64,000 bases of DNA from Auanema rhodensis (GCA_964057225.1 OZ059897.1:13702001-13766000); one strand, 5' to 3'. Shown: positions 1 to 64,000, counted from the stretch's first letter. Made by a program: numbers and translations. The notes: generated by a model not told the origin, from the sequence alone.

Positions 1-482
1 ATCAAAGGAGTTGTTAAAAACCTTGCAGATCAAAAGAAGCCTTCAAAATTAAATGATTTATTTTTAAGCTTCTCTATGTTTTTCGAACTTTTTTGAACAA
101 TTTCTGTTTCTTTTGAAATTTCATACTTTTCTGTATGTGAGTTAGCGTATCTGATAATTATAGTGCTTACGTTCCAGACGTTTTTCTTTCGAAGTCAAAT
201 GATCTAATCAAATTTTTAAAATTGATCTGTTAACTATTAAAATATATTTGGAAACTTATGTAACGGTAGAATATTCAATATATAATATTTCATACATATA
301 TAAGCGTGCTGTCGAAAGTTCCTTAAAATGGCAACAACATACGTAATCATCCTAAAACGCCAGATAATGTTTCATTTTGAATTTATATGAGGAATATTTG
401 TTCAAAGCATAATCAATATATTGTTATCAGCTATGGCAACATACATATATAGTCAGTGTAATGAATTAATATACTGTCTATT

Positions 483-3400
483 ATGTGGCTATTCTTCTTT
501 TCAATATCTCTAGTATTTATTCCGGTTAGTTATGATATTAACCCGATTCTGAAACATGTTTTATTCTCTTAGACTAGTAGCATTGTCGAGCCACAAGTGT
601 TTACTAATAAAGAGTTTCCTTCTCCTTATACTGGATCATTAACAAGGTAAATTTCAATGTGTTTCATCTTATACATTGTGCTTATTTGAAGAGTTCGGAC
701 ACAGTATGTCGTCCCAGACGGATTCGGAACAGTAATCCTATTTCGACAATTTCTTTTATCAGCCAAAGATTGTATATTTATTTGTTCGCTTAAAAATTCT
801 TCTAATTGCGATAAGTATGGCTAATCGTATAATCTTTTGAGAATAATTGTTTCAATTTAGTTTATGTGGTGATGCATTTGATCACAGATCTATGAAAAAA
901 GCGTTAGCTGTTAGCGATTCAGCAGTTATAACTTTAACATCCACTGGTCCACCGGACAACTTATTCCACTCTGGTGTTTATGGGCTCATAAAGGCGTTTG
1001 GTATTGTATTAGTGAAAAAGTTTACATATATCAAATTTTTCTTAGATATTTCCAATCCTCGCATATCTGGCTGCAATGAGACAATTAATTTATTACCTAA
1101 TTCACCTTATTTTCTAGTTTCCCCTAATTATCCAAATTCTATGTCTATTTCTGATTCATGTGTTTTGCTTTTCCAATCATCAAGGAGTATTCGATTAGCA
1201 GTTTATTTCCTTAGCACTTCGTCAGCACTTGATAGGCCTTTTAAAATTATTGGGCGAGATCCTGATGGTAACTGGAATAATCAAACTTATTCGTTAGTTT
1301 ACCAAATTTCCAGCTTTACTTAAATAATTGATTTAGTGGAAAACGTATTAACGATGGTGATCCATTTGGATTATATTATAGTCAATCAGTTTCAATTTCT
1401 TACCAATTTACAGAAGGTCATTCACCTTATCAAAGAGGGTTCTATATAATTGTTGACGAATATGATGGTTTGATTTATATTAGTTTGTTCTTAGTGAAAT
1501 AGTAAACTTTAATTTAGAGGTACCCAAAACTTCAATCGGATGCTTAAACACGGGAAATTTAACACTGAGTTCTAGTGAACCTATTTCTATTCAAACCAGC
1601 AGTTTTGGCCATTCTTCATATCGTCCATTTTCTGACTGTTTATATCAAATTTTAAATCCATCAGAAAATCACCTCATACTAATAAGTATATTAATATAGA
1701 CAATCATTTTTAAATACCTACCACAGATTTACAATATGAAAGCGAAAAGTGCTGTGATTTAATGGATTTTGATGGTATTGGAGTTCCTCCATTCTCCGTA
1801 GGAAGCTTAATTCTATTAAATTGATCCTGTTGTTATTTTTTGAGGGAGGAACTTATCAAGGATCTCAATATGAATACTGGAATTTCGCACATTCGAACTT
1901 TATAACTATGCATTTCCAATCTGATGGCGTTATAGACGGTCCTGGGTTTTTTGGTAGTTTTTATGATGTTGGTAATAAAAAAAGTTGAATAATGAGTCAT
2001 ACTATCGGATTTTATTTCCAGATTGCAGTTGTGGTGATTCTCAAATTATGCTTACACCTGTTTCTACACATCTGCTGTCAATACCGGATGTATCTTCGAA
2101 GTCACCATCTTATTGTCCTTCCTTAAACTGTTCCTGGACAATAAACTTCGCTAATAATTTTGACCTGCATATAACATTCGATTCTATTTCCCTACGTATG
2201 CCATCCACAGGTACAGATAGTTTGTCTATTAACGACAACTTTGGAACAAATTACAAACAGTCTGTTGTAAAATTGCTAATTTCGTTCTAATATTACTTTC
2301 AATATAGAACAACAAGCGTCAACCTGCCACCTGAATCATTAGTTATAACTTCTGGACCCATCACAACGTTTTTCACTAGTTCAACTGCCGACTCTTTTCT
2401 GCCAAGTCAAATGGGAACAGGGTTTTCAATGAAAATGGAACTATATAAGAGTAATTTATAATTTCTTCAAAAATTATATATGATTCTCATCTAAATTTTC
2501 TTTCAGAGGAAATAATACGAACATCTATCCTCTTTACGGATTCAATGGCGTTTCAAGATATTTCTACGGGAGCGTTTGGCTCTCATAAGAATGGCACTTA
2601 CGAATTTCTTGTTGTAGCCAGAGATGAGTCAAGAAAAGTAAGAAAAACAACAAATTTAAGACATTTATATTATTTAGTATTGTATAGGTAACAATTCATT
2701 TCTTTTCAACTACTGACCAAAGAGCTAATATTGATATATTTAATGGAAAAGAGCCTGACAATGAAGCGAAAATTGATAGAGCGTAGAGATAGTATTTATA
2801 ATTGAATATTGTTCAATTGATTTTTTAAAGATTTCTTTCAAATATATCCGAAGAAGGGATTCCAACAACATTCACATCAACAGGCTCATCTGTCTTGATT
2901 CGCATACGAGCTAATAATGATTATCCGAACAATTTGCCAGATTTCCAAGCCATGGTTACTGATTTAGCATGTTAGTTTTTCAAAAATTAAACACATCAAA
3001 AACAATTATTTAGATGATGAATTAACTACATATACAACATCAACAAAAGATGTAATAATGAAACTAAGCTCAAAATCACGTTATACTGTAAGTATTTATT
3101 TGATATATAATATTATAAAAATAGAAAAAAACAACCGGAATGTTTGCCTGCAAATGATTTTCAATATAATTTCCTTTTGACGTTAAAATACGTGAACACA
3201 TATATATATATGCTAATCTAATTTTCATTTAAGATTTTACATGCAACTGATGTTAATTATGATTGGCAATTAACAATGTCTTTAAAACTTTCTTCTACCA
3301 CGTCTAATTTTGAAGTATATAAAGGATTAACAGAAAGCTCAACTCATTTAATATCAAGGTAGTTCAAAACTTCTTTTTAAACTTCTTACTTGACTCATAT

Positions 3401-4118
3401 TTATATTGAAAATATAAGTTTTATAGGACATCTATTTATCAACTACCGGAAATAATTTTTGATCGTTATATAGTTATTAAAAACTTGAACTTATCTGATT
3501 TATATTGTGAATACAGTTGGTCAGTATTAGGTTTGTTAGGAAACTTTCTGATGTTTTTCTATAAATTATTGTATAGCTGGAGAATTAATTCCTTTAACCT
3601 TTTCTTCAAAAGATGTTGGCTTCATTGCTACTTCAGACTATCTTCCTTATTTGACACCACAACAATCACACCAACAAATATCATTTGATATGGTATTTTA
3701 AAATATTTTTTCAACTAATATGGTTATTCAGACTGATCAAGAACAACTTGGAATTCATTTGGAATTTTTAAAATCTAGTAATATGGGATTCGGAGTGATA
3801 CAAGTGGAACAATTTGGAAAACTGATACATACGGAAAAGTTGAGAAAGGTGCTTGATTGTTGTTAAAGTAAATATTATTTAGTTTCAATGGATCGAACGG
3901 AAGCTTTCATATTGAGAAATGCGGAACAAAACTTATTGTACAATACAAATCACCAGCTGGCTTGAACAATGGTTTATACATTAGATATGGAGCCGGTAAA
4001 CTGAAAAACGTTTCATCATATATTTTTAGTTTTATTCTTAGGTTCACTTCAATGTAAAGGAATATCAAGAATATCGTTGATTATTATCTATCTGATTGCT
4101 ATTTATAATTTAATATAA
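483..4118 (+). CDS. Multi-exon CUB/CUB-like domain cell-surface protein with signal peptide and hydrophobic (GPI-like) C-terminus
   Basis: Exon 1 MWLFFFSISLVFIP followed by GTTAGT donor. CUB-type motifs in later exons: LVSPNYPNS, YESEKCCD, MHFQSDGVIDGPGF, YCPSLNCSWTI. Last exon GSLQCKGISRISLIIIYLIAIYNLI* with TAA at 4116-4118. Many short GT-AG introns. Confidence 0.8.
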
Positions 4119-4255
4119 TTTATTATTAACTTATTTATCAATATTTATTTGAATCTATTGGCTTTGTTCATGATATAGTTTACAACAATTGAGCAAAACA
4201 AACTGGTAAAAACATAATAAATTCATATAATTTGAAATAAAAATTGACCTGGATA

Positions 4256-5646
4256 TTATGATGACTGAAATAAGTAGGCTGGATAGTAATTTGATTGCCA
4301 AAAACATCCGACAAAATTATAAAATTCACTTATTGAAATATTTTCATTTTGTGAAGAAGCTAAAACTATATCGAAGTTTTGAAGATCAATTAGTTGTGTT
4401 AACATAAATATAAAAATTGAAGCTAATGCTGCATATTCTAAAAGAGCATCTTTGTATGGAACTGAAATAAAATTGTATAATTTAAAGAAAAAAGAAGAAT
4501 ATCTCACCAAAATAATGACAAGGCTTCTCGTTAATGAATGATATATATGATTGTTCAACGTTAAAAACTGTGCTGAGAAAAATCATTAAACATGCTACAC
4601 GTATTATCAAAAGTTCAATATTCTGAAATAAATAAAAACAATTAAGAAAGAATAGCTGAATGTACCTTATATTCATCTTTTGACATTGTGAAGATAGTAT
4701 ATAGTGAAGCATATATGCCGAAGCACATACCAAATATTGAAATATACTTATCAAATAATGAACTCCCTATAATTAAGGTTGTTATTGAATGTAAAACTTG
4801 ATAATATACATTCATAATCAATGGAATGTTGAAACATTAAAATAAATAATGCAAATATCATCCATGGAATTTCTAGAATAGGTAGAGCAATGGAGAAGAA
4901 TTGAGTAAAAAATGATTTCTTCTTTATAGCCACAAAAGCTGTAACAGCCCAGCATAGATGAATCTTCAAAGGACGTGAAATATAATAAAAAAGATGATCG
5001 AATATTACCCTCATATGGAAACTTAATAGTAGTGCTGTACGCATGAGAACTTGAGCTTCTTGATAAAATGATAGAAGTCTCAATATTGATGGTAAAGAGG
5101 TATATGTAGGAAGAGCTGTTTGCTATTAATAAATAGTTTATTAATTAAAATTAAAAATTTTAATTACCTGACATGTTAAGTTTAAACGATGAGTACCATA
5201 TGTATAATTTAGAGTCTCAGAATATAGAAAAGAATGTAATGGATGATCTTCAGAATATGCTTCATTAATCAATTGTAATGTTGGCTTAGTGTTTCCAGAA
5301 AATCTTTGATAAACTTTTCATAAAAATATAAATTTAAATATCTTCAACTTACTTATACATGCTTAATAGAAAATCACCAGTAATGTTGAACTGTTTAACG
5401 GGAACGGGCTTGTTAAACATTGTTATACCAATACCATACAGTGATAAGATAAATCCAATAATAAATAATAGAGATCCAAATTTTATAGCTTTAATCGATC
5501 CATAATTTACATGACTTGGTTCAAAATCATGTAAACTAAAAGTTAAAAATCATTATTTGAAGAAAAATATTAAAATGAAACTCTTACCATTCTTTACTCA
5601 ATTCATGAATTTGGTTGGAGGAGTAGTAAATGGTCTCTTCCTGCAT
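4256..5646 (-). CDS. Frag1/DRAM/Sfk1 (PGAP2/CWH43 N-terminal-like) multi-pass membrane protein
   Basis: Spliced translation MQEETIYY...KFGSLLFIIGFILSLYGIGITM...LPSILRLLSFYQEAQVLMRTALLLSFHMRV...LEIPWMIFALFILMFQHSIDYE...VPYKDALLEYAALASIFIFMLTQLIDL. The LPSI and ALLEY...T...D patterns resemble the PGAP2/Frag1 family. The start at 5646 is tentative. Confidence 0.6.
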
Positions 5647-8600
5647 TCACAGTTAATGAATGTATGTGGGCAGGAAAAAGCTTAACCTTCTTCAGAAAAA
5701 AGGAAGCAAATTACGAGAACACGGCTGAAATACTAGCAGATGTTGATTATTGCAAGAACAGGCTTTCGGAAACTCTATCTATAACACCTATAATCATGCA
5801 CTATATTCGAATTGTGGGAATAAAAACATTTCTGACACGCCTTCTAAGTTTGAAAAAAAAAGTTTCGGCTTTAAGAGATAGCCAAGAAAGGTTTACGGCT
5901 AAAGTACTGTGCAATTTAGGATCATAGATAGCCGCTAGAAGATACAAAGAATAATGGAAAACGATGACTTCAATAAAAGGATGGACTGGAGAGAAGGGCT
6001 TGACGAAGAGGGTGAGAGAAATTAATGGTTTAGCACATGGCGTAATATCCTGATAAAGCCCGCAGGGACACGAAGTTGACAACCTGATCAGCCGCACTTT
6101 GCGTAATCCTTTAGTATAATGCATAGCTTTCGGTTTCCTGCTTCAATTTTAAATCTTGAGAGAAAACTGATGAAGCTTAAAACAATGAAAAACACGATAA
6201 ATGATCATGCTAGGTAGACTAATGTATGATGTGACTATTTTAATGAAGCAGACACTAATGTTTCATTGAAAACATCTTATATAGCTATATGCTAGCATTA
6301 AATGATCTTGAAAGCTTTGAAAACGAATAAGGAATCATAAAATTCATCATTTCTTTGCATATAATGGGAACTTTCATTTATTCCGACAAATATCAGAAAA
6401 TACAGGATAAGTGGACACTTGAATCACACCGTACACAATCTATACTTTCAAATATAAGAGAAAAAAAAAGATTTTTTTCTCATGTAATTTATTGCGAAAG
6501 AATATATTTCTTTCTTAGTGTGTGGCAAACAACATTATAAATATTGGTTTACTATATTATATAATTAGTTAAAATAACGTAATGAATATAAAGATTTTTA
6601 ATAGTGTCACATATCAATTGATCATATTGAAACCGTATATTGAGATTAATGTCAAAATGATAATATCTATGTATATTTTCCCAACGCTCATAATACATCA
6701 ATGAAATCAACAACCGCGTTATTCATCTGTAATCAATCAAATGAGCTTTTATTCAAATTTAAATGAGAGTTCAATAATCTGCGTCTTCCTTATGATTCGT
6801 TATCATTTCAACCTTCATTTGCATATTTTCATTATAATCCAATTTAGAAAAACGTTGATATTGATGTTAAATAGATTTTTAATTTATATTTTTTAATTAT
6901 TTTAATCATACCATTTTATAAAATAAAAAATATTATTCATAGGTACTTATATATGTGTAATATTTATACATATTTGTCTTATACAACTATTATTTCTTAA
7001 ATATTTTTATTTTCAATTTCATTTTTATAAATAGAATGTACTGAAAGTAAATTTAACTAGCAATACTTGAAAATACCTTGAGATCAAGCAACAATAATAA
7101 AACATTTGAAAAATTCAATAACATTGTAATTGAGCACTTTTTCCTAGATTCGTTTCATTACTGAACTTCTCAAGGTAAACGTTTACATAATATTTTCTTT
7201 AAACCATCAGAATAATTTCAAATATTAGGCTTTTACTAGTAGGTAATATCATATCGATTAACGTTAACCCATGTTTAATATGCATGTGTGTTTTCTCCTT
7301 CCGAAATACACCATGATTTAATCAATATATCAATTAGAATCATTTTAAGATTATCCATTCTTATTATTAATAATAATTTTTATTTTTTTTATTATTCTAT
7401 AATGAGGAGAGAATTGATATTCAAAGTGATTTGTTAATAGAAATAGGGTTTTTATCATTAACAGTTCAATTAATTTTTTGATTATTAATTTTATTATATT
7501 TCTGATGTCTAATTGAATCTTTGATTCTTTTCTTTATTTTTTTTAATATTCTTATAATATTTTTTTGTAAATTTATATTAATTATAGAATATATTCTTAC
7601 TGTCTATTTCTCTTTCTTACCCCTCTGTTCCATCTCAATTTTTCATCATTTTAATTCTCATCAAATATAATATTATAGAATTGACAGCTATAGTTTTCAT
7701 GTAAAATGATTATAAAAAAGATAAGAATTTCTTATTTTTATCCTTCAATCATATTTATATATTTCCAGAATCATTTTTTCTGACAATGAACATCCGATAT
7801 TGTTTTGATAGATTCTAATCTCCGAGCCTTTTTCCTAATTGATTTAGTTGCGAAATTGCTTATTCAACAAATATTAATAATCTTTTAAATATAATTGTTA
7901 TGTTTTACATAATAATTGAAGAAACCAAATTTTCTATCTTACAATAATGAATTGACTATGATAGTATAGTTTACTGAAAGAAACTTCCGTTTTTTTTCAT
8001 ATCATATTGAGAAATGTATGATAAGCAATTGACCATGTGAGATAATTTTCTGAAGAATTGGAGATCGTCGATTTAGTTTGTGTGCTTACTCAAGAAAATA
8101 ACAAAGTAAATAAGTTTTACGTTACGACTGTAGAAAGGCATACAGCAGTGAATTGGTACTGATAAGAAGAGGTAGGGTTGGGAAAGTGATATTCTCTTCC
8201 CTCTCCTCACTTGTCTCTCTATATCTTTTTCTCTTTTTCTTTTTCAACTATTTCACTTCTTTCTTTCATTCGACATTTTTCTTTTTTTTTTCATTCTTAC
8301 TTAATTCCTCTCATTTTCTTATACATCAAAACTAATTCTCTCCTTTTTCTTTGTTATCCATTTGCAGACACAATTCGTTGGCACATTCTGCCCTTTCAGT
8401 TGAGCTCATACTTTTGTTCATCATTAAGAGTTTCAAGGACAATTATCGTTCATACAGTTACTATTTACAAATCTTTTTTTTCCTATTCTTCTATATTTAC
8501 TTACCGGACAACTACTCATCACTCTTTCTCATGTACATGTGCTCGTTGATTAATTACGATTTTTAAAATACATTTTTATTGTTTACTTTTTCATCTTCTA

Positions 8601-8789
8601 TCATCAAGCCTCTTCTTCGTCATCCTACTTCTACCACTTCACTTTCAGCATTTAATACCATTAAAATGGCCTAAGATCATTTTCTTTTCATCTAATTTCT
8701 ATCTTGTAACTTGCCATTTATTTCAGAAAAATATTTCCCCTCTCTGGAAAAAAAAAACTTTATACGTCGTTGAATGTGTACTGTAAGAC

Positions 8790-10696
8790 ATGTCAGGTTT
8801 TGAGATCGAGTATTTTCATGATCCTTTTAAATGCTCATTTTCGTTTTCTTTTTTTTTTTAATTAAACTACATGATCTTAGATGCGATAACTTAATTCAAC
8901 TTATATAACTTAGAATCAAAAAAGTTTTAAAATTCAAATTGTATCACGTGCTTCAGTTTACAAATTTGTTTTAAACAATGGCACTATTTGACTTAATTAC
9001 ACGCAATAGTAGACAATTTTTATTTAATGAACTAAAATTTGACAACATATTTAAGTAAAAAGAAAACCAATAAACACAATACAACGTCTTTTCTGAAATC
9101 ATTACTTAGTTATCTTTCTAGCAATTCGAACCTGTTTGCATTTTTGTTCATACAATTGAGCGTAGAACACGCCTTTATGAAATAGCTAGTATCTAAGATG
9201 TTGGATCTATTATATCTATTTGTCTTTATACATTCTTAATAATTATTAATTAAAACTCATTAAATATATTATTTCATTGAAATATTTCTCAGCTATTCTT
9301 ATCATTTTATCAAGATAAAGCATGCAGATAAAATTATTTTTTCTTTTATTTTGTCTTTTTTGTTGAATACGGAATATGCACCCAATCTTTATCGGATGCT
9401 CCTATGAAATCATCCAAACAACCGTTTATAGCCTCTTTAAATCCAAATTCTTTTTTTTTCTTTTTTTAGAAACATGCCATGCTTGATATTTGCGTTCAGA
9501 ATATTTTGATTAAGATTTAGTTCATTTGTTTGTACCTATCAATCAACACAAATGCAAGACAAATTATACTTGTCCATTGTAGCGATGGCTGGAAAGTTGA
9601 TATGATAACTATAAAAATCAATAACTTTTCTTTTTTTTTCTTGTCTATTATATTTCTTTTTCTTATCATCAACATCTTCGTAATCGTGTTCATACTTGAT
9701 GATTATTATCATTTTTCTCTTGATTTCATTCAGTTACTCAACTTATTTCATATCTTCAACTTCTTTTTATCATTGGATCTTGAAATATTCACTCACACCT
9801 GCCAAACGATTAATCGAATATTTAGATAATTTGTCGGCATTCTGGAAATTTCCGCCATGTTTTTCTTACTAAAAATATTAAGTAGCAAAGATTTTTATTC
9901 ATTTTTTCCAAAAAAAATTGTAAATAAGTTATAAATCTATGTTAAATAAAGCTTATGTTCTTTTGATTTGAATACTTTTTTATACATTTTCTATTCTTAA
10001 CCCTCGCTTCTCCTCTTTTTATTATTTTTAGGTCTTTCAATTTCTACTATAAATTTAATCTTAAGTTTTTGTTGATCAAAAAACATAATTTAACAAAGTT
10101 TTTGAATCTGTTGATTGTTGACCAACACCTAGTGAAACTAACAAAAACATCTTCTCCCGGATTATATCTGTTTTGTAAAGCCAAATCTATTTATTGAATG
10201 ATGAAATCTTTAACATAAAACCCTACAAGTATCTTTTTTCGTCGTTTTTCCAATTTTTTTTTCTCATTCTCTATTCATATAATGAGTTTAAGGAAGCTTT
10301 TCTGCAGAGTGATATAGCTGATAAACTATAGCAATGAACTTTATCCCTCTGTTACAACTTTTTCAAATTTCATCAATATGCCCAGCTCTGCAGACAATGG
10401 CTCTTCTCCTCAGCACATAGCACAAACCCTTATCTTATTGGCTCTTGAGAATTTTTCGTCTAAATTTCAACAATATTAACTATTAGTAGAATATATAAAA
10501 AATAAATAAAACCTTCTCTCATTGGTCTTGTAATGAAATCGATGAAACTGTCCGGTTTAAGAAAGATCAAAATCAGCATTTTGACCAAATTTATTTTGAG
10601 GATCAGCTGCTAGATGTATGACACTGAGTTGTTTTCAAGCCTTGATTCTATAGAAATTTTCTATTACTTGTTTTATACATACACATACACATATAT

Positions 10697-10780
<84 letters not shown>

Positions 10781-11785
10781 TTCTGTTTTTCTCTTAGCTT
10801 TCTAGATGTCTTCATTTCAACTCTCACCCTATCTTTTCATCCTATTTGCTCTTCTTTTCCATCTCAACTCCATTTTTGTTCCTCCTCTTCTCTCCCTTTG
10901 TCTCACTTTATCTGCCCTTCCTCTCCCTCATTCCCTGTCTGGTTCTCTCTTCATCTTGCCTACTCTTCCCCTTTATCGGTTAATTTCCGATTTTCACATC
11001 AACGTTTTCAATTCTAACTTATTTTTGTTACGATATCTCCAATCCCGGAATTTGGAAGCAATTTCATAAGAACAGCTGGTATTGATCTTAAAATCAATAA
11101 AACATGATGATTTCTGTTTGAAATAATTCTATTTGAAGATATATATATATATTTCATCAAGATGTATAGCATAAAGTTTTTAATTTTTATTTATTAACCA
11201 AGAAATTAATCAGATGATTACACTAATTATTCTTTATATCTCTGAATAATGAGAATAAATAGAAAATTTGATTTCAGATTTCCAATTTGACTCCTACAAG
11301 CTCTTCCCATATTCTATTTTATATCTCTGTGTTCGTTGTTTTGCTCGAAACTTCTTGAATTCACTTTATTGATTGAATAGCCACGAAAGTTTCAGATTCC
11401 AAATGTTCAATATACAGTGTATGTTGTCATTTCTGTTTCCAATCACTCATAACATAAAAAATTTTCCGACCAAGATGCTCATATATCCTTTCACTACTTT
11501 TAGATATATATTATTTCTCGTGATTTTTTTAGTTTTAATATTTTGATACTTTATTTTATAAACCATCAATCATTTCAACGGCTTATCTCCGAAATTTAGC
11601 ATCTAAAGTCCATATTTTAGTGTTATGTTGTTTTTAGATCATATAGTGTTTCTTCTTAAGCTGACCTCCATTTAGAAAAATTATTCCTCAGCCGATACTT
11701 TTCCTATGTCGCTGCTTTGTAGTCCAGCTTTCCTATTTTTCCATAATAATTGTTATTTTATTTCCTTTTGTTTATTCAATTATTC

Positions 11786-11845
<60 letters not shown>

Positions 11846-14800
11846 ATAGGCATTGGAAACACTTGTCTATTAATTGAATAGAAATCATTGCAAAATATTC
11901 TCATAAGCAGAAAGTGAAAGAAGCAGTTTTTCTCTTAATATTCCATAAAAAGAAAGCTAGTAGTGAATACCAACGATAGAAAGAGAAAGAGAGAGAGAGA
12001 GATTGGATGAATTGTCATTCAGGGTCGTTATCATTTGTTCTAAAATTAGAAGCTTGTCAAAAATGGCTAGCTATGCGTCATATAAAAACATGTATACTAT
12101 TTTCTGGTTATCTATGTTCTTTATTTCAATTTCATATATCATAATAGTCAGTTCCAGGCCCTTCAACGGATATGACCGAAGAAATTACAATATTAGGTTG
12201 GATTTTGATGTATGTTATGTGAAAAATATGATTGAAAATGCGTTTTGCTATAACATTTCTATTTTGTGCACAGAAAAAGCTTTTATGTTACAATTAAGTT
12301 TTTAAATAAGTTCATATATTATTAATTTCTCTATTCATCATGTGTATGAAGTTTCAGTTTCGGAAGATGATATCATAGAAGCAACCGAACCCTTCAAACG
12401 CCAGGGAGCTGTGGCAATTGCCCAATTAGAAGAGGTTTTTATTTTCAAAAAATTAATTTAAATTTAAAAATATTAAAAAAAAAACTTATTTGTTAACTGT
12501 TTTCGATTTTATTTTTAATCAACAACCGGTCATGTTATCCACTAGCAAAGAAATGAAATTAGTGATGTTCACGTGTTATTATACTATTTCACGTGAAAAA
12601 TATCCTAATCCACGTCATATTTCAGCAATTGAAGAAAACTTTATCTTCATTATCGATCGTAATCGATAACTCTAGTTCAATTAATGATATTATTAGTAAT
12701 AGTTTGCCTCAGTTAACCCTAATTTGGAGAAAGCGAGCAAATAATTCCGAAATTGCTTTCAAGGTATATCTATTGACTATTTTGCTCATTCAATGAATTG
12801 TTTTATTAAATTTTCCAATTCCAGGGTTTACTCATTATTTTGGAATATTGCCTGTCAAAGTCGTTCGAGGCTCATTTATGTTTTGAGCAGTTAGTTAACG
12901 TTCTAGGGTTTCATACAGTGCAGTTTTGGAAGTAAGTCAATACCTGTTTATTTATTTTCCTTTTTTTTTAATTTGTTTAATTTTGTCAGATATTCTGTTC
13001 CATATATTTTCGATTCCGATTTATCGAAAGGCACCAAGTATCGAGATTCGTTATTATTTTCTTTAACGCTCTATGATATCAACACCGGAAAAAGTAGATT
13101 GAAGTGAGAATATTTTAAAGTTTATCAAATTGAAAACAAAAATTCATCTTAAGAGAACTTTATGCTGCTGTGCCTGGTATCAGAAAATCTTTATTAGGCC
13201 AACATGCTAAACAATTTGGAGAACGGTATCATCATCTTCAGCGACGTCTCTCACGTCATAATTCCGTCAATAGCATTAACAGTATTGAAAGTTGTGGAAG
13301 TGAGAACGTAGAGGGTACTATTATCATATCATTAGTTTAATAATTTATTATCTTTCTTGTAAAGTACTTGGAACTCCGACTAGAAGAAAGTCTTTTGATT
13401 CCAATGTATCTGATATAGAAGATGGAAAAAATGAAGAAGATGATCATGCGCGTATTTCTAGTGGAGGATTGGCTACAAACCATTTCCAAGTTCGCATTTG
13501 TTATTCAAAATACTTCTTTCTTCTATATGTTTGTTCGAGAAATACTTTTCTTTGTTCAGCAACGTGTGATCAATGTATCAAACGCTCCTCCAGTGTCATT
13601 GAAGAGGGAAAAAACTGGGGACTGGGAAATCACACAAGGCTCTGGAGGCTTAGTAGCATGTGTTGATCCTGTAATGTCAAAAGATCATGAAAACATGTGG
13701 TTAGCTAATTTGGGAATGAATATAAATCAGAAAAGAAGAAGGTTTTAATGAAAAGCGAACTAATTTTTTTGAGAAAAATATTTTTAAAGTTCGTTCCAAT
13801 CGGATTGTTCTAATTTGGCTCCATCAACCAATACTCTTGGATTGCCTTTGATTAAGCAAGCAATTGCTGATGTAAGTGTTGTTTATACTATAAAAATGAT
13901 TTTTATTTTGAAGGTTTTCTTCCATTTTTTGGCAGATGATGAAAAGGTTGAAGCTTCATCTCCAGACGAGAAAGAGGAACAGCAGAGAAAAGCCAGGCTA
14001 GAAATACACATATCTATATCTAAACTATACTATTATTCAATTACAGAGAAGAAATGTCCCTTCTTGGAGTTTTACATAACTATAACCGAGGAAATTACAA
14101 ATTGAATCCTGTTATAGTACAAGAAGACGATTACAATGTAAAATATTATTTTATATATAAAATATTTTCAATTTGTTTCATTTAGGTCTACTATGGTGGA
14201 ATCAGTAATGGTGTCTTATGGCCAGCACTTCATAATCTTCCAGAATATATTGTTTCTGATTATGATGATCCGATGGTTTGAATATATTATTAATATAAAA
14301 TATTATATTTTTTAAGACTTTAAAAGATCATTGGTGTGCTTATGTTCGCGTCAATTACCAGTTTGCTATTGATGCTGTTAGAAATAGCAGACCACAGGTA
14401 TAACATTTCGAATATAAATTTTAAATTTTATTGAATATAGGATTTCATCTGGATTCATGATTATCATTTAATGCTTACTGGAATGATCATGCAGTCATTA
14501 GATCCCAATTTGGAGGTTTTCCAGATTCATATAGTTTGTTGATGTTGACATGATATCTCTGTTTAGGTTGGATTTTTCTTGCACATTCCATTCCAGCCAC
14601 CTGAGAACTTCTTCTCGAAGTATGCTACTTGTGGATTCCCCATGCTTCGTGGTCTTTTGAAATTCACAAAGGTAAATAATTTTTGATTACGTTTTTTTTA
14701 AATATATAAATAATATTAATATGAATGAATATTATAATTATTATTTTAAATTTTAGGTTGGATTCCAAACTCATCGTGATCGTGAAAAATATATTGAATT

Positions 14801-17800
14801 AGTCAAGAAATATCTTAAAGGAATTACTGTTAATTATGATAAAGTAACAGATATTTATACAGGTTTTTTATATTTTTTAATCGATAATTTATAATATTTC
14901 AAACAATTTATTTAGCTGTTCATGAAGGTTGGACTTGTTCATTAGGTGTTTTTCCTGTCAGTATAAAAAATGATGATTTCTTGAAGTTTGTTCCACTTGA
15001 AGAAACCAAAACATTGAAAAAAAACTTCCGTAAAAGGGTATGTTGTATGCAAATATTAAGATTTTTCAATAAAACGTATGAAATTAAGGTTTTGGGATCT
15101 AATCCACCACCTGATGCTCGCTTCTTTTTCTCAGTTGAAAGATTTGACTATACTAAGGGAATCAAGGAGAAACTATTGGCCTATGAAAGATATTTTGAGA
15201 AATATCCAGATCGTGTGGGAAAAGATGTTTTATTCCAGGTAATTTAAAATATTTTCAATAATGATACTTAATTTTTTGTTTCAGATTGCTGTTACAAATC
15301 GTCGTTCAGTTGATACCTACCGTGTATATCAAGATGACTGTATTGCTTTAGCTGATAGAATTAACAATCGCTTTGTTGATCCAACGAATAAAACATGGAA
15401 ACCTCTCATCTTCCAAACTGACGGTATAACTATTTTTTGAAAAGATTCTGAATTTCAATATTTTATAGGATTACCACGTAATGAATTGGTCGCGGCTTAT
15501 CTTGCTATGGATATTGGTATTGTTACTCCAAAGAAGGATGGCATGAATTTGGTATTCTATTTAATTTAGTAAATATGAGTTAAATATGTTTTAAGGTTGC
15601 AAAAGAAATGCTGGTATGTAACCCTAAAGCAGGTTTAATCTTATCAACCGGAGCTGGATCTGAAATCCAATTTACTTCATCGGGTCTATATAATGTTGAA
15701 GGAGAGAAGAATTATCATCGTGTTGATAATTTATACGACATTGAAGTATTTATTTATTATAATAATCATCTCATTAATTGCTTCCAGGCTTATGCTGATT
15801 CATTCTATGCTGCTGCTCTTGAACCTGAAGAACTTAGAAGCCAACATGGTCATCGCTTGAATGAATTCGTCCTAGCTAATGATATTGAACGATGGAGTAG
15901 TGCTTTCCTCGACCCTAGCTGGACTCATCAAGTCATCAGACCACAGCAGGTTAGAAGATGCAGCTTTCTGTTCTTTAATTGAAGTTGTATGTTTGTAGAT
16001 TGAAACATTGGATGATTTCTACTCATTAATGATGAGAACTTGTAATGTTCGTAGACAGATAGTTGACCGAGTTCTTAAAGGAATTCCTATTCGTGCTCAT
16101 TTCGCTATCAGCTTACGAAATGCCAAGGTAACGAGCATTCGTGAATTTATAAATTATTCATCAAAATATGTTCACAGGAATCGCTTGAGAATAGTTGTAG
16201 CCTGGACAGTCATACATTGGTTTTAAAATCAAGTCAAGATTCACCAGATCGGGCACGTTTGGACATCAAAAATGAACTTGATGAATTTGAAAAGGTTTCA
16301 TTTTTCACATAATCAAATATAAGTTAATAGATAATGTTATAGGATTTATCATTCCTTCGATATGTTGAAAGTGACGATGTTGACAACGTGGAACAGTTCG
16401 TAGCAGTTAGTTTCTTTGATAATTTTTTTAAAAACAAATATTCAAATTATTGTGAGAGAAGAAATAATATTTAAAGCAAAATCATAAAATTATATAAAAA
16501 AATAGAAATGTACTAAAGATTATTGGAAGTGATCGAATATTTGTTGATGAGAACAAATCTTCCTTTGAATCGCAATGTTTTTTATACTGACGACATGCAA
16601 AATGCTTTGGATATTTTGATTGGCATTTCGTCTTCCATGCTAAACATTGTTGTTTTCTATTTTTTCTTTTCTTGTTGCTGATAGATGACACCATATGAGG
16701 ATATAAATTATCCTAAATATCCGGAAGTAGATTGTTGAAGAATTAAAGATAAACTACCATATCTTTCAATGTACTATTTCCTGAGTAGCTTGAAGTAGTA
16801 TTATGGCAGTTTTTGTCATAAAAGAAACAATGACCCACATGTCCTCTCTTCTTCTTGTTGCAATTGCTCAGCAAATCGTGGCATTTCAACGATATTTCTG
16901 GTATTTGCTTGAGAGCAGAGGTGTTATAATGAAAACTGTAGCAAGTTTTTGACTGACTTCAAGTTTTTGTTTCACAGTTTCTTCATCTTGAGTCATTGCG
17001 TTAGATGAACACCAATATGGCCTACTCGTTTGGCAGTCTAAAGCACAATGACATAGCATTCGATAACAGTCTACATTTCCAAAGTAATAGCAATAATCTT
17101 CATTTCTGAAATAATTTATATAGAATCAACTTTCAATTTTAATTATAATGTTTGATATAAGTTTAGTTAAAAACATACAAAATTGAGCATTTCGATATCT
17201 GACAAGCTTGAATGCTGCTATTGCTGGCTTCAAACTTTAGAATGCATATGAATAGTAGTAGAAGAGTTTTAGCTCCAGATAAAATGAAATATTTCATCAT
17301 AATAAGCCAGCTTGTGTGTAGGTGTGTATATGATAAGACTAGATATAAGAAAATAAGACGATTTTAATTGTAATTATAGTTTATAACATAAAATTTAAAA
17401 AATAGAGAAAATAGAATTTTGAAAATTGAATAAGTTTGAAATAGTAAGATGTATGTTTTAAACTATCTATTAGAGAATTTATTTTATTAAATGAAAGAAC
17501 TGGTTCATCTAAAGTTTGTCACAATGATAAATCTAACTGATAGAATATTATTGAGAATAGAAGAGAAAAAAAATGAAAAAAAAAGTGATTTTATGAAGCA
17601 ATTAACAACTAAAGGTCATGGCTATTTTCGTAAAATTTGGCAATCTATGTTGTATGTCCTTAGCTATTACTTGCTAATCAAAATAAACATTTGTGGTTTA
17701 TAATAGTCTATAAGTAAGTTAAATCTCAATTCTATTAAGGATTTAATATTTGAAAGAAATTACAAACAATGACAATTAAAGAAAGAATGAAATTAATGAA

Positions 17801-20800
17801 AAAACAAAACATGATTTGTTTTTTGATAATAAATCAATAACAGGACTGCTTTTATAATTTTATATACAGTCATGTGTGATCAAAGTCGGACCTAGGTTTC
17901 TGAAAGGCCTCAGAAACCCGCTTCTCAAACTACAAACCAATTTTTTTTTAATTTATCAATGTTTTACATTCATGTATTTGATGAAAATATATGGTAAAAT
18001 AATAAAAATTGAATTTTTTTGGAATATTAGGGGAAGAATTCTGATAAGAGTCCGACTTTCATCGCACATGAAATTTATTTTAAAATTTTAAAGTTCATTC
18101 TAATGTGAACTATGAATTTGTAATCTTCAATGTTAGGTAGTTAATGAATTTGAAAAGCCTGCTTGATGCAATGCAGATTTAACGGATTTTGATTTCTCTT
18201 ATAAACAATTTTCGAAAGAGATTGTCCTCATTTTTCATTTCCATGTAGTATCTTCCTTTTCATAAAAGTTTTCTTCTTAAATTACAAAACTTTTGAAAAA
18301 AAAACCAGTTGAACTGCTTTGTAATTTAAAAAAAAACTATAAAACTGTGCTTTAGCTTCATAAACGTATTTGTAAAACTCGTATGCTCTTTTTCTATTCC
18401 TATTTTTTTGAAATATAATATTTTTTTTATTTTTTGTCTTATAGTATAGCTGAACAACTATAAATTCATTTTCCACCCAATAGAAACTATAGAAAATAGG
18501 AGAAGGAGAGAGAGAGACTTTTGAGCATGAGAGATAAATGGATAACATGGCTGCTTTGATGTCTCGAAGTGGAAAACCCGGTGGTAGCTTGAATTGTAGC
18601 CTAGCAACCAGCACACCATGCATATTCTCTTCAATACATTCGCTTTTCTCGCTCTCTATCTTTCTTTCTCCTGAACTTTTCTCCTCTCTATTTCTCTGGT
18701 GGTTACTCTTCAGTGCTTAATTCTCATACTATGCATCTATATGCATTGGCGATCTATTGACACACCTTGCGTTCTAGTCAGTTCAGCAGGTAGAAAGTCC
18801 CTCCCTCTTCCTGTTTAATTCTGTTTTTTCTATTTATTTGTTCACAATCTTCTATTTCGGAGTTAGTTATACTTGTTTCTAATCATTTAACGATTTGACA
18901 TTTTTTAATCTGAAATAACGTGAACTGATTCAATCCTTACAGAGTCTTTAAATATCAAGCTCGATAGCCTTCTTTCGTCTAACCTCTCACACAGATTAGC
19001 TGAGATAATCACTCAACTGCGACCTATCGTATAAACAGCTATTTATATTCCGTTCATAAGTGACAAAACTGTATTTGGTTAAGTTTACATAACCTGTCAA
19101 TTCGATCAATAAGCTATATACATATTCATTCACTATCTCTATAACTATGGGCTTATTAGACATAATCAAATCATTCAAATCTAACAATGGTCGTGAGATA
19201 CGTATTCTTCTACTTGGACTAGATAATGCTGGAAAAACGACATTACTCAAGCAGATTTCAACGGAAGATATTAACAACGTTGTTCCAACCAAGGTAGCTT
19301 TTACAATAAGTTCCGCTGATCTCTATTTCTGATCTTTTCCTCCAAATAGGGCTTCAATGTCAAATCGGTTGTAACAAGTGGAGATATTCGGCTTAATGTT
19401 TGGGATATTGGAGGCCAACGAGCTATTCGCCCATTTTGGTCGAATTACTTTGACAATACTGATGCATTAATCTATGTTATCGATAGTAGTGATCGAAAAA
19501 GGTAATTATCAAATGTAAATGAGAGTAGTTTCGAATATGCCTTCTCTTACTTCAAGAGAATCTGTTAAATTCGAAACTTAAATTTTTCATCCCATCACAC
19601 CTTGCTTTGACTTGATTTTCTTAAGATTTGATGAAACAGGGATGGAATTAATGGAATTACTGGAAGAGGAAAAATTGGAAAAAGTTCCAGTCCTCATATT
19701 TGCTAATAAGCAGGTTGGTATCACGTGATATATGGAGCTCAATATAGGAATTCTTGACTTGATTAATTTTTTTTGCTCATGAATATTCGAGATTATGAAT
19801 ACTCCTACCAATCATCTATTATTTTGCATAGTGTTCTTACAGGACTTACCTACATCAGCTAAAGCTTCCGAGATTTCTGCTCGTCTGAAGCTTACTGAAG
19901 TTCGAGATCGTGCATGGCAAATTGCCGCTTGCTCAGCTATATCTGGTGAAGGTGTTAGTGAAGGAATTAGATGGGTAGCTGATACAATAAAGGATCGCAA
20001 ACGTTAAATTCACGACATTGAATGAACTTTTTCTCAGGTTTAAGCGATCCTCATGTAAATCTCTCATGTCCTCATAATTTCCATTTTCTATTGTATCTCA
20101 TGTCCTTTCGTTTCTTTTCTACTTTCTCATTCAATTATCTGGCTAAATCGGTATAGATCAAAGATATATACCAGTAAATATGCCTTTTGAGACTTTTTCC
20201 TAAGAAATAATTTGAATTGAAATAAATAATAAAATTTCAATTTCTATATTGAATTATAAAAAAACTTTAATGTTTTTTCTTTATTTACATCATGAATTAT
20301 TGAAGCTTTATCATTTTTCATTCCATGGTGGCAATATGAAAATTAATTCAGTTCAGCTCGCTTTATTTTTATTTTTAATTATAATAAATATTAATTATAT
20401 GGACTTTGTAATATGTTGATTAAAACTGGAGTAGAGTGTTGAAATAGTGAAAAAGAAAGAAAAAAATTAATTTTATTTAGATTTAATTCCTTAAAAACTT
20501 ATTAATTTATCAATATTCATTCAGACATTGACAACTTCTACTTATGTATCTGAACAGGAATTTAAAGATGAAGTTCAAGGGGTATAATATTTTGAGTTGA
20601 AAATCCACAGTTTCCTTGATTTTCTAGGCTGTTGATTTGCTGTACCAAGCTGATCATTTCCAATATTTTTTCACTGATCGTGATGGAACTCTCAAAAGTT
20701 ATTCGTGTTCATATCCTAGTAGTATTCAACCAGCGTATTCTGGTGTTATTCAGGTGAGAATAATTTTTTAATAAAAACATATATTGAACAGAACAAAATA

Positions 20801-22081
20801 GTTAATTTTATAAGAGAATAGCTATGCTTAAACTGGACACAACCTGTTTTTGCGTTTTATTAGTAAAAATGAAAGCTGTTCTGAATAATATTATACGTTT
20901 TCACACGTGAAAGCTTATAAATTGTGTATTATTCTTTATTATTATAATTAATGATATTTATGTAATATATACATTATATTTATGTCTCTAGGCTCAATTT
21001 GCTCGACGATGTGCTCAGACTTGTTGTATTCTTACGACAGCTCCTCTCATGCATATTGGTAATATTAGTTTTCAGTTATTTCATTTAGCACAAAAGGAAG
21101 TTTTTTTTAGGAATTCTTGACGTATCAACAATTCCCCCTGGATATTACTATTATGGTGCTTCTGGTGGACGTGAATGGTTTATTGATCCAACGAATAAGT
21201 TCAAAGATACAAGTATTCCTGAAGATCATCTAACTATCTTGGATACGGTATGTTGACAGAAAATTAATTTTCTTTAAAAAATGATATATTCGATTTCCAG
21301 GTGTTCAATGAAATTTCCCATTTGCTTGAAATTCATGATTTCAAGCCATTCACATGGGTTGGCTCTGGTCTACAGAAACATTATGGACATTTAACTATTG
21401 CTCATCAAGATATTTATGGATCTGTAAGAAAAATCATTAAAATAGTAGACGATGAAGTTATTTTTTCAGGTTGGAGAAGCTCAAAGTGATAGACTTTATG
21501 CGGAAATATCACGCATTGCTAAAACTATTGATAAGGATGAGAGTATTTTGACTATTAACAGAACTGATTTAGACATCAAGATCATGCTTAAAGTAGCATT
21601 TTAGATAAAATTTTGAGAATTATATTTGTTTTTTTTTCAGGCGAAAGTTTCAGGAAAGGTTTGGAACAAAGGACATGGTCTGCATCTACTTTGTGAGAAA
21701 ATGAATTGCGTTCTCAAGGTTTGATTTCATTCATTCTGATAGAATCAAAAAACTTGTTGTCTGTTTAGGAGGGAAATCTTTTAATCTGTGGAGATTCATC
21801 TTCTGATTTACCCATGCTTGAAGAATGTCTTCTTCAGAATCCACAAGGAGTCTACACCATTTGGGTCACTACAGATGTGAATCTACGTAACAAGGTATTT
21901 TGCTTTTATTTTCATATTCTAACTGAATAACGCCATATAGGTAACCGATCTCTGTTCTTCCTACGGTAATACTAATGTGGCCTTTGTGTCATGTCCTGAA
22001 GTATTGCTTGGAGCTATGGCTCAGGCAACTATTCGCGAAATTAATATCGATAGACAATCTGATAGTCAGGAAGATGATTAA
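8790..22081 (+). CDS. tps-2: Trehalose-6-phosphate synthase (GT20 domain plus C-terminal HAD-like domain), tps-2-like
   Basis: Motifs [101 protein letters not shown]; stop at 22079-22081. Exons are confident from 12358. The micro first exon ATG TCA G|gt at 8790 is tentative (phase 1, matching the 12358 acceptor). tps-2 rather than tps-1 rests on recalled sequence and linkage to arl-3. Confidence 0.9.
10699..10778. repeat. (AT)n microsatellite, ~40 units
   Basis: Perfect AT run read directly. Confidence 0.97.
11787..11843. repeat. (TA)n microsatellite, ~28 units
   Basis: Perfect TA run read directly. Confidence 0.97.
12569..12617. promoter_or_regulatory. Cluster of E-box/ACGT sites in a tps intron
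   Basis: CACGTG at 12570, TCACGTGA at 12589 and CACGTCA at 12611, with 20-21 bp spacing in AT-rich DNA. Confidence 0.4.
16482..17300 (-). CDS. Secreted cysteine-rich protein (~216 aa) with hydrophobic GPI-like tail, nested antisense in the tps intron
   Basis: Four in-frame exons 17300-17179, 17105-16958, 16907-16758, 16712-16482. Signal peptide [25 protein letters not shown]. Cys-rich N-domain, two C-x6-C-x9/10-C-x6-C units, and tail [15 protein letters not shown]. Confidence 0.75.
18596..18608 (+). promoter_or_regulatory. Candidate RFX/DAF-19 X-box upstream of arl-3
   Basis: GTAGCC-T-AGCAAC fits the RFX consensus GTNRCC(N0-3)RGYAAC, ~540 bp upstream of the arl-3 ATG. ARL3 is a ciliary GTPase. 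Confidence 0.55.
19147..20007 (+). CDS. arl-3: ADP-ribosylation factor-like GTPase 3, nested on the same strand in the tps intron
   Basis: Exons 19147-19293, 19350-19501, 19626-19713, 19843-20007. MGLL N-terminus, GLDNAGKTT (G1), WDIGGQR (G3), FANKQD (G4), ACSA (G5); PTKGFNVKSV is typical of ARL3/ARL2. Confidence 0.92.
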
Positions 22082-24172
22082 GATCAGATTTTTTCCAATT
22101 TTTTTTATAAAAAAATGTTTTTCTTCTCTATGTCAAGTTTAATATATCATATTAAGGTAATATGTATCATATCGCTCATGATTGCTAGCTGTTGCTATAT
22201 ATATTTTTTGTTTATTTTTTTGAAATATTTTCATTTTGAAATGATTTTTTTTTATTCGAAGAAACTGAGACTTTTTTTTTGTGTATATGTCGGGTCTTTG
22301 AAGAGAGTAATAAAGTATTTTTTTTTGTCTTTCAATATCGTCTTATTCTTATTTTACTTTTTTTTTTGAAACAAACTGATTTTTCAATATAGAATCTTCA
22401 AAATTCAAAACAAACCATTGCTATTTCAGATGACAATTTCGTCATGTTAATTTTCATTATTATTTCCTTGTTGTTCCCTCATAACAGTAAGAATACTCAG
22501 AAAAAAACATTTCTTTATTTTCAGCTGTTTGACCTTTATTTGTTGCTTTTAGTTTTTTTATTTTTATTTCATCTTTTCACTATCGCTTTCTGTTCTTTTT
22601 TTTCTCTTTTGAATACATCGAAGATCTATTCTAAAGATAGATGTATACTAAAAAAAAAATTCTTTTTTTCATTTTCTGAACATTAGATATTCACTTTTGA
22701 AAAAAGCTAGTTTATTGCTTTTCTTGCTCGAGCTTTTGCAAGCTTGTCCTGAAACTATTTAATCTCAGATTCGCATGAACTTGGCAAGTTTCAAAGAAGA
22801 TTAGATGTTTCCGGCTTTTTTGAATTGTATGCAAAAATGTGAAAAATAGTTCTTTCTTATACAAAAAAAAAAACGGATGCATTGTATTAGTGCTATCTTA
22901 CTTGAATATTAAACATTAACTTTATGCATATACTTATGTAAGTTTAAACAACTTTCGTATATTTTATGATAAACGCATTGTATAATTCAATTTTAATTAT
23001 TTCTTTTTTTTGTTGGAAGAATTTAAATGAAAAAAAGCTATTTTTCCTGTTTTGACTCTCAAAAGAATTTTGATCATCAACAGAAACCTGACCGCTTCCT
23101 CTTTCAACGTAATTGGAAATAAGAATTTCACGTGTAAACGAATATATCTATATTTTAAAAGTTAATTAGAATATTCTTTTTTTCATTTTATCTCATATAT
23201 TTATTTATTCAAACATAGAAACAATACAACTTTTTTTTTTGACTCGATGTATGCATGTAACTCATCTCAAAACATGGTGAAATGAAAAAAAAATTATAAA
23301 TTATTCAATATATTAATTTAATTATTTTGAACTGTTTTCTTATGTTTTTTTTTCTTCATTTTAAGATAAAACATAAGGATATTACGTGAAATATTAATCA
23401 TATTCCTTTCATGTTTCGTTCTCTTTTGTTATTTTTGTTAAAGAAGAAAAAAACTTAATTTTACTTTTCTCTCTTTCCATTCCTTATTCAGATGTCAGCT
23501 TGTTGACCCGCCTCCCAGCTTGTCTTCTATCCTCAGACAACTTTCATCCCTCCTCACGTAGTTGACTCGGCTTCATTGCAACTTCCGTTGATAACTTTTG
23601 CATATATACTGATTATATATTGAAAAATATTTTCCTCCAGGAAAAAGTTGAAACATCTGCAATCATGTTTCTTAAAAAAAGAGCAACAGTTTTGTGTAAA
23701 ATTTGAAGTTTTAGTTATCACCAATATGAAAACTGAACTATTTCCATTATTGATCATTAATTTAATCTTTTATAAATATAGAAATAAATAAAAAAAACAT
23801 AATTTGAATAGTTTCATAATTATTTTTATAGATTATATTTATTATTTTTTGACTTATTATTCATTTTGCAATGTAATGACTACCTTCAGCAGTTTTATGG
23901 CAAAACAACTCACAGATATACAAAGTACTTATGCCGTTTTTCTTACATTTTATTGGCTTTTTGCTTTATATTAGCTTCTTTAGATTATTTCTGTTTCAAA
24001 TAATATCTGTAAATGGTCTCACTGTTCATCTTCAAACTTATTTGATCTCAATAGTCTTATTCAATGTATTTTAATTGTTCTCATCATTAACCTCGTTCTT
24101 CACTGAATAACTTTTGTAAATTCATCATTTTAAAACTTGCAGCTTTCAACTATTTCATCATCGAATTTCCAG

Positions 24173-25040
24173 ATGGCTAATGCACCAGCTGATCCGCATC
24201 ATTTCTCGTTTTCAAATCATAAACCAGTGAGTTTAACATGTTGCTAATATATATTTTTTTATTGTTAAAGAAAACTTTTCATCATGAATAAATGAAAAAT
24301 TAGAAAGTCTAGTCTGAACTGACAGAACATTCTGATAGTATCTCAGATTTGTTTTCCTTTTGTTTTGGCTACTATTTACGGGAAAACAGCTTAGGAATAT
24401 TTAGAAAAACACACTTAATTCTATAAAAAAAAATAATTGATAGGATTTGTCTGATATACGTTTCCGTATATAAAATAATTTATATATATCATTCAATTTT
24501 CAATAAAAAAATATGCTTTGATGTACAATCTAATATAATTATATATACATATAGCTATCTATCTATCTATATATATTTAATTAAAATACAGTATATGATG
24601 TGATCTTGTCTTCTTAATTCAAGTTCATGTAATTTGAACTTACTGCTGCTGCTGCTGCTGCTGCAAAACTTCATAGTCCTTATAGCAGTCGTAGGAAAAG
24701 AGCAAAATCATGTGAATTTGAGTCGTTCATCAGATTGCTGTCTGAGATTTTAGGGACATTTTTTGAAGAAAAAAAAGCCGAAAATCACATCAAAAACTCG
24801 TCTCAAAGCAATAATTCGTTTACAGCATATGTTCATCGTAATATGATGATGGTGAGGGGAATGAATTGATTGTGGACTATAGTGAGTTAAGAAAGATTAG
24901 AGAAAAAAGCTATTTCGTGTCAAGATATACGTTTTGTAAAAATTAGTATGATATGTGTTATACTTCTAGTGTGTATTCACAGAGATATACAGAAATTGAG
25001 AGAAATAGATAAAGAGAGAGAGAGAGAGAGAGAAATAGAT

Positions 25041-25077
<37 letters not shown>

Positions 25078-28000
25078 AGGAGAAAAGCACTGTCATGATA
25101 AGAAATCTTAACACTTCTTCTTTTGTTAAATGTAAAGATTATGTTTTGAATTTTTGTGATTTTTAAGTAAAAACTTTATATCTTCTAGTCTCTTATTTCA
25201 TTTTTCTTTTCTTTCAATAGCTATTAAACACCCATAACCCATTTCCTGCTTCCTTCAACGTTATTACCCTTCAAAGCAAGCAAAATGGGAGCAACCCGCT
25301 TACTTTACCGAGAATTTTTTTTCTGCGAATTTTCCTTTTTTCTTAAGTGACTTGAAGTAAAAGCGCAGAACGGAAACTTTACTTAAGTATGATCTGTCTC
25401 TATTTAAATTGTTTTGTTGATTTATGAAGGCTTTATGAGTACTTTTAAGCTATTATTCGTCTTTTTCACATTTTTTGTCAACATCAACTCTGAACTTTAA
25501 GATAAGAAAACTAATTTTTGCAGTTCTCGCTTCTCATATCCATCTTTGAGCATCAATCCCGAGTCACAACATGCACACTACATATCCCCATTTCCTTTCC
25601 AACAGTCTTTAAATGAAATTTCTTGTTTTCTGCTTAATGCTTTTTACTTTCATTCTTTACTCTTTCTTATTTGCCCTCATCTCAGTTTCCAAACTCGAAT
25701 TTCATTGTTTTTGAAGTTGTCTTACAACTTAATTAAGTTTAACTATTCCCTTATTTTATATTTTTTTATATAAAAAATATTAAATAATCTAGTTATATAT
25801 ACATAGACAGATATGTAAACGATTACTAAACATATCATATTATTATTTTTTTAATTTTTATATTCATAATCCCATTATTTATTTGTTTTTTAAACTATAA
25901 TATAGAAGAGTCTTTAAAACAATTTGATTTATTGAATTAGATACCATTTATCAGAAAATAATGTCATATTTCTAAAGCTCAATATTGAAATGTTTTAAAC
26001 AACAATGCTTTTGAGAAAAAACTATTTAAAAAAAAAGAAAAGAAAAAGTTTTCTCTGAACCAGTTTTGAACAACTGAGTTTGTTACCTCATCTTGACAAA
26101 GTTGTATGCCAAATAAACAACTTTTGAGCTTGAGCTCAAACACTACGAGCGCTAACTTCTATACATCAAGTATATGTTTTATAATATATATCTATATATA
26201 ATCATGTCTTTCTAATTAAATACGCAAAACCGAAATGATGCAGGTTCTGATATAAGTAATAAAGGTTCGGAAATAAGGAAATAAGCGGGAGTTGCTCCCC
26301 GCTGCTGCAGCTTCTTGTATAAGGGAAAGCCGTTTTCATATTTTCATTCAAATAATTCTGTGACGTCGCAGTACTGAGGCAGTTTGCGAATGTGCTTGAT
26401 CATTTGATTTTTTTCTTTTTTTTTCTTCTTGGGAATCTAGTCAATTCAACCATCGCAAATGCCTTCTAGACGTTGTCAGGTTAGCCATATTGTTTAATCG
26501 TTCAAGCATGTTCAACAATGTTTATACACAATAATTTTTTTTTATCTATGAATGTATAATATAGTTTTTATATATTTCTATGTGAATATTAGATGTAAAG
26601 TTGTTTCTTTTCTTATTTTTTTAGAATTCAAATTATTTAATTGTTGAGCAAGGAATGATATTGATATGTATAAAATAAACTAAAACATATAAATAATATA
26701 AATTAATTTGATTTTAGTATTAAACTTTTAGTTTTTTTAAGAATAATGTAATTTATAAAATATATTTATAACTTTTATTTATTTATAATATGAATAATAA
26801 TTTAATTATTATATTTAAATCTTTTTCTCCTTTTCAAATATATTTTATTTTGATTTTTGTCCTTATCTAACCTTTTATTATGTGTTGACTTATTTCCCTA
26901 TTACAATGAAATACACTTTCTTCTATAGAAAATAAAAATACATTTCCAGTATGATTGAAGAAGTGCAATCTTTAGACTAAATATTGCAAAGTAACCGCTT
27001 TTGACTTTCTAAAAATGAAAAATGAAAAGCCACCATTTTTCCGAGTATTCCAATCATTCATGCAACAGTCTTTAGAAAAAAAAACCTTTTTTAAACCAGT
27101 TCAATCAGCAATATTCTGTTATTTTAGGAGGTTTTTTACCTTATTTTAACCTCAACTATCTATATCTATCTATATCTATATGTTTCTTTTTAATATTTAG
27201 AATAGAATAGAATTATTTTATGTTTTTAGTATTAGATATACATCATTTAACTTATGTTTATGCAAAATCATGGAATAGAAAGCAATTTATAACAAAAAAT
27301 TAAAAAATATAATGTTTGAATAATTGTTTGACTAAGCTATATGATGCATAGTAGATTGCTTACTCTCGCAAATTCTCATTATTCCAACTTAAAGGTAAAA
27401 AATTACTGATGAGTAGATCTTCATTTATGCATGACGAAACAAGGAACAAATAAAAGCCAAAAGACATGCATTCTCGTTTTTTTTCGCTTCGCAAGCTTTT
27501 CTATTCCGAAAGTCAGTTCCGTTTCTTGAATTTTTAGTCGAACTTTCAATTCAACTGTTATCGCTTTACAAACAAAATTATAATAATTTGATAATTTGAT
27601 AGTTTATTTATACTTTGATACCTATGTTCTCTAAGTACTTCTTGTTCACTTACTATGTCAACTCTTCTTATACTCATTATATTCGAATCATTTTTGCTTT
27701 AAAAGCAAAATATTTGCAATTTTCTTCGTGTTAGATGCAATAACTCTTGAATTTGTCGTCTGATGTATAAATTAAATTTAAGGACTTAACATTCGAATTT
27801 TGCGAAAATATTAATAGTTATTCCATATATTTCGTTGTCGTCCCTAGTACATTTGATGTCGTATGGTTTACCATTCTTAGAATTTTCTTCATATTTGAAG
27901 CTATTTTTGAATAAAAATATTAGAGAGATAACTACTTATTTCTATAAACTTTTACTTGAATTGCTATAAAAGAAAATTCTGGTTCCGGAAAACAAGCTTA

Positions 28001-30967
28001 AATGCTTCAATAAGAGATGGTTAAGCTAAGGGTACACTGAATCAAAATCGTTTATAATATCTAATTATATACATAACATAAGTATATATACCATATATAT
28101 ATATATATATATATGTTTAGAGTTAGGTAATATATGCATATTTCTATATAACTATACATATTAAATAGGAAATATACTCCAGAACCAGGTTGAGATATCA
28201 AAGATTAAATATAAAACATCAAATAAATCCTTTTCAATATCAATGAGAAAAACACTTATGAATCCTTTTTTTTAAGTTTCATAGTGTAAAGTTTATAAAA
28301 ATAATCTAAAAAAAGAGATATTTTGAGAAAATAAATAAGTTCTACCCAGGATTATGTTACAACATCTTTCCTCTTAATTTTCAATCTTTATTCTATCATT
28401 TTTTGAACAGAATCAGAGAAAAAGTAGCCATTTCCTTTAAGAATCGACATAATTTATCTTCCATTTCTTCATTTATTTCAGCTCTTTCCGAACTTTCTTC
28501 ATCGTTCTGACATAAAGTATTCAGAAAAAAACTTTTACCTTCGTTCTCCCTCTTTCCCTCCCTCATTCAATACATACATTTATACTTCGATCTTAGAATA
28601 ATTTTTTATTCATCAAAAACATTTTTTCCTATATATGTACATGCTTATTAATTTTTTTGTTCAAAAATCGATTCTTCCTTACATTTTTCACTTACCGTGA
28701 TCCTTGTTATTCAGCTTTTCTATTCTTTTTCTTCTTTTCTTTTTAAACTCTCAATAACCAACTCCTATTGAATTATTTTTCACTTCTATATCATAAGTTG
28801 AAGAAGAAAAAAAAGTCTCTACCAAAAACCTTTAGCTATCTAGATTATTATTTTTTGAACAAAAAAACAAGAATTGAAAATTGAATTAGATTCATTCTAT
28901 CTTTCTAACATTTTATTACGTACTTTATTGCTATAACATCATGTCTAATGATGTGATGTTGAGGAATTTGCGACATCCTGTCAGTTCAATTTCTAGTTTT
29001 ATGCTCCTTTTTACTAGGAAATAGATATAGAAGCATAAGAGACAACGATACCACGTGGAACAACTTCATTTACTCTTGACAATTCCTCTCTCATCAATTC
29101 CTTATTCACATATTCTCGACACAGATGCATTAACTCCCTTTCCTCTCATCGTTCTTCTATACATACAAGTTGCTTTAGCATAATTGCCTCAATAGTTGGT
29201 GTATTTCTTGTGTTCTCAATCATTTTTATTTTTTATTTCAAATGTTAAATGATCAAAGAAATCAAGACTTTGTACTAAAATGACCAAAATCAAGAAAACT
29301 TTGGCAGTTTTATTACGTTTGTTTTTTTCATTTTTTCCCCCTGCCATCCATCATATGTTGCTATTTCAAGGACAAATTATATGTTAGATTTTGCTTTGAC
29401 ATGTCCATATTGAATTTATAAGCTAAAGCTAATCCAATGTCTTTTCTTTCGGTAAACCTCTTTCAATATTTGCTTTTAAAATTCTCTAATTTCAATTTGA
29501 AATTATCTGAAATCTTTATAGAATCATGTTCGTTTGATTTCATATTTCTTCACGTTATTTGCCCTTTTCTCATCATTAGAAAACATGAATTTTGTCTTGA
29601 AAACTTGAAATAGAGTATTCTGCTCCAACAGGGTATTCTGCTCCAATAAATGAATAAAATATAATGTTTCTACTAGAATATGTGATATTTTCTTCGGAAA
29701 ATTGAATTATTTTATTTAAAAATAGATAGATAATAACATTTATAAGTAAAAATCTTTTACTTTTTAATAACTATCAATTATATTTGTTCTAATTATCTAC
29801 GTGCTTTGTTAATCTCATCATAATTTCAACTATTTCCTTCTTTAACTATAATTATAAATTAAAAAATAATCTCAAAAATTGAAATGTATCAAAATATATA
29901 CAAATAATTGATACATCTATATCTATATCTACGTATGTTACTGGGTATCCCTAGTTCTCTTTTCAAATGTATCGTGTTTATTCTTTAAACTTGTCATTTT
30001 CTATCTTATTTTACGGTTCAATGGACCATCTGTTTCTGCAAGTTCAGCTTCCGTAAAATAGATTGTAATGACCTTTTTTGGATTGTATTAATATGTAAAT
30101 TTTCAATTTGAACTTTAAAAACATAAAAGTAACATAGTAGTAGTAATTCACAAAAACTACCAAAAACATACATACATACATGTTTCTTCATTCAATTTGC
30201 ATATATGTAGTTTCGTGCAAAAAAAAAAAAAATTTTGTTTCAATCCACACATCACAACGTAACATTTCTGAAAATAAATAAATAAAAATTATTTGTTTTC
30301 ATTCATCATATGCCATTTTTTTTCTTTTGTCTCTAAAATTCATTCCGCTCATTTTGTCAAAATACTTTTCCTGAGCTCTATCATTAACTACAATTTTGGA
30401 AAATTTTCTTTCACTTAACTAACTATCCTTAGAATATTTATTTTTTACTCATTTCCATTTCATATAAATAGTTTTAGTTGCGTACTTTTTCTTATTTTTC
30501 TTTAACTTTCTTTTATTTTTATTAGAATTAACATAAATTAGATAGTTATATCTATTTATATGAATGAAAAATATTTTTTTTTGATTCATTAATTTTAAAT
30601 TTTTGTTTTCAGATGACGTCTTCAGAAGACGATGCGTACCCTGGGGCATTTTTCATTCAATCTTCATCTGCATTAGATTCTGCTCTGTTTTTTGTACTAG
30701 CTGCATTCATATTGAATGTAATAGTAGTTATTCGTAAGTTAATCATATAATTATACATATTTTATATATTATAAATTAATTTATAAATAATTTTATATGT
30801 TTTCAGTTGCTTTCTGCTATTTCGATCCATCTCCATACCAAACACCATTGGTATCGCGAACATACCATACACTTCGTCGACTTAGTCGTCCAAGAGAGAA
30901 CAATATCCGAATGAGTGTCAAATCACCTAATGGAAGTCCAACTCCCTCTACTGTTCTATTTGTCTGA
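24173..30967 (+). CDS. Small single-pass membrane protein (~95-112 aa), unknown function; core exons 30613-30733 and 30807-30967, candidate upstream exon 24173-24226
   Basis: TTTCAG|ATG ACG TCT...ATT C|GTAAGT and TTTCAG|TT GCT...GTC TGA give MTSSEDDAYPGAFFIQSSSALDSALFFVLAAFILNVIVVILAFCYFDPSPYQTPLVSRTYHTLRRLSRPRENNIRMSVKSPNGSPTPSTVLFV*. Upstream phase-0 exon MANAPADPHHFSFSNHKP|GTGAGT. Absent from the ORF track. Confidence 0.65.
24643..24664. repeat. (CTG)n short trinucleotide repeat
   Basis: ctgctgctgctgctgctgctgc in non-coding DNA. Confidence 0.85.
24998..25072. repeat. Interrupted (AG)n microsatellite with a duplicated GAGAGAAATAGATAAA unit
   Basis: Read directly; it explains the spurious ERER ORF 24948-25166. 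Confidence 0.9.
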
Positions 30968-32288
30968 ATAATAGAATTACAAATCATTTGACATTTTCAT
31001 TATAAAATCAGGTTTTAATACTTATTATCTACGGGTATCTCAGAAAAATGTTTTCCTTATTTAGTTGGAAAACAATAAAAAAGACCGAAAATTGAATGTT
31101 AACTACTAATTAAGATAAATAATTAGGTGAACATGCAATAATACTTATTATATTCAATATACTTCATTATGTATAAAAGCTTATAACAGGATCATGTATA
31201 ATATTTATTGTTGATTATACTTTTGTATTATTTTTCTTTTTTTTTCTGAAAAATTTAAATTTAAAAATAAATAATTTTTATGAAACAATCATTTGGTTTT
31301 GCCTTAGTTATAAACCCATTAAACATTTTTAAAAAAAATATTTTATTATAAAAAATCTTTCAACACATATTATAACAAATACACTATTTTACTATATATT
31401 ATTTTTATTCTTTATAAATGAAACTTTTTTGTTTTGTTTTAAAAATCTTTTGTTTAAGAAAATAATAAATTATATTAATTATTACTATATATTTAAAATA
31501 TATCTATATCTATATAGTTATTTTAATGATTAAACGAAATAAACATCAAAAATCTCATGAGAATATATGTTTATACGTATATTATATTTAATATTTGATC
31601 ATATCTTCCTAATTTAAAATAATAATAATTTGTTTAAAAATTATTTTATAATTTTATATATTTATATACTTTCTAAAAACTTTTCAAATCTATTATATTC
31701 ATTATTTTTATATAATTTTATGAAATTGATAAACGACATTGAACATGGCCAAAAGCATCAACATGATAATGAATGTTTAGTATTTTCATTTAATTCTATT
31801 CAGCTTTATAAGATTATTATTTAAATTATATTTAATATAAATTATAAATGTAAATATTTATTTTCTATATTATACTCAGCGTGACTAATGCAGACATACA
31901 CGCAAAGAAAAAAAATTGAAAGAATTATATTCATATATTTATGACTAGATGTACAATAATTAAAAAATCTTATTCTCTTATATGTACATGCAAGCAGGAA
32001 CTTCATTTATGTAAACTATACGTATAATTAAAATGAATACATTCTATGTTAATATTATATAATATCTCGTAATAAGGAACCCGATGACAATAATCTGGAG
32101 AGTCAGATGCGTTGTAAGTTGAAGACTGTTCAATAAATATCTGTTTCTTCTTCTTCTTCTTCTTCTTTAGGTAAGTATATTGCATGAAAAGACCTGCTTC
32201 AAATTACGGCAAAGAAGATGGATAATATATAATAAAAAAAATTAAATAATATTAATTATAATTAATATTATTAATTAATCTTTCATTA

Positions 32289-35200
32289 TCACCATATACG
32301 ACATTTTTCAAACGGATTCATACCACTACCAATAGGACATTCAAATGCTTTCGAAAATGCAGGAAAATTTTGCAAAGGAACATTAACTCTAAAAGGAATT
32401 TTTGTTTTTCAAATAAATAATTTTAATTTCAAATTACCTGAACATTCCTAATGAATGAACATCTGTATCAATTAAATATTCAATAGCTGATGGTTTTAAT
32501 GATTCACACCATGTCTGCAAATAGAAAAGAATTGTTTGATTTTTGGAAAGTATTTTCATTTCCGTTTTTTGCTTTGTTTGATGCTTATCTTTGAAAAAAA
32601 AACTTTTTAACAAGTCAAACATAGATTTACTTAAGAAAATATAAGAAAAAACTTTCAAAAATAAGCCGTCTTGTACTGTACAAGTTCTTAAACTTACATT
32701 TGCATAAGATAAAAAGAATAGCTGATTATGATTGAAATTTGACAAGCCAGGCAACGATATTGTCTCATTATCTCGAGCTAATCTTCGTTGATAAGCCTTA
32801 ATTTTATTATAAATATACATATATCTATAAATTATGTCGACAAGTTACCTCATAAGCTATACGTAAACCTCCATTATCGGCAATATTCTCTCCGATTGTT
32901 AATCTTCCATCAGACTGAAAACATAGACTAGACTAAAGAAACAAAATATTGAAAATACATACTCTTTTCCCTGTAATTGGCTCAATTTTATTTCCGTATT
33001 GAGCGACGAAACATTGTTTCTTCTTTTGAAACGTAGCCATAGTTTCATCTCCCCACCAGTTACGCAAATTGCCATATTCATCATATTGCGCTCCTGAAAT
33101 ATATATATTTGAATGATTAATTATATGATTATATATATTACCTAGATCATCATATCCATGTGTGATTTCATGACCAATTCCCATTCCGATTGAACCATAA
33201 TTAGCAAAAGCTGGACCAGTTGGAACAAACATAGGAAACTGAAGAATTCCAGCAGGGAAAACTGCAAATGACAAAGTAGCAAAGATTAGAAAAGATGATC
33301 ACAAACTTATTTCATTTCCAGTAAAAAAATGAAAAGCATCCACTGCAATAATTGGTGAAGCCCATGCTTCCTCAGATGGAGCTCGCTTAGCCTTTGATAG
33401 AATTTCTCTTAAATTTTGCATTTTCATTAACATCTCTTTATTTGTAAGAAAAAAACCTGACAGCAGTTTTCTTCAATGTTAAAGCATTTTCAAAAAATTG
33501 ATTAGCTGTCAATCGGATTCCAGCATAAGGCAATAAAACTGCTGTTTCATTCAAAAGTGAATTCGGGAATCTAAAATATATAAATTCTTTTTAAATAAAA
33601 TATATTTTTTTGGTTTATTTACCCTATTTTGTATCTCATTTTTTCGATTTTGTTTAAAGCAGCATGACGAGTAATCTCATCAATCCAATCAGCATTTAAG
33701 ACTGTTTGCTCCATTGATCGACGTAAATCTCCAATCATTTCTTCAGCCTTTAAACAAAAATTAATAATACAATTTGATTATATATTATAATACTTTAGTT
33801 CTATCATCTAAGCTGAAATAACGATGAGCATATGCTGTAGATAGAGGCATAGCTAAATGATCTCTAACTTCTTTAACACATCTTTCCCAAATAGGTACCT
33901 AAAAAATCAATCAAATCTTAATAATATATAGAAAAACAAATTGTTTACCTCTGATGTTACACCATACATTTTAGAACGGAATTCTTGATACGGTATACGA
34001 TATTTAATAGGAAGATATGAATCAAATGATGAAACAAGTCTCCACATCAAATAATTATTTACAGAACTAAATTAATAATTTAATTTTTAATTTTTTTTTC
34101 AGTAAAAATACCTTAATGGTTTCGATTTAATTAATGCTGACAAATTATCAAAATAACTTGTATCAATTACATTAATCATTAAATTATCCGAAAGAATTCC
34201 AATATGACTTCTTAATTCAGAATTAAAAAACATATCCCAATCAATCTTTAATAAATATTAATTATAATATTAAATATTAATATATATATATATAAATTAC
34301 CTGATGATATTGTTTTTTAAAATCACCATATTTCATAACATTATTTATAGATGTATGATTACGAGTATTTTCTATTCTGGTTAACTATAATAAAATATTT
34401 TTTAATTTATAATAAATAAAGTATAATTAATTTACATTAGCAATTCTTCTCTCAAAATCAATTATATCATTAACTTGATATTCAATGACACCAGATTCAT
34501 CTTCCATATCAACACCTATATTCATGAAAATATTTGAATTAATATTAAAAAACAATTTTCTTTACCTAATAATTCTAATAAACTTAAAATGTATTTTCTG
34601 TAATGTCCTAAATATTCGTTAGACGATGGAGCTTCTCTATAAAATTTCTTTTTTTCCAAGAATAATCGTGGTGGTGAAAACTAAAAAAAAAATAATTTTT
34701 GTTTGTTATGTATATACATATAGTAAATTATACTAACCATTAACATTTGATTTTTACTATCTACAAAACTGTTATGAACAAATAAACGAACAAGTCCATC
34801 AACACCATAAACGGCAAGTTGTCCTTTAAAAATAAATTTAGAAAAAAATATTCTTTTATATCTTTATTACCTGCTAATGTTTCCCAATGATAATCATTTG
34901 AGTCAAAACGAGCATTTGTGAGTAATTCCCATCCACCCAAATGTGATATTAATGATGTCAATGGTAAAGTATTCTGATAATATATATTTTATTTTTAAAA
35001 TAAAGATAGTTTAATACCATCTCTTCTTGAGATTCTTCATCCATACAAGAATCAAAATAGATTTGTGTCAGTTTCATTGAACGTGTTGCATTTTCTTGTG
35101 GATTTTCGAGAATATCTGTAACAATGCTTGATTAACTATGTCTTATATATGAGCAAGCTTAGAACCTCGTAGATGTCGATCCAAGTCTTGTTTCATCTCA

Positions 35201-38200
35201 CTTAGAATTGTTACTTTCTTCTCATGTAGGGGTACAACCTGGAAATTATTTTTTAAATTATGAAATTTAAAAAAGAACTATTACCTTTTGAGAAGCATAA
35301 CGCCCACAAGCGAATTGATAGAAATCAGAGCATGGGTTGATATCTTTGTTCATATTATTTAAATAATTTGCAGCTAAAATATGTATTGTCTAATATATTT
35401 TTATATGAATATTCTATACCAAGTCTGATACAATCTGGGGAATTACAGTACAAGTCATTCTGACTATTTGAAGTATTCGATCCATCTGGTATAATATTCG
35501 AGGTTTGAGGGCATGTCTGATTAGCTGTAATCATATATTTGAAGAAATGTAATAGCAAAATAGAAAAAGTTGAAATTAGCATAAACTTGTATATAGTTAA
35601 CATCCCGTATTTCACGTAATTTGCTATTTTGAAATTATAATAAATCATTTTAAACAATTTATCAGTTTCATACGGTTGTCCTTATTTAAATCCGCCCACG
35701 CACACACTCACGCTGTCTCATCAACAAACATATATTGTTTCTTCTTCTTCCCTTTTTGAAGTTTCATTATCTTTTCACTTTTAAAAGAGAAATATTCAGT
35801 GGGAAACGTTTACGAACAAGTGGGCCGCAGAAAATGTTAAGATCAGCGTCAAAGACGAAGAACTCGGAAGGGTACTTCACAAGATGCCACATACCTTAAG
35901 AACATTGCTCTCAAAAGCTACTATAGAAACTAAATCCATATATACATACATGTGTTTGTAGTTTTTTTTTATTAAAAATATATTTTATAAAGATAAGAAA
36001 TAATATTAAATGAAATATGTGATAATAATCATACCTGTTAATGTGGAAAATCCATCTGTTAGCAAAGCTACTATAGTTATAAATGAAATAGCTATGAGTA
36101 AAGTTATAATAAATAAAATTGCAAAGAGAGCGGCTAAACGAGATGATCTGAAATATATAAATAATATATTTTATTGTTTTTTTTTGTTTAATCGATGTTG
36201 TTTCATGAATGTTTTCAGTTCAATTTGAGCAAAAAATAACGTTTCTCCCTAATTTCTTTGAGACAGTCCATTAAGATTTCTATTCATGTTTGAAACCAAA
36301 TAAAAATGAAAACATTTTGATTCAACTACTCAGTTGATGTGGTCTAACCCTTCTGTATCGGGACTATATTGATGTTATTAGACTGATGGTTGTGCTGTGC
36401 GAATGGTAAAGAACGGAGAGTTTGAGTTCTTTGTATCTCATTCGCAGTCGATTCAATCTACAAAGCCGAATAGCAATGTTTAGATTGCCGTTTTCCTGAC
36501 AGCTTTTCTCTCACAACTACAATATGTCTATGACTTCTACAGCCGACCCATCTCAACACTTCATAACGCTAGATGACCAACAGAAAAAACACGAAACTAT
36601 GTGAAAGGGATATGTTTCAAGTCAAAACAATGTAACAACAAGAAAGCTGTCTAATCTTCTTGCAAAGTATTGGAAAAAAGGACAAAAGATTTAAGAAAAT
36701 ATCTATGAGCTTTTCGTCAGCTCAATATGAAATAGAAAGAGTATCAAAGACGAAAAACAATCAAATGAAAGAAGAAATAGCAATCAAAAAATGATAACTT
36801 GAATTTGATTTTAAAAAAACTTCGTTTACCTCCATTCGTCATGGAATAGTTTTGTAACTGAATAATTAGCCATAGTTAGTCAATGGTAAGTAAGCTCTGG
36901 AGTTGAGTCTTCAGATTTAACTTAAAGTTTTCATGTCGAGCTCTTCCAAAAAAAAATGAAAAAAGTCTTAAAAATTGTTGGAAGATTCTGAAAATTTATA
37001 AAAGATTCATACAAAAAAATAAAGAAGACACGATATTTTGAAAATAAACAAATTGATATGACATCAACTATTCTGATAATCTTCAAAAAAAATAACGAAA
37101 ACTCGAAGAAAATCAAGGAGGAAATAAAATTTTTAGAAGTTAAGCATGTTTACAAGATATTCGGAATTTTTTATCTGAAATCAAATAAGTAAATCTGAGA
37201 AAAAAACTTGAAAATGAAATCTAATGATGCTGATAGATTCAGCTATTCAATAAGAATTGAATGTTGCAAAGTTAATATAAGCCAAAAATGTTTCAAAAAT
37301 AAAAAAAAGTTCGAGAGAAGAATCGGAGAATCAAAGAATAGTTGCATGAAAATCAAAATCAAGAAATGGTTGGCAAGCGTGAAATAGATGGATTAATAAG
37401 ATTCTGTCAGCAGTTTCACGACAGGCATAGATAACAAGATTTTTTTAAAACATATTGTTCATTTGTTTGTCTTTTTAGCCATCTACTCCATGACAGACCG
37501 ACAGGGGTGGGCTAGCCAATCAGGTAGGCATCAGAAGGCTGGACGATTGATTGTCGCTAGAGTGCGCGGAATGCTGAGAAGAGTTTGGATGAACGAGAGA
37601 GAAAAAAACAGAAGGAGAGAGAAAAGAGAAGAATCATAACGAATGCTACCGGAGGAAGAACCGGACGTCGTTCTTATACTTGCTCGTGATATCAGGCAGA
37701 TTTTACAGAAAAAAATGCGAAAAAGCTGATTAGAAAATGAAAATTCTTGAAAATGTGCAAAAGAGATGTGTTGAAAATGTGAAAATTGGATCTCGTTCAT
37801 TTACTAGAAAAACATTTCAAATGCTTTCTCAATTGAACCATTGATGATAAAGTAAAGAAGAGGGGGGGGGAGACTTGGGGTTAAGCTCATTATAGCTGTG
37901 ATGTTGTTTTGAACAATCAGATTTAAGAAATACTTAAACTAAATATATAGTCTGTATTACAACGATTAAAGAATGAAGTTTTATTTATTTAAAGATGAAA
38001 ACGAAGTAAAATGACCAATACTACGTGTGTTTACTAGAAAACAGGAAATATTTCTGAATGTCGTTTGGAGAAAAGAACTCGACAATTTTTTAACGAAAAA
38101 GACGAAAAGTTGTAGAGTTAATATAAATTATTTTTTTATAAATAAGTATAAATAAACTAACCGACACATTCCAATTATATTGAAGAAGTTTATAAATAGT

Positions 38201-40655
38201 AAATATATGTAGTATTGTAATTATAACTGTTTACTTGGAAATAGTTCAATGAGTTTATATTTTTAAGATGAGCAGGAAAAGCTGGTTAGATAGCAATACA
38301 GGTGTAATCGAAAGAACTAGATACTACTCCTCAACTACTATGCTCCAACTAGAAGTATGAGATGAAGATGATTTAACATTGACTTGTGAGTCAGTTTGAC
38401 TATGCTATGATGAGCTGGATCGTTATGGTTTTGAACCAGTGGAATATGAATAAGGAACAGTTGGGTGGGGGGAGGAATAAGAGTGAAAAAGAGATTAGAG
38501 CGTGAAGAGAAGCATTTAGCATAGGCTGCTCTTTAGACGAGAATTCAGCCACTCAAGCCGTTAACTTAAACATGTACACGAGGTATCTCAATTTTGCTTC
38601 TGCTACCTGCAAGACTTAGATAGACGGAGAAAGAGGGGTAGACGGTCAAAACATTGACTGTGTAAGAAAACAGAGAAATGAGATATTGTGGAATATACGT
38701 GTGAATTTGAGAAGGAAGAGAGAAAGATAAGATATAGCTTATGAGATATCTTCCACTTATAGCATAACACAACCATCTTCACAATACATCTTTCGTATTA
38801 TGAGATAATGAACTTAAACTTCTTTGAGCTCTTCACAATAGCTGGGTGAGGAAACCGAAGCCATCTTTTCAATACGTAAACACTATCATACTCGACGAAT
38901 AGTCATCTCACCCAGCGACATCCACTTCATCAGTATCAGTCATAACTCTACACAATTTTCACGGTTTTCTTTATTTTATTTTGAATAAATTATTGTTTCA
39001 GAAGTTTTTAAAAAATGTTTTTATAATTAAAATTATATTTTTATACCTTTCATTATCATGTTCTTGATTTATTGATTCAGATGAACAATCACTAGAAGTT
39101 CTCCCACTTGGTGAATCAGAAGATGCTCGTGCCGTGGTTCCTGAATGGAACCGCCGACTGAAAATAAAATAAAAAATAATATATATGTATAGTTAATTAT
39201 TATGTTTATATTATGTGTTTTTATCAAATTATCTTTAATTTGATACTAATAATGATAATCAAATTGTTTCTTAACAAACGTTCTTGACGTGTTTAAAGAC
39301 AACTGACCACTTCGAATTTCTAAAAACTATTGGTTTTTTATTTTTTTCTTTTTCGCTCTATTTCTCTTTTGAGTCTAGTTCAATGTGTTGTAGTTTTGTT
39401 TGCAGAAATTTGTTAAAATTTGCGCAGAAAAGATAGAATCCATTTAGAAATTCGTTTCGAAACATGTATGTATTTCAAATAACAATAGAACTAACTAGAT
39501 TGCTCACCACTAATCTTATTTGCTTACTTTGGCATAAAACAATTTTTTGTTTTTATTAACAAAAATGTAAAAGAAACTAAAAAAAGATTTCAAATAATTC
39601 TATAATTTTAAATCAGTACCTTATCTTTTCCTCCACAGACACAATTTTGAAAATGGGTGGTATAACTGGGGAATCCAGAATTTTAGAGGAAATGAGAGTA
39701 GTGCACAACGAATAAAAGTCTTACGAAGATTTTAAAGTTCTCGGAAATTTGAAATTCTCTCAAGAGCTTATAAAGATTTACTGATATTATGAAAATTTGG
39801 ACGAGGAAATTCCTGGAAAAACATACAAACTTAACGAAAAGTAAGAAAGATATGATCACGCAATACAATATGCAAGATTTCAAAAAATTTCATTCCTTTT
39901 AAAAAAAATGATAAATACTTTGCTATAGAATGTGAAAAATTGATCTAAACTTTCAAATTAGCAGATTTTGTTAAGCTTGAGCAAAATGAAAGATTTAGTC
40001 GGAAGGTGACAAAGGCTCAAAAGGACGGTAGAAGCTGAGCAGCTTTTGCATTGAAATTCGGCTTGTTGTTGAGCTTGAAGTGTGCTAGCCGTTCACTTGA
40101 GTGGTCATTAACTAACACACAGATGATCGAAGCTTTTCGAACTGAGGTTAAGGTTGAAAAAGACACAAGGAAAGATACAAGAGTTGATTTCTAATCGCTT
40201 GACGGAAATTTATAAAATGTTTCCTAATCCCATAAGAAACTATAAGAAACTTTTAAGTCATCGAGAATTTTTAAAAATATTTTTAAGTAATAAACTAAAA
40301 GCAAAACTAGAACACTTATCAAACGTGCTTTAAACATGCCGTGACCGGTGTGAACAACTTCCTTTATACCGAAAAAAATGCATATTTCTAGTGAATAAAT
40401 TTGTCAATAAGTTGAAACATTTTCAAAAGAATAAATAAATTGAGCTTAATCAATGTATGAAGATTACCAAATTATATAAATATATATAAATTTTAATTAT
40501 ATTTTTTTTGAAATTATAATTATGTGAAAAATAATAAATTAAATAAAAATAAATTCTTACTTCTCTTTAGAAAATCCATAAGTTGGATTTAAAGTATATA
40601 ATGAATTTTTATAACTCCATGATGTTGATGCCTCTTTTTTTTGCCTTATTGTCAT
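32289..40655 (-). CDS. Neprilysin family (peptidase M13) type II membrane zinc metallopeptidase
   Basis: HEITH zinc motif ([14 protein letters not shown]), [39 protein letters not shown]-terminal [10 protein letters not shown]-terminal exons 40655-40561 ([10 protein letters not shown]...), ~39158-39046 and a TM exon ~36147-36034 ([25 protein letters not shown]) join in consistent phases. Confidence 0.92.
38790..38923 (+). ncRNA. Candidate structured RNA (H/ACA-like layout)
   Basis: ACAATA (ANANNA) at 38835-38840, a perfect 10-bp stem GCTGGGTGAG/CTCACCCAGC (38841-38850 with 38907-38916), then ACA at 38918-38920. The 5' hairpin is weak. Confidence 0.25.
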
Positions 40656-42562
40656 GCTACTGAAAATAAAAAAATTAAAATAAATAGTATAATTAAAATA
40701 ATAAATTAAATTTTGCTAAATTATTTAAAAAGAAAAAATAATTTTCTACACATTTGATAAAGTGAAGATTCACTGTTACTTTTTGAAATGGTCAAACTCC
40801 TCAAACAAAGGAGATCAACATAGAAAGAAAGGTCTTTTGATTACATACCACTTTCATATCAAAGAAGAAAAAAGAAATATTATAACATCTCTTAACTATA
40901 TGAAGTTCATCTTCATATTAGACGGAAGTGAAAGATTAAAGAACATACTTTTGCATTTGTATAAAACACCAGTTGAGAAATTTGCACATGGTATAAATCT
41001 AACTATGATATTACATCATGTATAGTCTTTGATGTAACACGATACATTTTTTTTTTCACAAACGGATTATTATAAAAATAAATATTATCCTTCTTTATGA
41101 ACAGAAAAAAGGGAATTTTTTCCTCTCCAAATATGGTCAGAAAATCGAAATTTCAACAAAAGCATTAGTAATTCAAAAGCTAAGGTGAATCAGAATTAGA
41201 TGATGATGGTGATGAAGATACGATCTGTTCGAAATTCCACAGAAAATAAATTTAACACACTCGAAATAGACATGATAACACTTGAAAAATTGAAAGAATT
41301 TCATTTTGAAATTCCACTATCTGCATTCCAACTTGAACATCTTTATTTTTTTGTTTTTATAATATAAAATATTTGTAACATACTTGTAGCTTTTAATAGC
41401 TGACCAAAAATTTAATAAAGAATCCAGCTTCATTACTTTTCAGAATAATATTTATAATTATAAAAATCTGAAAGAATCATCATTAAAAATATATTAAATA
41501 AAAGAAAATGAAATAGCTTAAAGCTAAAAGCAATGTGATAATCGCCTGTAAACTATAAAGTGAAATGTCCTAATAAAAAGTTTGTAGTTTCTGAGCTCTT
41601 TCTCTTTCAATTCTCTAGAAATCTTTTCAAATTCATTCTCTTTCAAATATTCTTCTACTAATTAGAACCAGTTAGGCTCAAACGGTATATGAAACCACAA
41701 GCTTTCATCAACTTCATCAATACCTTCTAAATGGTGAGGAGGTCATTTTGACCAACGAACAAATAAACTTCTCATCTTCTCATCTTACTTGTTGTGATCT
41801 AGTAAGCATTCAGAGAAATTTTCAAAAGAAAAGCAAAAACACAAAAATAGTATAAGAAAGAAAAAAGAAAAACAACAATGAAATCAATTAAGTTAAAATA
41901 AATATAATATTATAAGAAATAATTAATATTAAGTTTTAAACACTAAAAAAATCATAGAAACTTTATGAAAGATTAACTTTTTTTCATAACACATGACCAA
42001 TATTATGAAAAGTTTTTAGTTGTTTAGGTAAGATGTGTTGACGTTCACAACACAGAATAGTGCAATGAATTCAAATGTGTAGGAACATAAGCCGATGACC
42101 ACGGAGGCTTAGGACGATAACCTAAAGTTACAACATTTGTCTTCTTCACGTCTTCAATTTTAACAACTATTGGAAGTTGTAGGGAATCAAGATAGAACGA
42201 TAGAAAAGAGCAAAGAAAAGTAGATAGACAAGTAAATGTCGAAAGAAAGAGAGAGAAAAAGACAATTTTTCGGTGAAGCCATGTACACATACATACACTT
42301 GTATGTAGTACTGTTATTTAACCAATAAATATTACACAACCTAACTAACATAATTTATATTTATTAAAAGTTTACAATTATATTATTGTATGTATAATTA
42401 ACACCAAGACTCAATTTATAATTCGATTTATTTTTGTAATTTTTATGATAAAATAAACAAAATAAATTATATGTACACACACAAGTAACAACTTTTCTTA
42501 ATAATTTTGATGAAAATTAATTATATTCATTTCATTGTATTACGAAATTAGATTATAATTTT

Positions 42563-43630
42563 CTAATCATCTCCATCAATATTTGGATGATTCTGTAAAT
42601 GATTATAGAAACATGTGCGAATCTTGTCAAATTGAGTCAGACAGACAATATACTTCACATAATCAGTCGGAACACCTTTGGTTGTCTCGCAATAAGGTAA
42701 ACATTGATCAAGAACCTGAAATTTGCATTTATGTCTTGTTTAGATTCAAAATTAGGCTATTAAGAAGTTTGATCACTGATTCGTAAAACTACTCAAATCT
42801 ATGTTTGAAATATTTTGTAAAAGATTGAAAAACGTACTCCTTGATCTCTGCAACATTTAGTATGGTCCACTCGAGATGAAGCACAATCCCACATCAGTCC
42901 AACAGTTGGTCCTCGGCTGGCGCATGTAGCCATAAAACCAATAACCTATACAATTAATAGTTAAGTATTTAGAAGAAAGAAAATTAAAATTAACATAAAA
43001 TAATAGAAACATAACTAAAGAAATATCTTACTTGGTTGGCACTTAAGGCATTGAAATCGCAGAAACGACGACGACAATCAACATCAGCATCTTTCAAGTT
43101 ACGGCAACAAGTACGTAGTTTTTGATTAGCATTACGATTTCCTGGGACTCCATAGCTTTAAATATAATAATATAATTAAACTATATGATGTGAAACAATG
43201 ATTACATCAGTTGAAGACGTTGTTGTTTTGCTGTTAATGCTTGTTGATGAGGAGCAGCTGCGGCGGCGGCGCCAGTTCCAACTGAATCAGGAAGACTTCC
43301 GAAGGAAAAATCAGTTGGAGAGCCGGCTCCAGTTTGCTCGAGTGGAGTGGCAGTTCGTTGAGGAGCCACCTGAATAATAATAAATAATTTCTGTTCTTGA
43401 ACCAACTAGCAAACTTGAAGTTGTTGGTCAGTACTCATAGGAAGCCACTGTTGAAGAGTTGGATTCCATCTTAAATTTCCCTACAAAATCATTTATTCAA
43501 AAATTTCGAATAATATCGAAAAAGAACAAACACTTTGCCATTCTTGAGTACCATCTGGATTTGTAACCAATTGAGGTGCAGGTCCCTGCTGAGCGAACAC
43601 TGATGCAATAAGTAGAAGCAGAATAAACAT
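42563..43630 (-). CDS. Secreted DB-module protein with Q/P/A-rich N-terminal linker
   Basis: Signal [16 protein letters not shown] module [11 protein letters not shown]...DCRRRFCDF...[26 protein letters not shown]...CLPYC...[12 protein letters not shown]...HPNIDGDD*. Confidence 0.88.
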
Positions 43631-44922
43631 CTAAAGTTTCAAAAAAAGATGTTCCGAAATAAAATAAAAAATAGATTTTCTTTTAAATTCGAATATAAAT
43701 TAACTAAATGCACGAGGTAGCTGTGACAAATAATTAGCGACAACTATGGTCTTCAAAAATTTTTTTAATAGAAATCATAACTTCTAGGTCAAGATGTTGT
43801 ATGAAAGAGACGTCGACAAAAGCCAATATCGTCGATGTTCGGATAATTTGACAGTGAAATCAGTTTTTTCTTTCAACAATTAGCTGGTAAGTTGTGATTA
43901 TGATTGATTTTAAGAGGTTTCCTCGTCAAAGTGAGAAAGTAAATGAATTCAAGAGAATGTGAACAAGACATATTAGAAGAAATGACCACGATTAGGATGT
44001 TGATAGAAATACATAAGAAGACAAAGATGTTGATGCCTATGTTAGACAAGTAATCAACATATGATGGATTTAGTCGATTGACTGGAAAGAATATAGTCAA
44101 TGATATCATGTTTCTAGAGTATTCAGAACAAGAATCAAGACATTGAAAGTTTGACAAAGTTAACTATGATATTATACAAAATATCAAACTTCACTAGACT
44201 ATTAGAGATTAGCAAAATGAAAAGAAAAGAATAAGGGAAAAGTTTAAACTGAGCTCTAATATTCTTTCATCAGATCTAAGGTGGGTATAGAACATATATA
44301 GAAAAAAAGAGATAGGAATAGAGACAGATAGAAGATTGAAAGATAACAAGCTGATTTTCTCGGTGAAAATTCAGATCAAGAGAGTATGGTCAGCTTCGTT
44401 CAACTGCTAGATGATGACGATTGAAAAAGTCAATATATTGTGGAGCAGGTGATGGAAAGAGAAGTTTCTTTAATCGTAGAGAATCGTCTAGATCATATAC
44501 CGGGATAGACGATCTCGTTTTTATTGAAATCGTTTCATCCTTAGTTAACACATCACCTCTTCTTCACTGCGGATCTCAAAGTTTAGTCTATATCTCTTCC
44601 TTTCTTCCTCTATCTTATACGGCTTCAGAAACCTGTCCTCATCGTTTCAGGATTATTTTATGAGATCGTATTCCGTGTAACTGTCGGTATTCGTCATGAA
44701 TTAAAAAATGAAAATATTCTAAGTCTAATTATCCACAAAAAAAGGTTCCGACATACATACGTTTGATCATTTTTCCTGATTATCAGATTTCGTTAAAGAT
44801 TTCATATGACGACCTGTCCATTATTATTTGCATTTATAAACTATATTTAAAATAATATGAAATACACATTAAGGATTATTCAAAAAATTTATTTAAATTG
44901 AACTTAATCATGAATTGTTCAA

Positions 44923-45277
44923 TTATTTTGCAAGTGTCTTCTTATAAGATGTTGGTTTCTTGTATTCAAATTTCTTTGGCTTAGGAGAAATAGGTGGATC
45001 TGGCTTTGATTCAGGTACAACTGGTACCACAGGTACAACAGGTACAACAGGTACAACTGGCGTTGGAATAGCAGTCTAAAATAATTAATTATTAATTATA
45101 AATAAACATAATATAATTAAAAAATTAAAATGTGAATGAAGAAAATGATAAAAATATTCAAATTAATAATACCTTATTTCCAAAGACTATTTCATCATCA
45201 ATATTAACATCGTTCGTATCATTTTCTGGAGTCATAGTTTTGATCTCCAAGGGAATAAATGCAGATTTGTCAGCCAT
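44923..45277 (-). CDS. Small (~85 aa) two-exon Pro/Val-repeat protein, unknown function
   Basis: MADKSAFIPLEIKTMTPENDTNDVNIDDEIVFGNK|TAIPT(PVV)5PESKPDPPISPKPKKFEYKKPTSYKKTLAK*. Phase-0 GT-AG intron, TATAAAAT ~120 bp upstream, CCCAG 2 nt before the ATG. Confidence 0.7.
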
Positions 45278-45543
45278 CACTGGGAGAAGACCAGTTACAC
45301 ACTGATTTTATTGAAAAATGGAGACTTAAACTCACGTGAAATGCGTGAGTTACGTGCACTTGTGTGCCATTTTGTTTTTGAAGTGAAGCGGTTGTATTTT
45401 ATACGTACTTATTACTCAAATCATTAAGTTTTTAACATAATGTAATGAGTTATTTGAAAAATCTTTAGAAAAATTAAATGTAAATCACTAATTTAATCAG
45501 TTTATATTATATTTCACATATAAATAAATAAATAATTCAATTA

Positions 45544-46183
45544 TTAATGATGTCCACGATAACTAGGATGACGACGAAGATATCTACTAAAGCATTGTTG
45601 ATATTTAGTGAATTCTGATAAACATCCTCCATAACGTGCAATATCTGTTGGAGCATCATGATGAGCATTACAGAAAGCCATACATTTATCAGATACTCCC
45701 TACAAATAATGATTATAATATGCTTAATTATATTATATTAAATATACTATTCTTTTGCAGCAATGGCTATGATCAGCTCTCGATGAGAGACAGTTCCAAA
45801 TATTTCCAACAGTTTTACCCTTTACAGCACATTCTGCAATGAACGGAAAAACCTGTAAAGCACGATAAATCAGTTTTTGTGATCAAATAAATGCTTACAC
45901 TTTCTCTACGAATCATATTAACTTGACAATATTTGTGAGCACAAGTCTTATCAATCTCTGGATCAGATAAACAGCATGCAATAAGCTTTTCATTAGGAGT
46001 CCTAGCTTTCAATGAAGCGACACATAATCTATATTGTTTGAATAATCAATAATTTATAAATATTTATAACAAAACTTTTAATTTTTTAATATATTTTTTA
46101 AGTTTTTGTTTGTAAAAGTATATCATTTATATTTTATAAAATTAAGAACAAACTACATACATAACCAACAGAAGACGTAACAT
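45544..46183 (-). CDS. Secreted DB-module protein (minimal, single domain)
   Basis: MLRLLLVILCVASLKARTPNEKLIACC...TCAHKYCQV...ECAVKGKTVGNIWNCLSSRADHSHCC...CMAFC...CLSEFTKYQQCFSRYLRRHPSYRGHH*. Confidence 0.88.
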
Positions 46184-46977
46184 TTAGCGACTGACCAATT
46201 TTCTAAAGCAAGATTATTAATCCAGCTTTGTATTGAATGATAACTATATATTCGTTTATGTTATCGTAGCAAAATAAAAGAAAGGAACAGGATTTTCTCG
46301 TATTAAACTTCTAATAAAGTAATGATTTAACTAACTTATTATGGGAAAAAAAATATAATTGGCAGTAAAGTTAGAACAGAGAATAAATCAAAATTAAACT
46401 TTAGTGTCAACGAAAAAACGACTATTCTTCAATTTTCTAAGAAAAAGTTTAGTGTCATCGTTTTTCAATATCTGATCTATAAAATACAAAATTAAGTTCA
46501 TAATTCCTTGTTTTCTATCTATTTGCTATCGAATTCGCTTAAATAATGAAATGTTTATATCTATATCTATATACTATATATGGTATATAAGGCAAATGAA
46601 TAAAAAGAATATTTTATTGGAAGATTTATTCTTCATATAGAATTCGTCCATATAGGAAAATCATTTGTTCTTCAATATATTTACAATACTTCATAGTAAA
46701 AAGTGGATGACATGATTGATGACAAGAACTCCTTACCCGTTTTCAATTTGATCTATTTTACAAATATATTTCTTAGCATTGCTTTAAGCTAAGAGTTTTA
46801 AAAGGACACAAACATATATATGAAATTTGTCAAAAAGACTAGAATAAGTGAGTGAAAATTATAATGTTTGTATGTTGTCTCCAGAATACTTAAATTTCAA
46901 GGAATGTCTTCTAATTTTGGCCAGCTATCAAGCTATTGGATTGAACAAACAAAAGATGGGACTCACTGATAAGAAAT

Positions 46978-49900
46978 CTAGTATTTCTTTTCAGTGTATT
47001 CCAACTTTCCCTCCATCTTTTCTATATCTTCATCCGAATCTCCATCATCTACCTCTACTGTACCCATTGTCCATGAGGCAGGTTTGACATCAGCTACAGC
47101 AATAAAGAATATGTTGGAACTGAGCACGATAATGAAAATGACCCTGCAAAACCGGATAAATGCAACAGTTCCCAAAAAGTTTGCAAATGTTCAAATGACT
47201 TACAGGAAAAGTTTTGTCCATTGTTCGTGTGTATCATCAGGAGCCATGAAGTTTACCATGAAGGGTAACACAAGACCAACAATGCCATTTGCAAAACCAC
47301 GTACAGTATATACAAATCGTAGATGTTGTCGAGAAACCTGTATTAATAGTTGATTAAGCTATAACTTATAAGAAATGTTTACAAGTTGAGCACTTCTAGT
47401 GATTCCAACACCATTTAAGCCATTTGCAACAATGACTAAAGAATAGCAGATTGAAGCTACTTGATTCCATCCGGCAGGACAAAAAACAAGTACAATAAAT
47501 GATAAAGCCATTGTTCCTGAGAAATAAGGTTATTTCTGGATTCAACTTTAGATTTCTCGTACCTTGACTAATAGTTGTACTAACGATTGCGGCTAATCGT
47601 TCTCCCAAAAATTCACAATTTGCTGATAATGGTTGTGCAAAAATTCTGGCAACACATGAGAAGATATATGGCATAGCAGCTGACCATCCAGTTGTAGTCA
47701 GGCTGTAGTGAAGAACCTAGAAATGATATAGAAGATATGAATATTTAATTGATTCATATGATACCTTATTCAAATAAGTTGGTCCATATTGAAGGAAAAT
47801 AGAGAAACCAATAGTTCCTCCAACGGAAGTCAACCATACACCCCAAATTGACCAAGTAGAACAAATAGCTTTAACTGGAGTACGAGCTCTAGAACATTAA
47901 TTGTTAACATATTCTATATTCAAATAAAATTACTTTTCAACATGTTTCTCCTCGTGTGATTTATCTTTTTCAATTTTACGTAATTCATATCGTGAAACAA
48001 ATCTGAAAATTGATGAATTTCCCTTAATTCTTTAATGAAAAGCAATTACCTGCTAGATCTAGGTTTATCTGTATGTAACATTGCAAAAGCTAAGTATGCA
48101 AGAGCAGTAAGTATAGCTTGAATGTAATATACCCATTCCCATCCATACGACTCACACATTACAGCAGATAATGGCATTGTAAGAAGTGGAGCAATCTTCA
48201 AATTTATAAAAATTGTTTACAGTACCGAGAATGGTTTCTTGATTTATAGAAAATGTCAAAAGTAATGATCTTTTCATCTCTCTTTTTTTTTTATGAAAAG
48301 TCTAGACAATCTAACATTTTTTTTGTAACGCACGTCATCGTGATTCTGCAGCATAGTGGAACTTAATCACGTGAATATCTTATGCTTAATTTTTTTTTAA
48401 TTCTTTCAGTGCAAATGAACCCAATGAAGCTTTGTTCATAATTAGTGTGATTTGTTTCTTTCAAGTTGTTTATTTGATATTCTTTATATGATTTTCGAAC
48501 AAGGAATTTGTTCCGATCAGGTTATCTCTATGTACATGTACACTGAGATGTATGCAATAGACCCAAGGTCATAACCAGACATAGTACTCAATGCGATGAA
48601 CTATGTGCTAAGCTACATTGTATATAGAACGATTAAAACATTTCTTGGAATGATGTCTTATTTGGATGATTCTTGCACTATATTGAAATGATAATATGTT
48701 TTTACATTAATCTTAACTATGTATTCTATGTTATCAAATCAAGTATACATCTGTTCAACGAATACACTCGTCATATAAGTTTTCTAATTTGAAGTAAATG
48801 ATTGGCAATTGGCTGAATATCAAAAACCTTCTGATTAAAAGCTGAATGAACTCTTTTGAAACATATCATCTGATATTATGAATCATTGTAAAAATTGTCA
48901 TGTTATATTCATAATAATTAGGTGAATGATATGAAAACGGAAGAGAGAAAAGAAAAGAATAATTCTTCAAAAAGATCAAATAAATCAAAATGTTTCTTCA
49001 CACTTTAACTTCATATCTGACAATTTGCCTTTTCTTCTTCTTTTTTATTTTTATGTTCTTTTATATAATTTGTTTTGAATAAATACCTGAAAATGAGCAG
49101 CCAGTATAGATACATATACACCGTTTCCTTCAATTGTTGACCAATGAGATGTTATAACACTCATAACTGGTGATGTTACTGCTGCTGGAATTCCCTGAAG
49201 AAAAGAAAAAAAGGTTCATGTAATTAAGGCGTTTTCTGTAACAGCAGAACCAATTACCGTACCTGTATCAGTCTCATAACCATGAAATGCCAAAATCCGT
49301 ATTGTGCAGCATATGGAGACAATACGGTAGCAAAGAATGATAAGAAGCCACAAAAAGCCATCGTAAAGCTAAAATTTTGATTTTCATTCTCAATATTTTA
49401 TTCCCGAATTAATTTTTTCTTTGAAAGCTAGTTTATCATTAAAATATATTTTCTTTCTTTCGTCTATAGGTTTTTTTAAAATTATTCTATTGTCAGTTAT
49501 TCCACAGTCAAGGTTATACGGAATAATCACAGTAGGGCAAAGAATAAGACATGCATAGAAAAACGCCTTAGGGTTATATTAGAAGAAAAGAAAACCATGA
49601 CCCTTTAATAGTAACATAAAAATTACAACATATCTATGTACTTGGTTTGAAGGTCAGCTTTCTATCGTTCTTTGAAAAATTCTTTATCATTAAAGATTTT
49701 GTAGTATTTCTATCAATCTTTAAACAGTTTTCTAATAATCTTATGAACTTTCATTGTCTTATAATTGAAAAACTTCTTTAGTATTTCATGTTGTTTAATT
49801 ACTTTTTTAAAAATTAGATTTGTTTTGTTAGTGTTTAACTAATATTTCAACTAACATTAACACAATATTTTAAACATTTCAGAAATGTATGTAAACATTT

Positions 49901-50517
49901 TTCAAAAATTTAAATTTAAATGATGATACCTGACACCAAGTTTAGCAACCATGTAATACAATGGAATCATTGCTGGCACTGGACCGAGATAGCCAGCAGC
50001 CAAAAGATAATCTTTTTCTTGTTTCGTGTAGCTATATGAAGGTGATGTTGAATTGTCAGCTGAAATAATCAAAATAGTGAACATCATGTTTCAAGTTTTC
50101 TAAGCTGCTGGTGAAATTTTGATTTTTGTTTTAAACTATCGAACTGAGAGCGAAATATTTACAAAAAAGTGATATTTCTTCCGTTCAAATGCTTTGAATA
50201 AATTTGTTCAAAATAAGAAAAAACGTTAAATTAATGGAAGAAACTTCAAAATTTTTATCAAGAACGTAGTACAAAGATCACCAAAGTATGGTGGTTTTTC
50301 TATATGATGATGCGTAACCAAACAATGGTTAGAAAACAATAATCAAATGAAATTTACCTTGTTCTGTCATGCAAAGGACGGTAAAGTTGAAAACGTGAAG
50401 ATTTGAATAAAGTAAAGTTAAACATAAGGTTGATAAGGTACAAACGATGTACCGGAATGGTACCTTCGGATGAGCAAATATACTATCCTGTCGTTCAAAT
50501 GAATCACGTTGTCGCAT
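46978..50517 (-). CDS. Major facilitator superfamily transporter, SLC17 (anion/phosphate)-like nematode expansion
   Basis: FRYIVCTLSTLCLT...FNFTVLCM, MRLIQGIP, ITSHWST, PLSAVMCESYGWEWVYY, FLQYGPTYLNKVL, SAAMPY, APDDTHEQW, ADVKPASWT; stop at 46978. Confidence 0.9.
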
Positions 50518-52345
50518 ATTGTTCTGAGAAATAAGTCTAAATGAAGTACATGTACATATATAAAATCATTTATATTCTCAATAAATTCATCAAATAGACT
50601 TCATAACATAAGATGAAAATCATATGTTTCAAGGCAATGAAATTGACCACATTCCGAATTTCCTTTTATGGGCATAATCGAGGGGAGGAGACAGAGCTCC
50701 AAGAAAGAAAAGGCTTCGATGTGTGGTGTTAAAGGGGAGGGATGCTATCATTCGACCTTCTCTGATTCTTGTACAGAAACAAACTAAAAAGAAATAGAAA
50801 AACGAATTTGTTGTTGGTGATGGAGATAGAGATGGGGGTTAAATGTGGGAGAGAGAAAATAAAGCGATTGAACCAGGCGGAACCTTACCATACTGTATCT
50901 GGTGACGAATGAAAGCTACAAAGAAAGTTCTTAAATATGACCAAAATTCACATGATACTCGTAGTGGTGCGTATGTCTTGTTCTGAGATTTAATACAGAA
51001 AGAAAAAAATGGGGGGAAAAGAGACGAAGATAATGACAATTTAAAGAAAAACGATGGGACAAATGACGATGGGAACAGTATTTTGGCCGAATAGTGGCAG
51101 CATCACAAGCGGTATGATAAACAATTCATATAACATTAGCAAATTGATGTACTCGTAGGTATAGGTGTAAATGACAAATACGTTAAAAAGGTTTGACCAT
51201 AAGCATATATTGGAATTTTGATGTGTTTAAGCATTTAATGAAGTGAACCTGTCTTCCCTCCTTGTTGAACTATTGACTTTGTGGCCTACTGCTCTAAGCG
51301 ACCACTGGCCACTGGCCACCGTCTGGTCAATTTCAATTCTAATTATGGAAAACCCCTCTAAGGCAGTTTAAAAATGGAAACAAGACGAGTGTCGTTATGT
51401 TACCAGTATAGAAAAGAATTATTTCTTTTCTGTTATGACCCATAGAATTGAAGCGAAAGCTGACAAGTTGCAAACAGGTTGTTTGTACTTTTAAAACTTT
51501 TGAAACCGGCCGTTTGCATCTTCAAAGCATTCTGGTATTACCGTCCAAAAGGCATAATTAAGTTAGTAAGTTGCAACACTTTTATTTCCTAACATTTCTT
51601 ATAAATCTCATTGTTTTATACAAGAAATTTGTTTCTGTTTGAAATATTACAGAAACTTTTACGAATTCATAGGAAAGTAGAACAGGAAGTACAAGCCAAT
51701 GCTTTCCTAATTTGGTTGTAACATCATCTGATGCAGACATCTTCTGCGCAACTTCTTAGCTCAGAATTCAGTATGAGAACCTTTGAACAAAAACAAGAAT
51801 AGAAATAAGAAGATGGAAAGTTTTGTTAAGCATTTCTGTTATCTTCTCATGACCTTCTGAATATTATTTCTAGACAAGTTCTTTGAACGGTGAAAATGAA
51901 TGAGAAAATATGTCATCTTTTGTATTTTTATAACTTTATAAATGTTATAATATATATGAAATATAAATATATAAGAAGCTTTGTATAATTTTATTTTATT
52001 TTTAATTATCCAAAAAAAAATTAACTAAAATTGATTTTTCAGTTCAAGAAAATAATCGTGTATGTAAAGTGCTTAAATCTAAACTTAAAATATATATATA
52101 TATATAAAACAAACTATTTTTTTTAGTTAAAAGAGATAAAGAATAAAATAAATCTTTTTTTTTTCTATTCAAAAAACTTATTTTTTAATTTTAATAATAC
52201 TAATATTTAATATTATAATATTCATTTTACTTTATACATATATTTATGATCACAAACCAATTTTTTTTAAATTTCATTTATCCTATTTTTTTGTTTCATT
52301 AAATTAATTATATTTAATATATAAAATTATATATTTACATACTAT

Positions 52346-53104
52346 GCGATTGCTTAAAATGGGTATGCTCTCATAGGCATTTTTGGTACAAAGCAAAAAT
52401 GACGTATGATTTCGTGATGAGAAACAATTGAATTGGCTTGTATACTGGCAATCAGTGTCAATGCTGGTGTGGCCAAAGAGTTAATGAAAGCGGGATGATG
52501 GCGATAGTTGGAAGACAATTTGTTTCATCTTCTTAGATTCTATAGAGTCTCCACATTACTTGTTGTCATGTCAGAAATTGTATTAACATCGACAATGAAA
52601 AAATCTCTCTGGTCTTCTAAATTTAAAATATATATATATATACTATATATATAGTATAGTATTTCTTGTTAATCTCGTTTATCAAATCAAACTATTCCTA
52701 TGAAGGGAGAACGAGAACGCTGTTGTTATCTGAAATCGTCATATCAGAAAATCAACAAAACTTACTCTAACTCATTTGCTTTCGTCTTGCCTTTCAATGT
52801 CGCATTTTTTAATTCTTGCCTTATCTTCTTTATGTTTGATATTCACACTCACACACACACACACACCATGATCTACTAACTACTAGAGAGATAGCAAAGA
52901 AAGAATGAGAAAATTAGGTTCGTAAACCAATCTCATATTAAGGAAAAAGAAATTAATCAGCCCCCTCAAGATCTATAGCATCTGCCACCCACCTCGGTTG
53001 CTGTTGCTTGTCGTCATTAGTAAAAAATCCTCTAGAACAATCATCAGCTTTGTACTTCTAAGATGTTTACCATACTTATTCAAAATCCACGCTGTCGTCC
53101 TCAT
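52346..53104 (-). other. Possible small spliced gene or degenerate exon series, unresolved
   Basis: Chain of AG|...|GT-bounded segments (MRTTAWILNK, GFFTNDDKQQQPR, QELKNATLKGKTKANELE; downstream DQRDFFIVDVNTISDMTT) with one 44-nt intron, but an in-frame stop arises at the 52729 junction. Confidence 0.25.
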
Positions 53105-54145
53105 TCTAATAGGTTATTTTCAGAAGAGGTTAACATCATGTCTCAGAATAATAACTTTTGAAATGTTTATTTTTTGAATTCTAAAGTTTTTAGTCATTAT
53201 CTGCAAGAGCTACTGATGATTATTTCTATAATTAAGCTAATTTCGAATCCAAATTGCTATAGCTGATGTAAAATCTGAAGACAACATCATTGGATAACGT
53301 CACTCTTTTCCTTTCTAATGCATTTACACTTGAGCCATCCTTCTTGTAGTCTTGTGAATCTAATGAACAGATGCTCTTCTTTTACCAGTTTATCCTTAGC
53401 TTTGTTGATGAATATACGAAAATTATATCACTAACTTTCCAATATAAAATTTTTTTCTCAATAATTATATATTTGAATAGCAATGTGTTATTTCTAATAA
53501 ATGATTATATGCTTAATTTTAGTTTATCTCCATTAGTATTCTCAAACTTTATTAATTCTTTAATCTTTTTAGTAATTATAATAACAAATATATACATCTA
53601 TTTATGTGCTTAATTATTTTTTCTGTATTCGTATACAATTTAATATTTTCAATTTTTCATTAGAATTTACTAAAATAATTAAATTTATATTTTTTTCCCT
53701 TATCATATTCCCATAAATTTTGTGCTACACCATATTCATCTTTGAGTTTTACGTTTTTTTAACTTTTACCGAATGCATTAGACACGATTAATCTTTGAAA
53801 ACGAATGTTAAGGATATCATAAAGTTTTGTTCAAGCTGTTAATAAGAAAAATGGCCATATTGGACTTATGCGTTTTCTTAAGCAGTTTTCCCTCATTATG
53901 CGCTATCTCTCATAACATTTAAGCTGAAACTCTAATGAGTTGTCTGGTCAGATGTGTTCACTGAAATTTGAAAAAAACAAATTCTCAATTTAGCAATGTT
54001 CTCTTTTAGTTACTATGTTTTCAAATTACAGTTCATTGTTTTGTTATATTTATGGTTCGTTGCCCACTGAATGCTCATGAAATCAAATAATAATAATTAT
54101 AATTGTATTTCTAAGTTTTAATTTAAAATCAAATTTAGGTAAACG

Positions 54146-54490
54146 ATGAATATAATCAAATATGTCTTAGTTCTGATGTTTACGATCATGTGTACCATTT
54201 GTCAAGCTAGAATACTGGTGGTAAGGCAGTCTTTATGATATTAAGCTAAATATCTGAAATTATTATTTCGAAATTTGCTTGATTTTGAAACTGAGGAAAA
54301 GATTCGAGATAGCCGTTTTCAGTACAGTTTTGAGGCACCAATGATTCGACTTCTGGAAGAATATCGCCAGCTAAAAGATAGTGAACGGCCAGCTATTGTT
54401 ATACCACGTTGGAATTCAGAATATAATCCAAATAAACGAGTGAATGAGGATCAGTTAAAGGAAATGTTGCGGAAAACATGGATTGGTTAA
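54146..54490 (+). CDS. Putative neuropeptide-like precursor (80 aa)
   Basis: Exon 1 54146-54220 MNIIKYVLVLMFTIMCTICQARILV|GTAAGG. Exon 2 TTTCAG|54323-54490 YSFEAPMIRLLEEYRQLKDSERPAIVIPRWNSEYNPN-KR-VNEDQLKEMLRKTWI-G*. Confidence 0.75.
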
Positions 54491-54989
54491 TGTACAAATG
54501 CTGCAATTTTGATTTATATTCTTCATACATTTGTATTCTTATTGTCATTATAATATATAAATCTTTACAGAATACCTTTTAGATTTCATATAACGAGCAT
54601 GTATGCTCATACATTCCATTATAATAGTTTATAAAATTTACAACTTATTTATATTTTAATTTATATCACATAATATATATATATAGTTACATTAATATAT
54701 AGAGTCTGGCAGTTTTAAGGACAAAAAAAACTTTTTAAGTAGGAAAAGTGCGAACTGAGTTCTGTTTGAAATGCAACCGATTCGTATGGAACAAGTACCG
54801 AAAATTCGATTTCAAAACCGAATCACATGTACATACGTGAACTTCATGTTATTTCCCGTATAAATATTTAAATTATGGAACAAGAGTTGTTAATTCATTT
54901 GTCTTCTTAGATTATCTCACTCCAGTTTTAACTTTTAAGATTAGTATTGAAAATCCATATATGTATGTATACAATGTATATATGTAATG

Positions 54990-56008
54990 TTATCTGATGA
55001 TGACTATTTCGACGGCATCATCATCGACGTCTTTCTTCTTTTCACTCCAGATTACAATGTGAAACCGAATTCCGGTCCGTGGTACGAGGAGTTTCTTATA
55101 GAAAACGATCAATGCCACAGTGTTACGTATAGATATATATTAAAAGTACAAAGAATAAGTAAGAAATAAAAATATTTAATTTCAAAGAAAAATACAGAAA
55201 AAAACTGTTTTCGTCTATTGCATAAACGAACGATCTTTTCACGAGAGCCCGTATTGGTTAATACCTGACAAGAATGGCTAATATGAGATAATGATTGGAA
55301 AAAAAAGTATTCAAAATATCTACATCATTGAGAAGAGAAACATCTTATCCAGCTGGTGCATATCTCTGATAATACCTTCGGCGTGGTACAACTTCTGGAT
55401 TAGGTACATGTTTCTCTAACTGACACAGTATAGTGAAATTATCGGTAAAGGCTACCATGAGTTGTAAATACGATAAAAACTGCAAAATTATATTAAGTTG
55501 TGTTCAAACAAGTATTTTGATTATATTTTGAATTTTTCATAAATTTTTTTAAGAACATACTAATGGGCCAGCGTTCTCAGATTCAGTCGTTTGCATTGAT
55601 AGAAGAAGAATTCTCAAAATTGCTAGTTGAGTTGTACCGAAAACATTAAGAATTGTCTGAAAAGTTTAAAAAAGTGTATTTAATTCACATTTAGACTTAA
55701 TTTACCTTTAATTTGAATTTTTGCCACATCTCTCGTAAAGACGGAAGATGATAATTTGATGATGACGCATAATTAAAGGTTACAGAGTATAAAATACTAG
55801 TGAGTAATGGAACAGAATAAATTCCATCTGTGAATAAATGAAGAATAAATGACACCAAGCCAATAGTCTGGAAAAAAAAAACATAAATTTAATAGAAATA
55901 TATGTAAAATAAAATATATTTTATAGTAAAATTGTAAAAATAATAAATTACCGTTGAAATATTTCGGAGAGCAGTTAAAAGGTGCTTCTCTTCTTTCTCA
56001 TCATGCAT
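54990..56008 (-). CDS. Orphan multi-exon protein (~205 aa), unknown function
   Basis: Seven phase-consistent exons: MHDEKEEKHLLTALRNIST|TIGLVSFILHLF...KFKLK|TILNVFG...NAGPL|FLSYLQLM|RNMYLIQKLYHAEG...FSMI|HSCQVLTNTGSREKIVRLCNRRKQFFS|KLLVPRTG...VEIVIIR*. Further upstream exons are possible. Confidence 0.6.
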
Positions 56009-59000
56009 CTATAATTATATAATATATGTATATTTATATCTTTAATTCAGTTTTTCAAATTATAGTCTGACAAGTGGAACATGAAAAATATTATTAGAAG
56101 AATATGATTTGACGAAAAATGCTATATTAGAATAAATTATCACAAATATAGTTAATTAATGAAAAATATAATATATTATTCAATTCACTGATATAATTAA
56201 TTGAAAATTCAGCTTTTTACTCGATTATATCTTATAACTTTTCATTCAAATATTAAGTTTATTTGAGTAAATCTTCTCACTGAAATCCCTGAAAATCAGG
56301 ATTGTATTAGTGGTCATGTTATATCTGTTCGAACAGTAGAATAGCTTTTGTAGGCTTAGCTATATAGTAGAGTGGGCAGAAGAGCAGGTTTTTCGATGTA
56401 AAACCGACCAAACACACATCATACACATATGGAAATAAAGGGGGGGAATAGGAGAAACAAGCTGTTTTCTGCCATTTTCTAAGATAAGAAAATAAAGTTT
56501 CTATCGTTTATTATATAAACTTATACATCGGTATTTCAAGTTGGTGTACATTTAATAATAGGTTGTTCCACATATTTAAATTGTAAGCTGGGGTTATGGA
56601 AGCAGAAAACAGATCAAAGATATTCTTTTAGCCATGCAATGAAGTTCAAATTAATATTATTACTGTTTTTAAAAAATTCAAAAACATTGCAATAGTTATG
56701 ACATGTATGAGAAATTTTAAAGAAAGACATGAAAAAAGGTTTTTATTGCGTCCAATGAAAGAAAAGAGACAGAACTGCTGAACGATTAGTGGACGAGTGA
56801 ATCTGTAGAAGAAATAATAGGAAAAGACACACATTCCCACCCAGACACAGATGAACTGACTGTTTACTGCCCTCCGGGTGAAAAAGAAAATAGAAAGAAG
56901 ATGATGAATACGAAGAATATGAAAAAGAATCAAGACAACACAACCAATGAAGGTTGAAGGTGAAAGCAGGTGAAGGGGCAACTACTTCAGAAACAGAAAA
57001 CAAGGCAATTGGATGGCATATTATGAAGATTGCTAAGAACGATAAGAAGTGGAGGATCGATTTTCGTCAAGGTTGGCACCATTTTCCGTAATATGGTCTC
57101 CTCAACCGTTTTGAAAACACTAGAATATAGGAGATGTAATATTCGTTCTTGAGCAGTGGACAAAAATGAAACGAAAGATGAACATCCATCCGTCCTACAT
57201 AGCGTCATATTCGGTGAAGAGAATTATGGAGTCGTTTTGTGGTTTGTGATTGAAATGATCTTTAAAAGGATCACATGGATTTTTCTTGAAGGAAAGCTAT
57301 TCGAAATTATAATCGCTAAATTGACAATTTTCTGATAATAATATTGATTTTATAATGAACTTCGTACAGTACATAAGAAATAAATTGATGTATGTATTAA
57401 TTGGTTATAAACAGTTTTATAAAGTTGGTCATTTATTGACAACGCTCTACAGCTGAGTTTACATATTGGTAGAATTAGGCCAAAAGCTAATTTCTCTATT
57501 AACTAAGCGATGATGTGATCATTTATTTATTATGTGATCATGATAATCATTATGAAAACGGATATAATACCATAATATATAATAAGCAGAAATGATTAAG
57601 AAAACAAGTTCGAAACAATGAACAAGCTCATTCAGATTAAAGACATTAAGAGAAACATGAAAAGAAACTTGAGAAAAGAAAAAAAACAGATACGAAGTAA
57701 AAGGCTGACAAGTATAAGACTAAATAACAGGGGAGAAGGGTGAAAAAAATTGGTTGTTCGGGTCGATAAAGAAGAAAAACTAAAAATGAAAGGAGTGAAT
57801 AAAGGAGACAGGCAGCGAATGAGGGAGAGGATAGACCAAACGGCAATCAAGCGAATACCAATTATAAATCTATATACACTATGTCCAGATTGGCTAATAC
57901 AGATGAGTGTCATCTATTCGTCTTCTCTCATAACTATCCTTACTTAGATCTTCATACAGCTTTCTATCTGTGCAGCTCTTCTGTTTCAGTTAAGCAGTTG
58001 ATTCAGTATTTTCGAGATATTGAACAGATGGCTGTCACTTCCTTTTAGTCCCTCAAAGCAATCAAAAGGAAATGAATTTTGGTCTTTATGCTCAACCAAG
58101 AAAAATTCTACTGCACATGAGTAAAGAAAAAAGATTATTATGTAATTGGAAAAATATGTTAAACGACAAAAAAATTTGCAAAAATTATGCCATAGAAATA
58201 TGTTAAACACTGTTTTAATGCTCTCTATGGTTTTTGGAATCAGTAGTTGACCTGCATAACTGGATTATAGCAACCATTTTAAAATTTACAACAGCACTTT
58301 CCAACCGAAAGTCTGAGAAAAAATCTTATGAACAGCCTTTGTGATCTGTATACATATTTAGGCTATGTAAAATTTTTTCAAGTTAGAAAACAGGAAACAG
58401 ACTAAGATTACTCGACTTACAGTGACCTTTCCTATAGAAAGGTGAAAACTTAAAAGATTTATCTTATCGCTTTCGAGATAATATCTAACTCCGAAAGGCG
58501 AGATGAATCACACAAGGGCAAGACTTCAAAAAACTGAATAAACATGAAATTTTGGCAGAATAATTGCCAGATGGGGACACTAAATGAATTGAGTACAAAG
58601 CTTAAAATTTCCCCGTTTGAGCAAAGGTTAGCTTTGAGTTAGGGTAACAGGTCATAATAGACAATAGGTATTGAATGACTGTAAGCAATAGAAACGGCAT
58701 TGATCAACTGACTATTTTCGAGGTCAGGCCACTATAATACAAGGACGAAAGAAAAAAACTGAAGTAATTATTTGAATTTCGTTAATTATTTAATTATATG
58801 TTTATATATAATATGGAAATGCAAATGCAGCATACAATCGCTAGATTATAGATCTATTGAAAAATGGAGGAGTAATATTGATGGTACAGGTTTAAAAACA
58901 TGGATAATCAATAAAGAAAATCATGTTGTTTGAACGACATAAATTTCCACAAATTATTACAACGAAAACATTCACATATGCTTTAAGCTTTTGGAGAGAT

Positions 59001-59387
59001 TAACACGAAAAATATCTTTGGTTGGAAGATTTTTTCGAGATCTGGAACTGCATTCGAGAAAAAAGTTCAAAGACAAGGCTGAATATCTCACCATTTTACC
59101 AGAAGAATGAGATCACATTGATAAGGGAATTCCATGATGGATGAAGTAATGATTTCTTTATATTGAAACTTGAATGAATCAATTATTTGTTCATATTAAT
59201 TAATAATTACATGATATCTCTATACAGCATCGATAGGTCTTCCCCGTACTTTTACCATGATGTCTATCAGTAGTGTTGTCTTGTACGCAAAAAAAAAACA
59301 GTACGCAAATAAAATTAAAAAATTGCTTCAGCTTTCATTTATTATTTTATTGAAACTGAGTTGTTATTTCTATTTTTTTTTCAGAGC

Positions 59388-60984
59388 ATGGGAAAAGTAT
59401 TCAAAAAGAAAGCTGCTTCTAGTGGGGCATCTGAAAATAAAAAGGTTTAATTTGTTCAAATTCTTAAATACTTTGAAAATTTTCAGAAAAATCTTAAAAG
59501 AAAGATTGAGGAGCCTGAAGAAGTAAATGAACCCGTTATCCCTGAACCTGAGGTTGATACGACTTCAGAAATGGTTGTTTAACAAAGTAAAATTTTCAGG
59601 AGGAAGAAGATCCTGTTCAAGCTTCTGACGAAGAGGTAGAATCTGGAGCTGAGGAAGATGAGTTAGACGATGAAGAATTGGAAGATGAGGAGGAGGATGA
59701 TGATGATGATGATGAAGAAGGTTTGTAGATTTAAAAGTCTAATGGAGGGTTTTTTTGTTTAAGGTGAAAGTAAGAACCTTATGAATGATGCATCCTCGGA
59801 AAAAGCTGAATTTGATTTTGAGGCGTTTCCTTTAGAACAACAAGATAAAGATGGCTTAATCAACATGCTTACGCAAGTATATCCTATATAGTAAAATATT
59901 AGGCTATCATATTACAATTAAGATATTTTTACGTACTGACGTTGATGTCGGAGGTTTAGCTGATGAAATGATTAGAATTGCTCCAATTGGCAATGTAGTT
60001 GGGGTATATTCTTTTTATTTTGTTATATAAATATTATCCAGTTATATATTTAAGCCCGCTGAAGATCAAGCCGATGAAGATAGTGAAAATGTTGTGTACG
60101 GAGTTGTAACAGCCGTTGATTTGAATCTTAAAAAGGTGAGTCGTTTTAGTGCTTTATCACTCATGATGTGTTTTAGGAAGAACCAGTAAAATATGCACAA
60201 AGTGTTGTGGATTTTCTTCTACAAAAGGCTAATAAGTATGCATCCAAGAACATTATTGACGCATTCAATGAGTTAAAAACTATTCGGGTAAGGATATACT
60301 TAGTTCCTTGTTCATATTGAAATCGTATTAAGTCCGGACTTTTGATTAACGAAAGAATGCTCCATTTCCCTAATCAGATTGTTACTCCATGCTTTAATAG
60401 TTTAAGGTTAGACTAAAAAATTTTTATTATGAATATTTCTCACTTTAAGTGTTGACTTGGCCGGAATGAAAACTCCATACAAAAAAGTTGTATATATTCA
60501 GAAACTTCGAGTTTGCGATGCTGAAGAGGTTAATATTTTTGTTTTCCCAAAAATTATCTTTTTTTTTCCAGTCAAATGGCCCAAAAAACACTGTTCCAAT
60601 GAGAAAGAAAAAAAAATTAGGAAAGGCTGCTAAGGTTCGCTACCCCGGCAACATTATCGATTTCCAATAATGAAAATTTAGAAGCGGCTTGCAGCAGAAT
60701 CGTTGGCTCAAAAGCAAGTAACATTTGATAATGTTGAGGATGCAGACCTTTATGAATTATCCACTGGTTCTCTTGTTTCTTTTGATTATCCTGTTCACAA
60801 TGATGTGGAAGCTGATAGTAAATTCCACATCGTTGAGAAGGACAAGAAGAAATATCTCCCCTATAGACGTGCAACTATCATGGATGCTGCTAGGTTTTGC
60901 GAATATTTGAATAATCTTTCTAAAAATACATTTTTAAGGTTTGATGCATTCGTGAAACGTGTTGCTTCTACACATTATGAATAA
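59388..60984 (+). CDS. BCCIP/BCP1 homolog (p21- and BRCA2-interacting; ribosome biogenesis chaperone)
   Basis: MGKVFKKK start after TTTCAG, acidic D/E tract, EFDFEAFP...DKDGLINMLTQIFL, VYGVVTAVDL, GLLINERMLHFPNQI, FDNVED, FDYPV, PYRR; stop at 60984. Confidence 0.88.
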
Positions 60985-63244
60985 TCTTAGTTGTTTTCTT
61001 TTATATTGTTATGGTTGTTGGTTGTTGAATATGAAATTTTTTTCTCCAATAATCTCCCTACTACATAATCGTCTAGATTTCGCACAGTATGGAATTACTT
61101 CCCGATATAGCCCGTTTTTTGCAAAATCATCATTTTTAAAAAGTTCAATAGCGAAATATACTACAAAATGATAATACTAACCCAATATGATGATTCGATT
61201 ACACATGCCCGAAAATACAATTATAGAAAATCATCTTAACATGATGACAATTCTGAAATTGGTACTTGTTTTAAAGTCATCATTTTATCGGTCAATTTCT
61301 TAAAAATTTACGTACATGTTTCTTTAAATGTACTCTGAAGTATATAATAGCCCAAATTTCTCTCTCGGATGCCTGCTGTTGGTCATTCATTCGATCAAAG
61401 CTTAGGCTGATGCAATATATAAAATACATTTGTCATCCACGTTGCTTCTCTATATAAATAAAAGAAATTCTCTCAATAACACAGTCATCAGTTCTATCCT
61501 GGTGTATGTAGTTTCCTAAATCTAAACACAGCCCGCGTTTTCAGTTGCCGCTCAGTAATATGGTCCCGCTACATCCAATCCATTCTATTTCCCAATATTA
61601 TTTGAAATTTTGGGGAATTCCTAGTAGGAATATGCCAATGCCACTTGCACGTTTTTTATTTCTCATTTCTTTGTCTATACCTCGCTGATCCCACTGCACT
61701 TTTCAGCTGTTGTATTTCTCTTATCTCTCTTTTCGGACCAATGTGCAGTGTAATATTGCTGAAATTTAGATTTTTAAAATATTTATAGTTTTTTTTGTTT
61801 CTATATTCCTAGTCTATAATAAGATTTGGCTAAGATTGGATGAGTCGTTCTATTTAACTATTTTATGAACTGTTAAGGAATACATCTATTCCTCAATTTC
61901 GATTTGTGATTTTTGTAATCGTATCTTTGGAAAAATCTTCTATATCAGTGGATTTAGGAAATGGTCATCTTTTTTCAAGTTGTAATATCCATCAGGTGCT
62001 AACCCTTTAGCCTCGTCTTTTTTTCTTTAAGTCCCAATTCTCAAAATATATACACGTGCTAGCATAGTTTAGCCTTGCGTTTTCAATGCAATGATATTCT
62101 TGTTCTTTCTTCGTAGCTAGGTTTATATTGATGTTCTTTAGTGCGTGGTCATCTCTGTCAAATTCCGATTAGAGAATGTCGCAGAGTTAGATAAAGAGAG
62201 ACATGGAAGGAGAGAAAGGGGTAAGATCGTAATAAGATAGTAAGAATGGGTATGGTAAGAAGGAGAGTACGAGTAGTTTTCTTTCCCATACATCATCAGA
62301 CTCAACCGCAAGATTTCGAAGACAACTGATGATCTCCCAGTTGTAGACGTTAAACTTTTCTTTTCAAGTAATTTATAGTGTGCAGCTTGCAGCAATAATT
62401 GTCAAGTGTCTCGATCTCGCCGACTTGATTGATTATTAAGATTGGGCTGTCCATCTTGGGAACCGTATATAAATGTTCCTTTGCCAATAAAGGTTTACAA
62501 GGTGCCTTAAATGCAAGAGTCTCTTCATATTTTAAGATTTGCTATTTGATTTTAATACCAAATTCTTTTATTACTTTTATTACCTTTTGTTCAAGTTGTC
62601 ATTGAAAGGTTATCCAGTATCACTTTAATATAGTAATGTGCGTTTTATTTCCAACATTATCAAGCTCACGCTCTCTTTTTCTTCTTTCTTTCTCTGCTCT
62701 ATTAATTTCCTTAGTATTGAATTTTAATCTCTAAGCACTAATTTAACTCTTGGCTGTCGCAACAGTTGATTGCTGAGACCAATGCAAAAATCGTGATCAA
62801 GTCGATCAACTGCTTGAACAACCAGCTTTAGAATGTCAAACATTTCCTATCCTTTGCGAACTACCATTGCCTAATCAGATTGGTCTTTTCTAATCTGTTT
62901 GTCTTTGGTATAAAGGTAGTCGAAGCTTTGTAGGTAATAGCTGTTTTCAGTGCCCCTTAACATCCATTTGTTGCAACTCTCATCCTCCCTAATACATGAA
63001 TTGTCATTATTAGGCTAGCAAGTTTTCTTTTACTCTCCAACAACCCACACTCTTTTCTGACCGGATTTGATTTCTTTCTTTAAATCATGAAAAATGTCGT
63101 CATTTCTTTGTTATCAATACAACTCACGTTGCCGATGTTTGAAGGCTATATTTTTTTAGAATTTGATTTTTTGATCATTTGCTAAAAATACTTATGATAA
63201 AAGGTTTTTCTTTAGGTAGTTTCTATTTCTTATCAAGCAATATC

Positions 63245-64000
63245 ATGGCTTCCCAGGATCGTTTCCCTCACTTCGGAACCACTGCTATCCATGTTGGACA
63301 AGAACCTGAGCAATGGGATATGAATCAGGTTCGTTATTAAAAAATAAGGAGCAAGCTTTTCTAACTATTTTCCGGTTTTAACTATTCATTATTCTTGTAT
63401 GGATTATCATTTAATTGTTATCTTAAATTAAGGTTGTTCCACCCATCTCTCTCTCTTCCACATACAAACAGGATCGTCCCGGAGAACCAAAGGGACACGA
63501 TTATTCTCGCGCAGGAAATCCAACTAGAGATGTTCTTCAGAAGAATTTGGCTGCTCTTGAAGATGCTAAGCATTGTAAGGGATTTATCAGAAAAATAAAA
63601 GAATATTTTTTCTTTTACAGGCCATGTTTTCTCATCCGGACTCGCTGCTAGCGCTGCTATTATCAACATGCTGAAGACTGGTGACCACATTATCTGCTCT
63701 GATGATGTATACGGAGGTTAGAAGTATATAATGTACGACTAAAACAATGAAACAAATTTAGGAACTCAGCGTTACATTAGAAAAGTTTCCGTTCCACAAC
63801 ACGGAATCGAGGTTGACTTCGTTGACTTGACTAACTTGCCCTCTTTGGAAGCTGCTTTCAAGCCAAATACAAAGGTTAGAAGAGGAAGTCATGTAATCAG
63901 TACTAATTTTATCGAACTTTTAGATGATCTGGTTCGAGTCTCCATCCAACCCCCTTCTCAAAGTTGTTGATATCTCTGCTGTTGTACAAGCAGCCAAGAA
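63245..64000 (+). CDS. cth-2: Cystathionine gamma-lyase (5' part, runs off the window)
   Basis: MASQDRFPHFGTTAIHVGQEPEQWDMNQVVPPISLSSTYKQ, DYSRAGNPTR, FSSGLAA, DDVYGGT, WFESPSNP. cth-2 rather than cth-1 is inferred from recalled linkage to the BCCIP gene. Confidence 0.9.

What the first reader, a model, noticed from the sequence alone, without database searches (positions are those of the whole stretch)
16406..20524. Three-gene nesting: same-strand arl-3 and an antisense Cys-rich gene inside the intron separating the TPS synthase and HAD-like domains
Seen: TPS coding stops at ...VEQFVA|GTTAGT (16405) and resumes at TTCAG|TLTTSTYV (20525), just before the [11 protein letters not shown]-type motif. 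The 4.1-kb intron holds a complete 4-exon arl-3 on the same strand, with AATAAA at ~20221, plus an antisense 4-exon gene. Known: nested genes are usually antisense, and same-strand nesting forces the host transcript to ignore the guest's splice and poly(A) sites. From memory (unverified), C. elegans tps-2 and arl-3 share cosmid F19H8, so the arrangement may be old and conserved. Inference: use of the arl-3 poly(A) site would give a synthase-only TPS, a possible tissue-specific switch linking trehalose metabolism and ciliated neurons.
Basis: partly seen in the sequence, partly recalled or inferred. Interest (0 to 1): 0.75.

Follow-up and report, generated by a model that had tools for sequence, protein, structure and literature searches.

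The report
ARL-3 gene nested inside TPS intron
In this roundworm a small cilia GTPase gene (arl-3) and a small cysteine-rich gene sit inside one intron of a trehalose-synthesis gene; the layout is real but ordinary, because the same three-gene arrangement is already annotated in C. elegans and is shared by its close relatives.

Summary
A trehalose-6-phosphate synthase gene (12172-22081, + strand) has a 4119-nt phase-0 intron (16406-20524). That intron holds a complete 4-exon arl-3 gene on the same strand and a 4-exon cysteine-rich gene on the opposite strand.

The layout is not new. C. elegans tps-2 (F19H8.1) carries arl-3 (F19H8.3) and the antisense F19H8.2 in the same intron, in the same order and orientations. 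The tps-2/F19H8.2 pair is listed in a published table of nested genes. Haemonchus and Auanema share all three genes, and Pristionchus shares arl-3.

In Brugia, Trichinella and Bursaphelenchus, arl-3 stands alone. The same intron position exists empty and tiny: 40 nt in the B. xylophilus gene and 45 nt in C. elegans tps-1. So arl-3 moved into an old intron in an ancestor of the Rhabditina.

arl-3 has a candidate RFX X-box upstream, conserved in Auanema, which suggests its own promoter.

The proposed poly(A) "switch" giving a synthase-only enzyme has no support here and could not be tested. Many public ~900-aa TPS models and Arf::phosphatase fusion models look like annotation artefacts of this nesting.

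The scan noted other same-strand nested genes elsewhere in this genome, but not this locus on other DNA.

The parts
12172..22081 (+). Host gene: tps-2 ortholog (trehalose-6-phosphate synthase: GT20 + T6PP_N + T6PP_C domains), about 20 exons
   Evidence: The start MTEEITIL is identical to the Auanema model. The gene is collinear with P0007 and P0068 over their full length. Pfam GT20, T6PP_N and T6PP_C hit exon by exon. The stop is at 22079-22081.
16343..16405 (+). Last host exon before the nest ([21 protein letters not shown]); end of the T6PP_N domain
   Evidence: T6PP_N profile positions 77-96 of 99. The donor GTTAGT follows at 16406.
16406..20524 (+). Host intron (4119 nt, phase 0) that holds both guest genes
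   Evidence: The same position is a 40-nt intron in the B. xylophilus TPS and a 45-nt intron in C. elegans tps-1.
16482..17300 (-). Antisense guest: 4-exon gene for a 216-aa cysteine-rich protein with a signal-peptide-like start; ortholog of C. elegans F19H8.2
   Evidence: Exon model with GT..AG borders and consistent phases. It is collinear with and homologous to L001:7298-8710(-) and to the Auanema antisense gene, and exons 2 and 4 match Haemonchus. There is no Pfam family.
18596..18608 (+). Candidate RFX/DAF-19 X-box (GTAGCCTAGCAAC), 551 nt upstream of the arl-3 ATG
   Evidence: It is the only match in 64 kb, against 0.08 expected. It is conserved at the homologous place in Auanema, L003:16346-16358. 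C. elegans arl-3 has a consensus X-box at -151.
18733..18778 (+). Conserved non-coding block upstream of arl-3, possibly a 5' leader exon or core promoter
   Evidence: About 88% identical to Auanema over 41 nt in otherwise diverged DNA. The function is inferred only.
19147..20007 (+). Same-strand guest: arl-3 coding region, 4 exons (19147-19293, 19350-19501, 19626-19713, 19843-20007), 183 aa
   Evidence: The exons are 96-100% identical in protein to the Auanema exons and about 75% (52% for exon 4) to C. elegans arl-3. It is single-copy in this genome.
20221..20233 (+). Two overlapping-range AATAAA hexamers, 214-221 nt after the arl-3 stop: likely arl-3 poly(A) signal
   Evidence: The evidence is weak on its own, since the hexamer occurs 2.25 times per kb.
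20525..20581 (+). 19-codon host mini-exon right after the nest ([19 protein letters not shown])
   Evidence: It aligns to C. elegans TPS-2 residues 903-921 and to all other nematode TPS proteins compared.
20628..20759 (+). Host exon with HAD motif I (FFTDRDGT); start of T6PP_C
   Evidence: Pfam T6PP_C profile positions 1-31, E 1.5e-13.

Best explanation
This is the ortholog of the C. elegans tps-2 / F19H8.2 / arl-3 locus: three separate genes in a nested layout.

The host is a trehalose-6-phosphate synthase with a C-terminal phosphatase-like module. Its pre-mRNA removes one 4.1-kb phase-0 intron, which lies at the boundary between the helical-bundle domain and the HAD domain.

Inside that intron, arl-3 (same strand) and a cysteine-rich secreted-type gene (opposite strand) sit head to head. 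arl-3 is most likely transcribed from its own promoter, driven by an RFX/DAF-19 X-box in ciliated neurons. It most likely ends at its own poly(A) site.

The intron position is ancient and is normally tiny. In an ancestor of the Rhabditina (Caenorhabditis, strongylids, Auanema, Pristionchus), an intron-containing arl-3 was moved into it by a DNA rearrangement, and it has stayed there since.

Shown: the anatomy, the orthology, the conservation and its taxonomic limits. Inferred: independent transcription of arl-3 and the way it moved.
For: Anatomy and frames are established.

The same nesting is annotated in C. elegans chromosome II. There tps-2 spans L001:4001-13504, with a minus-strand 303-aa gene at 7298-8710 and a plus-strand 184-aa Arf gene at 10304-11143. 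The intron lies at the identical codon.

Haemonchus contortus has the same three genes. Pristionchus mayeri has arl-3 in the same intron. Auanema has the same order and strands, although its annotation is split and fused.

arl-3 stands alone in Brugia malayi, Trichinella pseudospiralis and Bursaphelenchus okinawaensis. The B. xylophilus TPS has a 40-nt empty intron at the same codon. C. elegans tps-1 has a 45-nt one.

arl-3 keeps introns shared with the free-standing Brugia gene, after PTK/Q and after ANKQ. It is therefore not a retrocopy.

The X-box is unique in the window, with 0.08 expected, and is conserved in Auanema. C. elegans has a consensus X-box at -151.

A 3846-nt intronless C. elegans contig encodes the whole 1229-aa TPS-2, so the halves are joined in mRNA there.

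The tps-2/F19H8.2 pair is listed as an opposite nested pair in PMC12274878, Table S1.
Against: No transcript data for this species were available. Joining of the two TPS halves, the arl-3 start site and its 3' end are therefore inferred from frames, homology and C. elegans.

The X-box has a 1-nt spacer and lies 551 nt from the ATG, further than the 151 nt in C. elegans. The cited paper warns that an X-box match alone is not predictive (PMC2375033).

The limit to Rhabditina rests on three outgroup arl-3 loci and one outgroup TPS locus.

The antisense gene was not detected in Pristionchus, so the three genes need not have arrived together.
Confidence: 0.85

Rival explanations
1. Processing switch. 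In some cells the TPS transcript is cleaved at the arl-3 poly(A) site, or elsewhere in the intron. This would give a truncated synthase (GT20 + T6PP_N) without the HAD-like domain, and would link trehalose metabolism to ciliated neurons.
For: arl-3 is on the same strand, so its poly(A) signal is in the sense orientation for the host. Public databases hold many ~880-930-aa models with GT20 + T6PP_N only, all from Rhabditina. The intron lies exactly at a domain boundary, so a truncated product could fold.
Against: The truncated models come from genome annotation pipelines. In Auanema and Ostertagia they go together with Arf::T6PP_C fusion models, which is the signature of gene finders that cannot nest genes. 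The three transcript-assembly (Logan-only) proteins that carry the nematode T6PP_N and T6PP_C domains are full length, as is the C. elegans cDNA-like contig. The translated tail after the donor stops after 22 codons here and is unrelated to the C. elegans tail. AATAAA is common in this DNA.
Confidence: 0.07
2. Chimeric messages. Because the host intron and arl-3 introns 1 and 3 are all phase 0, splicing between host and guest exons gives in-frame TPS-N::ARL-3 or ARL-3::T6PP_C proteins that are really made.
For: The phases are compatible. Annotated Arf + T6PP_C fusion models exist: 497 aa in Auanema and 781 aa in Ostertagia.
Against: These are predictions only. C. elegans, the best-curated genome, annotates three separate genes. 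An ARL-3 lacking its last exon would lose the end of the Arf fold, which exon 4 supplies (profile positions 126-174 of 174).
Confidence: 0.05
3. The two TPS halves are separate genes, or the locus is misassembled.
For: None beyond the split public gene models.
Against: The same order, strands and junction codon are found in five independent genome assemblies. There is no start codon context for a separate 3' gene. The mini-exon 20525-20581 is conserved in frame. Synteny with Auanema runs across more than 30 kb of the window.
Confidence: 0.03

Closest known systems
C. elegans tps-2 (F19H8.1) locus with nested arl-3 (F19H8.3) and antisense F19H8.2, chromosome II
   Same: The host gene is the same, and the intron lies at the same codon and phase. 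The intron size is similar (4240 vs 4119 nt). The guest order is the same, with the antisense gene nearer the 5' end and arl-3 nearer the 3' end. The strands are the same, and there is an X-box upstream of arl-3.
   Different: arl-3 has three coding introns here, and two of those positions are unbroken in C. elegans. The X-box has a 1-nt spacer and lies further upstream. The antisense protein is shorter (216 vs 303 aa) and has one copy, not two, of the KYxKHxAC motif.
Opposite-strand nested gene pairs of C. elegans (567 pairs; Soulavie et al. 2025, PMC12274878)
   Same: The antisense guest here is the ortholog of one of the listed pairs, tps-2/F19H8.2.
   Different: That study did not cover same-strand guests such as arl-3.
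Shared-leader nested loci of the unc-17/cha-1 type
   Same: A same-strand gene lies inside an intron of another gene.
   Different: Here the nest is deep in the coding region, after about 930 codons, so upstream host exons cannot serve as a non-coding leader. arl-3 has a candidate promoter of its own. No shared exon was seen; this was not tested with RNA.
Brugia malayi trehalose-6-phosphate phosphatase / C. elegans GOB-1 (source of Pfam T6PP_N and T6PP_C)
   Same: The C-terminal third of the host protein matches both Pfam domains. It keeps a DxDxT motif (DRDGT) and a GDxxxD motif (GDSSSD).
   Different: Here the module is fused behind a GT20 synthase. Whether it is an active phosphatase is unknown.

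Membership tests
ARL3 (Arf-like GTPase 3) - nested same-strand gene | Arf-family fold along the protein | tested here: met
   Pfam PF00025 hits exon 1 (profile positions 3-45), exon 2 (47-96) and exon 4 (126-174); exon 3 was not scanned. Exons were searched apart.
ARL3 (Arf-like GTPase 3) - nested same-strand gene | Closer to ARL3 than to ARL2, ARL1 or ARF | tested here: met
   For exon 2, the eight best PDB chains are all ARL3 (68-74 bits), ahead of ARL2 at 60 bits. The next-best copy in the same genome is only 58% identical.
ARL3 (Arf-like GTPase 3) - nested same-strand gene | Orthology to C. elegans arl-3 by sequence and position | tested here: met
   73-79% identity for exons 1-3 (52% for exon 4), in the same host intron. 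F19H8.3 is arl-3 (PMC2375033).
ARL3 (Arf-like GTPase 3) - nested same-strand gene | GTP binding and a ciliary role | not testable with these tools
   The G motifs [13 protein letters not shown] and NKQD are present. No functional assay was possible.
Nematode trehalose-6-phosphate synthase TPS-2 - host gene | GT20 synthase domain followed by T6PP_N and T6PP_C | tested here: met
   Pfam hits exon by exon. Full-length relatives have the same three domains.
Nematode trehalose-6-phosphate synthase TPS-2 - host gene | Full-length collinearity with TPS-2 rather than TPS-1 | tested here: met
   Among the full-length relatives fetched, the highest summed tblastn scores go to Haemonchus P0065, an unnamed Logan protein P0067 and C. 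elegans TPS-2 P0068. The locus shares the nest that C. elegans tps-1 lacks.
Nematode trehalose-6-phosphate synthase TPS-2 - host gene | Both halves joined in one mRNA | tested here: inconclusive
   Shown for C. elegans by the intronless contig L002. For this species it is inferred only from frame, phase and homology.
Nested (intronic) gene arrangement | Guest genes lie wholly inside one host intron | tested here: met
   Guest coding regions span 16482-17300 and 19147-20007, inside intron 16406-20524. Untranslated ends are not mapped. The antisense stop is only 77 nt from the host donor.
Nested (intronic) gene arrangement | Guest has its own promoter and 3' end | tested here: inconclusive
   A conserved X-box and a conserved upstream block are present, and AATAAA follows the stop. 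No RNA data were available.
RFX/DAF-19 X-box target gene | X-box motif upstream of the ATG, conserved between species | tested here: met
   GTAGCCTAGCAAC fits RYNNYY N1-3 RRNRAC (consensus quoted in PMC2375033). It is the only match in 64 kb and is conserved in Auanema.
RFX/DAF-19 X-box target gene | DAF-19-dependent expression in ciliated neurons | not testable with these tools
   A reporter or expression data are needed.
Shared-leader (unc-17/cha-1 type) locus | A common 5' exon spliced to either gene | not tested
   No transcript data. The position deep in the coding region makes it unlikely.

The most novel reading that the evidence does not exclude
The nesting is used. Host and guest RNA processing compete, so intronic cleavage at the arl-3 3' end, or phase-0 splicing between host and guest exons, makes a synthase lacking the HAD-like domain, or an ARL-3::phosphatase-like chimera, in particular cells. 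Selection for this would have kept arl-3 in this intron throughout the Rhabditina.
Probability: 0.07. Interest if true: 0.6.

Novelty: already known. Interest (0 to 1): 0.22.

Why it matters
The main value is practical.

1. The same nest explains a recurring annotation error in Rhabditina genomes. There are ~900-aa "TPS" models that lack the HAD-like domain, and Arf::T6PP_C fusion proteins in Auanema and Ostertagia. Anyone comparing TPS or ARL-3 proteins across nematodes, including as drug targets in strongylid parasites, would be misled by these models.

2. Deletions made in tps-2 or arl-3 can touch the other gene or F19H8.2, which matters for reading mutant phenotypes.

3. The locus is a clean, datable case. 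An intron-containing gene moved into a pre-existing 40-45-nt intron and was then kept in place in every sampled Rhabditina lineage.

It does not open a new kind of system.

Tried and rejected
- **Intron-end stem.** Duplex energies of the first and last 150 nt are no better than shuffles in the window, C. elegans or Pristionchus. Rejected. A first attempt timed out.
- **Non-coding RNAs in the intron.** No Rfam match at E up to 0.1 and no tRNA in 12000-22500.
- **Family of the antisense protein.** There is no meaningful Pfam hit for its exons or for the two C. elegans F19H8.2 open reading frames scanned. The protein-atlas search gave only scores of 0.78, below any useful level.
- **Strict 14-nt X-box** (GTHNYYATRRNAAC) upstream of arl-3 in the window. 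None was found even with one mismatch. The 13-nt form with a 1-nt spacer was found instead.
- **Literature.** No open paper mentions tps-2 and arl-3 together.
- **Look-ups that found no record.** M. hapla P0007, Steinernema P0062 and Brugia P0090 returned nothing. Outgroup context was obtained from the arl-3 side instead.
- **MITE-like inverted repeat at 17870-18071.** Only one weak second copy in the genome, so it was not pursued.
- **Joined models.** The joined (spliced) protein models of TPS, ARL-3 and the antisense gene were never assembled or searched. All searches used single exons or stop-free stretches by reference. Word searches for full-length relatives therefore used a fetched full-length protein (P0007) and the long first exon of C. 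elegans arl-3.
Full report
**What is there**

The window is AT-rich (about 29% G+C) nematode DNA. It comes from contig C5 of a 181-Mb assembly.

On the + strand a trehalose-6-phosphate synthase gene runs from an ATG at 12172 to a stop at 22079-22081. Stop-free stretches searched one by one hit three Pfam families:
- Glyco_transf_20, in exons between 14441 and 15437.
- T6PP_N, in the three exons 15999-16127, about 16170-16297 and 16343-16405.
- T6PP_C, in every exon scanned from 20628 to the end.

tblastn with full-length relatives shows one collinear gene. M. hapla P0007 (1275 aa) and C. elegans TPS-2 P0068 (1229 aa) align from their N-terminal region to within ten to twenty-five residues of their C termini. 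The only large gap lies between 16405 and 20525.

The exon ends ...NVEQFVA followed by GTTAGT at 16406. After ...TTCAG, coding resumes at 20525 with TLTTSTYV.... Both junctions are phase 0. The 19-codon mini-exon 20525-20581 aligns with the same segment of all nine other nematode TPS proteins compared.

The T6PP_N helical bundle ends exactly at 16405 (profile positions 77-96 of 99). The intron therefore separates the two domains of the phosphatase-like module, not the synthase from the HAD domain.

**The guests**

*arl-3* has four exons: 19147-19293, 19350-19501, 19626-19713 and 19843-20007. Its borders are canonical and its phases consistent, giving 183 aa. Exons 1, 2 and 4 hit Pfam Arf. For exon 2, the eight best solved structures are all ARL3, ahead of ARL2. 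The gene is single-copy in this genome. AATAAA hexamers lie at 20221 and 20228. That hexamer occurs 2.25 times per kb on this strand, so it is only weak evidence for a 3' end.

*The antisense gene* has four exons on the minus strand: 17179-17300, 16958-17105, 16758-16907 and 16482-16712. Its introns are 73, 50 and 45 nt, and the phases are consistent. The product is 216 aa with 17 cysteines, a hydrophobic start and a hydrophobic tail. It has no Pfam family.

I never assembled or searched the spliced joined models. All searches were made exon by exon, by reference.

**It is the C. elegans tps-2 locus**

A word search with P0007 returned named nematode TPS proteins, including C. elegans TPS-2. 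The C. elegans record (chromosome II, 14,596,909-14,614,412) shows three annotated genes:
- tps-2 spans L001:4001-13504.
- A minus-strand 303-aa gene lies at 7298-8710, inside tps-2.
- A plus-strand 184-aa Arf gene lies at 10304-11143, also inside tps-2.

The C. elegans intron begins after ...NVEQFVD at the same codon and phase, and is 4240 nt long.

The window's arl-3 exons match the C. elegans gene at 73-79% (exon 4 at 52%). The antisense exons match the C. elegans antisense gene collinearly, including shared motifs of the form KYxKHxACRxY and GHC[FY]F[FY][ED]KNC.

The literature confirms the names. F19H8.1 is tps-2 (PMC3670174). F19H8.3 is arl-3 (PMC2375033). The pair tps-2/F19H8.2 is listed among the 567 opposite nested pairs of C. 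elegans (PMC12274878, Table S1).

A 3846-nt intronless contig from a public C. elegans sequencing run (most likely RNA-seq) encodes the entire 1229-aa TPS-2 (L002). The two halves are therefore joined in mRNA there.

**How far the arrangement reaches**

| Species (group) | Finding |
|---|---|
| Haemonchus contortus (Rhabditina) | All three genes in the same intron, which is about 16 kb |
| Pristionchus mayeri (Rhabditina) | arl-3 in the same intron (1.7 kb); no antisense homolog detected |
| Auanema sp. JU1783 (Rhabditina) | Closest relative found; about 71% DNA identity in the aligned, mostly coding, blocks; synteny over more than 30 kb; same three genes |
| Brugia malayi | arl-3 among unrelated genes; no GT20 gene within 10 kb |
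| Trichinella pseudospiralis | Same as Brugia |
| Bursaphelenchus okinawaensis | Same as Brugia |
| B. xylophilus | No guest gene in its TPS gene; 40-nt intron at exactly the same codon |
| C. elegans tps-1 | No guest gene; 45-nt intron at the same codon |

The Auanema annotation splits the host into a 929-aa TPS-N model and a 497-aa Arf::T6PP_C fusion. Ostertagia has a similar fusion model. The eleven or so ~820-930-aa GT20 + T6PP_N-only models all come from Rhabditina.

The nested arl-3 keeps intron positions shared with the free-standing Brugia gene, after PTK/Q and after ANKQ.

I infer the following. The intron is ancient. In an ancestor of the Rhabditina, arl-3 was moved into it as DNA, not as a retrocopy. 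The antisense gene is either a later arrival or too diverged to see in Pristionchus.

**How it most likely works**

The two guests are head to head, with 1.85 kb between their start codons.

In that spacer, GTAGCCTAGCAAC at 18596-18608 fits the RFX X-box consensus with a 1-nt spacer (RYNNYY N1-3 RRNRAC, as quoted in PMC2375033). It is the only match in 64 kb, against 0.08 expected. It is conserved at the homologous place in Auanema within otherwise diverged sequence. C. elegans has a consensus 14-nt X-box 151 nt before the arl-3 ATG. X-box-like sites also precede arl-3 in Trichinella and Bursaphelenchus. A second conserved block lies at 18733-18778 and may be a leader exon or core promoter.

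I therefore read arl-3 as a separate transcription unit with a cilia-type promoter inside the host intron. The host transcript simply splices the whole intron out. This last part is inference; there are no RNA data for this species.

**The switch idea**

Nothing here supports use of the arl-3 poly(A) site by TPS transcripts:
- The truncated public models look like gene-finder artefacts, because they go together with the fusion models.
- The three transcript-assembly-only proteins with the nematode domain set are full length.
- The read-through tail after the donor stops after 22 codons and is unrelated to the C. elegans tail.
- No stem pairs the intron ends.

The idea is not excluded. The host intron and two arl-3 introns are all phase 0, so in-frame chimeras are possible on paper.

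**Verdict**

The arrangement is old within the Rhabditina and is already annotated, so it is not new. The functional switch remains speculation.

Earlier notes of this scan (unchecked) list at least eight other same-strand nested genes in this genome, so the orientation is not unusual here. They do not include this locus on other DNA.

Noticed in passing
window:20667-20690 and 21769-21810: The phosphatase-like C-terminal module of the TPS keeps HAD motif I (DRDGT in FFTDRDGT) and a GDxxxD motif (GDSSSD). FFTDRDGT is invariant in eight of the nine nematode TPS proteins aligned (Trichinella has FFSDRDGT). The module may therefore be catalytically competent rather than a dead domain.
   Followed up: partly
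L003 (Auanema sp. JU1783, CALQYR020007464.1) 10001-19884; P0145 (Ostertagia); the ~900-aa models: Public annotations in Rhabditina split tps-2 at the nest. They give TPS models without T6PP_C and Arf::T6PP_C fusion proteins. This is a systematic artefact of same-strand nesting.
   Followed up: partly
window:17870-17891 and 18050-18071: A 22-nt inverted repeat, 91% complementary, flanks 158 nt and looks like a small MITE. Only one weak second copy was found in the genome (C6:4374172-4374289).
   Followed up: partly
window:18531-18553: A second short block upstream of arl-3 (GATAAATGGATAACATGGC) is almost identical in Auanema within diverged DNA. Its function is unknown.
   Followed up: no
L004 (Haemonchus contortus CP149424.1) 24213-28795 and 30289-34871: The TPS exons for residues 651-932 appear twice, in a tandem segment of about 6 kb, with identical tblastn scores. 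This is either a recent duplication or an assembly artefact inside the host gene.
   Followed up: no
window:16406-16482: The antisense gene's stop codon is only 77 nt from the host splice donor. Its 3' untranslated end probably overlaps the host exon or its donor on the other strand.
   Followed up: no
window:1107-33095 vs L003:820-26551: Gene order is conserved with Auanema across at least 32 kb, including neighbours such as a multi-CUB-domain gene upstream and an M13 peptidase downstream.
   Followed up: no
window:10650-10800 and 11750-11850: Long TA-rich microsatellites, translating as IYIYIY in several frames, lie upstream of the TPS gene.
   Followed up: no
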